Assembly (NCBI GenBank): GCA_963816425.1
Contig: CAWFKP010000005.1
Coordinates: 23,693-87,692 of the forward strand
Source: an uncultured Actinomycetes bacterium
GTDB taxonomy: Bacteria; Actinomycetota; UBA4738; HRBIN12
DNA length: 64,000 bases
Direction: 5' to 3'
Shown here: in pieces, positions 1-64,000 of the stretch
How the letters are laid out: each line of letters begins with the position of its first letter
Numbering within the stretch: the stretch's first letter is position 1
The notes under the pieces: model-generated
Seen by the model: only the letters and a program-made list of their open reading frames with translations
Databases searched by the model: none
Told to the model about the DNA's origin: nothing
Position numbers and translations under genes: made by a program

Positions 1-416
1 GGGTCGAGTACGTGCACGCGGATCTCTACGACTGGGAGCCGCCCGCGGGCCAGCGGTTCGATCTGATCTTCTTCGCGTTCCTCGTGTCGCACATCCTGCC
101 CGAGCGATTCGAGGAGTTCTGGGACCGGCTCGCGGGATGGCTCGCACCCGGTGGCACCGTGTTCTTCTGCGACGACGTCGCCGGCGTCGATGCGCGCCGA
201 TCGGATCCCGGAGAGCCCGTCGACGACGGGCCGGCGTTCGCGCATCGTCGTCGCCTGCAGGACGGGCGTGAGTACACGATCGTGAAGATCCTGTACGACC
301 CGGCCGAGCTCCGCGACCGACTCGCGGCGCTCGGTTGGCAGGCGGACATCGACACGACGGGCGAGGAGTTCTTCCACGCGGTCGCCCGCCGCGCCGCGGT
401 GGCGCCCGGGGCCTGA
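1..416 (+). CDS. class I SAM-dependent methyltransferase, C-terminal part (5' end lies outside the window)
   Basis: The frame of ORF 12..416 stays open back to base 1 (VEYVHADLYDW...). The segments FDLIFFAFLVSHI and GGTVFFCDD resemble the central motifs of Rossmann-fold methyltransferases. Confidence 0.6.
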   Translation, partial: VEYVHADLYDWEPPAGQRFDLIFFAFLVSHILPERFEEFWDRLAGWLAPGGTVFFCDDVAGVDARRSDPGEPVDDGPAFAHRRRLQDGREYTIVKILYDPAELRDRLAALGWQADIDTTGEEFFHAVARRAAVAPGA

Positions 417-428
417 CCGCCGTCAGGG

Positions 429-2258
429 TCAGCGGAGCTGCACGCCGAGCTCGGCGGCGAGACCCTTCTGGGCGCGGGCGATCACCTTGAAGGCCTCCTT
501 GAGGGTGAGCCGCGTCACCGGCCCGAGCTCCGCCGGGTCGACGAAGTCATCCGGCGGTTCGCCGGCGCGGAAGCGATCGACCTGGTGCTGCAGCCGGATC
601 CCCCAGAGGAACCGGAACGCCTCTTCGAGCTCGTCCCGCGTCTCCGTGTCGAGGGCGCCGGCGTCGGCCGCGGCGCGCAGCCTGCCGATCGTCCGCTTCT
701 CGGTGAGCCCCGCCCCGATCGAGGCCGCACGCGCGAAGTTGCCCACGATCGCGACGCCCTTGTGCTTGATGTCGAGCCGGCCGGCGTGCTGGCCCTTCGA
801 CTCCACGACCAGATCCTTGAGGAACCCGGTCGGCGGTTTCTGGTCGAGCGCCCGGCGCGACAGGTGATGCAGGAAGTTCGGGAACAGCCGGCACGAGCGG
901 AGCAAGACGTCGAGCGGTCCTTCGGCGTCGAGCGGTCCCATCACGCGGCGGTAGTCGAAGATGATCGAGAGCAGGACGCTGCCCTCCGCGCCCGGATCGG
1001 TCATCCACCCCTTGTACGCATCGGTCCATCCCTCGATGGACTTCCGGAGCGCGCTGTTCGCGGCCATCGCGTCGCCGTCGCAGCGGGGGATGCCGGCGTC
1101 CTCGAGGCCCGCGGTCACGAACGTCGCGAGGTCCGCGAAGTACGGGTCCACGTCCTCGCGGGTTCGACCCTGCAGGTCATAGGCCAGTGCGTGATCCTGG
1201 TCGGTGTGCAGTGCCTGCTCCTGTCTGGCCGCGCTGCCGAGCGCGAGCCAGGCCCATGGAACGGGCGGCGTGCCGAAACGCTCGATCCCGAGGCCGATCA
1301 GCCGTCGTGTGAGCGCATCGATCGTGAACCCGATGATGTGGCCGACCTCGACGGGATCCATCTTCGCGTCGACCAGCGAGCACACGGCGTCGGGCAGTCC
1401 TCGCGCGGCCGCGACCGCGGCGTCACGGTCGGCCGCTCGTTCGATCGAGCTCTTCAGGGCGAACGGCGCGTGCTTCCCGAGACCGAGCAGGTCGCCGTCG
1501 GTCACGACGCCGATCGGCGCGCCGTCTGCGTCGAGGACCGGCGCGTGATGGAAGCCGCCGTCGAGCATGAGCAGGAGCGCCTCGCCCGCCATCGCCTCCT
1601 CGCTGACGGCCGTCGCGGGCACGGTCATCACCTCGCCGATCGGTGTCTCGAGGCTCCGGTGCTCGGCGAGCACCTTCGTGCGAAGGTCCCGGTCGGTCAG
1701 GATGCCCAGCCCCTCGTCCCCGGGAACGAGCAGCGCCGACACGTGCTCGGACGTCATCAGCTCGGCCGCATCGGCGACGGTGGTGCCCGGGGGACACGTG
1801 ATCGCCGGCCGCCGGATGAGTGAGCCGACCGGGCGGTAATCGTCGGATCCCGCCGCGGCGCCGCCGCCACCGGTCAGACGACGTCGAAGCGATGACATCG
1901 CGAACCGCATGCCGCTGGCGGTGCCGAGGACCTGCTGCGCATCCTCGGGGCCGAGGAGATAGCAGGTCGCGTCCTCGTGGGCTCGGACCGTCGCGGTCGG
2001 GCTGAACCCGCCGAGCAGCGACCATGCCCCGAACACCTCACCCTGGCCCATCAGGTCGACGAGCTCTCCGTCATCGAGGATCTCGACGGATCCCTCCCGG
2101 ACGACATAGAGGAACCTCGAGGGTTCGCCGGACTGGTGCAGCACCGTCGTGCCGGCCGGATATTGCTCGGTCTTCATCCGCGCGGCGAGCTCGTCGAGCC
2201 GATCCGGACCCAGCGCGTCGAACGGCGGATGCCGCGCCAGGAAGGCGGCGATGTCCAT
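429..2258 (-). CDS. signalling protein: cNMP-binding domain + tandem CBS + DUF294-type putative nucleotidyltransferase
   Basis: 609-aa ORF. It has an N-terminal cNMP-binding-like segment (FLYVVREGSVEILDDGELVD), two CBS-like segments (LTDRDLRTKV, VVTDGDLLGL), an HTDQDHAL nucleotidyltransferase-like motif and a helical C-terminal tail. Confidence 0.8.
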   Translation of the reverse strand: MDIAAFLARHPPFDALGPDRLDELAARMKTEQYPAGTTVLHQSGEPSRFLYVVREGSVEILDDGELVDLMGQGEVFGAWSLLGGFSPTATVRAHEDATCYLLGPEDAQQVLGTASGMRFAMSSLRRRLTGGGGAAAGSDDYRPVGSLIRRPAITCPPGTTVADAAELMTSEHVSALLVPGDEGLGILTDRDLRTKVLAEHRSLETPIGEVMTVPATAVSEEAMAGEALLLMLDGGFHHAPVLDADGAPIGVVTDGDLLGLGKHAPFALKSSIERAADRDAAVAAARGLPDAVCSLVDAKMDPVEVGHIIGFTIDALTRRLIGLGIERFGTPPVPWAWLALGSAARQEQALHTDQDHALAYDLQGRTREDVDPYFADLATFVTAGLEDAGIPRCDGDAMAANSALRKSIEGWTDAYKGWMTDPGAEGSVLLSIIFDYRRVMGPLDAEGPLDVLLRSCRLFPNFLHHLSRRALDQKPPTGFLKDLVVESKGQHAGRLDIKHKGVAIVGNFARAASIGAGLTEKRTIGRLRAAADAGALDTETRDELEEAFRFLWGIRLQHQVDRFRAGEPPDDFVDPAELGPVTRLTLKEAFKVIARAQKGLAAELGVQLR

Positions 2259-2378
2259 CCGCGCAGCCTACGCGAGCGTTCGCCTCCTGGGAAACGAGGT
2301 GGCATGCGGCGACGCTCTCCTCGTTCGCGCCATCGTGCATAGGGTGTAGGCACAGACAGAACCGGGGAGGGTGCGGCC

Positions 2379-2993
2379 GTGGCATTCCGTGGCTGGCGGG
2401 TGGAGGCGCTCGAGTTCTTCGAAGGGCTCGAGGCCGACAATTCCAAGGCGTATTGGCAGGCGAACAAGGCCGTCTACGAGCGCGAGGTGCGCGCGCCGAT
2501 GGAGGAGTTGCTCGCCGAGCTCCAGCCGGACTTCGGCGACGGCAAGATCTTCCGGCCCTACCGCGACGTGCGGTTCAGCGCCGACAAGTCTCCCTACAAG
2601 ACCAACATCGCCGCGACGATCGGCGGCCGCTACGTGCAGCTGACCGCCGACGCGTTCGGCGTGGGCTGCGGCCGATGGGAGATGACCTCGGAGGATCTGG
2701 AGCGCTACCGCGAGGCGGTCGACGAGGACCGAACCGGCGCGGAGCTCACGAAGCTGGTCGCGGCCGCGGGCAAGGCCGGGCTCGAGATCTCCGGACACGA
2801 GGTGCTCAAGACCGCCCCACGGGGCTACCCGAAGGACCACCCTCGGATCGAGCTCCTTCGCTACAAGGGCCTGATCGCCTGGCGCGAGTGGCCGGTCGGC
2901 GCGTGGCTCGGAACCAAACGGGCGAAGGATCGCGTGATCGCGTTCTTCGAGTCGTCCGAGCCGCTCGATGCCTGGCTGACGCGGAACGTGTGA
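2379..2993 (+). CDS. DUF2461 (TIGR02453-like) family protein
   Basis: 204-aa ORF with a GTG start. FRGW..EALEFFEGLEADNSKAYWQANKAVYE and RPYRDVRFSADKSPYKT are typical of this family. Confidence 0.75.
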   Translation: MAFRGWRVEALEFFEGLEADNSKAYWQANKAVYEREVRAPMEELLAELQPDFGDGKIFRPYRDVRFSADKSPYKTNIAATIGGRYVQLTADAFGVGCGRWEMTSEDLERYREAVDEDRTGAELTKLVAAAGKAGLEISGHEVLKTAPRGYPKDHPRIELLRYKGLIAWREWPVGAWLGTKRAKDRVIAFFESSEPLDAWLTRNV

Positions 2994-3014
2994 CCGACGG
3001 AGGGAGTAACCACG

Positions 3015-3962
3015 ATGCAAGCACTTGCGATCGATGCGTTCGGAGAGCCCGCGACGGTACGCGACCTGCCGATGCCCGAGCCGGAGGAGGGACAGTTGCG
3101 GCTCCGCGTTGCGGCGGCCGGCCTGAATCCATTCGATGTCTCCGTGCTCCAGGGCAATCTGCAGGGAATGATGGAGCACCGGTTCCCACTGATCCCCGGG
3201 ATGGACGCGGCGGGAACGGTGGACGCGCTCGGCGCCGGGGTGGACGGCTATGCGATCGGTGAGCGAACGTTCGGTTCCGTCGGCAAGCCCTTGCTCGGCG
3301 CCGGAACGGTCGCGGAGTTCGTCACCGTCTCGGCGAGCACGGTGACCCACACGCCGGGGTCCGTGGACGACGACGCGGCCGCGGCGCTCCCCACCGCCGG
3401 GGTCACGGCGCTGGTCATGGCCGATGCGCTCGGGCTCGTGGACGGGCGGACCGTCGTCGTCATCGGGGCGACCGGCGGGGTGGGCGGCTACTTCATCCAA
3501 GTGGCGGTGCATCGTGGGGCGTCGGTCGTGGCGGTGTGTCGGGGCGAGAACGCGGCGTACGCGCGTTCGCTCGGCGCCGCCGACGTGATCGATTACACGG
3601 CGGAAGACGTGGTCGACGGTGTGCGTTCGCGCCATCCGGAAGGGATCCACGCCATCGCGGACATGCACGGCGACGCCGAGCAGCTGACGCAGCTGTCGGC
3701 CTTCGTCCGGGCAGGCGGGCACGTCACCTCGGCGGTGGGCGCGGCAGACGTGGAGGCGCTCGCGGCGCGGGAGATCGAGGGGACGAACGTGATGGGTTTG
3801 GTCACGACCGATCGGCTCGAGACGCTCCTGGGTCTGGTCGCCTCTGGCGATCTCGTCGCGCCCGAGATCCACCGCTATCCGCTGGCCGGCGCGGCCGAGG
3901 CGCTGGCCGTCGTCGGCTCGGGCCACGTCCGAGGGAAGATCGTGGTGCAGGTCGGATCCTGA
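3015..3962 (+). CDS. zinc-independent MDR-family NAD(P)H:quinone oxidoreductase-like protein
   Basis: 315-aa ORF. The N terminus reads MQALAIDAFGEP..LRLRVAAAGLNPFD, the GxGxxG-like region reads VVIGATGGVGGYFIQVA, and the C-terminal HVRGKIVV is typical of Qor-like MDRs. Confidence 0.8.
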   Translation: MQALAIDAFGEPATVRDLPMPEPEEGQLRLRVAAAGLNPFDVSVLQGNLQGMMEHRFPLIPGMDAAGTVDALGAGVDGYAIGERTFGSVGKPLLGAGTVAEFVTVSASTVTHTPGSVDDDAAAALPTAGVTALVMADALGLVDGRTVVVIGATGGVGGYFIQVAVHRGASVVAVCRGENAAYARSLGAADVIDYTAEDVVDGVRSRHPEGIHAIADMHGDAEQLTQLSAFVRAGGHVTSAVGAADVEALAAREIEGTNVMGLVTTDRLETLLGLVASGDLVAPEIHRYPLAGAAEALAVVGSGHVRGKIVVQVGS

Positions 3963-3964
3963 CA

Positions 3965-4347
3965 TGGTTCGTCGTGCCGATCGGGAGCCACGGCGTATTC
4001 CTCGATGCTGGGCGTTCCTCCCGCACCTGGATCAGGACGTGTACCCCGCGCAGACGCTCGCCGCCGAGATCTACCTCGACAGCGGCGTGCGCACGATGAA
4101 ACGCGGCAATGTGTCGAGCGGGCGCCGACCCGGCGAGCGGGGGAGAACACGGCGGCCCAGGCTGCGCAGCTCGTACGGATCACGCTACCGCGACGGGTCT
4201 ACACGCAGGCGCAGATGGATGTCACCGCCGAGAGCATCGTCGAGGTGTTCCAGCGCCGCGAGGCGATCAGCCGGTCTGCGGATGGTCTACGAGCCTGCGC
4301 AGCTGCGGTTCTTCCAGGCGCGGTTCGAGCCGCTGACGGCGTCGTAG
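3965..4347 (+). pseudogene. remnant of a tryptophanase / tyrosine phenol-lyase (beta-eliminating lyase) gene: only the last ~125 codons, spread over three frames
   Basis: The pieces PIGSHGVFLDAG (frame 2), FLPHLDQDVYPAQTLAAEIYLDSGVRTM (frame 1), LVRITLPRRVYTQAQMDVTAESIVEVFQRREAI (frame 3) and GLRMVYEPAQLRFFQARFEPL-stop (frame 1) follow the order of the TnaA/TPL C terminus. The N-terminal two thirds are absent: the preceding gene stops at 3962. Confidence 0.7.
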
Positions 4348-4404
4348 GGTCCTCGGAGAGGCGCGCACCGGGATGAAGGGCCACCGAGTTCAGAGGAGGG
4401 AGCC

Positions 4405-4801
4405 ATGCTTGGCTGGGTCGGCAACATCGAGCAGATGACGCTCGACAACACCACGTTCCGCACGGTCGTGTTCACGGGAGCGCACACACAGCTCACGATG
4501 ATGCGTCTGGCGCCGGGGGAGGATATCGGGCGCGAGGTGCACCCGGACCGTGACCAGTTCCTCCGGTTGGAAGCAGGGCACCGTGCGGGTTGAGCTCGGA
4601 GGCAGTGAGGAAGCGATCGAGGAGACGCACGACGTCGCCGCGGACTGGGCCTTCATCGTGCCAGCCGGCGTGTGGCACAACGTGGTCAACACGGGCGACA
4701 ACGAAGTGAAGCTGTACTCGCTGTATTCGCCGCCGGAGCATCCGGACGGGACGATCCACCGCACGAAGCGTGACGCGGAGGAAGCGGAACACGGCGCCTG
4801 A
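4405..4801 (+). CDS. cupin-domain protein, frame broken once (about 4560-4585)
   Basis: ORFs 4405..4593 and 4550..4801 join as ...HPDRDQFLRLE/QGTVRVELGG...WAFIVPAGVWHNVVNTGDNEVKLYSLYSPPEHP, a cupin motif-1/motif-2 pattern, if one base is removed. Confidence 0.65.
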
Positions 4802-5018
4802 CGCCGCCGCGGTATCGTGAGCGCGTGACGGTCGAGGGGGTCGCGATGCGGCGGAGATGAACCTCCGATGAAGGGCGCCCGGTCGGGTGCCCACACGCAC
4901 GCATCGCGCCGAGCCCTCGCGCGGAACCGTGACCGACTGAACATTTCGTCGGGCACGCCGTCCCCGCGAGGAGCCTCCACGCGATACGCCTGTATCCGAC
5001 CCTGGAGGAGAAGAACGC

Positions 5019-6134
5019 ATGATGTCCCTCGATGATCGACTCGCGAAGCCGACCGAGATCGCACAGCAGTACGCGGCCGAGGTCGACCGCGACGGGCGGT
5101 TCCCGGAGGAGACGGTCGCCGCACTCGCCGACGCCGGTCTCTTCGGGCTGACCGTCGAGGAGGCCGCGGGTGGCCTCGGTCACGGGCCGAGCGAGTTCCT
5201 GACCACGACACGACGCATCGCGAGCGCCGATCCGTCGGCCGCGATGATCTACCTGATGCACACCTGCGCGGTGCAGGTGTCGATCGCCGGGGGAGCGCCG
5301 GCGGACACGATCGCCGCGATGGGCGGCGCGCACCTGTCGACCCTCGCCTTCAGCGAGCGGGGCACGCGCTCCCATTTCTGGGCGCCGACCTCGCAGGTGC
5401 AGGGTTCGGACGGCGACGCCCGACTCTCGGCGACGAAGTCGTGGGTCACGAGCGCCGGACACGCGAACAGCTACGTCGTCTCGACGAGGCCCGCCGACGC
5501 GGCGTCGCCGATCGAGTCCTCCCTCTACCTGGTGCCGAGCGACGCGCCGGGGATCGAAGCCACCGGTCCGTGGATCGGGTTGGGGCTGCGAGGCAACGCG
5601 AGCGCGCCGATGTCGTTCGAGACCCCATTGTCCGAGGCGGCTCCGCTCGGCGAAGGCGGGAAGGGCCTGGATCTGATGCTCGGTGTGGTCCTGCCGTGGT
5701 TCCAACTGGGTCAGGGCGCCGTCTCGCTCGGCATCGCCGAGGGCGCACTCGGCGCGGCAGTGGCCCACGTGACCGGCGCCCGGCTCGAGCACCTCGACCA
5801 GACGCTGGCCGACCTCCCGACGGTACGGGCCAGGATCGGGCGCGCGCAGACCGAGGTCGACGGCGTCGCCGGCTTCCTGGCCGACCTCGCTCGTCGGATG
5901 GCCGAGGGTGACGCGACCGCTCCCGTGCTGTCCGCCAAGGCGGTCGCCAACGAGATGGCGATCCGGGTCACATCCGAGGCCATGCAGGCGTGCGGCGGCG
6001 CGGCCATGAGCCCGTCGCTGCCGATCGAGCGATTCTTCCGCGACGCACGGGCGGGCTCGGTCATGGCGCCGACCACCGACGTCCTCTACGAGCTGACCGG
6101 CCGCGCGATGGCCGGGATGCCGTTGCTGGGGTGA
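5019..6134 (+). CDS. acyl-CoA dehydrogenase-family flavoprotein
   Basis: 371-aa ORF. It has an ACAD-like N terminus (AAEVDRDGRFPEETVAALADAGLFGL), a middle beta domain (GSDGDARLSATKSWVTSAGHA) and a C-terminal helical domain (RFFRDARAGSVMAPT). Confidence 0.8.
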   Translation: MMSLDDRLAKPTEIAQQYAAEVDRDGRFPEETVAALADAGLFGLTVEEAAGGLGHGPSEFLTTTRRIASADPSAAMIYLMHTCAVQVSIAGGAPADTIAAMGGAHLSTLAFSERGTRSHFWAPTSQVQGSDGDARLSATKSWVTSAGHANSYVVSTRPADAASPIESSLYLVPSDAPGIEATGPWIGLGLRGNASAPMSFETPLSEAAPLGEGGKGLDLMLGVVLPWFQLGQGAVSLGIAEGALGAAVAHVTGARLEHLDQTLADLPTVRARIGRAQTEVDGVAGFLADLARRMAEGDATAPVLSAKAVANEMAIRVTSEAMQACGGAAMSPSLPIERFFRDARAGSVMAPTTDVLYELTGRAMAGMPLLG

Positions 6135-6139
6135 GCGCG

Positions 6140-6955
6140 ATGACCGAAGGATTGATGGTCGGCGCGGTCGCCTACGACCCCAAGGTGGTGCCGATCTGGG
6201 AAGGCATCCGCGAGTATTTCCGTGGGGCGCCGGTCGAGATGGATTTCGTGCTGTTCTCCAACTACGAGGCACAGGTCGAGGCGCTGCTCGCCGGGAAGAT
6301 CGACGTCGCCTGGAACACGAACCTCGCGTACGTGCGCGTGCATCACGCCACGGCGGGCGAGTGCCGGGTGCTCGCGATGCGCGATACCGACGTCCAGTTC
6401 TTCACGTTGCTCGTGGGCCGGCCCGGCGACCTCGCCTCGATGGAGGGCCTGCGAGGCAAGACCCTGGCGGTCGGGAGCGCGGATTCGGCGCAGGCGACGA
6501 TCATGCCGATCCACTACCTCACGCGCGAGGGTCTCGTGCCCCGCGTCGATGTCCAGCTGGTGCGCTGCGACTCCGATGTCGGCAAGCACGGCGACACGGG
6601 CCGCAGCGAGCGCGAGGCCCTCGAGGCGGTGCTCGACGGACGAGCCGACGCCGCCGCCGTGGGGGCCGCCAGCTGGGACGTCTTGGTCCGCGCCGGCGAG
6701 GTGCCGCCCGGCGAGGTGGAGCCGTTCTGGACCTCCCCGGCGTACTCGCACTGCAACTTCACCGCGATGCCGACGCTGGATCGACAGGCCGCGGACGCCT
6801 GGACCGCCCATCTGCGAGCGATGGACTGGACGAACCCGGACCATCGGCGGATCCTCGAGCTCGAGGGGCTCCGCGAGTGGGTCGGTCCGAAGCTCGACGG
6901 GTATCGCGACCTGTTCGCAGCCGTCGAGGAGCAGGGGATCTCGCTGGCGTGGTGA
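6140..6955 (+). CDS. PhnD/SsuA-like periplasmic-binding-protein-fold protein with no signal peptide (predicted cytosolic)
   Basis: An ATG at 6140 lies in frame within ORF 5990..6955, 5 nt after the ACAD stop. FSNYEAQVEALLAGKIDVAWNTNLAYV and LVGRPGD..GLRGKTLAVGSADSAQATIMP resemble phosphonate/sulfonate-type SBPs. There is no hydrophobic leader. Confidence 0.65.
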   Translation: MTEGLMVGAVAYDPKVVPIWEGIREYFRGAPVEMDFVLFSNYEAQVEALLAGKIDVAWNTNLAYVRVHHATAGECRVLAMRDTDVQFFTLLVGRPGDLASMEGLRGKTLAVGSADSAQATIMPIHYLTREGLVPRVDVQLVRCDSDVGKHGDTGRSEREALEAVLDGRADAAAVGAASWDVLVRAGEVPPGEVEPFWTSPAYSHCNFTAMPTLDRQAADAWTAHLRAMDWTNPDHRRILELEGLREWVGPKLDGYRDLFAAVEEQGISLAW

Positions 6956-8212
6956 CCGGGTCCGAGCCCGCCGCGATCTTCGACGCCGAGGATCTCGATC
7001 TCGCCGGCGGCCTGGCGTTCGTGTTGGACGTGTTGCTGTCCGACGTCGGCGTCGGCGACACGATCGAGATCCACAGCAGGAACGCGGGGCTCGTCCACGA
7101 GTTGCCGGGGTGGGCGCGGGGCACCGGCAACGTCCTGGTCGCGCGCGAGCCCGAGGGCGACGGCGCGATCTATCGCATCCGCCGCGGGGAGCGCGCCGCG
7201 CTGCTGTTCCGCGACCGGCCCGAGCTCGGCGTCGCGGTGCCCGATCGTCGCGACGGATTCGGCACCCGCGACTGGCTCCTCGGGACGGCGGCCGCGATCC
7301 CGGACCGCGCGGACCCGGCCACCGGCTTCGCGCCCCGCGGGCGCGGAGGTGGAGCCCGGCGCTCCGCGCTTCCCGTTCACGCTCACCGAGCGCGACCGCG
7401 TGTGGGCGACCAACGTCGCATCGCTCTACGACCAGGCGACCGCGCAGCAGTGGGACGCGAGCACGGACATCCGGTGGGACGTGTTGCCCGACCTGCCGAA
7501 CCACCTGGAGCGGGCCGTCGCGCAGGTGATGACCCACCTCGCGGAGAACGAGTACGCGGCGCTGTACGTGCCCGCTCGATTCATCCCGAAGATCCATCCG
7601 CACTTCACCGAGGTCGTGCTGTTCCTGTCCACGCAGATCGCCGACGAGGCCCGACACATCGAGGCGTTCACGAAGCGGGCGCTGGCCGGCGGCGCGGGGC
7701 TCGGACGATCGGCGGCGATCACCCAGGAGTCATTGAAGTCGCTGCTCGCGCAGGAGGATTTCTCCCAGGCGTCGTTCCTGTTGTCCGTCCTCGGCGAGGG
7801 CGCTTTCCTGGACTATCTCTCGTTCGTGGAGCGATACGCGCCGGACCCCGTGACCGCCGACATCGTCCGTCGGGCTCGGATCGACGAAGCGCGCCACGTC
7901 GCGTTCGGCGTGGAGCACGCTCGGCACTATCTGGCGGGGGACCCCGACCGCGCCGACGAGTTCCGGGGCGCCGTCGAGCAGCGGGCGGCCTTCCTGTCGC
8001 AGACGGCCGGCGCGACACCGCATGTGGAGGAGGCCCTGGTCGTGCTTGCCGCCGGGGGCCTGCGGCCCGGCGCGCTTCCGGACGCGGTGCGGGCCGTTCG
8101 CGGGTTGCACGAGACGATGCACCGCCGCCGCGTGGGACGTTTGCGATCGCTCGGGTTCGACGAGGCGACCGCGGACGAAATCTCTGCACTGCATACTGCG
8201 AACTTCATGTGA
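6952..8212 (+). CDS. TusA-fold-like domain (no CPxP cysteine) followed by a ferritin-like di-iron domain. It is one gene if a base near 7340-7349 is removed; otherwise two overlapping ORFs.
   Basis: The GTG at 6952 overlaps the upstream stop (GTGA). Frame 1 encodes FDAEDLDLAGGLAFVLDVLL..GDTIEIHSRNAGLVHELPGWARGTGNVLVAREPEGDGAIYRIRRG (TusA-like topology) but has no stop until 8352. Frame 2 (7349..8212) carries two E..H motifs (ADEARHIEAF, IDEARHVAFG). Confidence 0.6.
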
Positions 8213-8225
8213 CCGGCGATCCCGT

Positions 8226-8738
8226 TCAGTTCTCCGTGGGTGCCTCGTTCGCAACATCGGGAGAAGGAGCGGTGATGTTGTGGGAGGTGCTCTCGCGCGA
8301 TTCGAGGCCGACGGCGTCACGCAGTTCCCGGACGTCATGCATCAGATCGTGATCACGGTCTCGATCCGACGTGTGCTCCATCAGATCGGCGATCCCGTCC
8401 GCGATTGCATTCAGCTTGTGTTGCAGGGCCTGGTTCTCGCGCGTCTGGCTGTTCTGCAGCAGCGCGACCATGAGGAACGTGATGATCGTCGTAGTGGTGT
8501 TGATCTCCAACTGGTACGTCGCGTCGAGGAATGTGCTGAACGAGCGGGTGACGACCACAACCACCGCGCCCTGGATCAGCCAGATCGTGACCAGCAACAG
8601 GCAGAACGCGAAGAACGGCGCGCGGCTTGCGAGGCCGGCGGCCCACCCAGCGAACCGGTCGAAGAACCCGATCTCGTCGGATACCTGGCTCGGCATCTCC
8701 GGCGGCCTCGACGGCCTCGGGTTCCGTTTCGACGACAT
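8226..8738 (-). CDS. low-affinity iron permease family (PF04120-like) membrane protein
   Basis: 170-aa ORF. FDRFAGWAAGLASRAPFFAF and YQLEINTTTTIITFLMVALLQNSQTRENQALQHKLNAI match the family signature as I remember it. Confidence 0.75.
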   Translation of the reverse strand: MSSKRNPRPSRPPEMPSQVSDEIGFFDRFAGWAAGLASRAPFFAFCLLLVTIWLIQGAVVVVVTRSFSTFLDATYQLEINTTTTIITFLMVALLQNSQTRENQALQHKLNAIADGIADLMEHTSDRDRDHDLMHDVRELRDAVGLESRESTSHNITAPSPDVANEAPTEN

Positions 8739-9074
8739 GGGCCGCTAGCTGCGAACCCCGCGTCGCCGGACGGCAGCAAGAAGCAGTAGGGAGAACACGG
8801 TGCGTCTCCTACCCAAACGGAACGCGTCCTACTCCCGCGCCGCCGCGACGACGTTGTGCTCAGCGATTGGCCACGATCAGCGCGCTCCGATCGCTCCCTC
8901 CCAAGGGCTCGCCCGACGCCGCAGCCACGCCGCTTGCACGGCCTGACCGAACCGCCCGCCTGGTTCGTTGGATGATCGTCGTTGCGGACACACCTTAGGC
9001 TGTTGCCTGTGGGCTCCGTCCCGACGGGAACACGATCGCGTGGCCCCGGGTTGGTGTGCGTTGAAGGAGGGTGC

Positions 9075-9317
9075 ATGGACGACGAGACGGTGATCGAGCG
9101 GATCAACGGGCTGGCGGCCGAGGAGCACCAGCTCTGGGAGCGCGAGGCCCGCGGCGAGGCCAGCGCCGCCGAGCGCGAGCGCGCCAAGGAGCTCGAGGTC
9201 ATGCTCGACCAGTGCTGGGATCTGCTCCATCAGCGACGCGCCCGGCGCGCCGCCGGCTTGGACCCGGACGACGCGGAGGTCCGCGACGCCGCCGAGGTCG
9301 AGGGATATCTCGGCTGA
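9075..9317 (+). CDS. DUF2630 family protein
   Basis: An ATG at 9075 is preceded by GAAGGAGG. MDDETVIERINGLAAEEHQLWERE...LDQCWDLLHQRRARRAAGLDPDDA..VEGYL is the characteristic pattern. Confidence 0.75.
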   Translation: MDDETVIERINGLAAEEHQLWEREARGEASAAERERAKELEVMLDQCWDLLHQRRARRAAGLDPDDAEVRDAAEVEGYLG

Positions 9318-9347
9318 CGTGTCGGCTCGATCGGGGAGGGGGACGGG

Positions 9348-10448
9348 GTGCAGCTGATGGCGGCGGTGATCGGCGCCGCGCTGATCTTCCTCGTGCTGTG
9401 GGAGACGTTCGAGACGCTCGTGCTTCCTCGGCGGGTGACGCGTCGGCTCCGCTTGACGCGGGTCTACTACCGCGCATCGTGGGGCGTGTGGTCGCGGATC
9501 GGCCGGCATCATCCGGGCGCCCGCCGTGAGAACTACCTGAGCGTCTTCGCGCCGCTGTCGCTACTCCTGTTGCTCGCGATCTGGGTGGGCGGGGTCGTGC
9601 TCGGCTTCGCATTGGTGCAGTACGGCTTGGATACGCCGCTGCGTCCCGGCGGCGACGCGGCGTTCGCGACCCACCTGTACCTGAGTGCGACCACCTTCGT
9701 GACGCTGGGTCTTGGCGACGTCACCACCGCATCCTCGGCGGGCCGGGCGATCACGGCGGTCGAGGCGGCGGCGGGGTTCGCCTTCCTCGCGCTGACGATC
9801 TCCTACCTCCCCGTGCTGTACCAGGCGTTCTCCCGACGCGAGGTGCGGATCTCGATGTTGGATCAATGGGCGGGCTCGCCACCGAGCGCCGTCGAGCTGC
9901 TGCGCCGGGCCGCGGCGCACGGCGACATCGGATCGGTCGATGAACTGCTGGGCGCCTGGGAACGCTGGTCGGCCGAACTGCTCGAGAGCCACCTCACCTA
10001 TCCGGTGTTGGCGTACTTCCGCTCCCAGCACGAACAACAATCCTGGCTGGCGGCGCTCACGACGATCCTCGACACCTCGGCGCTGGTGCTGTCCGGAGTG
10101 GAAGGCGTCTCGCCCTGGCAGGCGCAGCGCACCTTCGCGATCTCCCGCCACGCGATCGTCGACATCGCGCAGGTGTTCCGGACACCCCCGGAGCGGCCGG
10201 CGGTCGATCGACTGAACGCCGAGAGCACCGGCACGATGTGCCGGATGCTGCGAAGCGCCGAGGTCCATCTCGGGACGGACACCGGCCAACGGCTGGGGCC
10301 GCTCCGCGACCTCTACGAGCCCTATGTCCAGGTCCTGTCGCGTCGGCTCGAGATGCCCCTGCCGACGCTGCTGCCCACCGGCGACTCGGTCGATGACTGG
10401 GAGCGCTCGCCCTGGACCGTGGCCGAGAGCGACGGCCAGCCCGCGTGA
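9348..10448 (+). CDS. potassium-channel-family membrane protein with a long cytoplasmic C-terminal domain
   Basis: 366-aa ORF. It has TM segments and a pore-like TFVTLGLGDVT (TxGxGD selectivity-filter type) between hydrophobic helices. Confidence 0.6.
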   Translation: MQLMAAVIGAALIFLVLWETFETLVLPRRVTRRLRLTRVYYRASWGVWSRIGRHHPGARRENYLSVFAPLSLLLLLAIWVGGVVLGFALVQYGLDTPLRPGGDAAFATHLYLSATTFVTLGLGDVTTASSAGRAITAVEAAAGFAFLALTISYLPVLYQAFSRREVRISMLDQWAGSPPSAVELLRRAAAHGDIGSVDELLGAWERWSAELLESHLTYPVLAYFRSQHEQQSWLAALTTILDTSALVLSGVEGVSPWQAQRTFAISRHAIVDIAQVFRTPPERPAVDRLNAESTGTMCRMLRSAEVHLGTDTGQRLGPLRDLYEPYVQVLSRRLEMPLPTLLPTGDSVDDWERSPWTVAESDGQPA

Positions 10449-10683
10449 CATGATGGGGTGACCCAGCGAGGAGCGCATCCTGCCCGATCCGAAGGCCACC
10501 GGACCATCCGCGGACGCAACCCCGGCTCGGAGCGAGCCGCCGCCCCGCCCCGCCTGCCCCCGCTGCGGCTCCCTGCACACCCAGCCCTTCGCGCATGCCG
10601 GGCCGGCTGCGCGGGTGAACATGCAGTGCATCGACTGCGACATGCTGTTCAAGCAATCGGTTCACCGCGACTGATCCGGTCGC

Positions 10684-11580
10684 TCACGCCTCGGCGAGCG
10701 AGCGCATCGCGAGGAGCTGCACCGTCGCGGCCTGATCGATCGTGGTCGAGCCGTCGTAGGAGCCCACGCCGCCCGCGGTGAACAGCCCGGTCGCCGGGTC
10801 CAGCGCCTCGGCGAGGAGCCGATCGGTGTGCGCCACCAGCAGGTCCGCCGCCTCCCGCCGGGACGCCGGATCACCCAGCAGCGCTCGGAACCAGATCGCC
10901 AGGAACGGCGGCGGCTCGCGCCACAGCCGCTCGCCGGTGAACAACCGCAGCGACGCGGCGGCGGTCGCCTCGGCGGCGTCGTGACGGCCCAGCAGCGCGA
11001 GCGCCGCGACAGACGCGCCCTGGTTGTAGCTCCAGATCGTCGGGTCGATCCGGCCCCCGTCGATGCGGTCCAGGTAGAGGCCCTCGTCCGTTCGGAGCGT
11101 CGCGTCGAGCCAGTCCATCGCACGCGTGGCGAACGCTCGGTCGTCGAGCCGGAGCGCGAGCCAGGCCGCCGACGCCGTGCTGCACGTGTTCCGCGACGTT
11201 CCGTCCTCCACCCAGCGGACCCCGCCGCCGTCATCCTCGCCAGACCGCACGAAGGCGAACGCCTCGTCCGCGAGCGAACGCTCGCCGAGGTCGAGCGCGA
11301 CGAGCCCGAGCCACGCGTCGTCGTCGAAGAAGCGACGCCTCGTACCGGGAGCCGCGGCGAAGCCGCCGCGCCACCGGTATCGGTCAACTAGGTTGACGAT
11401 GTCGATAAGAGTCGGTCTCGGTTCGCCGAGCTGGTGCAGGTCAGAGGCGGCCCACACCACGTGCACGAGGGTCCACAGCGACGCACGATCGCGGCGTTCG
11501 GCGCTCTCGAGCAGGCCACGTCGCTTCGAGAACGAGGTCCGCTCCAGGGCGGCCCACGCGTCCGTCGCCGGCCCGGTCAC
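10684..11580 (-). CDS. glycoside hydrolase family 76-like (alpha-1,6-mannanase fold) protein
   Basis: 298-aa ORF whose GTG start overlaps the upstream stop (GTGA at 11577-11580). FFDDDAWLGLVALD, RNTCSTASAAWLALRL and IWSYNQGASVAALALL resemble the (alpha/alpha)6 GH76 repeats. Confidence 0.5.
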   Translation of the reverse strand: MTGPATDAWAALERTSFSKRRGLLESAERRDRASLWTLVHVVWAASDLHQLGEPRPTLIDIVNLVDRYRWRGGFAAAPGTRRRFFDDDAWLGLVALDLGERSLADEAFAFVRSGEDDGGGVRWVEDGTSRNTCSTASAAWLALRLDDRAFATRAMDWLDATLRTDEGLYLDRIDGGRIDPTIWSYNQGASVAALALLGRHDAAEATAAASLRLFTGERLWREPPPFLAIWFRALLGDPASRREAADLLVAHTDRLLAEALDPATGLFTAGGVGSYDGSTTIDQAATVQLLAMRSLAEA

Positions 11581-13203
11581 CGCTCGTCCAGCAGCGACGG
11601 CTCGAGAGCGTGCTCCACCGTGCCGTCGAGCACCGTCAGCCAGACGTCGAGGGCGGCGATGTCGTCAGCGGCCGGCAGATCGCCGTCGACCACCACGATG
11701 TCGGCGAGTTTGCCGGCCTCGATCGACCCGATCCGATGCTCCATCCCGAGCGCGAAGGCGGCGGTGATCGTGTGCGCGAGCAGCGCTTCCTCGAGCGTGA
11801 GGGCCTGGGCCGCGCCGATGGGCGCCCCCGACCGCGTGCGTCGCTCGGTTGCCGATCGGATCGTGTCGAGCGGACGGAAGGACGTGACGTCGCTGTCGCT
11901 GCTCAGCACGACCGGGATGCCCGCCGCCAGCTCGTCACGCAGCGGCATGAGCCCGTGCGCGCGCTCGCCCAGCCGCAGGAGGAACTCGTCCCCGCTGTCG
12001 AAGAGGTAGTTGGTCTGATTCACCGTGATCGCGCCCAGGCGTGCGATCCGCTCGAGCAGCGCAGGGGTCGGATACCCGGCATGCTCGAGCCGGTGCCGGT
12101 GTTCGCGCGGCGCCGCGGCGACCGCGGCCTCGAGCCCGTCGAGCACGGCCGTCATCGCCCGGTCGCCCTGGACGTGCACGCCGATCTGCCAGCCGTCGAG
12201 ATGGGCCGCGACGATCAGCTCGCGCAGCTCCGCCGGGGTCCGGTACATCGACCCGGCGAACTCCCCGTGTTCGCCGTATGGCTCGGCGAAGGCCGCCGTG
12301 CCGCCGATCAGCGAGCCGTCGGCGTAGATCTTCAGCGCGCCGATCCGGAGACGATCGTCCCCGAACGGACCGGCGAGCCCCAGCGCGCGGAACGTCTCCA
12401 GTTGGTGGGACAGCGGCATGCAGACCGTTCGCACGCCGAGCGTGCCGCGACGGTCGGCCTCGCGGTACGCGGCGAGCTCGCGGCTCGTGACCTGTGCGTC
12501 GCAGACCGTGGTGAGCCCGGCGGCGAGGAAGGCACGAGCCGCGCGTTCCACGCCGGCGACCGACGCATCCAGCGTCGTGACCGTGTGGAAGTTCGGTCCG
12601 TGCGAGCCGACGTCGACCGCGACCGGCAGGATCAGGTTCATCGCGGCGTCCAGGCACCAGCCGGTCAACCGTCCGTCGTCACGCACGAGCCGGCCGCCCG
12701 GTGGGTCCGGCGTCGTCTCGTCGAGGCCGCGCTCCGCCAGCGCGAGCGAGTTGACGACGACGTGGTGACCCGAGACGTGATAGACGCCGATCGGTCGGTC
12801 GGTACGCGGCACGATCGAGATCCCATCGCGTCAGCGCCGCCTCGTATTTCGCGTCGTCGAAGCCGAACGCCGTCACCCACGCGCCGAGCGGGGCGGTCGT
12901 GGCGGCGCTCGCCAAGGCTTGCACGAGGTCCTCGATCGAGGCGACGCCCGGATAGCGGGCGTCGACGGCCGCCAGCGACTCGCCCGTTGCGAGGAAGTGG
13001 TTGTGCGCATCGATCAAGCCCGGCAGCACCGTTCGGCCACCGACGTCGATCTGGCGGGCGTCGGGGAACCGATCGAGCAGATCCGTCACCGTGCCGACGG
13101 CTTCGATGCGCGCGCCTCGGTAGGCGACGGCTTCGGTCCACCCCGCCGGGCCCGCGGTGAAGACGCGGCCTCCCCGCAGCACGGTGACGGGCTGGGCCGA
13201 CAC
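11577..13203 (-). CDS. YtcJ-like metal-dependent amidohydrolase (amidohydrolase_3), frame broken once near 12808-12818
   Basis: The N-terminal piece (ORF 12679..13203: RGGRVFT..LPGLIDAHNHF) and the C-terminal piece (ORF 11577..12812: DRPIGVYHVSGHHVVVNS...HVQGDRA...LSSDSDV...GKLADIVVVD) are collinear with this family. They join if one base is removed. Confidence 0.7.
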
Positions 13204-13207
13204 TGGC

Positions 13208-13558
13208 TCAGCCTCCGCGGACGATGCAGAACTCGTTGCCCTCGGGGTCGGCCAGGACGACGAAGGGATCGTCCGGGTTCTCGCTCACCCACAGGCGGGA
13301 CGCGCCGAGGTCCTCGATCTCGAGGGCGGTCGCCTCCTCGTCGGCGGCGAAGAAGTCCAGATGCACGCGGTTCTTCACCGTCTTTCCCTCGGGCACCTGC
13401 TGGAATCCGATGATCATGCCGCCGTCGGGCGTGCCGATCGTGGCCCAGTCCTCGTGCCACGTGCGCCGCTCGTACCCGGTGAACGTCGCCCAGAACGAGG
13501 CGAGCGTCCGCGGGTCCGCGCAATCGATCACGACCTCCCGGAACCGCACATCGACCAT
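13208..13558 (-). CDS. VOC (glyoxalase/bleomycin-resistance fold) family protein
   Basis: The internal ATG at 13558 is preceded by GAGGAGGAGGA. The protein reads MVDVRFREVVIDCADPRTLASFW...KNRVHLDF...[13 protein letters not shown] and is a paralogue of 61661..62029. Confidence 0.7.
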   Translation of the reverse strand: MVDVRFREVVIDCADPRTLASFWATFTGYERRTWHEDWATIGTPDGGMIIGFQQVPEGKTVKNRVHLDFFAADEEATALEIEDLGASRLWVSENPDDPFVVLADPEGNEFCIVRGG

Positions 13559-13571
13559 CGTGTCCTCCTCC

Positions 13572-13895
13572 TCATTCGGGCTCGCTCTCCAAGGGATACA
13601 GGGAGCTCCTCGGGTCGAAGAAGCCTCCGGCGGGTCGCGCGTGGGCATGCCAGTGATCGGGGATCCGTCGCCGTTCGCCGTCGACGTAGTAGCCGTCCTC
13701 GCCATAGCGCGCGGCCGCCACACGTTCGAGGTGTGCGAGCAGGCTCGCCTCGCGGGCCGGATCTGGCAGGCCGTGCGTGCGCCACACCACCATCGGCGTC
13801 ATACAGACGACGCAGTCCGCGATCCAGCAGTCGTCGTCCTCGTGGAGCCGATCGGTCAGACGCTCGGCCGAGCAGAGCATGCATTCGTCGCTCAC
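13572..13895 (-). CDS. small HIT (histidine triad)-like protein
   Basis: The GTG at 13895 overlaps the DUF192 stop (GTGA); an alternative ATG lies at 13880. There is a Cys-rich N terminus (CMLCSAE...CWIADCVVC) and an HWHAHAR triad-like motif near the C terminus. Confidence 0.5.
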   Translation of the reverse strand: MSDECMLCSAERLTDRLHEDDDCWIADCVVCMTPMVVWRTHGLPDPAREASLLAHLERVAAARYGEDGYYVDGERRRIPDHWHAHARPAGGFFDPRSSLYPLESEPE

Positions 13896-14381
13896 GAGCA
13901 GAACGCCTCGATCAGCCTCGCGCGATCCCCGACGGCGACGTCGTGGTCGGCGTACCAGCCCGCGTTCGACTCGATCGCCATCGTGTACGGCCCGTCCGAG
14001 GCGTAGGTGCGGCACGGATCGTTCTCGCACGGCGTCATCTCGGCGATCGTGACGATCCGTCCGTCGGGGCCGACGAACGCGATCGCGAGGGGGATCATCG
14101 TGTCCTTCATCCAGAACGTCGTCGTGGTCGGCGCGTCCCACGTGAAGGCCATCCCCTCGTCGGGCGGGAGCTCGGTCACACCCATCAGCCCGCGCTGCCG
14201 AGCGTCGTCGTCGGCCGCCACCTGGACGTGCAGCTCCAGCGCGATCCGCGCCGAACCGGACCCGGGACGGCGGGACCGAGCAGTTGGGCGTCGGCGAGTT
14301 CGAGGCGGTCGTGCACGCGACCGCCAGCAGCAACGCGAGAGGTCCGAGGGATCGTCCACGCACCGGGCCATCATCGCGCAC
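13892..14381 (-). CDS. DUF192 (COG1430) protein with a lipoprotein-type signal peptide, frame broken once near 14258-14268
   Basis: The N-terminal piece VRDDGPVRGRSLGPLALLLAVAC (lipobox-like) lies in the frame of ORF 13572..14381. The DUF192 core GLMGVTELPPDEGMAFTWD..TFWMKDTMIPLAIAF lies in the frame of ORF 13892..15811. Removing one base in the CCCGGG run joins them. Confidence 0.65.
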
Positions 14382-14695
14382 GGGCGGCGATCGTCACCTC
14401 GAGCGAAGCCGTCCGCCGACGCCGTCAGCGGCACGATGGCCAGCGGCTCGGTGGCCGGCCCCTCCAGGACCGACCCGTTCCGCAGGTCGAACTCGCTGCC
14501 GTGGCACGCGCACAGCAGCACGGTGCCGTCGGCGACCTCGCCGCCGTCGTGCACGAACGAGCAGCGCGCGTGGGTGCACCGGTCCTCGAACATCACCCAG
14601 CCCTCGGCGTGGTGCACCACAGCGTAGGCAACGCCGTCGATCGACGCGCCGGCGATCGATCCGACCGGCGCGTCGGCGTCGGCATCGACCTGCAT
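14371..14695 (-). CDS. Rieske [2Fe-2S] ferredoxin-like protein, C-terminal frame broken near 14400-14412
   Basis: The ATG at 14695 overlaps the P450 stop (ATGA). CTHARCSF...CACHGSEFDLRNG are the CxH/CxxH ligands. The given frame never stops before 13892. Removing one base gives ...ADGSLEVTIAARAR-stop at 14371. Confidence 0.65.
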
Positions 14696-15972
14696 CACGC
14701 GTCCCACAGGAGCGGCAGCCGGTACGCAGCGCGGTTCGCCCAGCCGTGGATCGCCGGCGGTCGGTTGGGATCGAGCCGGAGGTTCGGCAGCCGGGCGAAC
14801 ATCTCCTCGATCATCACCTGCGCGAGCGCGCGGGCGACGGCGTGCCCGATGCAGAAATGCACGCCGTACCCGAACGCCATGTGTCCGCGGGTGTCGCGGT
14901 CGATGTCGAAGACGTCCGGCTCGGGGAAGTGCGCGGGGTCGCGGTTCGCGGACCCGATGACCATCGAGACCTCGGTGCCGGCGGGGAACAACAGGCCGCC
15001 GAGTGTGACCTCCGTGGTGGTCCGCTTCTCGGTCATGCCGAACGGCGGCAGCCAGCGCAGTCCCTCCTCGATCACCCGCGCGGACCACGCGGCGGGCTCG
15101 GCGGCGACCCGAGCTGCCTGATCGGGGCGGCCGAGAAGCCCGACCAGCGCGTTGGCTGCGGCGTGCGCGGGCTCCTGGATGCCGCCGACGATCATCAGCC
15201 CCACCGTGCCGATCAGCTCTTCGACCGAGCGCGTTTCCCCCTCGGGCATGCCGTCGTGCAGCATGTGCGACAGCGCGTCGTCCGCCGGGCTCGCGGCCAG
15301 CTCCGGCAGACGGCGCTCGAGGTAGGCGCGGACCTCCTCCTTGACGGCGCGGCCGCGCGCGGCGACCTGCTCGTCGCGGCCGAAGTCCACCAGGTAGGCG
15401 GCGTACCCGCGGAACCACCGCCCGATCGTCTCGTCGTCGACATCGGTGAACCCCATCACGTCGCCGATCGCCCGCACGCTGATCGGCTCGAGCAGCTCGG
15501 TGGAGACGTCGGCACCGCCGGCGCCGCGGATCGCGTCGACGTATCGGATCGCCGTGGCCCGCAGCATCGCCTCGCGGTACTCGTTGACCGCGCGAGGCCG
15601 GAAGGGTGGGTTGAGCGCGTTCCGCAGGGTCCGGTGTGCCTGCCCGGTCAGGCTCATCACGTTGGGGAGACCGTAGACCTCGCTGAACGGATGTTGGGTC
15701 GGTCCGAAGACCTCGTCGTTCGTGCCCGCCTCGGTGCAGAGATCCCACGTGGTGATCAGCACCCGTCCCACCTCGGGCACGAAGGCGATCGGCAGTTCGC
15801 GGCGCATCCACTCGTAGATCGGGTAGGGATCGTCCTCCAGGACGTCGAGTCCGATCTCGAAGATCACGCCGGTCGCCCGCGCGCCGTCGTCGCGACGAAC
15901 CAGCTGGTCGAGCATCTGCGTTCCGCCTCGCATCCGGCGTCGATGGTCCGTGGGCGAGCCGCCCGACCGCAA
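14695..15972 (-). CDS. cytochrome P450
   Basis: 425-aa ORF (a later in-frame ATG lies at 15915). It has the heme-binding loop FGYGVHFCIGHAVA, an EEGLRW (ExxR-type) K-helix motif and an I-helix-like VGGIQEPAHAAA. Confidence 0.85.
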   Translation of the reverse strand: MRSGGSPTDHRRRMRGGTQMLDQLVRRDDGARATGVIFEIGLDVLEDDPYPIYEWMRRELPIAFVPEVGRVLITTWDLCTEAGTNDEVFGPTQHPFSEVYGLPNVMSLTGQAHRTLRNALNPPFRPRAVNEYREAMLRATAIRYVDAIRGAGGADVSTELLEPISVRAIGDVMGFTDVDDETIGRWFRGYAAYLVDFGRDEQVAARGRAVKEEVRAYLERRLPELAASPADDALSHMLHDGMPEGETRSVEELIGTVGLMIVGGIQEPAHAAANALVGLLGRPDQAARVAAEPAAWSARVIEEGLRWLPPFGMTEKRTTTEVTLGGLLFPAGTEVSMVIGSANRDPAHFPEPDVFDIDRDTRGHMAFGYGVHFCIGHAVARALAQVMIEEMFARLPNLRLDPNRPPAIHGWANRAAYRLPLLWDA

Positions 15973-16074
15973 CAGCTTCTCATCTCATGGAAACGTGTTG
16001 AACTGGGTGAGAAGGAACGCCAAGATGCACCTTCTCGCGGGCTGCGAGACGATGCCGAATCGAGGAGGACGGTC

Positions 16075-17334
16075 ATGACGGACGGACGGATGCCGGAGAT
16101 CGATCCGGCGTTGATCCGAGGGCTCACCGAGCCTCGGTACTCGCGGCGCCGCTTCCTCCGCGACGCGGGTATCACGGTCGGCGGGCTGAGCCTCGCATCG
16201 ATCCTGGCGGCGTGCGGCACCAAGGGCGTTTCCAGCGCCAGCGGGAGCGACGCGCCGAACGCCGGCATGGGCACCACCGAGTGGTGGGCCCAGCAGCAGC
16301 TCAACCATGAGCTCCGGTTCGCGAACTGGGCGTACTACATCGACACGGCGCACGGCGAGCACCCGTCGCTGACACAGTTCACCGACGACACCGGCATCCA
16401 GGTCGACTACTCCGAGGCCGTGAACGACAACATCTCGTTCTATTCCAAGATCCGCCCCGACCTGCAACAGGGCAACGACATCGGCTACGACCTGATCGTG
16501 AGCACGGACAACGACCCGCCGATCTCACAGATGGTCGGTCTCAACTGGGCGATCCCGCTCGACCAGTCGATGATGAAGAACTTCTACAAGTACTCGAGCG
16601 ACCTGATCCGCGACCCGGTGTTCGACCTCGGCAACAAGTACACGATGGGCTGGCAATCGGGCTACACGTGCATGGCGTACAACAGCAAGTACGTCACCGA
16701 GCCCATCACGAGCCTCCAGTCGCTGTTCGACCCGAAGTACGAGGGCAAGATCGGCATGATGGGGATCGCCTCGGAGATCGGCAGCATCGGGCTGCTCGCG
16801 ATCGGCAAGGATCCGAAGGCTTCGACGCCGGACGAGTGGCAGCAGGCGGCGGACAAGCTGATGGAGCAGAGGCCGCTCGTCCGCAGCTACTACGACGCGT
16901 CGTACCTGCGCGCGCTCAAGAACGAGGACATCTGGATCACGATGGCGTGGTCGGGCGACATCTTCTACGCCGCCACGTACCAGGGCTACGACACGCTCAA
17001 GGTCGTCATCCCCGACGAGGGCGCGATGTTCTGGACCGACTACATGATGATCCCGTACACGGCGAAGAACCCGCTGGATGCGATGACCTACATGGACTCG
17101 GTGTTCGACCCGCAGGTCGCAGCCGAGATCGCCGACTACGTCGGCTACGTCTGCCCGGTGCCCGCGGCCCAGGAGATCATCCGGACCGAGCTCGACGATC
17201 CCGCGGTCGCCGACAGCCCCACGGTCTTCCCGACGCCCGCGATCGAGGCGGTCACCCACCACTATCCGTCGTGGCAGGACCCCAGCGTCGTGACCGGCTG
17301 GAACGAGACCTTCGTGCCGATCTTCGAGGGATAG
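16075..17334 (+). CDS. PotD/PotF-like polyamine-type ABC transporter substrate-binding lipoprotein
   Basis: The ATG at 16075 is preceded by GAGGAGGA. There is a Tat/lipoprotein-like leader (RRRFLRDAGITVGGLSLASILAAC), and the rest resembles spermidine/putrescine SBPs. The upstream part of ORF 14284..17334 is antisense shadow. Confidence 0.75.
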   Translation: MTDGRMPEIDPALIRGLTEPRYSRRRFLRDAGITVGGLSLASILAACGTKGVSSASGSDAPNAGMGTTEWWAQQQLNHELRFANWAYYIDTAHGEHPSLTQFTDDTGIQVDYSEAVNDNISFYSKIRPDLQQGNDIGYDLIVSTDNDPPISQMVGLNWAIPLDQSMMKNFYKYSSDLIRDPVFDLGNKYTMGWQSGYTCMAYNSKYVTEPITSLQSLFDPKYEGKIGMMGIASEIGSIGLLAIGKDPKASTPDEWQQAADKLMEQRPLVRSYYDASYLRALKNEDIWITMAWSGDIFYAATYQGYDTLKVVIPDEGAMFWTDYMMIPYTAKNPLDAMTYMDSVFDPQVAAEIADYVGYVCPVPAAQEIIRTELDDPAVADSPTVFPTPAIEAVTHHYPSWQDPSVVTGWNETFVPIFEG

Positions 17335-17336
17335 CG

Positions 17337-18272
17337 ATGGGCACGGCCGGGGCCGGGCCCGCCGCGCTGGCGCCGCTCGATCCCGCGCCGCTCGATCCCG
17401 CGCCACCCCGCCGGCGCGCCCGACGCGGCAAGCGCCTCGCGCCGTACATGCTGGGGCTCCCGGCCGGGCTGTGGCTGGTCATCTTCTTCCTGGTGCCGCT
17501 GGTGACGATGCTGTCGCTGTCGTTGCAGACCTGCGACCCGATCACGCTCGCCTGCACCCTCACCTGGCGGTGGGGCCGGTTCGGCGACGTCTTCGGCTCC
17601 CACACGGCGCAGTTCACGCGGTCGTTCATCTATGCGGGCGCGGCGACCGTGATCGATCTGCTGGTGGCGTTCCCGCTCGTGTACTGGATCGCGTTCCGGG
17701 CGCGGCGCAAGTCCGTGTTCCTGATGTTGCTGCTGGTGCCCTTCTTCGTGTCGTACGTGATCCGCACGATCCTGTGGCAGTTCATCCTGTCGGACAACGG
17801 CGTCGTGCTGGGATCGCTGAAGGCGGCGCACCTCCTGCCCGAGCGCTTCCACGTGCTCGACACCGGGTTCGCGGTGATCGCGGGCCTCGCCTACAGCTAC
17901 TTCCCGTTCGCGGCACTTCCGATGTACGTCGCGCTGGAGCGGATCGACAAGGGGTTCATCGAGGCCGCCTTCGACCTGTACGCCCGGCGACCCACGATGC
18001 TGCGCCGCGTCGTGCTCCCGCTGGCGCTGCCGGGGATCTTCGCCGCCGTGCTGCTGACGTTCGTGCCGGCCGCCGGCGACTACGTGAACGCGACGCTGCT
18101 GGGCGGCACGGGCAGCACGATGATCGGCAACGTGATCCAGAACGAGTTCCTGGTGTTCAGCGACTACCCGAGCGCCTCGGCGTTGTCGGCGATCCTGATG
18201 GCGATCATGCTCGTCGGCATCTTCATCTACGCGCGCGCCCTGGGCACGCGGTCGATCGAGGAGTACGTGTGA
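17337..18272 (+). CDS. ABC transporter permease (PotB-like)
   Basis: The ATG at 17337 lies 2 nt after the SBP stop. The protein has multiple TM helices and an EAA-type loop (IEAAFDLYARRPTMLRRVVLPLALPG). Confidence 0.75.
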   Translation: MGTAGAGPAALAPLDPAPLDPAPPRRRARRGKRLAPYMLGLPAGLWLVIFFLVPLVTMLSLSLQTCDPITLACTLTWRWGRFGDVFGSHTAQFTRSFIYAGAATVIDLLVAFPLVYWIAFRARRKSVFLMLLLVPFFVSYVIRTILWQFILSDNGVVLGSLKAAHLLPERFHVLDTGFAVIAGLAYSYFPFAALPMYVALERIDKGFIEAAFDLYARRPTMLRRVVLPLALPGIFAAVLLTFVPAAGDYVNATLLGGTGSTMIGNVIQNEFLVFSDYPSASALSAILMAIMLVGIFIYARALGTRSIEEYV

Positions 18273-19124
18273 GCCACGTCCTCGACGCCGCCGAGCTCCC
18301 GCCGCCACGCGTTCGCAAGCGCCGACGTCGGCTCGGGCTGCCGATCTACGTCGGGCTGGTGATCGCGTACCTGCTGGTGCCGATCGCCGTGATGATCCTC
18401 TACAGCTTCAACGGTTCGAACGCGCACCTGCCGACCGTGACCTTCAAGCTGCAGGGCTTCACCACGGAGTGGTACCGGGAGTGGAACAAGGTGCCCGGGC
18501 TGACGCCTGCGTTCTACCTGTCGCTGCGCCTGGCGTTCGCGAGCGCGATCACGGCGGCGGTCCTCGGCACGCTGCTCGCGCTCGCGCTCGTGCGCTACCG
18601 ATTCCGCGGCAAAGGCATGACCGAGCAGGTGCTGTTCCTCAACATCGCGGCTCCCGAGATCGTGCTGGGCGCGGCGCTCCTGGGCTTCTTCATCACGCTG
18701 AACCTGCCGAAGGGGTTCCTCACGCTGTTCCTCGCGCACGTCATGTTCAGCGTCGCCTACGTGACGCTGACCGTGCGGGCGCGGCTGATCGGGTTCGACC
18801 GCGCGATCGAGGAGGCGGCGCAGGACCTCGGGGCGACGGCGTGGGTGACGTTCCGGAAGATCACGCTGCCGCTGATCTTCCCGGCGGTGCTGGCCGGCGC
18901 GCTGCTCGCGTTCGCCCTGTCGATCGACGACTTCGTCACGTCGAACTTCGTCTCCGGCTCGGCCACGACCTTCCCGCTGTGGGTGTGGGGCGCGGTCAAG
19001 GTGGGCATCCCGCCGCAGGTGTTCGTGCTCGGGACGATGATCTTCGTGGTCGGGCATCGGGTTCGCGGTGCTGAACCTCGTCTGGCAGGCGCGGAAGGAC
19101 CGCTCGGCCAAGCGGTCCCGCTGA
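18269..19124 (+). CDS. ABC transporter permease (PotC-like), C-terminal frame probably broken near 19052-19056
   Basis: The GTG at 18269 overlaps the PotB-like stop (GTGA). It has an EAA loop (IEEAAQDLGATAWVTFRKITLPLIFP). After ...GTMIFVVG the given frame reads an Arg/Gly-rich tail to 19171. Skipping one base gives IGFAVLNLVWQARKDRSAKRSR-stop at 19124. Confidence 0.65.
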
Positions 19125-19423
19125 GTCGTCGCCACCGGATGATCGTCGGGCCGCCGGAGTCAGGCCGGTAAACAACGATATCTCCGCTGCTCAGAGGCCC
19201 CTTCGAGGCCATGCAGCCTCCATCGCGGACGCACACTCGTCTCGAAACCTCGCAGGCCGATGATGTGAGTCACGCGGCACCGCGCGAGTGTCGCGGTGAA
19301 GTATTGGGTACTGCCCACCGCGGGAGTCTCTCACCGAGACGACGGCTCATGCGAGGCCGGCGGCCGCCGACGCTCCCGCTAGAATCGCCGTGAGCCGAAG
19401 CCGTTCGACGAGAAGCGGAGTCC

Positions 19424-20488
19424 ATGAGACGCTCGGAACCCTCTGCCGATGAGGAGCGAGGCCCGGAGGTTGTGCCGCGAGGGGACGCGCGCGGTCATGG
19501 GACGAGTCCCTTCGAACTGACGGCGTCCCGAGCGGACGTCAGGAAGCGTCAGAAGGTGCTCTTCATCATGGGGATGACGCGGAGCGGCAGCACGGTGCTG
19601 GACAACGTTCTCGGCGAGATCGAAGGCTTCTTCTCCGCTGGAGAGGTCCGCCTCATTTGGAAGCGCGGCGTACGCGAGAGCCGCAGCTGCGGGTGTGGTC
19701 TGCCGGTGTTGGACTGCCCCGTCTGGCGGGAGGTCCTGGCCGACGCCTACGGGAACGACGTTCGTCGGACGCTTGACGCGAAAGCAGACGCCGCGCTCCG
19801 AACCCAGCGCACTGCGGTTCGCATCAGGCATACATGGGGGCTCTTGAGGCGTAACCCGAAAGCGCTGCCTCCCGAGCGCCTGAGGGAGTACGTCTCGACG
19901 GTGGCTCCCCTGTATCGATCGATCGGGGCAATGACGGGCGCCAGCGTCATCATCGACTCGTCGAAGCGACCGCCGGACGCCGCCTTGCTTCGGCTCGTTC
20001 CCGGGCTCGACGTATACGTCGTTCACCTTGTTCGAGACCCGAGAGCAGTCGCGTACTCGTGGCGTCGGACGAAGGAGCAACCGGATCCCAACGGACCAGC
20101 GAGCCTCTCGACGAACGGGACGGTTCACAGCACCACCCGATGGATATATAGAAACGTTGCCGCCGAAGCGGTGATTCGGACGCTTCCGTCAGATCGCGTC
20201 TTCCAGCTGCGCTATGAGAGCTTCGTCGCGCATCCCGGAGCGACCGTGCGATCGATGATGCGCTTCCTAGAGGAAGAGGGACCAGGTCCAGTGTTTCGCG
20301 ATGAGCGCAGCGTGGAACTCCGAACGAATCACACCGTATCGGGGAACCCGAGTCGCTTCAGGATCGGTGCAGTTCGACTCACGGACGACGGAGAATGGAA
20401 GGTGCGCCAACGCAAACGGCATCGCATCGTCGCCACGGCTGTGACGCTCCCTCTCCTGCGTCGATATGGGTATCCGGTGCGTCCATAG
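19424..20488 (+). CDS. sulfotransferase-family protein
   Basis: 354-aa ORF (a later in-frame ATG at 19497 is possible). It has a PAPS 5'-phosphosulfate-binding type loop (FIMGMTRSGSTVLDNVL) and a 3'-phosphate-binding type HLVRDPRAVAYSW. Confidence 0.7.
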   Translation: MRRSEPSADEERGPEVVPRGDARGHGTSPFELTASRADVRKRQKVLFIMGMTRSGSTVLDNVLGEIEGFFSAGEVRLIWKRGVRESRSCGCGLPVLDCPVWREVLADAYGNDVRRTLDAKADAALRTQRTAVRIRHTWGLLRRNPKALPPERLREYVSTVAPLYRSIGAMTGASVIIDSSKRPPDAALLRLVPGLDVYVVHLVRDPRAVAYSWRRTKEQPDPNGPASLSTNGTVHSTTRWIYRNVAAEAVIRTLPSDRVFQLRYESFVAHPGATVRSMMRFLEEEGPGPVFRDERSVELRTNHTVSGNPSRFRIGAVRLTDDGEWKVRQRKRHRIVATAVTLPLLRRYGYPVRP

Positions 20489-20497
20489 GATACGCCG

Positions 20498-22024
20498 GTG
20501 GATGACGCACCCAGAACCGGCGTCGCCCCTGAGGTGGGTACTGCAGGCATCGTCGGCATCGCGCGCGGCGGTAGCCTCAACCTCGCGGGGGCGGCCTTCA
20601 ATCAGGTCCTTCGGTTCGGCATCGTCCTCCTGCTCGCGCGCTTCCTCGGGGAATATCAGACCGGTTTGTACTTCCAAGCCTTCGCGATCCTCTCCCTCTT
20701 GGGCATACTCGCGTCGTTCGGCTTCACCCAATCGCTCACGCGGTTCGTGGCGCTCTATCGGGCGGATGAGGATGGCGCGGCCGTGCGGGGTGTGGTGCGG
20801 CTCGCGCTGCTCACCGCCGCGGGAATCGCAACACTCATGGGTGCGGCGTTGTTCGCGGGAAGCTCCTATGTCGCGACGGAGATCTTCCACGATGCTCAGC
20901 TGGCCTTGCTCCTGCGATTCGTCGCTGTCGCGCTTCCCTCAACCGTGTATACGGATTGCGCGCTCGCTGCAACGCAGGGCTTCAAGACGATGCGACCGTA
21001 CGCGCGCATCAACCTCTTCTTCGAGCCGGCGCTGAACGTCCTTCTCACCGTGGTTCTATTGGCCGTTGGCCTCGGTCTGGACGGCGCTGTCGCGGCGCTG
21101 ACGATCACGAATGTGACCGCGTCCATCTTGGCGGCGATCGCCCTCCGCAGGCTTGTCAGAAGGTATAAGCAGCGGCCCCGCTACGAGGCGGGTCGGCTCT
21201 TCTCCTTCTCGGTCGTCAGCTGGGGGTCGCAGCTCACGGCCACGGGGTTGCTGTGGGCCGACACGATCCTCCTCGGCATCATATTGACGCCCGCCGCCGT
21301 TGGTCTGTATCAGGTTGCCACACGCCTGACCGTCGTGATGACGACCGTGATCGCTCCGATCGGCCTTGCGTTCGCGCCCCGCGTGGCCGACCTTTACCGG
21401 CGGGGCGAGCTCGATGCGCTCCGACATGCATACGCGGTGGTGACGAGCTGGATCTTCCGCCTCGCGCTTCCGGCCGCGGTGGTACTCATCGTGTTCGCTC
21501 GCCCGCTCCTCGGGTTGTTCGGGCCCGCGTTCGAAAGTGGCGTCACGGTAACCATCGTTCTCACAGTCGGGCAACTCGTGAACGCGGTCACGGGACCTTG
21601 TGGGCTCATGCTCGTGATGTCGGGACGCCCCGGTATCCAGTTGCTGGGCAACGCGGCAACGCTCGTGCTCAACCTCGCGCTGAATCTCTATCTCATCCCC
21701 CGACACGGTGTGACGGGAGCAGCGATCGCCTGGGCTGTTTCGATGGTCTTCATCAACGTGGTGCGGGTCGTCGCGGTTGCCGTCACGATGCACATGCTCC
21801 CGCTGCATGAGGGATTGTGGAAAGGTGCCCTCGCCGCGGGCCCGGCACTGGCGACCGGGCTGGCCGCTCGCCACTTCCTGAGCGGGCCGTTCGCCCTCTT
21901 CCTCGGTATCGCGCTCACCATGGTCGCGTACGCCCTCGCCCTCTTCCTCATCGGGATCGGGGCCGAGGACCGACTGGTGCTCGCCTCGCTGAGAACGCGA
22001 GCGCGAGCCGGCGCGAGGGCTTGA
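20498..22024 (+). CDS. MOP-superfamily polysaccharide flippase (Wzx-like), copy 1
   Basis: 508-aa polytopic membrane ORF. It is a paralogue of 25082..26650 (for example RFVAVALPSTVYTDCALAATQGFKTMRPYARINLFFEP versus RFVAVALPATAYTDAALAATQGFKTMKPYASINLFFEP). Confidence 0.75.
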   Translation: MDDAPRTGVAPEVGTAGIVGIARGGSLNLAGAAFNQVLRFGIVLLLARFLGEYQTGLYFQAFAILSLLGILASFGFTQSLTRFVALYRADEDGAAVRGVVRLALLTAAGIATLMGAALFAGSSYVATEIFHDAQLALLLRFVAVALPSTVYTDCALAATQGFKTMRPYARINLFFEPALNVLLTVVLLAVGLGLDGAVAALTITNVTASILAAIALRRLVRRYKQRPRYEAGRLFSFSVVSWGSQLTATGLLWADTILLGIILTPAAVGLYQVATRLTVVMTTVIAPIGLAFAPRVADLYRRGELDALRHAYAVVTSWIFRLALPAAVVLIVFARPLLGLFGPAFESGVTVTIVLTVGQLVNAVTGPCGLMLVMSGRPGIQLLGNAATLVLNLALNLYLIPRHGVTGAAIAWAVSMVFINVVRVVAVAVTMHMLPLHEGLWKGALAAGPALATGLAARHFLSGPFALFLGIALTMVAYALALFLIGIGAEDRLVLASLRTRARAGARA

Positions 22025-22083
22025 GTGCAGCCCCAGAACCTCGTTTCGGCGAGGTCCTCAGGCCGTGGGAATGGAAGTCGCGA

Positions 22084-23310
22084 TCACCACGAGTGATAGC
22101 CGCCTTGCACGAATTCCCAGTCGTCCCAAGTCAACGTCTCAAGAGAGTCCTTGTTGACTCCCATCGCACTCCAGTCAGCTCGTTGGAGACGGATCGTCGC
22201 GGCACGGGAAGATCCTCCGTCGGTGATCATGCATCCGTACTCCTGGAGGCTACGGGCGATCACCAAGGCTCCGGCGGAGAGTCCCTTCGCGGCAAGGTCG
22301 ACGGACGGCCGGATCCGGAGAACGACTCCCTCGGGGATGCCGCCGGCGTTTCCGCCATCCGACCCGGTCATGGGCCAGACCGACGATACCCCCACGAGCT
22401 TCGGTGGGAGGAAGCATTCCGTTCGATGGGCGATCGCACCGGCTTCGACTTCGTCCAGCCGTGGAGCTTTCTCAACCATCGTCGCCCCTCGGTGTCCCGA
22501 GTTCCCCGTCTGCCCGCCCAGGTCCTCATGGAGCCCGTTGGACGACAGGAAGTATCGATCCACTCCCGTCGCGGTCCAGTGTCCAGCCGAGTAGGTCGCG
22601 CCGAACAGGCCGACACCCTGATCCGTCGAGCGGTCGATCACCGTCATCTTCGGGTTCGGAGCCCCCGAGCCTTCCGCTTCGGTGGGTATGTGCACCGTCA
22701 CGGTCGGCCCCTGTTTCGGATCGATGGTGAAGACGGGATCGGCGTCCCCGGAGAAGTACACCGGCTGCGCTTGAGACGTGGAGCCCGACGCGCCGGTCAG
22801 CTTCAACCAACCCTCACCTGTCGTCGCGGCGGAGAGGGCGGCGATCCATCTGCCCGATGCGGCATCGACGGGAGTTGTTGCAGGCATCGGGAGGTTCCAC
22901 CATGACGAGTCCGTGAATGCCCGGTAGACATTCAACGATGCGCTCGGCGCAGCATCCGACGCCACCCGATAGGTCCGTGTGATCCGACGCCTGTGGCCGC
23001 GATCGTCAACCACCGTGATGCGCAGCTCGTGCGTGCCTTGATCGACGAGCGGAAGCACGAGCCTCCAGCGAACGTGCGGTCGAACGCATCGACAATGTGC
23101 CCGCATCGGAGTGCCGCCGTCGATGGACACCATCACTCTCCGGACGCCCCGGTTGTCCGACGCTCGGCCCCGGACCACCGTCCCCTGAGTCAGATCTTGG
23201 TGCACCCGGGTGATCGACACGCGCGGTCGCCGCGATAACGACAGAGCGGCTACTGACGCGAAGGAGCCGGCGACCAGTGCCGCCGCAACGAGCCAGGCCA
23301 ACTTCCTCAT
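22084..23310 (-). CDS. secreted protein of unknown function (signal peptide, Ig-like N-terminal module, about 270-aa C-terminal domain)
   Basis: 408-aa ORF. It has the leader MRKLAWLVAAALVAGSFASVAA and an N-terminal module with ...VMVSIDGG...HELRITVVDDRG (Big-like). I recognise no catalytic motif in the rest. Confidence 0.5.
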   Translation of the reverse strand: MRKLAWLVAAALVAGSFASVAALSLSRRPRVSITRVHQDLTQGTVVRGRASDNRGVRRVMVSIDGGTPMRAHCRCVRPHVRWRLVLPLVDQGTHELRITVVDDRGHRRRITRTYRVASDAAPSASLNVYRAFTDSSWWNLPMPATTPVDAASGRWIAALSAATTGEGWLKLTGASGSTSQAQPVYFSGDADPVFTIDPKQGPTVTVHIPTEAEGSGAPNPKMTVIDRSTDQGVGLFGATYSAGHWTATGVDRYFLSSNGLHEDLGGQTGNSGHRGATMVEKAPRLDEVEAGAIAHRTECFLPPKLVGVSSVWPMTGSDGGNAGGIPEGVVLRIRPSVDLAAKGLSAGALVIARSLQEYGCMITDGGSSRAATIRLQRADWSAMGVNKDSLETLTWDDWEFVQGGYHSW

Positions 23311-23438
23311 GTGAGATCCCCCTCAGATCGCCGTCGGCTTGTCGAGGATCGGCCATCCCCTGGTTTGTTTCGGCGCGTGGAGCTTCACGCTTGAGTGCGT
23401 ACTTGCAGTGGTCCGCTGGCGGACGAGGAGTGCTACTC

Positions 23439-23483
23439 GGCGTATGGCGAGGGGGCGTATGGCGAAGGGGCGCATGGGCGGGG
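23439..23483. repeat. 15-bp tandem repeat x3 (GGCGTATGGCGAGGG / GGCGTATGGCGAAGG / GGCGCATGGGCGGGG) in a divergent intergenic region
   Basis: Read directly from the sequence at 23439-23483. Confidence 0.8.
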
Positions 23484-23859
23484 GGGTTGGAGGTTGCCCC
23501 AAGGAGATCGCTCCCTGGGCGTCCAATCGTGCCCAGCATGGTACTCCGCCGCGGGGCGAGACGACCTCCCACGGCGATCCGAGTGGCGGGGACTGGCCCC
23601 CACCGTGGGACCGCGTCACACAGGCGGACGCGGCGGGATGGGCTGGACCCTCCAGCGCCGCCATGGAGCGCCCCGGGGGAGCACGGTCGCATCCAGGATT
23701 GGACCTCGGCGATTGTTTCGGCTTGGGTCGTCGAGCGCGAGTGGACCCTCGTGGCTCTGGCTACCCTGCGCCAGAGTGCCCCTTGTAAACTCTTCCTCCA
23801 CCGCAACCGGATCGCGAGCGCGTGCCGCGGATGCGCGACGAGTAGGGGAAGGTCCAGCC

Positions 23860-24984
23860 GTGGATGATGTCCAACCGCCGCAGGATCAGATCGATCATAG
23901 CCTTCATGGGCTCGTGACGATCCGGATGATCTCGGCTCCAGCGCCGATCAGAGAGATGGTGAGACGCCGCCTAGGGCCGTCGACGGAGGCGTCTGACGAG
24001 CCCGACATCTCGGTTTCCTTCACCGACCGCCTGCCTACGGCTGGTCCGTTGCGTTTCCTCGGTCTGAACGAAGCTGCGTACGACGACGAGTTCTTCTATC
24101 TCCTCGATCGGATAGGAAATCGGATCCAGATCGATCTGGCGACGCTGGGAGAACGCTGCAACGTCGTCTGCGAGCGGGGTGTTACGTCCTTGCCGTTCCT
24201 CGTACCGATCGTGGGTCTCCGGTTGCTGCGCAAGGGCTATGTACTGTTGCATTCCTCTTCTTTCGTGTATGAAGGCAAGGGGATCCTGGTGGCTGGTTGG
24301 CAGAAGGGCGGCAAGACCGAGATGGCTCTCGCCTTCATGGCCGCGGGTGCCGAGTTCGTGGGGAACGAATGGACCATCGTCTCGAAGGAGGCGGGACGAC
24401 TCTATGGCGTCGGTGGGGTCCTTCAGGTCTGGGATTGGCAGGTTCGCGACCTTCCCCAGTACTGGCGCCGTCTGCCAACGGGCGATCGGCGACGACTCAC
24501 GCTTCTGCGCTCGTATCAACGGTTGTACAACGCGCTTCCTCAACGAGGAGCGCCTCAGCATGTTGTGGGTAGGACGCTGCATCAGCTCAGCCTCGAGGGA
24601 GGCGTGTCATGGCTTCGTCAAGCACGCGTCTCACCCGAGCGTCTCTTTCGAGACTCACTTTGGGAGGGCCCGGCGCCGCTCGATCGCATCTTCCTGGCCA
24701 CGGTCCGCGCAGGTGGCGTGGCTGTGCTCCCTGCTGATCCCCAGATGATCGCGCAGCGCATGGTTGCGTCCCAGGCGTACGAGCGTCGACAGCTCCTTGC
24801 CGCCTATGATCATTATCGATTCGCGTTCCCAGAACGATCGAACGACTTGCTGGAGAGGGCGTATGACAACGAGCGCTCGTTGCTCTCCGAAGCCTTCGCC
24901 GACAAGGCTGCTTACGAGATCGTCCATCCTTACCCGGTTCCCTTGGAGGATCTCCATCGTGCCGCCGTGTCGTTCTGTCGCTAG
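23860..24984 (+). CDS. HPr-kinase-related (HprK C-terminal-domain-like) P-loop serine-kinase-like protein
   Basis: It lies in the frame of ORF 23395..24984. HSSSFVYEGKGILVAGWQKGGKTEMALAF resembles the HprK Walker-A/GKSE.AL motif. The start is uncertain: a GTG at 23860 follows GGGGAAGG, and ATGs lie at 23926 and 23956. The upstream 155 codons look non-coding. Confidence 0.55.
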   Translation: MDDVQPPQDQIDHSLHGLVTIRMISAPAPIREMVRRRLGPSTEASDEPDISVSFTDRLPTAGPLRFLGLNEAAYDDEFFYLLDRIGNRIQIDLATLGERCNVVCERGVTSLPFLVPIVGLRLLRKGYVLLHSSSFVYEGKGILVAGWQKGGKTEMALAFMAAGAEFVGNEWTIVSKEAGRLYGVGGVLQVWDWQVRDLPQYWRRLPTGDRRRLTLLRSYQRLYNALPQRGAPQHVVGRTLHQLSLEGGVSWLRQARVSPERLFRDSLWEGPAPLDRIFLATVRAGGVAVLPADPQMIAQRMVASQAYERRQLLAAYDHYRFAFPERSNDLLERAYDNERSLLSEAFADKAAYEIVHPYPVPLEDLHRAAVSFCR

Positions 24985-25081
24985 GGATCCCTGACGGCGC
25001 CCGCCCTTGGCGGTGGCTGTGGGATCGAACCCCGGCACGGACGGCGGAGACTCAGGATTCTGAAGAGGGAGGTGGCGCTCC

Positions 25082-26650
25082 ATGGGTGAAGGAAAGGAGC
25101 CTGAAGCGTCCGAACCCGAAGGGTCCGAGGAAGGCGACGCACCGGTAGCCAACGACGCTGAACACCAGTCGCTCGTTCTGGGCATGGCGCGGCAGGGCAG
25201 TCTCAACTTCGCAGGGGCGATCTTCAATCAGTCTTTACGCTTCGGTCTCACCTTCCTCGTCGCCTCACTGCTGGGGGCTACCACCGCGGGGTTGTACTTT
25301 CAGTCATATGCGTTTCTGGCGTTCCTCAGCGTGGTCGCCTCAGGCGCATTCACGGATACCCTCACGCGCTTCGTCGCCGTTCACAGAGCAGATGGCGATG
25401 ACGCAGGGCTCCGAGGGACGATTCGATTAGGTCTCGTCACAACGACAGCAGTGGCGACGGTGATCGGTCTCGCCCTGTACTGGTGGGCGCCTGCCCTGGC
25501 TATGGGCCCGTTCCACGATCCGCGCCTCAGCCCATTCCTCCGTTTCGTTGCCGTGGCGCTCCCGGCGACCGCGTATACGGACGCCGCCCTGGCCGCCACG
25601 CAGGGTTTCAAGACCATGAAGCCGTATGCATCCATCAATCTCTTCTTCGAGCCTGCTTGCCGCATCGTTCTGACCGTCGTCTTGCTCTTGGCCGGCTGGG
25701 GCCTGGTCGGACTTATGGTCGCGCTGCTGATAACCAATTGCGTTTCGGCGGTGCTTGCCTCGATCGCGCTGAGGAGGTTGATGGGCCGGCCCCATGTGTC
25801 GCCTCGGTACGAAGTCAAAGAGATCTTCTCTTTCTCGGTTCCTAGCTGGCTATCCAATCTTGCAAGCAACGGACTGCTGTGGGCCGACATCATCATCTTG
25901 AGCATCTACGCTTCGTCAGCCGAGGTGGCGATCTACCAGGTCGCAACCCGCCTCACGTTGCTCGCAACCGTGTTCATCCAACCCGTGACCAACTCGTTCG
26001 CCCCGAGGATCGCCGACTTCTGGCGGCGGAAGCGGTTCGACTTGATGAAGAAGACCTTCAAGCTCATCACCAGCTGGGTCGTGCGCCTCTCCCTACCTTC
26101 CTTCGTCGTCCTTCTGATCTTTCCCCGACAGCTCCTGGGGCTCTTTGGCCCTGAGTACGAGGCCGGCGTCACGGTCACGAGGATCATGACGGTCGCTTGG
26201 CTCCTCAACGCTGCCAGCGGGCCCTGCGGCTACGTGCTGACGATGTCAGGCCGGCCGAAAGTGCAGATGGGTAATTACAGTGCGGCCCTCATCCTCAACG
26301 TCGCCTTGAACATCGTGCTGATCCCGCGCTTCGGGATCACGGGAGCGGCGACAGCGTGGGCGACCACGATCCTCATGTTGACGGTCACACGCGTCCTACA
26401 GGTATGGGTCTTCGCGAGGATGCTTCCGTTCAGTCGAGATCTGTTGAAGGGGTTCTACGCGGCCATCGTGGCTGGTGTCGGCGGCCTTGCGACCAGCGAA
26501 CTCATCGATGGCGAGTTGCGTTCGCTCTTCGTCGGCGTCGTCGTGGTTGGCATCACCTACGTGTTCTGCATCCGGGTCCTAGGCCTCGAGGAAGATGATC
26601 GTCTGGTACTCGATGCTCTGCGCCAACGGTTCCGGATCGGTCACGCTTGA
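25082..26650 (+). CDS. MOP-superfamily polysaccharide flippase (Wzx-like), copy 2
   Basis: 522-aa polytopic membrane ORF with an acidic N-terminal tail. It is clearly paralogous to 20498..22024 along its whole length. Confidence 0.75.
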   Translation: MGEGKEPEASEPEGSEEGDAPVANDAEHQSLVLGMARQGSLNFAGAIFNQSLRFGLTFLVASLLGATTAGLYFQSYAFLAFLSVVASGAFTDTLTRFVAVHRADGDDAGLRGTIRLGLVTTTAVATVIGLALYWWAPALAMGPFHDPRLSPFLRFVAVALPATAYTDAALAATQGFKTMKPYASINLFFEPACRIVLTVVLLLAGWGLVGLMVALLITNCVSAVLASIALRRLMGRPHVSPRYEVKEIFSFSVPSWLSNLASNGLLWADIIILSIYASSAEVAIYQVATRLTLLATVFIQPVTNSFAPRIADFWRRKRFDLMKKTFKLITSWVVRLSLPSFVVLLIFPRQLLGLFGPEYEAGVTVTRIMTVAWLLNAASGPCGYVLTMSGRPKVQMGNYSAALILNVALNIVLIPRFGITGAATAWATTILMLTVTRVLQVWVFARMLPFSRDLLKGFYAAIVAGVGGLATSELIDGELRSLFVGVVVVGITYVFCIRVLGLEEDDRLVLDALRQRFRIGHA

Positions 26651-26660
26651 ATGTGCGCGG

Positions 26661-28337
26661 CTACCAAGGCGGGTCCAAGATGCTTCGACGTGCACGCACC
26701 GCATCATGGTGGAAGGTGCCTTCGTCGTCGTATGACCAGCGCGGAAACTGGTTGTTCCACAACCGCATCAAGTGGGGTCGATCTTGATCGGGATGCTCCG
26801 CGACGAACTCCGCCAGTTCGAGGTCCCGTTCACTGATAGGTCGGAACCGACCAGCCGCGAGGCGATCTCGAACGAGACTGTAGTGCTTCATCACGTCGGA
26901 TGCGGTCACGGCTGGGTCGACTTCCAGCACGATCCGGGTCGTGCAGCTCAACGGGATGCCGCCGACGGTCTGTGATCGGATCGCATCAACCATCGGGGGG
27001 AGACCGGTGAGAACGAAGGTACTTGCCTGGCATCGTTGCCATCCGTAGACGTGTGTGAGCATCGAGCTCAAAGAACATAGGGTGTCCAGCACGCCCCCCT
27101 CGATGGTGGGTTGGCGTAGCGGCCACGGGTCGACTCCCAGGTATTCGAGGGTAACGGCGTGCCTCCTCTCACCGTCGCTCACCTCATCCTTCGCCGCCTG
27201 CTTCGACACCCAGTCAGTCACCTCGTCCAGCCTGAGCAACCGGTTCGTGAGTTCGCGCTCCCGGAAGGCCACGACGTCTGGTTCGGTCGCCGCCTCGCCC
27301 GCCACGAGGAGAGACATCACTTCCTGTCGATCGTGCCGAGCGTTGGGGACGAAGGACGTAGGAGCGGTCGGTCTCTGGCCCCGCTCGCCGTCTGCTCGAG
27401 CCTTCCTCGATCTGTGCGTCAGGAGGCGAAGTTGCCTGCCGAACACTTCGGCTCGAGCTCTGATCCGCGCCGTGGTTCGCGGCCTGTCCGTCGTCCGCTC
27501 GTATCCCAGCTGCGTGAGCAGGTCGCCGGCGAGCACATCGAAGAGGGCCACGTCCTTCTCGGGCATCTGACCCCTCCAGTCGCGCAATCCTTTGGTCGGA
27601 GGCAGGACGAGGTGGCGACGACTCCATGCGCTGGGAGACGTGATGGTCTCGGACCGTTCGAAGTAGCGAAGCATGTCCGGGTCGAAGGGAAGATCGATGA
27701 ATCCACAAAGCGACGTGACCGCGGCCTCGGGATCGTCCAAGAGTTCCTCATACCGGATCTCTTGATATCGGCTGGGGCCTAGTCGATGTCCGGCATCGCG
27801 CCCGGCCGTCACGTGCGCCTTCCACAACTGCGCCGCCCCGCCGATGCTTCGTGGACCGAAGTCGACGTCTAGCATCGAGAGCGCGACATCGCGTCCATCC
27901 CGGATGACATGGATGAATCTCGATTCCGGAAACAGGTCGGCAAGCAGCGAGACGTGTAGCACGTAGCTGGGCGTCTTATCGCCGTAGCGCGTCTTCCCGT
28001 TCCTGCGAGCGTAGAGTGCGAACACCGTCCGGATCGCTTCCGCGAGATCCGTCGGTGGATGGTGGTCGAACGCGATCTGTACATCGTCTTTCGACAGGCG
28101 CCAGCGGCGGAATCGTCTCTGCTCGAACAGATCGTTCAAGAAAAGACTCGCGGCGAAGCCATCGGATCCATCGTAGCGGGCACGCATACGCGCCAGGACC
28201 GATACGAAATTGGATTCATCCGGCACGGCCATGTCGGGATGAGCGTTAAAGATCGCACGGACCAGTGTGGTACCTGACCGGCCGGCTCCCACGAAGAATG
28301 GGAAGACGAATGGCTCATCATTCCGGCGATCAGGCAT
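26661..28337 (-). CDS. sulfotransferase domain (N-terminal ~300 aa) joined in frame to a ~240-aa domain of unknown function
   Basis: 558-aa ORF. It has FFVGAGRSGTTLVRAIF (5'-PSB type) and HVIRDGRDVALS (3'-PB type). After a Pro/Arg-rich linker, the C-terminal part (MSLLVAGEAATEPD...WNNQFPRWSYDDEGTFHHDAVRARRSILDPPW) matches nothing I recognise. Confidence 0.6.
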   Translation of the reverse strand: MPDRRNDEPFVFPFFVGAGRSGTTLVRAIFNAHPDMAVPDESNFVSVLARMRARYDGSDGFAASLFLNDLFEQRRFRRWRLSKDDVQIAFDHHPPTDLAEAIRTVFALYARRNGKTRYGDKTPSYVLHVSLLADLFPESRFIHVIRDGRDVALSMLDVDFGPRSIGGAAQLWKAHVTAGRDAGHRLGPSRYQEIRYEELLDDPEAAVTSLCGFIDLPFDPDMLRYFERSETITSPSAWSRRHLVLPPTKGLRDWRGQMPEKDVALFDVLAGDLLTQLGYERTTDRPRTTARIRARAEVFGRQLRLLTHRSRKARADGERGQRPTAPTSFVPNARHDRQEVMSLLVAGEAATEPDVVAFRERELTNRLLRLDEVTDWVSKQAAKDEVSDGERRHAVTLEYLGVDPWPLRQPTIEGGVLDTLCSLSSMLTHVYGWQRCQASTFVLTGLPPMVDAIRSQTVGGIPLSCTTRIVLEVDPAVTASDVMKHYSLVRDRLAAGRFRPISERDLELAEFVAEHPDQDRPHLMRLWNNQFPRWSYDDEGTFHHDAVRARRSILDPPW

Positions 28338-28719
28338 AGGGGACTCCGAGCTAGGCCGGTGAACGCTGCCGCGAGCGGGACGTATCCTGCATCCCTGCCG
28401 CGCCGGTTGTCGCGATCAGGAACATCGCGGGTCGCGCAGCCAGAACCCCAGCCCGAAGAGTCCGGTTGTGGGCAAGCACGTCGTGCCTCCTTGGTGAGGG
28501 GTCCGGGGACCAGAGGGTTTGTATGTCTGCCTAGCGCACAACAACGGGCGTTGAGCTACGAGTCTACCGGCGCAACTGCGCCGTCTGCAAGAGCGGTTGG
28601 ATCGCTTCTCCTCCGTCTCTCGTTGAGGCTCCGGCCATCGATCCGACCGCGATCGCGCTGGACTCGTCGGAGGGCGCAGTACCCATCGCGATCGAGTGGC
28701 GGACCTGAGAAGGTGAGGC

Positions 28720-29949
28720 ATGGATGTACCTGGATCTTCGTTCGGGTTCGTGACGTCGCTGTTCATGCCGGCGGAGGCTGGGAAGTTGGGTGTCGTGATG
28801 CACCCGGCGGGCGACTGGACGTTCGCGCCGGAGCTCTTCCCCTCTGATATTGATGCCGCCGCATGGGGTCGTCCGCCGATCGGCTCCGACACGCCGCTGC
28901 CCCAGGCCGTGCGTCAAGCGATCCAGCGAGAGCTCGCGCTCCGGAGCTTCGCCAGCAAGGTTCCAAGCGGATACCGGCGCCGAGCCATCCATCGGTTGCC
29001 CCCGCCCACCTACGGTATCGGGGGAAGCAGGTCCGCGATCCGCGGCCTCGTATTGAGTGGCGCGATCGTCTCGGTCGAACGGGACACCGGGACGCCGATC
29101 GTCCTCGACGGCGTCGCGGAGGCGGCGAGCTTGGTTCGTACGGAGAGGCTGCGGCTCGGTGCAGGGGTGGCTGCCTCGCTGCTTGCCTGGCGCTCCGACG
29201 GCAGGAAGACGTTCGTCCGACTCGGCCCGGCGGGCGGCCGAGACGATCCGGCGCGCATCGCGCGTTGCCTCGACATGCTTCGCGCTTCCGGCGTGGATCA
29301 CGTCCCGAGGGTCCTGGCCCGCGGTCGCGTCGGTGCGACCTCATGGACTGTCGAATCGTTACTCCCGGGCCGAAGGCCCCGTGCACTCACGTCGGATCTC
29401 GTCGTATCGGTCGCTCGTAGTCTGGCACGGCTCCCGAGGCAGGAAGGTCCACCCGCTGCGCATCGCGACGATCTCGAGATCATCGCCGGCGCATTCCCGG
29501 ATCGTCGGCCGGTACTCGACGCGATCGGCCGCCGGATCGACCACGCCGTCGGGTCGATGCCCGGCGTGCTGCGCCACGGCGACCTCTGGGCGGGCAACCT
29601 CCTGATCCAGCATCGATCGCTCTGCGGCATCGTGGACTGGGATACGTGGCACCCATCGGGCGTCCCCGCTGCCGACCTGTTGCACATGATCGTCACCGAC
29701 CTGTCGATGAAGACTCGGCGGCCGCGAGGCACGCTATGGGCCGCCCGCCCATGGACGGCGCCGATGTTCAAAACGGTCCTTCTCAGGAACTGGCCCACGA
29801 GCGTCCCCGTCCCTGATGAACGCTCGTTCGAGGCGATCGCGCATGCGGGATGGGCTGCCCAGGTCGCCGCGAACCTGACACATTCCCCGGAGCTCTCGAG
29901 GAGGCAGCGCTGGATCTCGGGCAACATCGACCCGATCACGGGCCGATGA
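28720..29949 (+). CDS. aminoglycoside/choline-kinase-fold (APH-like) phosphotransferase
   Basis: 409-aa ORF preceded by GAAGGTGAGG. It has a Brenner-type catalytic loop (VLRHGDLWAGNLLI) and the metal-binding GIVDWDTW. Confidence 0.65.
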   Translation: MDVPGSSFGFVTSLFMPAEAGKLGVVMHPAGDWTFAPELFPSDIDAAAWGRPPIGSDTPLPQAVRQAIQRELALRSFASKVPSGYRRRAIHRLPPPTYGIGGSRSAIRGLVLSGAIVSVERDTGTPIVLDGVAEAASLVRTERLRLGAGVAASLLAWRSDGRKTFVRLGPAGGRDDPARIARCLDMLRASGVDHVPRVLARGRVGATSWTVESLLPGRRPRALTSDLVVSVARSLARLPRQEGPPAAHRDDLEIIAGAFPDRRPVLDAIGRRIDHAVGSMPGVLRHGDLWAGNLLIQHRSLCGIVDWDTWHPSGVPAADLLHMIVTDLSMKTRRPRGTLWAARPWTAPMFKTVLLRNWPTSVPVPDERSFEAIAHAGWAAQVAANLTHSPELSRRQRWISGNIDPITGR

Positions 29950-29959
29950 TCGCCAAGAT

Positions 29960-31240
29960 TCATGATGGTCCCGGCGACTCCCTGACGGAACGCGACCGGC
30001 GCCGACACACCTCCCAGATCACGCGCGTGACACTGCGGCGAAGATCTTGGAGATCGGCGGTTGCATCGACGACGATCGTGCCTGGGCGGCGCTCGACGAG
30101 CCCTAGGTATTGTCGCCTTCGGCGTGCGAGGACGTCGACGGGTTGTTCGTGCTTGCGCTGGACGAGCACCTCGGCCGGGGCGTCCAACACGATCATGAGA
30201 TCCGGCTCCGGAACGCTATGCCCGATCAGCCAACGAACCGCGCGTCGACCGGCCGGCGCATGTCGCGTCGCCGGAAGCGTGGCGTCAATCGGATAGCGAT
30301 CGAAGATCACCATCGACCCGCTCGCGCTGAGGGATCGGGCTCGCGCGTACCGGCCCCATTGTGCGACGAGCCGAGCCGGTAGTGACGGCGGCCTGTCGCC
30401 TCGCGTCGACGCGAGAGCGTCTCGGTGCATGCCCATATACAAGGTCTCGACGGCGAATGGAAAGGCGCCCCGGAGGGTGGCGGAGAGCGTGGTCTTCCCC
30501 GACCCGTCGGGCCCAACGAGCGCCACCGTGAGTCCGCGCTTGCCGAGCGGCGTCGCGCGGGTCCCGTTCAGCCACCGCGCGGCCGCATGCCTGGACGGCG
30601 AGATCTGGAAGCATGAACGAAGAAGCGGACGCGTCGCCTCGAGTGCTTCCCAATCACCGACGTGGACTCCGCGGAGCAACGTGTCGGCCGTGACGTGGGG
30701 GGATGCCACTCTGTCGACGATGGCGCCAAGCCCATCCGAGGCCACCGCGTGTTCAGCGAGGTCGCGGAGCCGTGCGCGGTGTGCGCGGCTTATCTCCGAC
30801 TTGTCGAGCAGACTATCCAAGAGCAGCATCCAGAACGCCTCGCCGTCCTCGAGAACGGATACATCGTCCGATCGCCGGCGCCGGAGACTCTCGGCACCAT
30901 TCGGCAGCTTCGGACATCGATACGGGCCCCATCGAAGATCGGTCACGACGTGGAGCGTGACCCATGCATCAGTTGTTGCGTCGTACCCGATGAGGGAACC
31001 GTGTGCGGGCTCGGAGCCTCTGATCGGTATGAATCCGTGACGGGCGAAGAGGCGGCGAACCCGTGGCGAGCCGGCGCTTGGGAGCAGCAGATAGATGGCG
31101 TTCGCCGCATCACCGACAGGCCGGTCCCCACCGAGCACGCACCACTCGACGCCCGCCGCATCGAGCGCGTCGAACACGCGTCGGAGTATCGAGGGAAGTG
31201 GCGGGGTCCACGGTGCACCGGTGGCGGGGGGAGCGGTCAT
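29960..31240 (-). CDS. two-domain protein: N-terminal domain of unknown function (weak nucleotidyltransferase-like look) + C-terminal thymidylate-kinase-like P-loop kinase
   Basis: The ATG at 31240 overlaps the upstream GT2 stop (ATGA) and is preceded by AGGAGG. It has Walker A (VALVGPDGSGKTTL), then IFDRYPIDA and LMIVLDAPAEV, as in dTMP-kinase-like NMP kinases. ORF codons upstream of 31240 overlap the GT2 gene. Confidence 0.55.
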   Translation of the reverse strand: MTAPPATGAPWTPPLPSILRRVFDALDAAGVEWCVLGGDRPVGDAANAIYLLLPSAGSPRVRRLFARHGFIPIRGSEPAHGSLIGYDATTDAWVTLHVVTDLRWGPYRCPKLPNGAESLRRRRSDDVSVLEDGEAFWMLLLDSLLDKSEISRAHRARLRDLAEHAVASDGLGAIVDRVASPHVTADTLLRGVHVGDWEALEATRPLLRSCFQISPSRHAAARWLNGTRATPLGKRGLTVALVGPDGSGKTTLSATLRGAFPFAVETLYMGMHRDALASTRGDRPPSLPARLVAQWGRYARARSLSASGSMVIFDRYPIDATLPATRHAPAGRRAVRWLIGHSVPEPDLMIVLDAPAEVLVQRKHEQPVDVLARRRRQYLGLVERRPGTIVVDATADLQDLRRSVTRVIWEVCRRRSRSVRESPGPS

Positions 31241-32199
31241 CGCCTCCTGAATCGTGCGTCGTGGGTGTGAGGCGGGACGTTGCCGACCACGTCGGCGCGC
31301 GATCCGCGACGACGATGCACCTCCCGGAGACCGTCGAGCGCTCCACCGAAATAGGCGGTGTCCCGTTTCGTGACGGTTCGAAGCAATTCGAATCCGAACC
31401 GACCGGTCATCCCCCATGCGAACGCAAGACGATTGAGGACGGGACCCTTGAGGTGCTTCGAGTAGAACCAGAAATTGTTCACCACGTGCATCGCGGATTT
31501 CTCCCGCGTGCCGATCCGGGCAGTTGGCGTCTTCAGGTGCAGGAACCCGGCGTTGGGGATAGCGAGCATCTGGTAGTGCCGGCTGATCCGATACGAAAGG
31601 TCGATATCCTCTTTCAGCGCATAACCAGCGAGACTCTCGTCGAGCAAGAACTCCCGAAGCACGTCCGCACGGAACGCGCACGCGGTGAGCCGGAGCACCT
31701 CGATCTCGACAGGGCGTGTGGGAGCGACGGGCAACGTGTAGTACCCGGATCGGAGCATCCGGCCCGGGGATCGCCGCGTGTGCCTCGATTGCATGAAGAT
31801 GCACCGGAAGGCGCGTGCCGGCCACGGCCGGAGGATGTCGTTCCGCATCGTTCCCTGCACGGCAGCGAGGCGTGGCCCTCCCGTCTGGAATGCCTGCACG
31901 ATGTCGCCGATGAACCGAGGCTCGAGAACGACATCGTCGTCCACGATGATGATCATGTCGCCGCTCGCCGCCCGTATCCCCACGTTCAGCTGGGCCGTCC
32001 GTCCCGGTGCGGCCCTCAGTGGAGCGACGCGGATCCCTTTCGACAGCAGCTCTTCTCGTATTGGAGTGGGAGCGGGTGGGGAACTCGCGTCCACGATCAC
32101 GACCTCATCGGGGAGGACACGTTGGTCGATCACACTCGCGAGACAACGTCGAAGCTCATCGGGACGGTCGAGCGTCGTGATCAGTAACGTTGGGCGCAT
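31237..32199 (-). CDS. family 2 glycosyltransferase
   Basis: 320-aa ORF. LLITTLDRPDELRRCLASV...VVIVDAS...IIIVDDDVV is the GT-A DxD pattern. Confidence 0.8.
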   Translation of the reverse strand: MRPTLLITTLDRPDELRRCLASVIDQRVLPDEVVIVDASSPPAPTPIREELLSKGIRVAPLRAAPGRTAQLNVGIRAASGDMIIIVDDDVVLEPRFIGDIVQAFQTGGPRLAAVQGTMRNDILRPWPARAFRCIFMQSRHTRRSPGRMLRSGYYTLPVAPTRPVEIEVLRLTACAFRADVLREFLLDESLAGYALKEDIDLSYRISRHYQMLAIPNAGFLHLKTPTARIGTREKSAMHVVNNFWFYSKHLKGPVLNRLAFAWGMTGRFGFELLRTVTKRDTAYFGGALDGLREVHRRRGSRADVVGNVPPHTHDARFRRR

Positions 32200-32257
32200 T
32201 CATGCACTCGTGGGCCGGAGTCCGCCTTGACCACTTGCCTGCACGAGACCCCCGTCA

Positions 32258-33424
32258 TCACTCCGATTCCGACTGTGTTCGGGATTGGCCGATCTGTCGC
32301 CGAGGATGCGATGAGACCTCATCATAGAGGCCGGCGAATGAGTCGGTCATCGCGCGTGCCGAGAAGCGTCGGTTCGCCGCATCCCGGGCGCGTGTTCCCG
32401 CGGCGACGAGGTCCTCATCGAGAGCAGCGCGGATCGCAGCGGCGAGCGTGGCCGGGCGGGCGGCAGGCACGAGCCATCCCGTGTCGCCGTCGACCACCAC
32501 CTCGGCGTTCCCGCCCACCGTCGTCGCGACCACGGCTCGACCCGCGGCCATCGCCTCGATGATCGCGGTCGGGAGGCCCTCGAATCTCGAGGGGAGGACG
32601 AAGAGAGACGCTCGAGCAAGCAGACTCGCGATATCCCCCCGCTCCCCGAGGAGGATCACGCTTCCTTCGAGCCCGGCTTCGCGGATCCGTTCCTCGAGGA
32701 CCCCCCGCGACGGTCCCTCTCCGGCGATCACGAAGCGAACGTCCTGGCCGAAGGGTCCACACGCCACTGCATCGATCAGATCGTCCAACCCCTTCTGGGG
32801 ATGAAGGCGAGCGACGGTCAGGCAGACGCGCGTATCGGAAGAGATCCCGATCGAGGAGAGATCCGCGGGCGTTGCGTGCGCGTACCGGCCCAGATCGACG
32901 CCGTCGTACACCAGGCGGACACCCGCTCGGGCGACGCCGAAAGCGGTGGAGACGTTGTCCGCCACCGCATCCGAGTTCGCGACGAACATCCGCACCGCTC
33001 GCGAGGTTGCCTTGGCCACCGTCATGGTCAGCCTCCCGACGACGGGACCAAGCCGAACAAGGCAATCCTGCGGATAGAGGTTGACCACGTTGTTGATCAC
33101 CGGCACGCCGGAGAACCGTCCGATCCGACCAAGCAGGTCGGCTCGGATGGTCCTGGTGTGTATCACGTCAGGCCGGATGCGTTGCAGGAGAGAGGCGAAC
33201 GCTCGGATCCCTCGAGGGTCGGTCATGGAGGTCATGCCCAGATTCACGATGCGGACGCCGGACCCCGACGTCTCGCGGATCAACGCGGAATCGGTAGGAC
33301 CGTGCGTGGCGACGAGGATCGGTTCGACGCCGGAGGTAGGCAGGTTCCGTGCCAGCGTGGCCATCACGCTGCCCGGCCCGCTCCCATCGAGGACGGAGAC
33401 GAGCAGGACGGCACGCACACTCAC
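32258..33424 (-). CDS. family 4 (GT-B, group 1) glycosyltransferase
   Basis: 388-aa ORF whose GTG start overlaps the upstream stop (GTGA). LPSRFEGLPTAIIEAMAAGRAVVAT is the E(x7)E motif region. Confidence 0.8.
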   Translation of the reverse strand: MSVRAVLLVSVLDGSGPGSVMATLARNLPTSGVEPILVATHGPTDSALIRETSGSGVRIVNLGMTSMTDPRGIRAFASLLQRIRPDVIHTRTIRADLLGRIGRFSGVPVINNVVNLYPQDCLVRLGPVVGRLTMTVAKATSRAVRMFVANSDAVADNVSTAFGVARAGVRLVYDGVDLGRYAHATPADLSSIGISSDTRVCLTVARLHPQKGLDDLIDAVACGPFGQDVRFVIAGEGPSRGVLEERIREAGLEGSVILLGERGDIASLLARASLFVLPSRFEGLPTAIIEAMAAGRAVVATTVGGNAEVVVDGDTGWLVPAARPATLAAAIRAALDEDLVAAGTRARDAANRRFSARAMTDSFAGLYDEVSSHPRRQIGQSRTQSESE

Positions 33425-34824
33425 GTCACAGCCACCGTGGGCCTGTTCGTCTCCGGAGTCACGGTGACAGAGCGGGGAGCTTTCCGGGAGCGATCGGGCA
33501 TCGTTTCCCAGCAGACATACGCCACCCCCGCGATCAACCAGAAGTAGAACTGGTACGCGCCCTTGCCAAGGTTGTTGCTCGCGACGCTCACCGCCGTGTA
33601 GCCGAGCGCCAAACCCAGGAACGCCCGGGGGAGGTCTCCCCGTGCGGCTCCGATACGCACGCCCATCCGATCGAGAGACAAGATGAGAAGGACGAACGCG
33701 ACGAACCCGATGATCCCCCCTTCGACCAATGCACGAAGGAAGTCATTGTGCGCAGCGACGTTGACGGACGCGAGCGTGGACCCCCATCCTCTCCCTAAGA
33801 TCGGCTGCGTCTTCCACAGTCCCAGATCCCGGTTCCATAACGCCAGCCTGCCCAGGAGTGAGTTCCCAGTGTTATTGCCCTGCATCGGATGGAGGAAGTC
33901 AGTTAGACGCACGAGAAGTCGGGGCACGGCCGCAACGACAACGAGGGCACTGGCGGCCGCGGCCGCGAGAACCCAACGGTGACGCCATCCGACCACAACG
34001 ACGAGGATCGCCATGGCACCCCACGCGTTCCGACTCAACGTGAGAGCCGTGGAGGCGAACGCTGCAAGGCCGATCACGTCCACGAGCAGGCGCATCCGGC
34101 CGGTCAACTCCCATCTGAGTCCCCAGGCCGCGCCGGTCACTGCGACGAGGTAGAAGCCGTACGTGTTCGGATGATCGAACGTGGACTCTATCCGCAAGCC
34201 GCCGTGGAGAGCATCAGTGTGCCCGATCGACTGGCTGAGTTGCCAGAAACCGATCAGGATCGGCACGCACGCGCTCGCGACGACCGCACCAAGGAACGCG
34301 CGGAGCACCTTTGGCTCGGGACGAGCCGTCACGATGACGAGGAACGCGGCGTACGGGGCAGCGAACTTCACGAGATCGCGGGCGCCAATTGGGGGCGCCG
34401 ATGAGTACAGAAGGCTTCCCGTCGCGATCGTCAACAGCAGCACGGCCGGCCAGAACGTCGGGGCCCTCCACACGGGCACTCCTGTTCGGATCCGATCCAG
34501 CAGCCACAGCAGCAAGCCCCCGAGGATCGCGATCGTCAAGAGGTCGGGCGGGCTCAGTCCCACCCCGAACGGACTGAGCAGGACATGTGACTGGAGACCC
34601 TCCAAGCTCGCACGGACGACGGCGAGGACGAGGAGAACCCGAACCGGATCGAGCGCCACCAGCAACATGGCCACGCCGCCGAACAGCGCGGCCATCGCCA
34701 ACGAGAGGTCCACCTTCCGCGTCAGCGAGGCCGTCACTGCGGCGGCGACGGCCGCGAACCCGAGGATCACGAGATCGAGGCCGAGGCGCTTGAACCGGCC
34801 TGTTGTGGCGGCTCTACTCGACAT
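33421..34824 (-). CDS. O-antigen ligase / Wzy-like polymerase family membrane protein
   Basis: 467-aa ORF with 10 or more hydrophobic helices. A loop with ...SRNAWGAMAILVV... and AHNDFLRALVEGGIIG is typical of the Wzy_C/O-antigen-ligase family. Its start overlaps the upstream gene by 11 nt. Confidence 0.7.
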   Translation of the reverse strand: MSSRAATTGRFKRLGLDLVILGFAAVAAAVTASLTRKVDLSLAMAALFGGVAMLLVALDPVRVLLVLAVVRASLEGLQSHVLLSPFGVGLSPPDLLTIAILGGLLLWLLDRIRTGVPVWRAPTFWPAVLLLTIATGSLLYSSAPPIGARDLVKFAAPYAAFLVIVTARPEPKVLRAFLGAVVASACVPILIGFWQLSQSIGHTDALHGGLRIESTFDHPNTYGFYLVAVTGAAWGLRWELTGRMRLLVDVIGLAAFASTALTLSRNAWGAMAILVVVVGWRHRWVLAAAAASALVVVAAVPRLLVRLTDFLHPMQGNNTGNSLLGRLALWNRDLGLWKTQPILGRGWGSTLASVNVAAHNDFLRALVEGGIIGFVAFVLLILSLDRMGVRIGAARGDLPRAFLGLALGYTAVSVASNNLGKGAYQFYFWLIAGVAYVCWETMPDRSRKAPRSVTVTPETNRPTVAVT

Positions 34825-36352
34825 ATCCCAGGGACCTCAGGTGCTCCAGCACGGCTGCTTCCTCTTCGTCGGAATAGGCGGATGACGACCGCACGGCTTC
34901 TGTCGGCGTACTCGTGTGGAGGCCGGCGAGGGGCGTCGAGGGGGAGATGAGACTTCTGCCGTCGAGCGTCGGGACCTCCAGTCCGAGGAGCGCGAGGATC
35001 GTGGGAGTGATGTCCGGGGCCTCCCCGTCGACCCTTTCGGTGGCACCGGCACCCCGGATGGCGACCACCCCTTCGGTTCGGTGCGTGCCCCACGCGACGT
35101 CTTCCCTGGAGACCCACGGCGTGGCCGCGTGGAGTCCATCGTGCAGTTCGACGGATCCGTCGACCATGTCACACAACAGGTCCGGCGCGCCCATCGCTAC
35201 CGATGATGCCTCTCCCCGTGAGTCGACCGCTCGGACGAGCGGCTCTCCCTCCGGGTCTCGCAGAGCGAGGAGGAGGTCGGTAACGTTGGTCCGCAGCTGT
35301 TCGTCGGACGGATCACCGAGCCACACCCCCGACTGGTAGCTCGGGCCGGTCCAGGCCCGGCGCACGGCACCGTCGCTCGGCCGGGCGGAAAGTCTCTTCT
35401 TGGCCCAGGTGCGTGCGCCAGAGGGCAGGAACGTCGATGCTCGAGAGCGTCCCAGGATCATCGTCGACCGGCGGACACGTCCGACTCGAGGAGCATCGAG
35501 GATGCCTTCGCGGGCGAGAACCAGATCGAAGAACACCTCTGCTCGAAGTGGCCCGAACCCGTGGTCGGAACAGGTCACCACGGCGGTCGACGGCGGAAGC
35601 GCCGCGAGGAGCCCGCCGATCGCCTCGTCGAGGGCGCGCAGGGGACCGGCAGCGGCTCGACGGAGCCGCCGCGACTTGCGGCTCTCGTACCGCTGGTCCC
35701 CTGGAACCAGGTCCTTCCACCATGGGTGCCCCAGGCGATCTGGCAAGACGAAGACGACCGCGAAGAGATCCCAGGGCTGCTCGCGCGCAAGGCGCGCCAC
35801 GGCGCGTCCGCGCGCCTCCGTCATGCGCTGGAGCAGCTCGAGGGCTCGAGCAGGCTCTCGAGCCCCCTCTCGGACCGGCACATCGACGACATAATCGCTC
35901 GGGATGAGCTCGTCGACGAGCCCCGGCGGTGACGTGAACGAAGCCCCCGGCGGCACCGGCATCCCCGACACCAGTACCCCGTCGATCGGAGTGGGCGGAT
36001 GTGTCATCGGAACGTTCACGACGATCGAGCGACCTCCGGATGCACCCACGAAGTCCCAGACCCGGGGCGTCAGCACGCGATCACCCGTCAACGGTCGACC
36101 CGCCCGATCCGTGAAGCCAAATATGCCGTGGCGATCCGGGCGCATCCCCGTCGTGATGCTCGTCCAGCCTGGTGCCGTGTACGGAGGCAGCGTGGACGCG
36201 AGCACACCGGTGGCGGATTCCCTCAGCAGGGAAAGCAGGTTCGGCATCGTCTCCTTCACGATCGGCGCCTCGAGGAAGGCGGGGCCGAGGCCGTCCAACC
36301 CGAGCAGGAGCACGCGACTGGAGGCGCGGGCACTCACGTCGCTACTCGACAT
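34814..36352 (-). CDS. cytoplasmic alkaline-phosphatase-superfamily protein, NPP (type I phosphodiesterase/nucleotide pyrophosphatase)-like, paralogue 1
   Basis: ATG at 36352. It has LLLGLDGLGP, YTAPGWTSITTGMRPDRHGIFGF, PDRLGHPWW, CSDHGFGP and GTHR. The C-terminal tail is EEEAAVLEHLRSLGYVE. There is no signal peptide. Confidence 0.7.
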   Translation of the reverse strand: MSSSDVSARASSRVLLLGLDGLGPAFLEAPIVKETMPNLLSLLRESATGVLASTLPPYTAPGWTSITTGMRPDRHGIFGFTDRAGRPLTGDRVLTPRVWDFVGASGGRSIVVNVPMTHPPTPIDGVLVSGMPVPPGASFTSPPGLVDELIPSDYVVDVPVREGAREPARALELLQRMTEARGRAVARLAREQPWDLFAVVFVLPDRLGHPWWKDLVPGDQRYESRKSRRLRRAAAGPLRALDEAIGGLLAALPPSTAVVTCSDHGFGPLRAEVFFDLVLAREGILDAPRVGRVRRSTMILGRSRASTFLPSGARTWAKKRLSARPSDGAVRRAWTGPSYQSGVWLGDPSDEQLRTNVTDLLLALRDPEGEPLVRAVDSRGEASSVAMGAPDLLCDMVDGSVELHDGLHAATPWVSREDVAWGTHRTEGVVAIRGAGATERVDGEAPDITPTILALLGLEVPTLDGRSLISPSTPLAGLHTSTPTEAVRSSSAYSDEEEAAVLEHLRSLGYVE

Positions 36353-38029
36353 ATCCGAGCCCCTCGAGGCGCTCTCGGATCTCGGCCTCCTCCTCCTCGG
36401 TGAAGCCACTGGCCTCTTCCTCGTCGATGATGCCGCTTCCCCCTTGTCGCGTCGGGACCGACGCAACGAGGTCGGATGAGAACGCGTCCGTCAGGATCTT
36501 GCCGTCCACGTCGGAGGGGATCGGCGCCTGTCGTAAGAAGAGCACCGTCGGCGCGATGTCCGCGATGCGGGCCCCTTCGATCCTGCCCGGACGGACCCCG
36601 GGTCCTCGGAGCCCGACGATGCCCAGTCGATCGTGCCCTCCGTTGAGAAGGTGGTCGAACGGATCATCCGGAAGGTGCTGCTTCGAGAGGCTGAACGAGC
36701 GACCGTCGGGATACCGCAGGTCGAGGCAACTCCCCTCGCCGGCCCACTCGATGACGAGATCAGGGGAGCGTTCAACGAACGGGCCCGAATACGCTTCCTC
36801 CCGGCGCAGAACGCGCTTGACGAGAGGCTGCCCGGTCGTGACGCACACAGCTGACGTCAGGGAGTCGATGATCTCCTGCCTGAGGGCCTCGTAGTCTTCC
36901 GGTGCGACGATCCCTTCCGGCTGTCGACCGCGGACGTTGAGCCAGATCTCAGGGCGCTTCCCATCGGTGTAGGCCTTCGTCCGCGACCAGTCCAGTCGAG
37001 CGAAGGACATCATCACCTCGACCTTGCGCCGGAGCGCCGGGAACCGACGTGCGAGTTTGTGCCTTGTCTCGGGCGCGAGTCGCTTGTCGAGCTCTCGATA
37101 GACGCGGGTTGCAGTCTTGTACAGGAACGAGCTCGACCCGCTCTGACCGACGTTCGTCCTGTACGTCAACAGGCCGAGATGCTCGAGCCAGCTCGGAAGC
37201 GCGCGAGCAAGACCGTCGTCGTACCGAGCTCCGTGATCGGAGACGAGCATGATCACCGCGTCCTTCCCCGCGGCGGCCATCAACCGTCCGAGCGCTCGGT
37301 CGAGGTGCTCATAGGTATCGCGGATCGCGTCCACCTGCCGCGGCGGATCCGTCGGGGGATGGATCCTGCATGTGCCTCCAGAAGAAGTGCTGAACGACGT
37401 CGGACTCGGTGAACACCACCATGAAGGCGTCCCATGCGTGCGTCGTCATGAGATGCTCTGCCACCCGCGCGCGCTTGTCGATCGATTGATGCAGGCGATC
37501 GAGACCCTGATCGACCTGGTCGGCGATCAGGAAACGTGCGAGTGCCGGGTGGATGAAGTACTCGCCACCGGCAGCCTTCACCACCTCGTGGCGGAGCTCG
37601 GGCGGATAGGTGAATCGAGGGTCGTTCGTTCCCGGGCTGTCGAGCCCGGCAGACGAAGACGCCGTTCACGGTCTCGGCGGGGTAGCTGACCGGGACGTTC
37701 ACGATCCCGACACGCTGTCCCTCCTCCGACAGGATCCGCCAGAACGCCTTCCCCTGTCGGAACGAGCCGTTGACGAATCGATACTCGTAACTCTCGGGTT
37801 TGTCCTCGGTGAACCAAAAGATCCCATGCTTGCCGGGGTTGAGCCCGGTCACCATCGTCGACCAGGCAGGGCCACTGTGCCGATTGGGTACCGATTCGAG
37901 CGATCCCCATGCGCCCTCGGAGATGAATGAGGCGATGTTCGGGAGTCGATCTTCCGCGACCCACTTCTCGACGAGAGCAGGTGTCGCGGCATCGAGTCCG
38001 ACGATCAGAACCTTCCTCGGCTCGGTCAT
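36342..38029 (-). CDS. NPP-like alkaline-phosphatase-superfamily protein, paralogue 2; frame broken twice (about 37646-37652 and the G5 run at 37354-37358)
   Basis: Three ORF pieces (37280..38218, 37309..37584, 36342..37334) are collinear with the paralogues: LIVGLDAATP, HSGPAWSTMVTGLNPGKHGIFWF, ESDVVQHFFW, VSDHGARY. The tail is EEEEAEIRERLEGLGYVE. The ATG at 38029 overlaps the upstream stop (ATGA). Confidence 0.65.
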
Positions 38030-39665
38030 AGGTAGCCCAGATCTTCGAGGTGAGCCGTCATCTGCTCCTCTTCCTCTCGCGTGTATGCCTCGTCGCTCCG
38101 TTGATCGACGGATTCCGCTCCGCGGCGGATGGGGTACTCCGAGACGAATCGATCTTCGAACGCGTCGGTCAGAACCCGGCCTTCCATCTGCTGCGGGATC
38201 TCGAGGCCGAGGGCCCATAGGAGCGTTGCGGGAACGTCCAGGATGGTCGCCCCCCCCAAGTCGTGCCCCTCGCGTATGCCCGGGCCGTTCATCACGAGGA
38301 TGCCGTCCGGCCTGTGGGTTGCGGCAGACCTTCCCGCTCTCGTTCCAGCACGAGACAGGGAGCGCCTCGCAGCCGAATGGCCGACCTCGTATCGTTCGTC
38401 GAGTTCCAACACGACATCGGGCGCCGAGTCCAAGTACTGGCCCGAGTAGATCTCCTCACGCCGATGCGCCGCCCGCACGACGTGGCTCCCGGTTTCGGGG
38501 TCAACCAGCTCGGCGGCCGCGGCGATGATGTCGCCGCGCACGGCCTCGAACTCAGACGGCGGAACGCTCCCCGAGGGCTCTCGGCCGGACACGTTCACGT
38601 TGAAGCCCGATATGTGGTGGTCGACGGTGACGGCGTACGCACGCGAGCTTTCCCACTCGATCGTTGCCGCATGATCTCGGATCCTTCCCGCCGAATCACG
38701 CACGCCTTTCGGTGCATGCCGCCACAACCAATACTTCTTCGGCGCGATGTTCGCTCCCCATTCGAGGGCGTTCGAGGCCAGCTTTCGAAGTGGCCGGTTT
38801 CCAACGGTGTTGAGCAGCCCCAGCTCGACCAACCACGCGTCCGGGTTGAACCTGAGGGCCGAGCGTCGGCCCGTCCCGTGGTCCGACAGGATCACGACGA
38901 GCGCAGGTTCGGGTACGGCATCGAGGATCGCGCCAAGTGACGCATCGACAAGACCGTAGAAATGCTCAACGAGCGTTCGCCGTCGACGCTTCGGGGTTCG
39001 TATCCAGGCGACTCGGGGTCCGAGTACCGCCAGAACTTGTGTGCGATCCAATCTGTGACGTTGTTGACGTAGCAGAAGAAGTCGAACTCGCGTTCCCGAA
39101 GCGTCTGGGTCAGCCACTCCGTGGAACGTTCGAGGTAGTGCTCGAAATTCTCGACCTGCGCATCGACGCCGGCCACCATGCTGCGCACAGGACTGAGCGT
39201 GAAGAGGGATGGCATCTCTTGCCCCACGTGATCTGGAGACGAGAAGTTCGTCCGAGGGTCGGGCGTTGGGAAGCCTGACACCATCAACCCGTTGACGGGC
39301 CACGGCGGATATGTCATCGGCACGCGGAACGCGATCACGTCCTTACCTCCGAGCGATGCATGATCGAAGATCGTGTTCCCCCGGTACGCCCAGGAGCCAA
39401 CGAGCTCGGATCCCAACACGCCGCCCGACACCGTTCGGAAGTTGAAGACCCCGTGTTGGCCTGGGTTCGTCCCGGTCATGAAGGAGACCCAGGCCGGCGC
39501 CGACAACGGCGGGACGGTGGAACGAAGCGTGGAGCGTGTCCCGGTTTCCATGAGTTTCGCGAGGGTCGGAAGCTTGCCGCTCTTCACGAGCGGATCGATG
39601 ACATCGAACGTGGCGCCATCGAGGCCGATACACACCACCTTGGCGAACGGCGCGGCCGTGGGCAT
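38026..39665 (-). CDS. NPP-like alkaline-phosphatase-superfamily protein, paralogue 3; frame broken once near 38965-38995
   Basis: ORFs 38892..39665 (VCIGLDGATF, LSAPAWVSFMTGTNPGQHGVFNF, VTDWIAHKFW) and 38026..39303 (LSDHGTGR ... EEEEQMTAHLEDLGYL) join at ...GYEPRSVDGER/TLVEHFYG. Confidence 0.65.
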
Positions 39666-39677
39666 CAGGAATTCGCC

Positions 39678-42284
39678 CTAGAGGTACCCGAGGGCGCTCA
39701 GCCGCTCTTCCACTTCGGCTGCTTCCTCGTCCGAGTAGCCCACCTGCTCGATCTCCGGCCCTCCTGTGTGAGTCGCGGAACGGACCACCGGTCGAGACGC
39801 GTGGGGTTCAGCCAATGCCTCGCCCAGCACGCGACCATCCACGTCGTCCGGTACCGGCACCTCGAGCAGATGCAGGATCGTCGGAGCCAGGTCCTGGAGG
39901 GCCGCCCCTTCGATCCGGGCGCCGGACGCGAATGACGGCCCTCGGAAGATGAGGACCCCCTGGGGCCGGTGCGCTCCCGAGAGACCGTGCATGAACCCCT
40001 TCGAGTACCGGCTCGAGACCGCGTGACCGAGCTTCCCGTCGTATCGCAATCCCGTCACCGGGCGGTCGTACTTCCAATCGATCTGCAGATCGGGAGCCTC
40101 GGCGGTGTGGGGGCCCGAGTAGATCTCGTCGGGCGTATGAACGGCTTCCACGACCCGTTCGCCCGTCTCCGGATCGACGAGCGAGGCGAGGACCTCTCGC
40201 AACTCGGTCACGAGCCCTCCGTACGCTTCTGGCGCCACGGTTCCGTTCAGATCACGCCCCTCGAGATTGACCCATATGCAGCTCCGGGTGTTGTCGCTGA
40301 ACGCCCGCGTATTCGCCCAGTCGATGCCGCCGAAACGGATCTGGAAACCGAACCGTCGGTACAGGCCGGGGAGCCGACGCTTCACGAATCCCTTCGCCCG
40401 CGGACCCAATCGTTTCGCGAGTTTGAACGCCCGCCACCGGCTGCTGGCGCCAGACGCATCCGCCCGATGGAGGTAGCCGAGCTGCTGCAGGATGCCACTG
40501 AGGTATTCCGCAGCGGGTTGGCGCCAGCCCATGCCGTGGTCAGACATCACGACCAGGTCACAGTCGGGACCGGCCGTTTCGAGGAGGCGAGCCAGGGTTT
40601 GATCCGCGTACCTGTAGACGTCGCGAAGCGGCTCTTGGCTTTCAGCTTCGTGATCCCAGACGTGATGGGCCACCTGGTCGGTCGCCTTGATCATGTACAT
40701 CGCCACGTCCCACGGCTCCGTCTCAAGGAGGCGCGTCATGGCGTTCACGCGCGACTCCTCGGCGGTGAGCGATGCCTCAACCACTCGCTCGACGCGTCCG
40801 GCGTTCGCGTGGTGAGCCACGGCGGCATGCAAGATGTAGGGACCACACTCGTCTTCGAGTCGGTCGATCAGTCCTTCTGGGTGACTGAACGCACTGCTCT
40901 TGATCGAGGGCGCGTCGAACCCGGCGAGCATCACGCCGTTCACCTGTTCAGCCGGATATGTGAGCGGCACGTTCACGACGACCACACGTCGGCCGGCATC
41001 CGAAAGGAGTCTCCAGATGCTGACCGCGTCTCGGTCCGCCGCCGTAACGAACTTCACCTCCGCGGGGCCGCCCTCGCCCTGTTCCGCGAACCAGAAGACG
41101 CCATGCTTTCCGGGGTTCTTGCCGGTCATGAAGGTCGTCCACGCTGGAGCCGTGTTCATATTCGGAACGGAGTCGAGGTAGCCCCACGCGCCTTCCCGGA
41201 GCACCTTCGAAAATGTGGGCAGCGTGCCGTCCTTCGCCCACGGCAGCATCAGGTCGAAGGTCGCGCCATCGAGTCCCAGGACGAGTAGACGAGCCATCGA
41301 TCCCTCATTCTCCCGCCGAGCCTGGTCGACCCCAGTGAGCTGACAACGTCTGGTGGTTCGTCCGTTTCCGTTGGACCGATGGCAGAGACTGACGACCCAT
41401 CGATCACTGCGCGCTCGCCGATATGATCGTCGCTCGATCAGGAGGATGAGGAAGACGCCGACCAGCAGGCCGGCGAGCACCGCGAGACCGATCGTCGCGA
41501 CCAACCCGACGGGGGCGGACCGCTTGCCGAGGGGCGGCGGCGAGATGACTGCTGAAGCGGCGATCCGCTGCTGGAGCGATTCATACGCCGTTTGCATCAT
41601 CCCGGGATAGGCGCTGCTCTTGCTCCTCGCAAGGTCAAGCGACACAGCATCCTGTCGGCGTTGGGTGCGCAGCTCCCCGAGCTTCGTCTGTAGTGCGAGG
41701 ACGCCGTCGGTTGTTCCCGACTGCCGAAGCCGAGCGATCTTCCGGCTCAGTGCTCTCTCTCTTTGCTGGAGACTGACGATGCGCGACGAGAGTGTCGACA
41801 TGGTGAGATCAAGCCGCGCCAAAGCCGGAGTGACGTTCGCAGCCAGGCTCCGCACCATCGTCTCGGCCAGGTCGTTCGAACGGCTGATTAGTGCTTGCGC
41901 CGCAACGGAAACGGCTCGCTGGGCGACTGTTGGCGAGCTCCCAAGCCCGGTCACAAGCCAGGTATCTTGGTCACGCAGCGGGACCGCAGTGATCGATCGC
42001 AGCCCAGCTGCTTGATCGCCGAGCGAGCCTCGGACGTCTTGTGCGAGGCTCGACGACGCGTACGCGGCGAGCTCCAGGGAGACCCTCGATACCCCATTGC
42101 CCCCCATCGAGATGGGGTCGGAGGCCGGGATCAGCACCTGGGCAGAGCTCTCGTATTGCGGCGGTACGGACAGAGCGAAGGGGAGGGCAGCGAGGACCGA
42201 GATCACCACGACGAGGGCCAGGACCAACCGACGCTTCCTCACGGTGCCCAGGATCCCCAGCCGACCCTCGTCTGCCACTGTCAT
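39678..42284 (-). CDS. Wzz/PCP-type polysaccharide co-polymerase half (TM1, coiled-coil loop, Pro-rich motif, TM2) in frame with NPP-like paralogue 4
   Basis: The ATG at 42284 overlaps the upstream GT2 stop (ATGA). PCP features are RKRRLVLALVVVISVLAALPF..PPQYESSAQVLI and SPPPLGKRSAPVGLVATIGLAVLAGLLVGVFLILLI. A 45-codon Arg-rich linker follows, then an internal ATG at 41297 (after GAGGGA) opens LVLGLDGATF, NTAPAWTTFMTGKNPGKHGVFWF, ATDQVAHHVW and MSDHGMGW, with the tail EEAAEVEERLSALGYL. Confidence 0.6.
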   Translation of the reverse strand: MTVADEGRLGILGTVRKRRLVLALVVVISVLAALPFALSVPPQYESSAQVLIPASDPISMGGNGVSRVSLELAAYASSSLAQDVRGSLGDQAAGLRSITAVPLRDQDTWLVTGLGSSPTVAQRAVSVAAQALISRSNDLAETMVRSLAANVTPALARLDLTMSTLSSRIVSLQQRERALSRKIARLRQSGTTDGVLALQTKLGELRTQRRQDAVSLDLARSKSSAYPGMMQTAYESLQQRIAASAVISPPPLGKRSAPVGLVATIGLAVLAGLLVGVFLILLIERRSYRRARSDRWVVSLCHRSNGNGRTTRRCQLTGVDQARRENEGSMARLLVLGLDGATFDLMLPWAKDGTLPTFSKVLREGAWGYLDSVPNMNTAPAWTTFMTGKNPGKHGVFWFAEQGEGGPAEVKFVTAADRDAVSIWRLLSDAGRRVVVVNVPLTYPAEQVNGVMLAGFDAPSIKSSAFSHPEGLIDRLEDECGPYILHAAVAHHANAGRVERVVEASLTAEESRVNAMTRLLETEPWDVAMYMIKATDQVAHHVWDHEAESQEPLRDVYRYADQTLARLLETAGPDCDLVVMSDHGMGWRQPAAEYLSGILQQLGYLHRADASGASSRWRAFKLAKRLGPRAKGFVKRRLPGLYRRFGFQIRFGGIDWANTRAFSDNTRSCIWVNLEGRDLNGTVAPEAYGGLVTELREVLASLVDPETGERVVEAVHTPDEIYSGPHTAEAPDLQIDWKYDRPVTGLRYDGKLGHAVSSRYSKGFMHGLSGAHRPQGVLIFRGPSFASGARIEGAALQDLAPTILHLLEVPVPDDVDGRVLGEALAEPHASRPVVRSATHTGGPEIEQVGYSDEEAAEVEERLSALGYL

Positions 42285-43240
42285 GCCCGAACCTCCATCC
42301 TTGACGCCTGCCATCTTCCTGCGGTCACGGAGGCCAGTTTGAGGCCGCCGAGAAGGACGCCCTTCGCTCGCTCTACGACCGACCCGCGATCCGTCGCGGA
42401 GACCCCCGCCGCTGCGGACATGCCCTCGTGAACCAGTGATACTCCAGCGTTCCGGAGTTCGTCAAAGATACCGAGACTCTCGTAGGTGGCACCTATCTCC
42501 CAATAGCGAGAAACGAGCTGCCGAATCCCCATCTGGTGCGCGTGATGAACGAGGGCTTCGGGCACGTACGCGATCCGGTGACCCCGGTCCAGGAGTCGCT
42601 TCGCCACGGCGACGTCTTCGAAGATCCGGATCTCGTTGGGGAAACGAACGGCTCTGAGAACGTCGGTCAGGAACGCAGACGTGACGTCGGAGAAGTGGAA
42701 GGTTCTTAAACCCAACTCTCCGATGCGCTCCTTCGTCTTGATCGCTGCCTCCTCGGGATAGAGATATGTGAACGTCGCGTCGCGCTCCATATCTGGTGAG
42801 GGCGACAGCTGTCTCCCGTACGCGGCGTCAGCGCGCCCATCGACGAGCGGGCGGACGAGAGACTCGAGCCATCCCTCCGTCGCGGGCTGGGCATCCTGAG
42901 AAAGGTACGCAACGATTGGCGTCGTGGTTGTGTCCAAAGCCCGGTTCCTCGTTCGACCGTGGCCGAAGGCGCCGGGCGGGATGGCTTCCCATTCATCCGC
43001 GACACCGCGGATAACGCGATTCCACTTCGCTCTCGGATCGGTGCTGGAATCGATCACCCGCAACACCACGCGCCCGACGTACCTTTGGGAGCGTACGAGA
43101 TCGACCGTTGTCGCCTCGTGGCGGCCTGGGTTGTGGATCAAGAGGATGACGGATGCATCGGGCCATGGCGCCCGCATTGGGCCCTGCGGATCACTCTCCG
43201 GTAGCAACGTAGGCTCACGCTCCTGTGGATGGAGGACCAT
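42281..43240 (-). CDS. family 2-type glycosyltransferase (rhamnosyltransferase-like GT-A)
   Basis: 319-aa ORF. It has ASVILLIHNPG..., LSQDAQP (DxD-like position), FSDVTSAF and HRIAYVPEALVHHAH, typical of WbbL-like GT2 enzymes. Confidence 0.6.
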   Translation of the reverse strand: MVLHPQEREPTLLPESDPQGPMRAPWPDASVILLIHNPGRHEATTVDLVRSQRYVGRVVLRVIDSSTDPRAKWNRVIRGVADEWEAIPPGAFGHGRTRNRALDTTTTPIVAYLSQDAQPATEGWLESLVRPLVDGRADAAYGRQLSPSPDMERDATFTYLYPEEAAIKTKERIGELGLRTFHFSDVTSAFLTDVLRAVRFPNEIRIFEDVAVAKRLLDRGHRIAYVPEALVHHAHQMGIRQLVSRYWEIGATYESLGIFDELRNAGVSLVHEGMSAAAGVSATDRGSVVERAKGVLLGGLKLASVTAGRWQASRMEVRA

Positions 43241-43454
43241 CCGTACACCCTACCGTGTAGCCCGAACGGGGTCACCTCAAACACCTAACGCAGTAGGCCT
43301 AAGCCTAGAGCCCTAGGTCTAACGGCGGTCGCGGCAAGCCCTACCACTGGTGAACCACTGCGAAGCTCGAGGCCCGGGCATTGTTCCCCCTGGGCAACGC
43401 GACCTTTCGGACAAGCTGCGGTTCTCGAAGGGCGTCCGACCGACTGAGGAAGAC

Positions 43455-44285
43455 CTAGGAGTAGAAGGTAACGCCTTTCAGCAAGGCCACGAGGAGGGAA
43501 GCCTTCAGCTTGCTTGCCGGCGTTCCAGCGTCTGTCCACCACCCCTTCAGAACGTCATACGTCATCGAGCCTTCTCCGATGTAGATGTTGTTCAGGTCAG
43601 TGACCTCGAGCTCTCCTCTCGCCGAAGGAGTCAGCGTCTCAGCGAAGCCGAACACGCGGTCATCGAAGAGGTAGCAGCCGCTCACGACGAAGTTCGACCT
43701 CGGGTGTTCCGGCTTCTCCTCGATGTGGACGATGCGATCATCGAGGACCTCCGCCACGCCGAAGCGCTGTGCGTCCTCATGGGACACCTCCTTGAGGAGG
43801 ATCTTCGCGCCGCCTCCCTGACCTTGGAAGGCCTCAACGTAGGGAGTGAGATCTTCTTGGAAGATGTTGTCACCGAGGATCGTAATGATGTCCGCGCCCT
43901 CCACGAAGCCCTTCGCCTTCAACAGCGCGTCGGCGATGCCTCGCTCACCTTGCTGATAGGCGTATCGCAGCCGCACGCCGAACGATCCACCATCACCAAG
44001 GAGATCCTTGAACTGCGCGATGTCATCACCCGTCACAACCACCACTTCTTCGATGCCGGCGCGGACGAGGGCACGGATGGGATAGAAGATCATCGGCTCG
44101 TCATAGACATCGAGTAGGTGCTTGTTGACGATCTTCGTCACTGGGTGGAATCGCGTCCCGAGGCCGCCAGCGAGAACGACCCCCTTCACGGGATCGGCCT
44201 TCTCGCCGGGCACGCAAACGATTGTTCGTTGAGGATCGGGATATTGCGGTGTCGCATCATCATCATGCGCCTCCCCTCGGGCCAC
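43455..44285 (-). CDS. sugar-1-phosphate nucleotidyltransferase (short RmlA/glucose-1-P thymidylyltransferase-like)
   Basis: It has KGVVLAGGLGTRFHPVTKIVNKHLL (G-x-G-T-R-x motif) and GIADALLKAKGF...ILGDNIF. The start is uncertain: ATG at 44285 or GTG at 44189. Confidence 0.75.
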   Translation of the reverse strand: MARGEAHDDDATPQYPDPQRTIVCVPGEKADPVKGVVLAGGLGTRFHPVTKIVNKHLLDVYDEPMIFYPIRALVRAGIEEVVVVTGDDIAQFKDLLGDGGSFGVRLRYAYQQGERGIADALLKAKGFVEGADIITILGDNIFQEDLTPYVEAFQGQGGGAKILLKEVSHEDAQRFGVAEVLDDRIVHIEEKPEHPRSNFVVSGCYLFDDRVFGFAETLTPSARGELEVTDLNNIYIGEGSMTYDVLKGWWTDAGTPASKLKASLLVALLKGVTFYS

Positions 44286-44730
44286 GCGGTTCAGGCCGCG
44301 CCCTCTGCTAGCGTAATCGCACCGAGGGCGGATCGATTAGTGCGAGGCGAGACATCCTGTCCTCCACCTGGCGTATCCATCGGTGGGGCGGGCGGATCCG
44401 TACCGCCGGCCTCCGGCTCCCAGGCAGGTGCGCGAACCAGACTGCGCCACGCCGCGAGTAGGTGCATCGCGAAGCCGCTGTCGCACAGGCACGGGAGATG
44501 GCGGCCTGCTCGACCCGGACGGCCCGGGGTCGTTCACGCATCAGGACCCTGTCCGCAGACCCGTCCGGCTGTTCGCTCGCGCGGGCGATCGGGATGATCC
44601 ACGTGACGGCCCTTCTCCGGTTGCACGCATGATCTCCCGCTTGGGTCTTCTGCGCTCCAAGACGCTTGGCTGCGTCGGCTCTAGACTGCTTGGCTGGCGG
44701 CGGAGACCTGGCACGTTTTCCGTCGGCCTG

Positions 44731-44806
44731 GCCGGAGTAGCTCAGTCGGCAGAGTGCCTCCATGGTAAGGAGGAGGTCAGGGGTTCGATTCCCCTCTCCG
44801 GCTCCA
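44731..44806 (+). tRNA. tRNA-Thr (anticodon GGT), CCA encoded
   Basis: I folded the cloverleaf by hand: acceptor GCCGGAG/CTCCGGC, D arm TAGCTCAGTCGGCAGAGT, anticodon stem CCTCC/GGAGG with loop ATGGTAA, T arm AGGGGTTCGATTCCCCT. Confidence 0.9.
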
Positions 44807-44876
44807 TCCAGAAGCTCGACAGGGCCGCGCAGGCGTGGCTCGATCCGTGGCCTGCCAGCACTGCGCTGATCCGGGT

Positions 44877-46178
44877 TCAGGCCGAGACCGGCGACCGGTG
44901 ATCGCGTCGCCGGGTCCAGGCGAGATCGAGGCCGACGCTGACCGCGAGGATCGCGAGCAGCGTGACCATCGACGCCGGCTCGTGGATCAAGGTGGTGAAG
45001 ATGAAGGTCAGCAAGGTGACGACGATGACGGTGAGGGCGAGGACGAGGATCCACGGGCGCGCGCCCGTCTCACGCCAGACGCGCAGGTGAGCGGCGGTCA
45101 CGAGCGCGAAGATCATCAGTGCGACGGCGCTGCCGATCGACGCGATCGCGGAGAGATCGAAGAAGAGCACCATCACGACGATCGCGACCGCTGCGATCAG
45201 CAGCCCATTCGACGCCGTGTCGCGGACCTTTCCGCCCATCACCGGCGGGAACTGGCCGCGCGACGCGAGGTGCTCGCAGAGGCCGGGAGCCGGGTACAGT
45301 CCCGCGTTCGTCGCGCCCGCGGTCGCGAACAATGCCGTGACGCTCATCAGCCAGTACCCGGCGTCGCCGAGGGTCGGCTTGGCGGCGACCGCGATCGCGG
45401 TGGGACCCGAGGCGATCACCTCCTGGACGGAGAGGGTCCCGAAGACCCCGAGCGCGATCGCGACATAGACGACCGTGGCGATGCCGAGGGCGAGGAACAT
45501 CGCGCGCGGCAGCTGTCGTGAGGGATCCGCCAGATCCTTCGCCGTGAAGGTCACCACACCGAACCCGAGGAACGCGAAGAACGTGAGCGCGACGCTCGAG
45601 ACGATATCGCGCACGCCCGGGTACCCGGATGGCGCCAGCAGCGACGGATCCATGTTCGCGATCGTGACGACGGCGAAGAATCCGAGGATCCCGACGACGA
45701 CGAACACGATGAGACTCTGGACCCGGGCGACGATGGTCGAGCCGATGACGTTCACCGCCGTCATCGCGATCACGACGAGGACCGCGAAGGCCTTCGCCCA
45801 ACTCGCGTTGTCGTTCGTGAACATGGCGCTCGCGTAACTGCCGAACGACACGGCGACCATCGCGGTGACGATCGCGTTCGCGGAGAACACGAGCCAGGCG
45901 GTGATCGCCGCGACGTGGCCCTCGCCGAAGCCGCGTGCGACGTACTCGAGCATCCCGCCCGCCGAGGGGTACGTCGCTCCGAACTTGGCGAACGAGTACC
46001 CCTGGAGCATCGCGATGCCGCCGGCGATCAGGAACGAGAGCCACACCGCGGCGCCGGCGACCTCGCCTGCCGCGCCGAGCAGGGAGAAGATCCCCGCTCC
46101 GACCATCGCCCCAACCCCGATGAACGCCGCCTGGCGGACGGTGAAGCGCCTGGGGGTCGGGCGGGTGGCCTCAGCCAT
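44877..46178 (-). CDS. APC-superfamily amino acid/polyamine permease
   Basis: The ATG at 46178 lies within ORF 44877..46307. FIGVGAMVGAGIFSLLG near the N terminus and about 12 hydrophobic helices fit the family. Confidence 0.75.
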   Translation of the reverse strand: MAEATRPTPRRFTVRQAAFIGVGAMVGAGIFSLLGAAGEVAGAAVWLSFLIAGGIAMLQGYSFAKFGATYPSAGGMLEYVARGFGEGHVAAITAWLVFSANAIVTAMVAVSFGSYASAMFTNDNASWAKAFAVLVVIAMTAVNVIGSTIVARVQSLIVFVVVGILGFFAVVTIANMDPSLLAPSGYPGVRDIVSSVALTFFAFLGFGVVTFTAKDLADPSRQLPRAMFLALGIATVVYVAIALGVFGTLSVQEVIASGPTAIAVAAKPTLGDAGYWLMSVTALFATAGATNAGLYPAPGLCEHLASRGQFPPVMGGKVRDTASNGLLIAAVAIVVMVLFFDLSAIASIGSAVALMIFALVTAAHLRVWRETGARPWILVLALTVIVVTLLTFIFTTLIHEPASMVTLLAILAVSVGLDLAWTRRRDHRSPVSA

Positions 46179-46281
46179 CGGGTGCACCTCCTGCGCAAGC
46201 GTAGCGCTCCCACCCAAAGCCTTGCTTGGTTTTCGGGCAGACTGAAAGGCGGCCAGCGCGGATGATGAGGAGGGTGACTCC

Positions 46282-49053
46282 ATGGGGACGATCGAAGTCG
46301 GCACCACAGGGCGCGGGTCGCCTCCGTATCAGCTTCGGCCGGAAGACGTGGTCGCTGCGAGTGGCTCCGACGTCGACCGAGGGCTGACGGCCGCCGAGGC
46401 TAACCGGCGGCTCGCGACCGAGGGTCCGAACGCGATCACCGCCGAGAAGCCGCCGTCGACCGCCGCAGTGGCCCTCGCGCAGCTCCGCAATTCGATGAAC
46501 ATCATGCTGATCGCGGTCACGATCGTGAGCTTCGCGATCGGCGAGGTCTCGACCGGGATCATCGTCGCGCTGCTGATCCTGCTGAACGTCGTGCTCGGCG
46601 CGCGGCAGGAGCTGAAGGCACGGGCGAGCGTGGACGCGCTGTCCAAGCTCCAGGTGCCGCAGGTAAAGGTGCTCCGCGACGGCGAGCTCTCGCTCGTGGC
46701 GGCTGTCGACGTCGTGCCGGGGGACATCGTGGCCCTGGAGGCGGGCGACATCGTGCCGGCCGACGGTCGGATCGTCCGCTCGGCGACGCTCGAAGCGCAG
46801 GAGGCGGCGCTGACGGGCGAGAGCGCTCCGGTGCCGAAGGACGCCGGCGTCCTGAGCGGCGAGGTCGCGATCGGGGACCGGAGCAACATGTTGTTCCAGA
46901 ACACGTCGGTGACGCGGGGGACGGGCGCGATCGTCGTGACCGCGACGGGGATGGGCACGGAGATGGGCCAGATCGCGACGATGCTGACCTCCGTCAAACG
47001 TACGAAGTCGCCCTTGCAGAAGGAGCTCGACTCGCTCACGAAGGTGCTCGGGATCATCGCGTGGACGGCGGTGGCGTTCATCGTGGTGGTCGGGGCGATC
47101 CGTGGGTTGCCGCTGGACGAGCTGCTCCTGCTCGGCACCGCCATGGCGATCTCGGCGATCCCGACCGGTATGCCCGCGTTCGTCTCGGGCTTGCTGTCGC
47201 TGGGTGCGAAAGAGCTCGCCGAGGCGAAGGCGGTCGTGAAGAACCTCACCGACGTCGAGACCTTGGGCGCAACGAGCGCGATCAACACCGACAAGACCGG
47301 CACGCTCACGATGAACCAGATGATGGTGTCGACGCTCTACGCCAACGGGGCGTGGTTCACGGTGGAGGGCGAGGGCTACCGCAAGACCGGCGTGATCGCA
47401 GCCGCGGCCGGCACCGAGGTGCCCGACTTCACCCGGCTCGGGCTCGGGCTGTGTCTGGACAGCGACGCAACCGTGAGCGACGACGGCGGCGTCGTCGGCG
47501 ACCCGACCGAGGCCGCGCTCGTGGTGCTGGCGGCGAAGCTCGGCGTCGACACCGAGGAGACCCGGCGGGCGTATCCGCGTGTGGCAGAGGTGCCATTCGA
47601 CTCCGACTACAAGTTCATGGCGACGTTCCACGAGCTCACGATCGACGGCCGGACCCACGTGATCGAGCTCGTGAAGGGAGGCCCCGACGTCGTGCTCGCA
47701 CGGTGCACGCAGGCGGGCGGTCCGATGGCAGACGAGCAGGTGCCGATCGCCGAGGCGCGCGCGGAGATCGACGAGGCGAACGCGCGCATGGGGGAGCAGG
47801 GCCTGCGCGTCTTGGCGTTCGCGGCCCGGTTCCTCGACGAGGGTGAGGCGGCGAGGGTTGCAGAGGACCCGATGGCGCTCACTCAGGGTCTTGGGTTCGT
47901 GGGGATGGTCGGGATCATCGACCCGCTGCGGGCCGAGGCCAGGAGGGCAGTTCATACCGCGCTCGCGGCCGGGATCGACGTGCGGATGATCACCGGTGAC
48001 CACGCGGTCACGGCCCAGGCGATCGGACAGCAGCTCGGCCTGGGGCCGGGGGCGATCAGCGGCGGGGAGCTGCAGGCACTGTCCGACGAGGAGCTCACGC
48101 GACGGCTGCCCGAGCTGCACGTGTTCGGCCGCGTCTCGCCGCAGGACAAGCTTCGGCTCGCCCGGACGATGCAGGCGCAGGGGCTGATCGTCGCGATGAC
48201 GGGCGACGCCGTGAACGACGCCGCCGCCCTCAAGCAGGCCGACATCGGTGTTGCGATGGGCAGCGGGAGCGAGGTGACGAAGCAGGCCGGACGGATGATC
48301 CTGACCGACGACAACTTCGGCACGCTCGTGCACGCCGTCGAGATCGGGCGCAAGGTGTACGACAAGATCACGTCCTACGTCCGCTTCCAGATGACGCAGC
48401 TGCTCGGGCTCGTGATGCTGTTCGTCGCGGCGACGGCGTTCAACGTGAACGAGGGCGTGGCGCTCACGCCGACGATGGTCCTGTTCCTGCTGTTCTTCGC
48501 GACGGCGATGGGGGTCGTGATCATCGCGGTCGACCCGGGCGACCCCGACGTGATGCATCGGCTGCCGCGGGATCCGTCGGTGCCCATCGCGAACCGGTTC
48601 GCGATCACGCAGTGGGTCGTATACGCGTTCGCGCTGTTCGTGGCCGCGTTCCTGCCGTTGGTGACCGGCCCGGACGAGCCGAGCACCGAGCACGCGAGCG
48701 CCGCGATGACGATGACCTTCGTGGTGATGGGCCTCGGCACGGCCTTCAACGCGCTCACCAACCGTCGCGATCCGACCTCCGGGCTCGCACCCCCGATCCT
48801 GAAGGCGATCGGGTTCGGCTCGATCACGGCCGCCCTGCTGTATCTCGGCACCGAGCTCCCCCATCTCCAAGGCTCGTTGCTGACGACGCCGCTCACCGGG
48901 GTCCAATGGCTCGAGGCGATCGGGCTCGCGCTGGTGCTCCCGATCGTGATCGAAGGCTGGAAGTGGATCCGGCGGCGCCGCTTGCCCGCCGCCGCCCCGG
49001 TCGACCCGCGCCGGGTCGTCGAACCGGCGCGCGCCGTCCCCGTCACGACCTGA
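46282..49053 (+). CDS. cation-transporting P-type ATPase (P2-type, Ca2+/CtpF-like)
   Basis: 923-aa ORF. It has an N-terminal cation-ATPase domain (LTAAEANRRLATEGPNAI), TGES, the phosphorylation site DKTGTLT, MITGDH and MTGDAVNDAAALKQADIGVAMG. Confidence 0.9.
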   Translation: MGTIEVGTTGRGSPPYQLRPEDVVAASGSDVDRGLTAAEANRRLATEGPNAITAEKPPSTAAVALAQLRNSMNIMLIAVTIVSFAIGEVSTGIIVALLILLNVVLGARQELKARASVDALSKLQVPQVKVLRDGELSLVAAVDVVPGDIVALEAGDIVPADGRIVRSATLEAQEAALTGESAPVPKDAGVLSGEVAIGDRSNMLFQNTSVTRGTGAIVVTATGMGTEMGQIATMLTSVKRTKSPLQKELDSLTKVLGIIAWTAVAFIVVVGAIRGLPLDELLLLGTAMAISAIPTGMPAFVSGLLSLGAKELAEAKAVVKNLTDVETLGATSAINTDKTGTLTMNQMMVSTLYANGAWFTVEGEGYRKTGVIAAAAGTEVPDFTRLGLGLCLDSDATVSDDGGVVGDPTEAALVVLAAKLGVDTEETRRAYPRVAEVPFDSDYKFMATFHELTIDGRTHVIELVKGGPDVVLARCTQAGGPMADEQVPIAEARAEIDEANARMGEQGLRVLAFAARFLDEGEAARVAEDPMALTQGLGFVGMVGIIDPLRAEARRAVHTALAAGIDVRMITGDHAVTAQAIGQQLGLGPGAISGGELQALSDEELTRRLPELHVFGRVSPQDKLRLARTMQAQGLIVAMTGDAVNDAAALKQADIGVAMGSGSEVTKQAGRMILTDDNFGTLVHAVEIGRKVYDKITSYVRFQMTQLLGLVMLFVAATAFNVNEGVALTPTMVLFLLFFATAMGVVIIAVDPGDPDVMHRLPRDPSVPIANRFAITQWVVYAFALFVAAFLPLVTGPDEPSTEHASAAMTMTFVVMGLGTAFNALTNRRDPTSGLAPPILKAIGFGSITAALLYLGTELPHLQGSLLTTPLTGVQWLEAIGLALVLPIVIEGWKWIRRRRLPAAAPVDPRRVVEPARAVPVTT

Positions 49054-49066
49054 AGGAGAGCTGAGG

Positions 49067-49870
49067 ATGGCGAAGAAGAAGAACAACGACGACGCAAGGC
49101 GCATGAAGCGCAAGGAGTACGAGCGCGAGATGGCGCGGCTGCACGGCGAGCTGGTCGCGATGCAGGAGTGGGTGAAGCGGACGGGCGCCAAGGTCTGCGT
49201 CGTCTTCGAGGGGAGGGACACGGCGGGCAAAGGGGGCACGATCAAGCGCATCACCGAGCGGGTCAGTCCGCGCGTCTTCCGGGTGGTGGCGCTGCCGGCA
49301 CCGACCGACCGGGAGAAGTCCCAGATGTACATCCAGCGCTATATCCGCCACTTCCCGTCGGCCGGGGAGGTCGTGATCTTCGACCGCAGCTGGTACAACC
49401 GCGCCGGCGTCGAGCGCGTGATGGGGTTCTGCACGCAGGAGCAAACCGACCGGTTCCTCGAGCAGACGCCGGCCGCCGAGCGAGCGATGGTCGACGCCGG
49501 GATCGTGTTGCTGAAGTACTGGCTCGAGGTTAGCGCCGACGAGCAGACCCGCCGCCTGGAGAGTCGGATGCACGACCCGCGCAAGGTCTGGAAGCTCACG
49601 GACATGGACCTCAAGTCCTACAGCCGCTGGTACGACTACTCGCGGGCGCGGGACGCCATGTTCGAGGCGACCGACACCGCGTGGGCGCCCTGGTTCATCG
49701 CCGACACGAACGACAAGAAGCGCGGACGGCTGAACATCATCACGCACTTGCTGAGCCAGCTCCCGTACGAGGCGCTCGAACTGCCGGACGTCGAGCTGCC
49801 GAAGCGCCAGTCTCGCGGCAGCTACGACGAGCCAACCTTGCCGCTGCGGCTCATCCCGACGCCGTTCTAG
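49067..49870 (+). CDS. ppk2: polyphosphate kinase 2 (single-domain PPK2)
   Basis: 267-aa ORF. It has FEGRDTAGKGGTI (Walker A), FDRSWYNRAGVERVMGF and the lid-region motifs typical of PPK2. Confidence 0.85.
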   Translation: MAKKKNNDDARRMKRKEYEREMARLHGELVAMQEWVKRTGAKVCVVFEGRDTAGKGGTIKRITERVSPRVFRVVALPAPTDREKSQMYIQRYIRHFPSAGEVVIFDRSWYNRAGVERVMGFCTQEQTDRFLEQTPAAERAMVDAGIVLLKYWLEVSADEQTRRLESRMHDPRKVWKLTDMDLKSYSRWYDYSRARDAMFEATDTAWAPWFIADTNDKKRGRLNIITHLLSQLPYEALELPDVELPKRQSRGSYDEPTLPLRLIPTPF

Positions 49871-49997
49871 CTGCGCTCGGGCGAGCAGAGCGTTCTCCCA
49901 CGGGAAGGGCGGTCCGAACGGGACGTCGACGACTTGCGTCATCGCGCCCGGGTGCGGCAGGGTGAAAGGGTCGAGTGTGCCGATCGAGGGGGGAGCG

Positions 49998-51032
49998 ATG
50001 CGTTCGTCTTCTATCCGTGCGGCCGCGATCGCGATCGCGGTGAGCTTCGCGACGATAGCCACAGCCGGCAGTGCCCACGCCGCCGTCACTCAGGTTCCGC
50101 TGCCCGCCCATGTCTACGCCCCGTATTTCGAGACCTGGACGACCGATTCGATCAGCGCGACCTCGTCCGCATCGGGCGTGAAGTACTTCACGCTCGCCTT
50201 CCTCGAGACCACGGGAAAGCAATCCTGCACGCTGGCGTGGAACGGTGTGAAGACCCAGACCGTGGCCTCAGGCCGGTACCTGTCGGACATCGCGACGCTC
50301 CGCTCGGCCGGCGGCGACGTGATCCCGTCGCTCGGCGGGTGGAGCGCCGACCAGGGCGGGACCGAGATCGGCGACTCGTGCAGCAACGTCGACTCGATCG
50401 CCGCGGCGTACGAGCAGCTCGTGACGACCTACGGTGTGACCCGGATCGACATGGACATCGAGGGGCGGTCGCTCACGCGGACCGCCGGCATCGATCGCCG
50501 CAACAAGGCGATCGCCAAGCTCCAGGCATGGGCGGCCACGAACGGGCTCACCGTGCAGGTGCAGTACACCCTGCCGACGTCGGCCAACGGGCTTGAGGCC
50601 AGCGGGCTCGCCGTGCTTCAGAACGCCGTCGCCAACGGCGTCCGGATCGACATCGTGAATCCGATGGTCTTCGACTATTACGACCGCGTGACCACCGAGA
50701 TGGGCGGCGCTGCGGTCACCGCGTCGCAGGGGCTGCACAACCAGCTGAAGACGATGTTTCCGGCGAAGGCCGACTCGGCGATCTGGGCGATGCAGGGCGC
50801 GACGATGATGAACGGCGTCGACGACTACCCGAAGCGAACCGAGGTCACCGACCTCGGCGACGCGCAGCAGATCCTGGACTTCGCCAGAGCCAACGGGATG
50901 AGCGCCCTGTCGATCTGGGCGATCCAGCGCGACAACGGGAATTGCGCCGGCGGTGGGGCCGCGAACGACTGCTCCGGCATCGCCCAGGGCACCTGGGACT
51001 TCAGCCACCTGCTCTCGCCGTTCACGGGCTGA
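49998..51032 (+). CDS. secreted glycoside hydrolase family 18 (class III chitinase-like) protein
   Basis: The ATG at 49998 follows GAGGGGGGAG. It has the signal peptide MRSSSIRAAAIAIAVSFATIATAGSAHA and the catalytic DxxDxDxE-type GVTRIDMDIEG. Confidence 0.75.
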   Translation: MRSSSIRAAAIAIAVSFATIATAGSAHAAVTQVPLPAHVYAPYFETWTTDSISATSSASGVKYFTLAFLETTGKQSCTLAWNGVKTQTVASGRYLSDIATLRSAGGDVIPSLGGWSADQGGTEIGDSCSNVDSIAAAYEQLVTTYGVTRIDMDIEGRSLTRTAGIDRRNKAIAKLQAWAATNGLTVQVQYTLPTSANGLEASGLAVLQNAVANGVRIDIVNPMVFDYYDRVTTEMGGAAVTASQGLHNQLKTMFPAKADSAIWAMQGATMMNGVDDYPKRTEVTDLGDAQQILDFARANGMSALSIWAIQRDNGNCAGGGAANDCSGIAQGTWDFSHLLSPFTG

Positions 51033-51093
51033 ATCCGCGCCGAGCACCACGCCGCCCTATGCTCGAACCATCGACGAGCGAGGGGGCGGAGCG

Positions 51094-51630
51094 ATGCGAC
51101 GAGCGATCACGATCGTGTGCGCGGGCGCGGTGCTGCTGGCGGGAAGCGTGTGGGCGGTGGCCGCCGCGAACGCGGACCGGACCGGTGAGCGCGCGGCGAC
51201 ACAGACCGGCATCATCCGGGCCACGCGGTTCTACGGCGTCGGCCCGTCGGCCCGGTACAGCGGCGACAGCGGCTCGATCGTCGGCGTGCCCGACCTGCGG
51301 CTGACGTTCCCGGCCGGGGCCACGTACGACGTGGTCGTCACGATCTCGATGGACTACCGCACCTCCGCGGGCGATCGGACCATCGTCTCGGCGCCGGTTC
51401 GCCGCGGTGGCGAGTTCGGCGACGTGATGCCGGTCCTCCCCATGTCTCGGGCGCTCGCCGAAGCCACGAGGCGATCCTCGACAACGGTGATGTTCCGCCT
51501 CTCCGACCTGCGCGGTGGACGCCGATACCGGTTCGGGCCCTCCGTGAACGTGAGCCACAGGGTTGGCGATCGCGCGTCGATCGTCACGAGCCACGTGCTG
51601 CTCGTCGTCGAGGCGACGCCATCGGGCTGA
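51094..51630 (+). CDS. secreted hypothetical protein
   Basis: The ATG at 51094 follows GAGGGGGCGGAG. It has the signal peptide MRRAITIVCAGAVLLAGSVWAVAAA. I recognise no family. Confidence 0.45.
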   Translation: MRRAITIVCAGAVLLAGSVWAVAAANADRTGERAATQTGIIRATRFYGVGPSARYSGDSGSIVGVPDLRLTFPAGATYDVVVTISMDYRTSAGDRTIVSAPVRRGGEFGDVMPVLPMSRALAEATRRSSTTVMFRLSDLRGGRRYRFGPSVNVSHRVGDRASIVTSHVLLVVEATPSG

Positions 51631-51686
51631 ACCCGGTGCGGTGGCGAGGGCCGTTCCCGCAGGTAAACTGTGCGGTCGCGACCCGG

Positions 51687-51758
51687 GGCGGGGTAGCTCA
51701 GAGGTAGAGCAAGCGGCTCATAATCGCTGTGTCGCGGGTTCGAGTCCCGCCCCCGCTA
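51687..51758 (+). tRNA. tRNA-Met (anticodon CAT), elongator type
   Basis: Hand fold: acceptor GGCGGGG/CCCCGCT (G1-U72), D arm GCTCAGAGGTAGAGC, anticodon stem AGCGG/TCGCT with loop CTCATAA, T arm GCGGGTTCGAGTCCCGC. It lacks the three G-C pairs of an initiator anticodon stem. Confidence 0.85.
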
Positions 51759-51801
51759 CGAAACCACGGAAGCAGACGAGATATCGCAAGGAGCAGGTCA
51801 G

Positions 51802-52988
<1,187 letters not shown>

Positions 52989-52997
52989 GGGATTCGT

Positions 52998-53165
52998 ATG
53001 GCAAAGAAAGAGGGCAACCGCCCCAAGATCACGCTCGCGTGTACCGACTGCAAGCGGCGCAACTACAACACGGTGAAGAACCGGGTGAACGACCGGGACC
53101 GCATCGAGTTCAAGAAGTACTGCCGCTGGTGCCGCCAGCACACGCTGCACCGCGAGACGCGCTGA
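52998..53165 (+). CDS. rpmG: 50S ribosomal protein L33
   Basis: 55-codon ORF that is not in the supplied track: [55 protein letters not shown]. It has two CxxC pairs and starts 9 nt after tuf. Confidence 0.9.
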
Positions 53166-53189
53166 CGCGAGCGCGACCCAAGACGCAAC

Positions 53190-53217
53190 GAAGGCCGGCC
53201 CTGAAGGGCCGGCCTTC
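53190..53217. terminator. GC-rich hairpin between the convergent rpmG and response-regulator genes
   Basis: GAAGGCCGGCCC-TGAA-GGGCCGGCCTTC is a perfect 12-bp stem. Confidence 0.65.
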
Positions 53218-53232
53218 GTCGTGGTGGGGGGC

Positions 53233-53965
53233 TTAGACGACGCGCTCGAGGCCGTCGGTGGCGACCTCGAGCGCGCCACGATCCGACGGGGCCAGACCGG
53301 GAGGGGTGGTCTTGCCGAAACGGATCGCTGCCACGACGGCATCCGTCTTGGAGTGGACGCCGAGCTTGGTCAAGATGTTCTGGGTGTGCGTGCGCAAGGT
53401 GTGTCGGGCCATGCCCAGCCCTTCCGCGATCTCCTCGGGGGACATGCCATCGGTCATCGCCTGCAGGATCTCGAGCTCACGCGGCGTCAGCCGCTCGATC
53501 CGGCGCTGGAGGTCGCGGTCCCGCTCGGAGCGCGCGCGCTCGGCGCGCAGCACCCGGTTGACCTCCTCGGGCTTGTGCAGCGGCTCGCCCCGGGAGGCGC
53601 GACGCACGGCCTTCACCACGTCGTCGATCGCGGAGGTCTTGGCGAGCATCCCGCGGGCGCCCGCCTGGATCGCACGGGCGAGCGACGCGTCGTCGCCCTC
53701 GCCGGTGAGGATCACGATGGCCGAGCGACCACCCTCGGTGCGGATGCGTCGTGTCGCCTCGATGCCGTCGGTGCCCGGCATGCGCAGATCCATGAGGACG
53801 ACGTCGGGTTGGCGCTCCAACGTTTCGGTGATCGCCATCTCGCCGTCGTCGACGACCTCGATGACGGTGAGGTCGTTCTCCTTGTCCAGGGCGATCTGCA
53901 TCGCCTCGGCGAACGACCGATGGTCGTCGGCGATGACGACGGTGATCTGGTGTGGTCTCCTCCAT
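53233..53965 (-). CDS. NarL/FixJ (LuxR-type HTH) response regulator, probable frame break in the first ~6 codons
   Basis: It has a receiver domain (ITVVIADDH...VVLMDLRMPGTDG...AIVILTG) and a LuxR HTH (LTPRELEILQAMTDGMSPEEIAEGLGMARHTLRTHTQNILTKLG). The only good ATG (53965, MEETT..) is offset by one base from the receiver frame. Confidence 0.8.
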
Positions 53966-54133
53966 GACGTGGCGATGGTAGGCCCCAAGGGGGTCGGTTC
54001 CGCGTAGGCGGAGCAACCCATTTCGCATGTCCCCCGATGAGGGGACAGCAGAAAGCGCACCCAGCACGTTCGGGCCATGACGGCATCAAATCCGTTGACA
54101 TGCGATGCGAAGCACGCTTAGCGTGCGCGCCCG

Positions 54134-54522
54134 ATGAACCCCGCCGCCGAAGGCACCGTCTATCCCGAGGTGTCCTTCGACGTGGACCCCGCCCGGGTGG
54201 CGGCGTTCCGCGCCGTCTTCGGACAGTCTTCGGGCGTGCCGCCGACGTTCGTGACGGCCGCCGAGTTCACCGTCTTCCCGCAGGTGATCGGGGACCCGAC
54301 GCTCGAGTTGGACTTCACGCGCGTGGTGCACGGATGGCAGGAATACGTCTTCGAGCGGGCGCTTGTCGAGAGGCGAGACACTCGTCGTCCGCGCGCGGAT
54401 CGAGACGCGTCAAGACGAAGGGCGGCACCGGGTTCCTCACGATCCTGACGGAGCTGTTCGACGCGGACGGATCACTCGTGTGCACGGCGAGGTCGCAGAT
54501 GATCGAGCGGGCGCCGACGTGA
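54134..54522 (+). CDS. MaoC-like hot-dog protein, HadA-like non-catalytic subunit; frame broken twice (about 54367-54372 and 54403-54410)
   Basis: Pieces from ORFs 54134..54448, 54363..54941 and 54037..54522 join as ...HGWQEYVFERALVEGETLVVRARIETVKTKGGTGFLTILTELFDADGSLVCTARSQMIERAPT-stop. The locus position between rpmG and tRNA-Trp matches the actinobacterial had locus. Confidence 0.6.
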
Positions 54523-54941
54523 GGCCGATCGCCGACGTTGCCGTAGGGGACGAACTGCCCGATCTGGCCCGCGTCGTGACGGCCGAGGACGTGCGCGCCT
54601 ACGCCGACGCGGGCGGCGATCAGAACCCGCTGCACCAGGACGACGCGGTCGCCCGTGGCGTCGGGTTCCCCGGGATCATCGCGCACGGCATGTTCACGAT
54701 GGGCCACATGGCCGCGGCCGTCGTCGCGTGGTCGGGAGACGCCCAGGCCGTCGCGCGCATCTCGGCGCAGTTCCGCGCGCCGGTGTTCATGGGCGAGGAG
54801 ATCGTCGCCGGTGGCCGGGTCGTGACGTTGGACGCCGACGCCGGCACGGCCACGGTGGACCTCTGGGTGCGCGTGCAGCGCGACGGCGTCACGGAGTGGG
54901 CGATCAGGAAGGGACGAGCGGTCGTCCGCCTGGCGACATGA
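54519..54941 (+). CDS. MaoC-like (R)-specific dehydratase, HadB-like catalytic subunit
   Basis: The GTG at 54519 overlaps the upstream stop (GTGA). It has the hydratase-2-type motif YADAGGDQNPLHQDDAVA followed by IIAHGMFTMG. Confidence 0.75.
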   Translation: MRPIADVAVGDELPDLARVVTAEDVRAYADAGGDQNPLHQDDAVARGVGFPGIIAHGMFTMGHMAAAVVAWSGDAQAVARISAQFRAPVFMGEEIVAGGRVVTLDADAGTATVDLWVRVQRDGVTEWAIRKGRAVVRLAT

Positions 54942-54986
54942 GAAGGGCGGCCCGGAGGCCGCCCTTCACTGCGGGAACGCAGTCGG

Positions 54987-56615
54987 TTACGCGATGTCGC
55001 GCCGAACCCCCGACATCGCCCGGATCGCGTCGGACATGCGATCCACGACGATCTGCAGATCGTTGCCGACACCTTCGTCGACGCGGATCGACAACCGGTC
55101 GATCTTCTGGCCGAGCACCTCGGCGACCTTGAGCATGGACTCTGCCTGCCCCTGGCCCTCGCGGTGCAGCTGGTCGGCCACCTGCTGGAACCGCACGTCG
55201 ATCGTGCCCAGCATGTCGGAGGCCATCCCGGCCTGGAGCTCCTTGATCGAGCGGAGCACCGAGCGGAGCAGTTCCGCGTCGAGCGTCTCGGTCTGTGCGG
55301 TATCTGCCGTGTTGAGGGCCTCGACCTTGGTGGCGAGCGCCTGGCTGTCCGAGCGCACGAGCCGTGCGATCTGTGCCATGCGCTCGTCGATGTGGGTGAG
55401 CATCCGCTCCTCGAACGCCTGCTGACCCTCGGCGACCATCTCGTCGAGCCCGTCGACCGCGCCTGCGGCCGAGCTCATCCGCTCGAGGTTGCGCTCCATC
55501 GAGGCCGCCGTTGCGTTCGACAGCGCGAGCACCTGCTCGGCGATCGTCCGCTCCAGCAGGTCCATCCGCTCCTCGACGACCTGCGCCAACGCGCCCATGC
55601 GCTGGTCGATCGTGCGTGCGAGCGACGCCTCGTCGAAGACGACCTGGCCGTCCTCGCCCGTCACGAACGACGGGGCGGCCATGCGCTCTTCGACCAGCTT
55701 CTGCAGGGCCATCGAGTCCGAGCGGACCAGCTCGGCCATGCCGCGCATCCGCGCGTCGATCATGCGCTCGATCGCGCTCTGCAGCTGCTCCTGATCGCGC
55801 CCGTGCAGGCCGACCTTCTCCTTGATCAGCTCGAGCTGGCCCATCACGTCCTCGCCCGTGACGTTCACGGCGTCGATCACGTGCTGGGTGATGTTGTGGT
55901 CCTGCAGCACGAAGAGCTTGGCGTGCTCCTCGATCCGCTGTGCGAGCCGCCCGATCGCCTCGGCGCCGCCCTGCACGTAGGACTGCATCGACTCGACGAT
56001 GCGCGCGGTCTCGTTCGTGATCAGCTCGCCGTGCTCGCGCACCTGCCGCTCGAGCTGCTCGGCGATCTCTCGGTCGCGCTCGTCGAAGTGCGTGAGCGTC
56101 TCGGCGAGGTGCGCCTCGACCTGCTCGAGCTGGGTGCGTACCATCTCCACCCCGTGCAGCGTGGGGGACTGGGAGATCTCCCGGATCGAGTCGGACGCGG
56201 CCTCCATCGCCTCGCGGGTGCGGCGCTCGGACTCGGCCAGGTCGGCCAGGTTGTCTTCGAGCCGCGCGGTCCGCATCGCGATGGCCTGGAACCGCTCGTC
56301 GCTGGTGGTGATCAGCGACCGGATCGCCTGATCCCGGGCGAGGAGGGACATGATGCGCTCCTGCTCGGGGCGGACGTCCTTGGCGGAGGTACGCCACACC
56401 TCGGTGGCGACCTCGCGGAGCAGGCCGGTGGCCTGGTCCTCGATCTGGCGCATGCCCGCCTCGACCCGATCGTCGACCGCGCGGCGCACGGTCTCGTCGA
56501 GCCGTGTTTCGGTCTCCGTCATCGGATCGGCCGGGGCCTGCTCGCGACGGGGGAAGAGCCCACGCCGAAGGAGTCCGGACTCCTCCGGTGTGTGGGTCGT
56601 TTCGCTGGTGTCCAT
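54987..56615 (-). CDS. 542-aa acidic coiled-coil protein of unknown function with an internal repeat
   Basis: The ATG at 56615 lies within ORF 54987..56822, whose upstream codons would run through tRNA-Trp. It has no TM segment or signal peptide and is heptad-like and rich in E/R/A/L/Q. IERMIDARMRGMAELVRSDSMALQKLVEERM is repeated as FEERMLTHIDERMAQIARLVRSDSQALATKVE. Confidence 0.55.
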   Translation of the reverse strand: MDTSETTHTPEESGLLRRGLFPRREQAPADPMTETETRLDETVRRAVDDRVEAGMRQIEDQATGLLREVATEVWRTSAKDVRPEQERIMSLLARDQAIRSLITTSDERFQAIAMRTARLEDNLADLAESERRTREAMEAASDSIREISQSPTLHGVEMVRTQLEQVEAHLAETLTHFDERDREIAEQLERQVREHGELITNETARIVESMQSYVQGGAEAIGRLAQRIEEHAKLFVLQDHNITQHVIDAVNVTGEDVMGQLELIKEKVGLHGRDQEQLQSAIERMIDARMRGMAELVRSDSMALQKLVEERMAAPSFVTGEDGQVVFDEASLARTIDQRMGALAQVVEERMDLLERTIAEQVLALSNATAASMERNLERMSSAAGAVDGLDEMVAEGQQAFEERMLTHIDERMAQIARLVRSDSQALATKVEALNTADTAQTETLDAELLRSVLRSIKELQAGMASDMLGTIDVRFQQVADQLHREGQGQAESMLKVAEVLGQKIDRLSIRVDEGVGNDLQIVVDRMSDAIRAMSGVRRDIA

Positions 56616-56794
56616 ATCGACGCCTCGCTTGTCCAGGGGGCCGCGCGTGGTCGTCCGAGGCAGCATAGGGCTACCCACGGGCGGACTCACGTATCTGACG
56701 TGGGGAAATGCAGCGAATGTCCGGGGGGTCTTGAGACCCTTCGAGCGGGCTATACTGGGTCGCCCGAGGCCTCGATCTCGGGGACCGGCGTTGA

Positions 56795-56868
56795 AGGCGC
56801 GTAGCTCAATTTGGCAGAGCACCGGTCTCCAAAACCGGGGGTTGGGGGTTCAAGTCCCTCCGCGCCTG
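56795..56868 (+). tRNA. tRNA-Trp (anticodon CCA)
   Basis: Hand fold: acceptor AGGCGCG/CGCGCCT, D arm GCTCAATTTGGCAGAGC, anticodon stem CCGGT/ACCGG with loop CTCCAAA, T arm GGGGGTTCAAGTCCCTC. Confidence 0.9.
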
Positions 56869-56879
56869 CAAGGAGCAGC

Positions 56880-57188
56880 ATGAATCGTGAGATGAAGCGA
56901 GCCCAGGCCAAGGCCGAGCGGCAGCAGAAGGCCGCCGGCACCGACCGGCGTACCGCCGCGCCGGCGACGGCTACCAAAAGGGCTGCAACGCAGGAGAAGC
57001 GGAAGCGCACCGGGGCGCGGCAGTTCCTGAAGGAAGTCCGCCTCGAGATGAAGAAGGTGGACTGGCCCACCCGGACGGAGCTGATCACCTACTCCACGGT
57101 GGTGCTCGTCACGATCACGTTCATGACGGCCTTCGTGTTCGGCGTCGACTACGTCTTCACGAAGTTCCTGTTCCCGATCTTCAACTGA
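56880..57188 (+). CDS. secE: preprotein translocase subunit SecE (long basic N-terminal extension)
   Basis: The ATG at 56880 follows AAGGAG. It has the C-terminal [45 protein letters not shown] and sits just upstream of nusG. Confidence 0.85.
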
Positions 57189-57327
57189 CGGCGGCCGCGC
57201 CCGACTTTTTGCCGGGGGTCGGGTACCGCTCCTATACTGGGCGAACACTGGGTTGCGAGGGGTTCCTCCCGCTGCCCTCTTTGCGGTTCGACCCGCATCC
57301 CGTGAACCACGAACGACAAGGACCATC

Positions 57328-58422
57328 GTGAGCGACGAACGAACCAACGACGAGGCGACCGAGGCGCTGGTGGCGGCCGAGGTGCTGACCGACGACGCCG
57401 CCGACCGTCTGGCGACCGCAGAGCTGGTCGCCGAGGCCGCCGATGAGGCCGCGGCCGAAGCGGTGGCCGAGGGCGACGAGGCGGAGGCCGAGGCGATCGC
57501 CGACGAGGCGGCCGACGTGATGACCGATCTCGTCGTCGAGGCGGCCGAGGAGCTCGCGCTCGCGGAGGAGCTCGTCGAGGAGGCCGCCGTCGCCGAAGAG
57601 GCGGGCACCGACGAGGTGCCGATGATCGAGGCGCTCGAGGCGAGCGCCGAGGTGCACGAGCTGGCCGACGAGGCCGCCGAGGTGACGATCGCCGTCGCCG
57701 CCGAGGAAGCCGTCGCGCTCGCCGATGCCGGCGACACCGAGGCTGCCGACGAGGTGCTGGTCGAGGCCGCGATCGAGGCCGCCGTGATGGAGGAGACCGC
57801 CGACGAGATCGCCGAGGAGCTCATCGTCGAGGCCGCCGTCAAGGAGACGGCGATCGTCGAGGAGGAGCGCAAGGACGATCCGTTCCGCGGTCCCGGCGAC
57901 TGGTACGTCGTGCACACCTACGCCGGCTACGAGAACAAGGTGAAGGCCAACCTCGAGTCGCGCATCCACACGATGCAGATGGAAGGCAAGATCTTCCGCG
58001 TCCACATCCCGATGGAAGACGTGATGGAGATCAAGAACGGCAAGAAGCAGATCGTGCAGAAGAAGGTCTTCCCGGGCTACCTGCTGGTGAAGATGGAATA
58101 CGACAACGACTCCTGGTACGTGGTGCGCAACACGCCCGGCGTGACCGGGTTCGTGTCGGCCGGCACCGGCCAGAAGCCGACGCCGTTGTCCAAGCGCGAG
58201 ATCGAGAAGATCCTCGTCGTGAAGAAGGAAGAGGCCAAGCCCACGGTGCGCCTCGGCTTCGAGGAGGGCGACGTCGTGCGCATCACCTCCGGCCCGTTCG
58301 CCGACTTCAACGGCACGATCAGCGAGATCAACGCCGACCAGGCCAAGCTCAAGGTGCTGGTCAACATCTTCGACCGGGAGACGCCGGTCGAACTGTCCTT
58401 CGACCAAGTGGCGAAGGTCTAG
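57328..58422 (+). CDS. nusG: transcription termination/antitermination factor NusG with a ~185-aa acidic Ala/Glu-rich N-terminal extension
   Basis: It has an NGN domain ([22 protein letters not shown]) and a KOW domain ([24 protein letters not shown]). The start is uncertain: GTG at 57328, or the ORF start at 57253. Confidence 0.85.
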
Positions 58423-58426
58423 CGGC

Positions 58427-61400
58427 TCACTGCACCCAGAGCTGGTCCAGCAAGACGCCCCACATCGGGTGGAACTGGAAGTTCCCGACGCGCTCGGAGA
58501 GGAGATCGACCTGCTGCCCGGCGCGACCAGCGGCACTGCGGTGCCGCGTCCGTGATCATCCGGTCGATCCGCGCCCACTGCTGCGCGGCGGCGGCGGGAT
58601 CGTGCGTCTGCGTCGCCTGGGCGATCGCGATCGCGTCGATCGATCTGCGGGTCGCAGAACCCGGATATGTTCTGGTTGTGCGGGTCATTCGGGTGGTAGG
58701 ACGCGCAGGTCAGCATGTCGGCGATGAACGACGCCGGGGACGGGTAGTCGATCAGCCACCCGTACACCGACACGTCGACACCCTTCGATGAGTCGGCGAT
58801 CGTCGGGAAGAAGTCCGTCGAGCTGCCCATCGTCGTGCAGCGTGGCGCCGATACCCGAGGCCCTCGAGCACTCGGACGACGGATCGTCCGACCGCCAGGC
58901 CAGGATCGATACCCCTCGAACGTGGCGACGATCGACATGCGCTCCCTTCGTGCCCGAGGCATCGACGAGCTCGAGGGCACGTTGCATGTTCGGTGCCGTC
59001 CACGCCCCGTCCTTCGACGGGCTCAGTGTGTACGGAGCAGTACGGCCGATATCCAGGCATGTTCGGTGGCAGCTCCTGGCAGCTCAGCGACGCGAGGATC
59101 TCGGGACCACCGAACTGGCGGAACACCGCCTCGCGGTCGATCGCGAGGTTCACCCGCGCGACGCGCGGCGACCTCGTCGAAGGGCGGCCGGGTCGTGTTC
59201 AACGTCGAGGAAACGGATGACCAGGATCGGTGAGATGTTGGATGTGAGCTCGGGAATCGGGTCGTGACCTCCTGCACCTGGTCGGGCGATACCCGCGCCC
59301 GCGAAGACGAGATCGCGATGCGCCCTGCTCCACGGACGTCAGGCTGCGCGTCGGGTCTTGCCCGAACGTCCACACGATCTGATCGGGGAAGCCGTCGGGC
59401 TGCGCGGCGGTCGACCACGCGTCTGAACGCCGGGTTGCGCTTCCAGGACGACGTGGTCGTCCCATCGTAGGAGTCGATCTGGTACGGACCGGTGGCGGGC
59501 ACACGGCGTCGCGAGCCGTCCGGCTTCGACCACGGTGCGATCGGGCGTCGCCGGAGGCACGGCGAAGGCGAACGGCAGCGCGAGCTTGTACAGGAAGTCC
59601 GGGTCGGGAGCACGCAGCTGGAAGGTGATCGTGCCGGTCGCGTCGTCGACCACGATCCCCTGTGAGAGGTCACATCGGTCGGGCGCCGCGATACATGCGG
59701 GGGCACCGACGATGGACGCGTAGAATAGTCCGGTCGAGGCGTCCCGGGCCGAAGGCTTCGCTCGATCGCGGTTCGGAACGCGTCCGGCGTCACGGGCTCG
59801 CCGTCGGAAAACGAGATGTTCGGGCGAAGCTGGAAGGTGTAGCGACGCCCGGCGTCGGTCGGCTCCGGAAGGGCGGTGGCGAGGTCGGGCACCAGCGTGG
59901 TGCCGCTGACCCCGTCGGCCCGTCGGTACCCCACGAGGCCGTCGTTCGTCATGGACAGGATCGACCCAGCGATCGCAGTCGTACGCGAACGCGGGATCGA
60001 TGGAATCGGGTCGCCGGTCGGCGGTCACGCTGCAGCGTGCCGCCACGGTGGGCACCGTCGGTGCGCGCCACCGTCGTCACCCAGAGCTCGTCGCCGGTGA
60101 GCGCGATCCCGGTTGGCGCCGACCCCGTCACGATCGCTCGGCGTGGTGGCCGGCCCGGGTCCCAGCTGCCAGATCGTGCCGTCGTCGGCGCTCGCGACCC
60201 AGACATCATCCGAGGCGACCGCGATGGCGTGCGGGTCCCGTCCCGCCGGCATCGTGTCGGACACGGCGCTCGCGCCGGCCGCGACGAACGAGGCGGTGCC
60301 GTCGGAGCGGTTCGTGACCCAGACGCCGCCATCAACCGATGCGACGCCGCTCGGGTCGGTTCCGACGTGGATGGTCGACGTCACTCGTTGGGAGACAGCG
60401 TCGATCACGGATACGGTGCCGTCGGTCCTGGTTGGCCACCCAGACGTGTTCGTCCGTCGCTCGTGATGGCCGATGGAAACCCGCCGACATCGATCGGCCG
60501 CTCGGCGATGCCACGCACGGGATCCAGGCGCTGCACGGTGCCGTCGATGCTGTTGGCCACCCAGACGCCGCTGGAGGATGCCGCGACCGCGATGGGCCGT
60601 TGCCGACCGCGATCGTTTGCACGACACTGTCGGATTCGGGATCTATCTGCGACACCGTGCGTCCATCAGCGTTCGCCACCCATACGGCGTCCTCGCCGAT
60701 CGCGAGACTCTCTGGATCGCTCCCGACGTCGATCGTGTCGACGACTGCCTCGGATGACGGATCGATCTTGGAGACGGTGCCGTCCGCGGCGTTCGCCACC
60801 CACACCGCCTCGTTGGTTGCGACGACGGCGCTCGGTCGGCTTCCGACCGGGATCGTCGACTTGAGTCGGCCGCTGGCTCGGATCGAACAGCACCGAGGCT
60901 GTTCGGGGCAACGGTGGTATCCCCGACACCTCGCACCCTGGGAACGACGATCGCGGTGGCCACGAGCGCGAGCGCGACGATCGCAGCCGACGCGACGAGG
61001 AGTCGCTTCCGACGAGGCGTTTCCGGCGCGATCGCTCCCGCGGCGCTGCCGCGCCTCATCCGGGTCGAGCGGCGCCGATCTCGGCGTCCCGTCGACCGCT
61101 GTGGCGGCGAAGACCCGCCACACATCATCCACGCCCTTCAGCTGACGCATCCCGCGATCTTCGAACCGGAAACCCGCCCCTCGAGAGAGCTCCGCCGCGG
61201 TGCTGGAAACCAGCACGTCACCCGCGCCGCCGAGCGCCATGATGCGCGCGCCGACCACGACGGTGATCCCGCCGAGCTTCTTGCCGATCCGCTCGCACTC
61301 GCCGAAGTGGACGCCGGCGCGGATCTCTACACCGAGACTGCGCACGCCTCGGCGATCGCACAGGCGCAGGTGATCGCCGGGGCGGGCTCCTTGAAGCTCG

Positions 61401-61587
61401 CGAAGAAGCCGTCGCCGGCGGTGTCGAGTTCGCTGCCCCCGAAGCGCTTGAGCTCCCGACGGACGATCCGGTGGTGGGCATCGACCATCGCCTTCCAACG
61501 CCGATCGCCAAGCTCCTCCGCGATCGCGGTGCTATCCACCATGTCCGTGAACAGGACCGCGGCAAGCGTCCTGCCCCGTTGTTGCAT
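58427..61587 (-). pseudogene. heavily frameshifted gene(s): class III adenylate/guanylate cyclase domain - TM helix - YVTN-type beta-propeller repeats - family 5 (peptide/nickel type) solute-binding domain
   Basis: Collinear pieces lie in many frames. They are LFTDMVDSTAIAEELGD and VEIRAGVHFGECE..LKGV (cyclase); RRKRLLVASAAIVALALVATAIVV (TM); repeated G..P..[IV]A....VWVAN..DGTVS.ID (propeller); and GGTL.VTADRRPDSIDPAFAYD, TNDGLVGY...YTFQLRPNISFSDGEPVT, YGWLIDYPSPASF..FCDPQID and SERVGNFQFHPMWGVLLDQLWVQ-stop (SBP_bac_5). Confidence 0.7.
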
Positions 61588-61660
61588 GGAAGGAGTGTGA
61601 CCCTGGTTGCGCGAGGCGTAAAGCTCCCCCGGTTACGAGCCGGCCGACGCTACGAAGCCA

Positions 61661-62029
61661 TCACTCACGAGGGCGCAGCACGCAGAACTCGTTGCCCTCC
61701 GGATCGGCCAGGACAACCCAGCTCACTTCGTCGCCCTGACCGATATCCGCTCGTGTGGCGCCGAGGCCCAGCAAGCGCTCGACCTCCGCCGTCTGATCGC
61801 CCGGTCGAAGATCGAAATGGAGCCGATTCTTCGTGACCTTCTCATCGGGCACCCGCACGAACAGGATGTCCGGCGCGACGTCGACGGCGGGGCTTCCCTC
61901 CGGCGGTTCGATCGCGACCTCGTCGTCGCTCTCGAACGTGACCCGCCAGCCGAGCGCCTGTGACCAGAAGCTCGCGAGCTTCGAGCAGTCGTGCGCGTCG
62001 ACCACCACACACTGGATCCGGATGTCCAT
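61661..62029 (-). CDS. VOC (glyoxalase-fold) family protein, paralogue of 13208..13558
   Basis: 122-aa ORF: [22 protein letters not shown]...KNRLHFDL...[13 protein letters not shown]. Confidence 0.7.
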
Positions 62030-62185
62030 GGCTGCAGCGTACTCCGGGCCTCGTGCCCGGGTCTCGGGCGGGCCCGCTGCGGACCGTCAGGTACCATCTC
62101 GAGGCGTTCCGGTCTCGGAACGGAGGAACCCTACGGCGGGAGGTCGCCTCGGCGCGACCGTTGGAACCGCAGGAGGAGTAGCGAC

Positions 62186-62617
62186 ATGGCACCGAAGAAG
62201 AAGGTCATGGCCGTCGTGACCCTGCAGATCAGGGCGGCGGCCGCGACGCCGGCGCCGCCGGTGGGCACGGCTCTCGGTCAGCACGGCGTGAACATCATGG
62301 AGTTCGTGAACCAGTACAACGCCGCCACGCAGCAGTACGCGGGGCAGGTGATCCCGGCGGTCCTGACGATCTTCGAGGACCGCAGCTTCTCGTTCATCCT
62401 GAAGCAGCCGCCGATGGCCGAGCTGATCAAGCAGGAGGCCGGCATCGAGAAGGGCTCGGGCGTGCCGAACCGAGACAAGGTCGCGACGCTGAACACCGAT
62501 CAGCTGCGCCGGATCGCCGAGCGCAAGATGCCCGACCTGAACGCCAACGACGTCGACATGGCGATGCGCATCGTCGCCGGCACCGCACGCAGCATGGGCG
62601 TGGAGGTGGAGGCATGA
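62186..62617 (+). CDS. rplK: 50S ribosomal protein L11
   Basis: The ATG at 62186 follows AGGAGGAG. The protein reads [45 protein letters not shown].... Confidence 0.95.
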
Positions 62618-63327
62618 GCGGCCAGGGCAAGCGCTTCGAGCAGGCCGCCGCCGGCTTCGACCGCGAGGCCGAGCACACGCCGGCCGAGGCGATGAAGATC
62701 CTGAAGGCCTGGCCCAGCGCCAAGTTCGACGAGACGATCGAGGTCGCGTTCCGGCTGGGGATCGACACGCGCAAGCAGGACCAGGCGTTGCGCGGCACGG
62801 TCTCGCTGCCGCACGGCACCGGCAAGTCGGTGCGCGTCGCGGTGTTCGCCCAGGGCGAGAAGGCCCGCGAGGCGCGCGACGCCGGCGCCGACGTGGTGGG
62901 CGCCGCCGAGCTGGTCGAGGTCGTGATGAAGGGCGAGATCGACTTCGACGCCGCGATCGCGACGCCCGACATGATGGCCGAGGTCGGCAAGGCCGGGCGC
63001 GTGCTCGGGCCGCGCGGCCTGATGCCGAACCCGAAGACCGGCACCGTCACCAACGACATCGCCAAGGCGGTCGCCGACGTCAAGGGCGGGCGCATCGAGT
63101 ACCGCGCCGACCGCACCGGCATCGTGCATCTCATCATCGGCAAGAAGTCCTTCGAGGAGCGCGCGCTGCTCGAGAACTACGCGGCCGTGGTCGACGAGGT
63201 GCTGAAGGCCAAGCCCTCGAGCGCGAAGGGCCGTTACATCCACTCGCTCGTGGTGTCCTCGACGATGGGCCCCGGCGTGCGGATCGATCCGACCAAGCCC
63301 AAGGAACTGGAGGGCGTCACCGGCTAG
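62614..63327 (+). CDS. rplA: 50S ribosomal protein L1
   Basis: The ATG overlaps the rplK stop (ATGA). It has [20 protein letters not shown] and [15 protein letters not shown]. Confidence 0.95.
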
Positions 63328-63353
63328 CTCGGTGACGCCGCGGGCTACGCGAC

Positions 63354-63380
63354 GGGGCGGGGGCCGAAGGCCCCCGCCCC
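63354..63380. terminator. GC-rich hairpin between convergent rplA and the EAL gene
   Basis: GGGGCGGGGGCC-GAA-GGCCCCCGCCCC is a perfect 12-bp stem. Confidence 0.65.
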
Positions 63381-63390
63381 ATCGCTTCGC

Positions 63391-64000
63391 TCAGGCTTCG
63401 ACCAGCACCGGCCACGCCGAGGTGCGCACCCACGACTCGACGTCGGCGGCGCGCATCGGCTTGGCGATGTAGTAGCCCTGGGCGATGTCGCAGCCGACCT
63501 CGATCAGGAACGTCATCGCGGCCTCGTCCTCGACGCCCTCGGCCACGATCGAAAGCCCCAGGTTGTGGCCGAGATCGATCGTCGATCGCACGATCTCGGC
63601 ATCGCCGGTGTTCGTCATGACGTGCATCACGAACGACCGGTCGATCTTGAGCTCGCGCACCGGCAGGCGCTGCAGGTAGGCGAGCGAGGAGTACCCGGTG
63701 CCGAAGTCGTCGATCGAGAGCCCGACGCCGACGTCCGCGAGCGCGCCCAGCGTCGCGAGCGCCCGCTCGGGCTGATCCATCATCGAGCTCTCGGTGATCT
63801 CGAGTTGGAGGCGGTCCGGCGGCACGTCCGCGGCCACGAGCAGCTCGCGGATCTCCGTCACGATGCTCGGATCGAGCAGGTCGCGCACCGACAGGTTCAC
63901 CGACACCGGCAGGTCGAGCCCCGCCGAGCGCCACACGGCGAGCTGTTGGATCGCCACCCGCAGCACGTAGGAGGTCAGCCGGCGGATCAGCCCGCTGTGC
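63391..64000 (-). CDS. EAL-domain (c-di-GMP phosphodiesterase-type) protein, C-terminal part (5' end outside the window)
   Basis: It has QLEITES (EAL-type), SIDDFGTGYSSLAYLQRLPVRELKIDRSF, AEGVE and QGYYIAKP. The frame is still open at base 64000. Confidence 0.85.
   Translation of the reverse strand, partial: HSGLIRRLTSYVLRVAIQQLAVWRSAGLDLPVSVNLSVRDLLDPSIVTEIRELLVAADVPPDRLQLEITESSMMDQPERALATLGALADVGVGLSIDDFGTGYSSLAYLQRLPVRELKIDRSFVMHVMTNTGDAEIVRSTIDLGHNLGLSIVAEGVEDEAAMTFLIEVGCDIAQGYYIAKPMRAADVESWVRTSAWPVLVEA

Follow-up and report, generated by a model that had tools for sequence, protein, structure and literature searches.

Gene organization

Four successive PF01663 genes (NPP-type, alkaline-phosphatase superfamily) occupy positions 34814-41297 on the minus strand of the window, the 64,000-nucleotide stretch of DNA that was analyzed. 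As the earlier note had placed it, the array lies between the genes for a polysaccharide co-polymerase (PCP) and a Wzy-like protein. The genes and their surroundings, with domains assigned by Pfam, are:

43455-44285, minus strand: RmlA-like sugar-1-phosphate nucleotidyltransferase, upstream in the operon
42281-43240, minus strand: GT2 glycosyltransferase, upstream in the operon
41305..42284, minus strand: Wzz-type PCP (PF02706), two TM helices, tail frame-shifted in the window
39678..41297, minus strand: NPP-like paralogue 4, 539 aa, Thr nucleophile, start MARLLVLGLDG, end LSALGYL
38026..39665, minus strand: NPP-like paralogue 3, ~546 aa, Ser nucleophile, reading frame interrupted in the window (1-nt deletion near 38977)
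36342..38029, minus strand: NPP-like paralogue 2, 561 aa, Ser nucleophile, reading frame interrupted in the window (1-nt insertions near 37652 and 37353)
34814..36352, minus strand: NPP-like paralogue 1, intact, 512 aa, Thr nucleophile, diverging most among the four, PF01663 E = 7e-29
33421..34824, minus strand: Wzy/O-antigen-ligase-like membrane protein (PF04932), overlapping paralogue 1 by 11 nt, ATGTCGAGTAG
32258-33424, minus strand: GT4 glycosyltransferase, downstream in the operon
31237-32199, minus strand: GT2 glycosyltransferase, downstream in the operon
~29960-31210, minus strand: P-loop kinase-like protein, downstream in the operon
28720..29949, plus strand: APH-family kinase (PF01636), which adjoins the module in L006 and L086 as well

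The translational coupling proposed for the four genes is borne out by their junctions, ATGA at 38026-38029 and ATGTCGAGTAG at both 36342-36352 and 34814-34824; every motif string, tail and overlap quoted earlier was found in the window. The span of 34814-42284 first given for the array does cover the NPP genes but extends too far: it takes in the PCP gene because copy 4 makes up the last 539 residues of an ORF of 878 aa that starts with Wzz/PCP. The RmlA-like protein scores 229 bits with the NCBIfam rmlA model, under its cut-off, and is the only nucleotidyltransferase; no obvious gene for a CDP-alcohol-type donor was found, nor any phosphoglycosyl transferase in the window's locus. Two sulfotransferases are also encoded in the window. 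A BY-kinase partner of the PCP was considered and rejected, the domain after Wzz being PF01663 and not P-loop.

Reading frames and assembly

Copy 2 (36342-38029) is legible only over three frames and copy 3 (38026-39665) only over two. When repaired, copy 2 is 97% identical to the intact 561-aa protein P0121 over 100% of its length, and the copy 3 orthologues in L086 and L002 are intact at 546 aa. The 878-aa ORF (39678-42314) carries an N-terminal Wzz/PCP domain with its two TM helices followed by copy 4. The PCP tail is frame-shifted by a T inserted at 41406 and an A at 41311, and the ORF therefore reads through into paralogue 4. In L001 and L086 a PCP stop codon is found 6-10 nt upstream of the NPP ATG; all 120 of the matches listed for the 878-aa ORF cover the NPP part only (57-64% of the query), and copy 4 (PF01663 E = 1.3e-31) is 94% identical to a stand-alone 539-aa protein, P0001.

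Assembly errors of 1 nt, and not biology, most likely explain these frameshifts and the PCP-NPP fusion, because a sibling contig (L086), 98.3% identical to the window, has four intact NPP genes and a stop after the PCP. It is highly improbable that the array is decaying, with copies 2 and 3 as true pseudogenes of the source organism. Three frameshifts in these copies and two single-base indels in the PCP tail do fall within ~4 kb, none of the shifts in a long homopolymer. However, L086, intact for all four copies, has breaks of its own in genes that the window carries whole (ATPase, Wzz, Wzy and GT2); the 64 single-base indels that separate the two over 21.7 kb are typical of consensus error. 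Substitutions in the repaired copies are, moreover, mostly synonymous (dN/dS against L086 of 0.13 for copy 2 and 0.15 for copy 3; copies 4, 3 and 2 span 0.11-0.15). Copy 1 has a dN/dS of 0.38, from very few substitutions.

Family, active site and fold

The placement of the four proteins in the NPP branch of the alkaline-phosphatase superfamily is supported by Pfam, an AlphaFold model and Foldseek. All four match PF01663 with 102-126 bits (E = 7e-29 to 3e-36; gathering score 23 bits), and each contains GLDG/GLDA, [TS][AG]P[AG]W, TG..P..HG[IV]F, D..xH..W and SDHG as well as the final His of the metal site. After frame repair the catalytic residues are kept throughout: D10, T/S49, D207, H211, D253, H254 and H443 are present in the four copies and their orthologues. 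Among 371 aligned members D10 is conserved in 367 (the other 4 are gaps) and the remaining five metal ligands in 371/371; the nucleophile is Ser in 261 and Thr in 108. The AlphaFold2 model of copy 4 (pLDDT 90.8, pTM 0.91) has an NPP-type alpha/beta core fold. Its best Foldseek matches in the PDB are Xac NPP at the top, SPAP, ENPP6 and PhnA (2gsn, 7mw8, 5xwk, 5egh, 1ei6; probability 1.00, E ~1e-14), with target-normalized TM-scores of up to 0.69.

The resemblance to bacterial and animal NPPs (Xanthomonas NPP 2gsn; ENPP1-7) extends over the core fold, six common metal ligands, and the pattern ..P..TG..P..HG after a Thr/Ser nucleophile, at an identity of just 14-16%. The window proteins differ in their acidic-LGY tail and in a ~150-residue insertion made up of basic helices and an alpha/beta cap, in their glycan-assembly context, and in being cytoplasmic where NPPs are secreted or ecto-enzymes. 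A further difference lies in the active site. In the profile alignment the family 'hGifeF' stands opposite 'HGIVHN' of NPP and 'HGICGN' of PhnA; the Asn after the HGI motif is absent, its position being Phe in 356 of the 371 members (96%). In NPP and PhnA this Asn, N111 in Xac NPP, contacts a phosphoryl oxygen. Of the PDB entries, PhnA (3szy, 1ei6) comes nearest to the family profile in sequence (E = 7.5e-10), and its fold also matches closely; the alignment is limited to the first ~100 residues, PhnA is without the insertion or tail, and no phosphonate-catabolism neighbours are found here. Assignment as phosphonoacetate hydrolase was rejected (TIGR02335 22-23 bits against a cut-off of 407.55).

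The four genes belong to a large uncharacterized clade of the NPP/PhnA branch, delimited by alignment A1, in which copy 4 is row 1. The clade comprises 11,895 clusters at 50% identity, labelled 'alkaline phosphatase family protein' or 'predicted AlkP superfamily phosphohydrolase/phosphomutase' in the databases; it has no solved structure, and no paper on it was found in the literature. Its signature combines a length of ~540-575 aa with a basic insertion that follows SDHG, the cap motif NL.GREP.G and, at the C-terminus, a Y[ST].EE..h..RL..LGY tail. Copy 1 departs from this by its length (512 aa) and an Arg at the N61 position. Compared with classical NPPs there are thus three additions: the strongly basic helical insertion, the alpha/beta cap and the C-terminal acidic helix leading to LGY. 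On average the insertion carries a net charge of +9.2, compared with -8.5 for the whole proteins. This charge would be compatible with binding of an anionic membrane or substrate; hydrophobic-moment analysis of the insertion gave nothing distinctive.

The acidic-LGY tail is present in all four copies, as had been noted, and is not a trait of the locus: 351 of 370 full-length members (95%, from many phyla) end in LGY plus 0-3 residues, and Y538 is found in 367/371. Some TM-anchored PF00884 sulfatases also terminate in an LGY tail. The tail is thus a clade-wide hallmark, and the earlier proposal of docking finds no support in these results.

Location in the cell

No copy has a signal peptide or a TM helix of its own. 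The Kyte-Doolittle 19-residue mean reaches at most 1.72, in core beta strands, and the metal-binding Asp lies 10-20 residues from a non-hydrophobic N-terminus in each copy; both the hydropathy profile and this Asp agree with the earlier view of soluble cytoplasmic enzymes. An ecto-NPP was rejected on the same grounds (neither signal peptide nor membrane anchor, catalytic Asp 10-20 residues from Met1). PhnA is cytoplasmic too. The idea that a cytoplasmic site is unusual for this branch of the superfamily is not supported, since the Actinobacteria c-di-AMP phosphodiesterase AtaC, also PF01663, is described as cytoplasmic (PMC7132281). By its description AtaC is set apart as a single stand-alone signalling enzyme, as against tandem paralogues in a Wzx/Wzy operon.

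The periplasmic decorators EptA/MCR-1, LtaS, OpgB, BcsG and GacH pass a phospho-substituent to a glycan through a covalent Thr-phospho-X intermediate. These proteins (PF00884 with an N-terminal TM domain) share the superfamily chemistry and provide a working analogy for the proposed mechanism; they are membrane-anchored with an outward-facing catalytic domain and use lipid donors, whereas the window proteins are soluble and cytoplasmic. A PF00884-type transferase or sulfatase was rejected for want of any PF00884 match or TM helix. It is scarcely conceivable that the four decorate glycans outside the cytoplasm in the way of EptA, LtaS or sulfatases. The superfamily is the same, a lipoprotein signal occurs in some distant relatives (P0365), and the LGY tail is carried by some TM-anchored PF00884 neighbours, but the four lack a signal peptide, a twin-arginine motif and a TM helix and give no match to PF00884, the catalytic Asp lies within 10-20 residues of the N-terminus, and one member, the single NPP-SAM-methyltransferase fusion P0378, depends on cytoplasmic SAM.

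Conservation and genomic context

The paralogues are only 27-37% identical to one another, and each has an intact 1:1 orthologue in other Actinomycetota MAGs, where the gene order is also kept (L002/L003, L006, L086; the copy 1 orthologue measures 512 aa in the case of L086 and 497 aa in that of L002). The downstream order GT4, GT2, P-loop kinase-like is also the same in L002, L006 and L086. At least two tandem copies occur at 40 of 85 loci, and a Chloroflexota MAG (L020) has an independent four-gene array ahead of Wzy-GT4. The earlier reading of a 'fourfold expansion' as a non-standard layout is hence not supported; the array is a set of old paralogues and did not expand locally. The order flippase/PCP, NPP array, Wzy, GT4 recurs in Chloroflexota L020 and Anaerolineae L005, and in an archaeal locus (L011) an NPP gene is accompanied by a Wzz/GNVR protein and a P-loop protein. 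There is a single possible NPP-NPP fusion (P0236), which could be a read-through artefact.

The 126 nearest-neighbour ORFs examined at 65 loci in other phyla belong most often to GT4 (15), GT2 (12), Wzx-type Polysacc_synt (10), LPG_synthase_TM (9), MurJ (4) and Wzy_C (4). No sulfotransferase family is among the 25 commonest, and the suggested link to sulfation is not sustained. Kinases near NPP genes are of the P-loop and APH types in Actinomycetota and of the GHMP type in Verrucomicrobiota, where a GHMP kinase lies between two NPP copies, near a SIS-type sugar isomerase predicted from sequence.

Proposed function

The paralogues are most likely two-metal phosphoryl-transfer enzymes whose substrates, at the inner membrane surface, would be lipid-linked repeat units or the activated precursors of these. 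Each is a soluble cytoplasmic enzyme with a Ser or Thr nucleophile; from this nucleophile and the two-metal site, catalysis through a covalent phospho-enzyme intermediate is expected. Co-translated with the co-polymerase, Wzy and glycosyltransferases and probably placed at the inner face, they would modify the undecaprenyl-diphosphate-linked repeat unit by phospho(di)ester chemistry ahead of flipping, transferring or trimming phosphate-linked substituents jointly with the kinases, of which the locus has two or three. Hydrolase and transferase activities are both compatible with the sequences of family members. Each paralogue might serve its own position or substrate, or all four may form a hetero-oligomer, as the conserved tandem order and the possible P0236 fusion suggest. 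Our best explanation as a whole, four anciently diverged, conserved paralogues engaged in such chemistry on the lipid-linked unit, is put forward tentatively.

As far as neighbourhood association goes, a role in precursor supply fits equally well. The paralogues would then be sugar-phosphate phosphatases/phosphomutases or nucleotide-sugar pyrophosphatases, making or editing activated sugars and leaving the lipid-linked glycan untouched. The source annotation ('phosphohydrolase/phosphomutase') points this way, as does the cap-like inserted subdomain predicted in the AlphaFold2 model; iPGM and phosphopentomutase have a cap-like domain of such a kind. So do the kinases and RmlA-like nucleotidyltransferase of the same operon, the Verrucomicrobiota GHMP kinase with its predicted isomerase neighbour, and the PDB entry 6f30, ENPP3 with UDP-GlcNAc bound. 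Four conserved paralogues are, however, many for a precursor pathway, the nearest genes encode glycosyltransferases, flippases and Wzy and not sugar-nucleotide enzymes, L020 has four copies with no adjoining kinase, and the basic insertion is left unexplained; we consider a precursor role rather unlikely. Nucleotide phosphodiesterases that clear by-products (PAP from sulfotransferases, NDPs from glycosyltransferases) or degrade a polymer-controlling cyclic-dinucleotide signal, in the manner of AtaC, are improbable. Such enzymes would suit the cytoplasmic precedent of AtaC (PMC7132281), the two sulfotransferases of the window and the best structural matches, which are nucleotide-hydrolysing NPPs. 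They are at odds with the missing sulfotransferases among common neighbours in other phyla, the Phe in place of the phosphoryl-contacting Asn, and a length ~150 residues beyond that of NPP/PhnA PDB chains (380-430 residues), and the need for four paralogues would be hard to account for.

On a bolder reading, the four paralogues form a cytoplasmic, membrane-associated phosphotransferase machine of the alkaline-phosphatase type that places phosphodiester-linked substituents onto undecaprenyl-diphosphate-linked repeat units before flipping, the LGY tail serving subunit assembly or partner docking. This is doubtful. If true, the machine would be the first counterpart of the periplasmic decorators of EptA/LtaS/OpgB type to face inward, and ~12,000 sequence clusters would mark a widespread, unrecognized class of phosphate-decorated glycans in uncultured phyla. 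The very wide distribution of this uncharacterized family points to an uncharacterized step of surface-sugar assembly in many uncultured bacteria.

Organization of the polysaccharide locus

The four PF01663 (NPP-like) genes lie in a single tightly packed minus-strand operon (29960-44285), between the Wzz-type co-polymerase (PCP) and Wzy.

Features of the polysaccharide locus, with the operon first, in transcription order
43455-44285, minus strand, RmlA-like nucleotidyltransferase (first gene)
42281-43240, minus strand, GT2 (second gene)
41305-42284, minus strand, PCP
39678-41297, minus strand, PF01663 copy 4
38026-39665, minus strand, PF01663 copy 3
36342-38029, minus strand, PF01663 copy 2
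34814-36352, minus strand, PF01663 copy 1
33421-34824, minus strand, Wzy
32258-33424, minus strand, GT4
31237-32199, minus strand, GT2
29960-31210, minus strand, P-loop kinase-like protein with weak AAA_33 and dTMP-kinase similarity (last gene)
26661-28337, sulfotransferase with weak NoeE similarity
25082-26650, Wzx-type flippase
23395-24984, plus strand, long ORF without Pfam match; weak NCBIfam similarity to HprK-related kinase B and the phosphonate-monophosphate kinase FomB
22084-23310, minus strand, long ORF without Pfam match, inside the locus
20498-22024, Wzx-type flippase
19424-20488, sulfotransferase
28720-29949, plus strand, APH-family kinase

Each flippase shares ~50 % identity with the one Wzx of L002, a related locus in another Actinomycetota MAG. 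The HprK/FomB similarity of ORF 23395-24984 makes it a possible third kinase of the locus. The P-loop kinase-like protein has a ~200-residue N-terminal extension without family match, and the protein is kept beside the module in L002 and in L006, a further Actinomycetota locus. In the window, Wzy and GT4 are encoded separately and overlap at GTGA (33421-33424); in L002/L003 they form one 864-aa Wzy-GT4 fusion (L002:16446-19040). No phosphoglycosyl transferase (Bac_transf or WecA-type) was found at 19000-44300; L002 has a Bac_transf gene directly upstream of GT2-PCP. A tRNA-Thr (44731-44806) marks the end of the locus, whose G+C is 0.61-0.68 (16000-44300) versus ~0.68-0.72 upstream (1-16000) and 0.66-0.70 downstream for most of the flanking sequence. 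Given this border and the lower G+C, the locus is consistent with an exchangeable island.

Frameshifts and probable assembly errors

The earlier note described four consecutive genes. All motifs are in place, but in the raw sequence copy 2 spans three frames and copy 3 two, and copy 4 and the PCP run together in one 878-aa ORF. In the sibling contig L086, 98.3 % identical to window 26343-48038, all four genes are intact (copies 4, 3, 2 and 1 encode 539, 546, 561 and 512 aa). Window and contig are separated by 64 single-base indels across 21.7 kb. The frameshift sites of copies 2 and 3 coincide exactly with window-specific indels (38977, 37652 and 37353), and two others (41406 and 41311) abolish the PCP stop. 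L086 has breaks of its own, in the ATPase, Wzz, Wzy and GT2 genes, which the window has intact. Since the broken genes differ between the two assemblies, the window is probably the product of an error-prone long-read assembly, and further ORFs may be falsely split or fused.

The broken frames could also mean that copies 2 and 3 are true pseudogenes. This is unlikely because all four genes are intact in L086, the indels are specific to the window, and dN/dS in the repaired frames of copies 4, 3 and 2, both "broken" copies included, is as low as 0.11-0.15; assembly error is almost certainly the cause. A PCP-NPP fusion protein was likewise rejected: each of the 120 listed homologues of the 878-aa ORF covers its NPP part alone (57-64 % of the query), and in L086 and the related contig L001 (90 % nucleotide identity) the PCP ends 6-10 nt ahead of the NPP start codon.

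Family identity and active site

The four proteins belong to the NPP branch of the alkaline phosphatase superfamily by profile, metal ligands and fold; the NPP Asn and a secretion signal are missing. Superfamily membership, proposed earlier from motifs, is borne out by PF01663 matches at E = 7e-29 to 3e-36, and every motif, tail and gene overlap then quoted is present in the sequence. The AlphaFold2 model of copy 4 (pLDDT 90.8, pTM 0.91) matches Xanthomonas NPP, SPAP, ENPP5, ENPP6, ENPP7 and PhnA in Foldseek (E about 1e-14, 14-16 % identity, target-normalised TM-score up to 0.69). A PDB search with the family profile retrieved PhnA (7.5e-10) and Xac NPP (3e-8), over short stretches only; searching the PDB with one protein as query was uninformative. 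The PDB holds no solved structure of any family member, the NCBIfam scan gave no family-specific model, and no curated model was found beyond the generic PF01663.

The six metal ligands are invariant among 371 aligned members, of which 261 carry a Ser nucleophile and 108 a Thr. A mixture of Thr and Ser such as the four copies show, and their orthologues keep, is thus ordinary for the family. The Asn after the HGI motif has a catalytic role in NPP. It is present in NPP and PhnA, whereas the family has Phe there in 356 of 371 members. The family further differs from both enzymes in an alpha/beta cap with the motif NL.GREP.G, a C-terminal helix ending in LGY, and an insertion after SDHG, whose helices are modelled with lower confidence. 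This insertion has a mean net charge of +9.2 versus -8.5 for the whole proteins; a hydrophobic-moment scan of it revealed nothing distinctive. The four proteins fall outside both PhnA and the PF00884 enzymes. A role of NPP as a substitute for BY-kinase, checked at the archaeal locus L011, was unsupported.

C-terminal tail and gene junctions

The acidic LGY ending had suggested a common docking tail of the four copies. A docking tail specific to this locus was rejected, as the ending is family-wide: across many phyla, 351 of the 370 full-length members have Y[ST].EE..h..RL..LGY plus 0-3 residues as their C-terminus, and Y538 is kept in 367 of 371. The ending (...RL.ALGY) is also found on four PF00884 sulfatase-family neighbours of NPP genes, some with multi-TM N-terminal anchors.

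PF00884 neighbours ending in ...RL.ALGY (locus and coordinates)
L085:8098-9990
L033:8700-10604
L084:8101-9990
L049:4457-5839

In P0365, a single protein from the family profile search, LGYL stands just ahead of a TPR domain. The tail is therefore a putative structural or interaction module belonging to these enzymes as a class, common to two branches of the superfamily, and not a locus feature.

The tail codons double as the start of the next gene. TAT-GTC-GAG-TAG holds the ATG of copy 1 and of Wzy, and CTATGA at the 38026-38029 junction holds that of copy 2. The 11-mer ATGTCGAGTAG is identical at two junctions (36342-36352 and 34814-34824), so that copy 1 and Wzy both start MSS. Overlaps of 11 nt and 4 nt recur in L002 and L086 (lengths compared, not sequences).

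Conservation of the module

A local fourfold expansion, as first read, does not fit the relationships of the genes. The paralogues are only 27-37 % identical to each other, and for each of them L002/L003 and L006 have an orthologue at 59-73 % identity, in the common order PCP, 4-3-2-1, Wzy, GT4, GT2, P-loop kinase (L006 adds an APH kinase). The array is a conserved module.

At least two family copies occur within 10 kb at 40 of 85 loci. The order is MurJ, four NPP genes, Wzy, GT4, RmlD in Chloroflexota (L020); NPP, Wzy, GT2, GT4 in Anaerolineae (L005); and GT2, short NPP, GHMP kinase, long NPP, acetyltransferase, GT4 in Verrucomicrobiota loci. The family comprises 11,895 clusters at 50 % identity (E <= 1e-30), with at least 585 matches among GTDB species representatives, and includes Chloroflexota, Verrucomicrobiota, Planctomycetota, Acidobacteriota, Actinomycetota and archaea. 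Maioricimonas rarisocia, a candidate among cultivable carriers, has a family locus near 6.39 Mb of CP036275.1 (L004). Other architectures were seen in single proteins: a head-to-tail NPP-NPP fusion (P0236); a lipoprotein signal, two NPP domains, LGYL and TPR repeats (P0365); and NPP with a SAM methyltransferase and a coiled-coil-like C-terminus (P0378).

Among 126 nearest-neighbour ORFs at 65 loci of other phyla, the commonest families are GT4 (15), GT2 (12), Polysacc_synt (10), LPG_synthase_TM (9), radical SAM (6), MurJ (4) and Wzy_C (4). An iterative HMM search for Wzy among neighbours was unsuccessful because Wzy sequences are too divergent. The 25 neighbour families listed include no sulfotransferase, leaving the suggested link to sulfation unsupported outside the window's clade. 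The published Actinoplanes wps-1 sulfated-EPS cluster has no such enzyme among its genes. No publication on the clade or its arrays was found in the literature searched.

Possible function

The NPP genes are co-transcribed with genes for the assembly and flipping of lipid-linked glycans, and repeatedly lie beside such genes. By sequence, the proteins are cytoplasmic two-metal Ser/Thr enzymes with a complete catalytic site, and they are under purifying selection. All four lack a hydrophobic leader and a TM helix, in agreement with the earlier note, and export is unlikely. AtaC, a PF01663 protein described as cytoplasmic, is a precedent (PMC7132281); another PF01663 protein is reported to be encoded in the ebo cluster (PMC5133447).

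The enzymes may work at the inner face of the membrane, where the lipid-linked repeat unit would be their substrate. The periplasmic EptA/LtaS/OpgB transferases serve as the analogy: phosphate-linked substituents would be made or trimmed by way of a covalent phospho-enzyme intermediate. The basic insertion, the co-conserved kinases and one NPP-methyltransferase fusion hint, all indirectly, at such a role. The main competing explanation is a role at the precursor level, as a phosphatase, mutase or pyrophosphatase. Hydrolysis of nucleotide by-products or of a second messenger is less likely.

The features of the window array recur at other loci, and assembly errors distort them in part; an apparent oddity becomes a conserved, testable module. 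It brings to light an enzymatic step in glycan biosynthesis that is very widespread and still lacks an assignment. Assigning the reaction of the family would close a gap that recurs in Wzx/Wzy-type and related pathways, mostly of uncultured bacteria, and could uncover a way of modifying polysaccharides with phosphate in the cytoplasm.

Follow-up and report, generated by a model that had tools for sequence, protein, structure and literature searches.

Polysaccharide co-polymerases (PCPs) of the PCP-1 class act with Wzy on the O-antigen or ECA of Gram-negative bacteria and set the modal chain length. Those of the PCP-2a class (Wzc-type) have a fused C-terminal cytoplasmic BY-kinase with Walker A, A′ and B motifs and a tyrosine cluster, and PCP-2b proteins, the type that predominates in Gram-positive bacteria, have a stand-alone BY-kinase encoded beside them. 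PCP-1 (Wzz) proteins have two transmembrane (TM) segments and roughly 325 residues, contain no kinase and need no cytoplasmic partner (PMC12004946). The PCP tails that bind a BY-kinase or BY-pseudokinase are 27–29 residues long, and the EcpK/EpsV pair illustrates that the gene for the partner need not lie close to that of the PCP (PMC12004946).

In the window analysed here (the whole 64-kb stretch of DNA, from an uncultured actinobacterium), an uninterrupted minus-strand ORF of 878 amino acids runs from 42314 to 39678; the first-pass annotation started it at the ATG at 42284. Its two halves correspond to a Wzz-type co-polymerase and an NPP-like enzyme of the alkaline-phosphatase (AlkP) superfamily. 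Both domain assignments held. The Pfam Wzz model PF02706 matched residues 21–67 of the ORF with 29.2 bits (range, 29.2–33.7; cut-off, 25.5), and the Phosphodiest model PF01663 matched residues 343–745 with 110.9 bits, the motifs LVLGLDGATF, NTAPAW and SDHG being present; GNVR (PF13807) was not detected. The annotation had interpreted the ORF as a PCP joined, or tightly coupled, to a phosphoesterase at the position after TM2 where a kinase normally sits, an expectation that is correct for PCP-2 systems but not for the kinase-less PCP-1 proteins (PMC12004946).

We compared the junction with two sibling assemblies, L005 (99.07% nucleotide identity to the window over 13.5 kb) and L006 (97.9%). Two single bases proved to be private to the window:

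41406, minus strand: one-nucleotide insertion, a coding-strand T directly after TM2, absent from L005, L006 and the more distant L001
41311, minus strand: one-nucleotide insertion, a coding-strand A, absent from L005 and L006

The inserted T moves translation into another frame, in which the TGA stop codon of the PCP gene goes unread, and the inserted A, 95 nucleotides downstream, puts the shifted frame in register with the ATG at 41297. Frame arithmetic excludes a fusion created by the T alone; both insertions are needed. Deletion of both bases yields a 325-residue PCP ending with TGA, 7 nucleotides ahead of the ATG at 41297 that starts a 539-residue AlkP gene, the corrected junction reading GGC GGG GAA TGA, then GGGATCG, then ATG. 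The corrected PCP translation agrees with the protein P0121 at 323 of 325 residues (2 substitutions), and the frame without the base at 41406 encodes a conserved tail, RIDGSS...EPPDVVSSLG, common to seven relatives. An open shifted frame across the 32 intervening codons (P of about 0.48 by chance) is unsurprising because the GC content is 67%. The continuous frame reported earlier is open in the sequence as given but was not confirmed as a biological feature, and the fused architecture is lost, with the TGA stop codon restored after TM2. The accompanying caveat that two genes might be present, which pointed to the separate ATG and ribosome-binding site, the poorly coding linker and the indel-prone assembly, was well founded. 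As judged from the aligned assemblies, the PCP–AlkP join is an artefact of two stray single-base insertions and not a biological fusion.

The window, L005 and L006 each contain different private one-nucleotide indels, and wherever one of these falls in a gene, it disrupts an ORF that the other two assemblies have intact (14 gap positions and 112 mismatches between the window and L005). Two of the AlkP paralogs that follow the first AlkP gene are likewise frameshifted in the window:

39678..41297, minus strand: alkP1, encoding a stand-alone NPP-like AlkP of 539 residues, with its own ATG at 41297 and a Shine-Dalgarno-like GAGGGA
38026..39665, minus strand: alkP2 paralog (Pfam), interrupted by a one-nucleotide deletion at 38977 that is private to the window
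36342..38029, minus strand: alkP3 paralog (Pfam), interrupted at 37652 and 37353 by insertions that are private to the window
34814..36352, minus strand: alkP4 paralog (PF01663) of about 512 residues, ortholog of the 497–512-residue genes in L003, L005 and L006

In tblastn alignments, alkP2 switches from frame -3 to frame -2 relative to its intact orthologs in L003 and L001, and alkP3 runs through frames -1, -2 and -3 relative to its intact L003 ortholog. As ORFs in both sibling assemblies are broken by one-nucleotide indels of their own, errors of long-read consensus are indicated; the substitution differences of 1–2% mean that the three assemblies are not the same clone. L010, a relative, is a Microflora Danica Nanopore MAG (PMC12313526).

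The co-polymerase gene and its parts, as corrected, are as follows:

41305..42284, minus strand: wzz-like co-polymerase gene with a true product of 325 residues; the assembled sequence contains the two spurious bases
42171..42230, minus strand: TM1, residues 19–38 of 325 (AF2 helix 19–38), inside the N-terminal match to the Pfam Wzz model
41436..41510, minus strand: TM2, residues about 259–283 (AF2 helix 259–296), with the SPPPLG motif ahead of it
41308..41435, minus strand: cytoplasmic tail of about 40 residues, moderately conserved in the alignment; the 'Arg-rich linker' of the first-pass annotation is this segment in the wrong frame
41307–41305, minus strand: TGA stop codon, at a position where seven relatives also terminate

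All of the PCP motifs quoted in the annotation (TM1, PPQYESSAQVLI, and the Pro-rich motif with TM2) are present, as is the internal ATG behind GAGGGA. The C-terminal half of the NCBIfam model of the XrtA chain-length determinant matched weakly, over PCP residues 147–284. The AF2 model of the PCP (pLDDT 85.6) consists of TM1, an extracytoplasmic alpha/beta base, a long helical hairpin and TM2 (helix 19–38; strands and helices within 44–115; helices 118–189 and 195–243; helix 259–296), and the tail beyond residue 297 is disordered (pLDDT below 60). In a Foldseek search of the PDB, the best 50 matches were all PCPs, with full-length WzzB (6rbg) at the top, followed by Wzc, WzzE and KpsE. The two TM helices flanking a base and hairpin, the PF02706 match and the Pro-rich motif before TM2 are the hallmarks of the PCP superfamily, and the predicted model supports the PCP fold of the N-terminal half.

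Beyond the window's own lineage, the order PCP–AlkP is kept in 8 related loci representing 7 lineages, bearing out the conserved neighbourhood that the annotation had proposed looking for, and three further AlkP paralogs continue the conserved order. L005 and L006 have a 325-residue Wzz, a 7-nucleotide spacer and a 539-residue AlkP. The six more distant lineages (L001, L002, L003/L004, L010, L011 and the P0129 contig) all have two genes, separated by 0–7 nucleotides or overlapping by 4, at PCP identities from 76% down to about 28%. In 8 of the 8 related loci, the gene downstream of the PCP belongs to PF01663. We found no fused homolog among the best 120 matches to the 878-residue query, each of which covers only its C-terminal 57–64%; these AlkP homologs are stand-alone proteins of 536–591 residues that begin at the methionine encoded at 41297. 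None of the 8 matches to the N-terminal part, which are proteins of 178–330 residues, was fused either, and a profile search of 1.84 billion representatives revealed no PCP relative bearing PF01663, the close PCP relatives all being kinase-less proteins of 290–360 residues. A scan of GTDB genomes with the PCP profile returned one locus, L010, and the literature searched contained no paper linking PCPs with AlkP-superfamily partners. A class of 'PCP–AlkP fusions', which would depend on the two private insertions and has no fused homologs in these searches, was rejected.

The statement that the island encodes no BY-kinase was confirmed. An HMM search of the 64-kb window in six frames detected no BY-kinase domain (best E value, 0.37), a held-out BY-kinase domain scoring 218.8 bits as a positive control, and none was found within about 10 kb in any related locus scanned. 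A dTMP-kinase-like P-loop protein (29960–31240) was weighed as a possible disguised BY-kinase and ruled out; the BY-kinase HMM misses it, it has no tyrosine cluster, and its matches are to the thymidylate-kinase, AAA_33 and AAA_28 models, not to those of the MinD/ParA type. Unlike a PCP-2a protein, the true product stops about 40 residues past TM2, and at the place where a PCP-2b system would have its BY-kinase lies a PF01663 gene that the HMM does not recognise as one. The protein is a PCP that lacks a kinase domain, and a BY-kinase turned up neither in the 64 kb nor in the related loci, which are the parts of the genomes covered; this absence is not anomalous because the PCP has the layout of the kinase-less Wzz (PCP-1) proteins.

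Two other genes of the operon bear on function:

42281..43240, minus strand: GT2 glycosyltransferase (Pfam), directly upstream, its stop codon overlapping the PCP start by 4 nucleotides
33421..34824, minus strand: Wzy-type polymerase with a Wzy_C domain (PF04932), with which the PCP would be expected to function

The position of the GT2 gene is conserved in L002, L003, L005, L010 and L011, and that of wzy in L003, L005, L006 and L010. With Wzy, two Wzx genes and sulfotransferases, this is a normal Wzx/Wzy polysaccharide cluster of an uncultured actinobacterium, possibly for a sulfated polymer. The Actinoplanes wps-1 cluster contains sulfotransferases, a kinase-like protein and Wzz, and no AlkP; our literature search for EPS clusters combining a nucleotide pyrophosphatase with sulfotransferases returned general papers on sulfated EPS only.

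The AF2 model of AlkP1 (pLDDT 87.9) is most similar in the PDB to Xac NPP, SPAP, ENPPs and phosphonoacetate hydrolase (PhnA), with a Foldseek E value of about 3e-15 and a TM score of 0.68 normalised to Xac NPP. D10, S/T49, D207, H211, D253, H254 and H443, which are the Asp/His ligands of the binuclear metal site and the Ser/Thr nucleophile of an NPP-like AlkP, were invariant across 38 of 38 sequences, the four paralogs among them. AlkP1 is presumably cytoplasmic because it has no signal peptide. No NCBIfam family scored above its cut-off (the best, PhnA, reached 23 bits against 407), and NCBIfam together with a PDB sequence search assigned AlkP1 no further than the superfamily level. The sequence libraries and literature searched contained no characterised member of this family; COG3379, the 'predicted AlkP superfamily phosphohydrolase/phosphomutase', was mentioned in that literature once, in an unrelated paper. 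Relatives with 36–41% identity, from Anaerolineae, a planctomycete and two unclassified metagenome contigs, are located in glycan clusters without an adjoining Wzz. By its genomic distribution, the AlkP family is not PCP-specific, and the notion that an AlkP has taken over the position of a kinase lacks support because family members also occur in glycan clusters of other phyla with no PCP next to them. What had been described as a PCP 'wired' to a phosphoesterase comes down to operon order, AlkP1 being the first of four tandem paralogs. No finding here links the AlkP enzymes mechanistically to the co-polymerase.

We consider it very probable that the locus contains two separate, adjacent genes of a Wzx/Wzy operon and that the 878-residue ORF results from the two assembly-private insertions; the wzz-like gene and alkP1 are probably translationally coupled. 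Judging from fold and context, the PCP would act like a kinase-less Wzz (PCP-1-like) protein, modulating the Wzy encoded four genes downstream. Given their fold, context and conserved residues, the AlkP paralogs would have an accessory enzymatic role while the glycan is assembled in the cytoplasm, rather than being partners of the PCP; they would act on an intermediate that is either nucleotide-activated or lipid-linked, and the group that they cleave or transfer would be joined to it by a phosphodiester or pyrophosphate. A fusion genuine to the window strain, in which two mutations made a PCP–AlkP protein with an Arg-rich linker and the AlkP under the PCP oligomer, could appeal to the open frame and to the true substitutions relative to L005 and L006, which mean that some private differences are biological. 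It is nevertheless extremely unlikely, as it demands two independent insertions so close together and a linker frame used by no relative, in a region where nearby conserved genes are broken by similar private indels, and both large protein searches lack a fused homolog.

The remaining alternatives accept two separate genes and differ in the partner of the PCP. We regard as unlikely the idea that the PCP is of the PCP-2b type with a BY-kinase or pseudokinase encoded outside the 64-kb window. The Gram-positive-type host, the precedent of EcpK/EpsV (PMC12004946), the conserved tail, which could serve as a kinase-docking peptide, and the fact that the sole long, weak relatives of the PCP are Wzz-plus-BY-kinase proteins are in its favour, but neither the window nor the roughly 10-kb surroundings of the related loci scanned contain a BY-kinase, and the extracytoplasmic loop of about 220 residues and the overall length fit WzzB, the best structural match. 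That the PCP tail instead docks one or more AlkPs as a cytoplasmic scaffold replacing the PCP-2 BY-kinase or pseudokinase is very unlikely. Close spacing of the two genes persists in the window population and in seven related lineages, whose PCP identity falls as low as about 28%; the moderately conserved tail is comparable in length to the 27–29-residue BY-(pseudo)kinase-binding tails (PMC12004946), no BY-kinase was found in the window or related loci, and the AlkPs have two conserved features, a basic insert and a C-terminal ...RLxxLGY tail. Against this, AlkPs of the family occur without an adjoining PCP in the glycan clusters of other phyla, all four paralogs keep every catalytic residue, as enzymes rather than scaffolds would, PCP-1 proteins require no cytoplasmic partner (PMC12004946), and operon adjacency is a weak sign of physical contact. 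A bolder proposal, to which we give little credence, is that the conserved tail of this kinase-less actinobacterial PCP subfamily recruits the adjacent, membrane-proximal AlkPs, with their basic insert and LGY tail, and so couples phosphoester processing of the lipid-linked repeat unit to polymerisation or, more modestly, that COG3379-type AlkPs are widespread, unrecognised cytoplasmic glycan-modifying enzymes in the Wzx/Wzy clusters of several phyla.

With the two-gene reading preferred, a striking 'new domain architecture' of an uncorrected long-read assembly is gone once sibling assemblies are compared, which calls for caution. Of lasting interest is the uncharacterised, presumably cytoplasmic AlkP-fold family, with its four conserved tandem paralogs here and its recurrence in the glycan gene clusters of several phyla; identifying its substrate could add a new modification or processing step to polysaccharide biosynthesis.

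Compared with known systems, AlkP1 shares the AlkP core fold, metal ligands and nucleophile with the NPP/phosphonoacetate hydrolase/PafA–SPAP branch (PF01663; COG3379), but it is only about 14% identical to any solved structure, lacks a signal peptide and has a basic helical insert of ~55 residues, a C-terminal beta-rich domain and the acidic ...RLxxLGY tail as extras. The PCP-2b/BY-kinase pairs CapA/CapB and CpsC/CpsD and the PCP-2/BY-pseudokinase pairs EpsV/EcpK and HfsA/HfsB resemble our locus in three respects: the PCP has two TM segments and only a short C-terminal tail in the cytoplasm, the downstream gene is tightly spaced, and the host is of the Gram-positive type. They differ in that the downstream gene here encodes an AlkP-fold phosphoesterase and not a P-loop BY-(pseudo)kinase. 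The window PCP differs from PCP-1 proteins (WzzB and WzzE) in being only about 12–16% identical to solved PCPs, in matching the Pfam Wzz model over its N-terminal 47 residues only, in its conserved cytoplasmic tail of about 40 residues and in its actinobacterial host, PCP-1 having been described for the O-antigen and ECA of Gram-negative bacteria. With these PCP-1 proteins it shares the length of about 325 residues, the two TM segments, the alpha/beta base with a long helical hairpin, the Pro-rich motif before TM2, the kinase-less architecture and a cluster with Wzx and Wzy.

As assembled, the minus strand of the window at 42314-39678 forms a single open ORF of 878 amino acids, which the first-pass annotation read from ATG 42284 (codon 11 of this ORF) as a Wzz-type polysaccharide co-polymerase (PCP) fused to an NPP-like alkaline-phosphatase-superfamily (AlkP) domain occupying the position of a BY-kinase, the tyrosine autokinase partner of PCP-2 systems. 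The continuity of the frame and all the motifs quoted are indeed present in the sequence, the strand alone having been omitted, and Pfam assigns PF01663 (type I phosphodiesterase/nucleotide pyrophosphatase; 110.9 bits) to residues 343-745. The fusion was nevertheless not borne out: two insertions private to the window, the occurrence of two genes in sibling and distant lineages and the lack of any fused homolog identify it as an assembly artefact.

We aligned the junction with two sibling assemblies, L005 (the ENA contig bearing the 325-aa PCP P0121; with 99.07% identity to the window across 13.5 kb) and L006 (97.9% identical), in both of which the PCP gene is separate from the AlkP gene. The three-way alignment revealed two single-base insertions private to the window, a T at 41406 and an A at 41311 (coding strand). 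The former moves reading off the stop-containing frame and the latter returns the register to the AlkP ATG; no stop occurs in the intervening 32 codons read in the shifted frame, an outcome with a chance of about 0.48 at the window's GC content. Deletion of both insertions yields a 325-aa protein differing from P0121 by 2 residues, with the 3′ end GGC GGG GAA TGA followed by a 7-nt spacer, GGGATCG, and ATG 41297. The correct-frame tail, RIDGSS...EPPDVVSSLG...GG-stop, is common to seven relatives, all terminating at the same place. What had been described as an Arg-rich, poorly coding linker is the cytoplasmic tail of the PCP read out of frame. The junction is a stop-spacer-start arrangement in which a Shine-Dalgarno-like GAGGGA spans the stop, and the wzz-like gene and the first AlkP gene (alkP1) are probably translationally coupled.

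A genuine double frameshift in the window's strain is very unlikely. Private 1-nt indels occur in all three near-identical assemblies (window, L005 and L006), with a different set in each, and wherever one falls inside a gene it disrupts an ORF that the other two keep intact. In the window, alkP2 is split by a deletion at 38977, and alkP3 falls into three frames through insertions at 37652 and 37353; in L005, alkP3 is split at a different place; and in L006, where Wzy and a P-type ATPase are split as well, the wzz product is cut short at 178 aa (P0126). The window differs from L005 by 14 gap positions and 112 substitutions, many more indels relative to substitutions than conserved coding DNA would show. 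The contig naming (contig_N), together with a Microflora Danica MAG among the relatives, suggests that these are Nanopore assemblies (PMC12313526). Given these ORF-breaking indels, readings based on ORFs anywhere in the window call for caution. Further window-private 1-nt indels lie at 39675 and 44563. In the window, L005 and L006, Wzy_C and GT4 (window 32258-34824, minus strand) are separate genes overlapping by 4 nt, and in L010 their reading frames differ; L003/L004 have a single 864-aa ORF (L003 16446-19040), which could be a true fusion or one more frameshift error in that assembly.

PCP and AlkP are encoded by two genes in every more distant lineage tabulated.

Spacing between the PCP and AlkP genes in related loci
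L001: 6-nt gap, TAG stop
L002: 3-nt gap
L003/L004: 4-nt overlap
L010 (GTDB actinobacterial MAG): 4-nt overlap
L011 (PCP about 28% identical): 0-nt gap
contig of protein P0129: 4-nt overlap

The protein databases likewise yielded no single protein with the Wzz+PF01663 architecture in searches with the whole ORF, its N-terminal part or a PCP profile. Against 5.8 billion protein clusters, the 120 best matches to the whole ORF were all stand-alone PF01663 proteins of 536-591 aa (closest identities 94%, 84% and 71%), aligned to its C-terminal 57-64%. The N-terminal 302 residues retrieved eight proteins of 178-330 aa, either Wzz-only or without a Pfam domain, with P0121 100% identical to the query in the best local alignment. 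The PCP profile, searched against 1.84 billion representatives, gave 50 relatives, none carrying PF01663; the 33 with E ≤ 1e-10 were at most 489 aa and nearly all 290-360 aa long. Five of the long weak matches were classical Wzz + BY-kinase proteins, and a sixth, P0172, was unrelated.

The AlkP family is not confined to PCP loci. All four distant examples examined, at 36-41% identity, lie in polysaccharide clusters without an adjacent Wzz.

Distant AlkP homologs
L007, 10001-11695
L009, 10001-11689
L012, 9001-10692
L013, 7289-10698, tandem pair

They come from Anaerolineae, from the planctomycete Maioricimonas and from two further metagenome contigs; the genes nearby encode Wzy_C, GT2/GT4, Wzx, pyruvyl transferase and Poly_export. 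Because the family occurs without an adjacent PCP in other phyla, the conserved wzz-alkP1 adjacency of the actinobacterial lineage is best explained as operon order and does not point to a new class of PCP partner. The alternative of tight coupling is true as gene order but unsupported as a functional replacement of the kinase.

The AF2 model of AlkP1 (pLDDT 87.9) showed an AlkP core of the NPP, PhnA or SPAP-like type with extra elements, at about 14% identity to solved structures. All 38 sequences compared, the four paralogs among them, retain the metal ligands D10, D207, H211, D253, H254 and H443 together with a Ser/Thr nucleophile at position 49. The modelled protein has an AlkP fold, and its catalytic site is complete. 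Since AlkP1 opens directly with its first beta-strand, it has no signal peptide. An insert of about 55 aa is strongly basic, with a net charge of +3 to +14, whereas the protein is otherwise acidic (mean net charge about -10); the protein's C-terminal tail, Y-S/T-x-EE...RLxxLGY(L/V), is kept across phyla. AlkP1 heads a tandem array of four paralogs, alkP1-4 (41297 to 34814, minus strand; PF01663, COG3379-type), which are about 30-37% identical to one another, keep their order in L003/L004, L005/L006 and L010, and all have the full catalytic set, the basic insert and the ...EE..RLxxLGY(L/V) tail. We propose a cytoplasmic role for them, perhaps at the membrane via the basic insert, with a phosphodiester- or pyrophosphate-containing intermediate as substrate; candidates would be a nucleotide-activated donor, PAPS/PAP or an Und-PP-linked repeat unit. 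The remaining interest lies in this glycan-cluster-associated AlkP family, not yet characterised, and its four-paralog array.

The gene order GT2, wzz, alkP1-4, wzy, GT4, GT2, P-loop protein is kept in relatives. The island spans about 19.4 to 44.3 kb, with a GC content of 62-67% versus 68-70% in the flanks, and its end adjoins tRNA-Thr(GGT) (44731-44806). The low GC content and tRNA border are compatible with horizontal acquisition or with the usual atypical composition of glycan loci.

Other features of the island
19424-20488, plus strand, sulfotransferase (PF13469/PF00685)
20498-22024, Wzx flippase
23395-24984, plus strand, ORF with a weak HprK-related-kinase-B match
25082-26650, Wzx flippase
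26661-28337, minus strand, sulfotransferase (PF13469/PF00685)
28720-29949, plus strand, APH/protein-kinase-like ORF
29960-31240, minus strand, 426-aa protein with a C-terminal dTMP-kinase-like P-loop (Walker A GPDGSGKT)

A sugar nucleotidyltransferase is also encoded, and the dTMP-kinase-like protein lies next to GT2 in L003 as well. The APH-like, HprK-related and dTMP-kinase-like ORFs are not BY-kinases. Upstream of the GT2-wzz pair, L003 (7438-8208) and L011 (1452-2183) have a Bac_transf initiating phosphoglycosyl transferase; in the window (compared over 42281-44285), L005 and L006 this position is taken by an NTP_transferase gene, and tblastn found no Bac_transf homolog anywhere in the window at or above the 38% identity cut-off.

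That the island lacks a BY-kinase, as first noted, was confirmed with an HMM built from PCP-2 relatives: searched in all frames of the window and of the related loci, it produced no match (best E 0.37), and a held-out BY-kinase domain reached 218.8 bits. PCP-2 partners may be encoded far from the PCP gene, as for EcpK/EpsV (PMC12004946). In the AF2 model of the window PCP (pLDDT 85.6), TM1 and an alpha/beta base lead into a helical hairpin (70 + 50 residues), after which come a short strand, TM2 and a tail modelled as disordered; the model's best 50 PDB matches are all PCPs, full-length WzzB (PCP-1) coming first, followed by Wzc, WzzE and KpsE, and the predicted structure thus shows a PCP fold. 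The PCP would work with Wzy as a kinase-less chain-length regulator. Two sulfotransferases and two Wzx flippases suggest a sulfated polysaccharide in an actinobacterium, the island being reminiscent of the Actinoplanes wps-1 cluster (PMC13390465). The missing BY-kinase would be expected of a PCP-1 (Wzz) protein; proteins of this type have exactly the size and layout of the window PCP and carry no kinase (PMC12004946).
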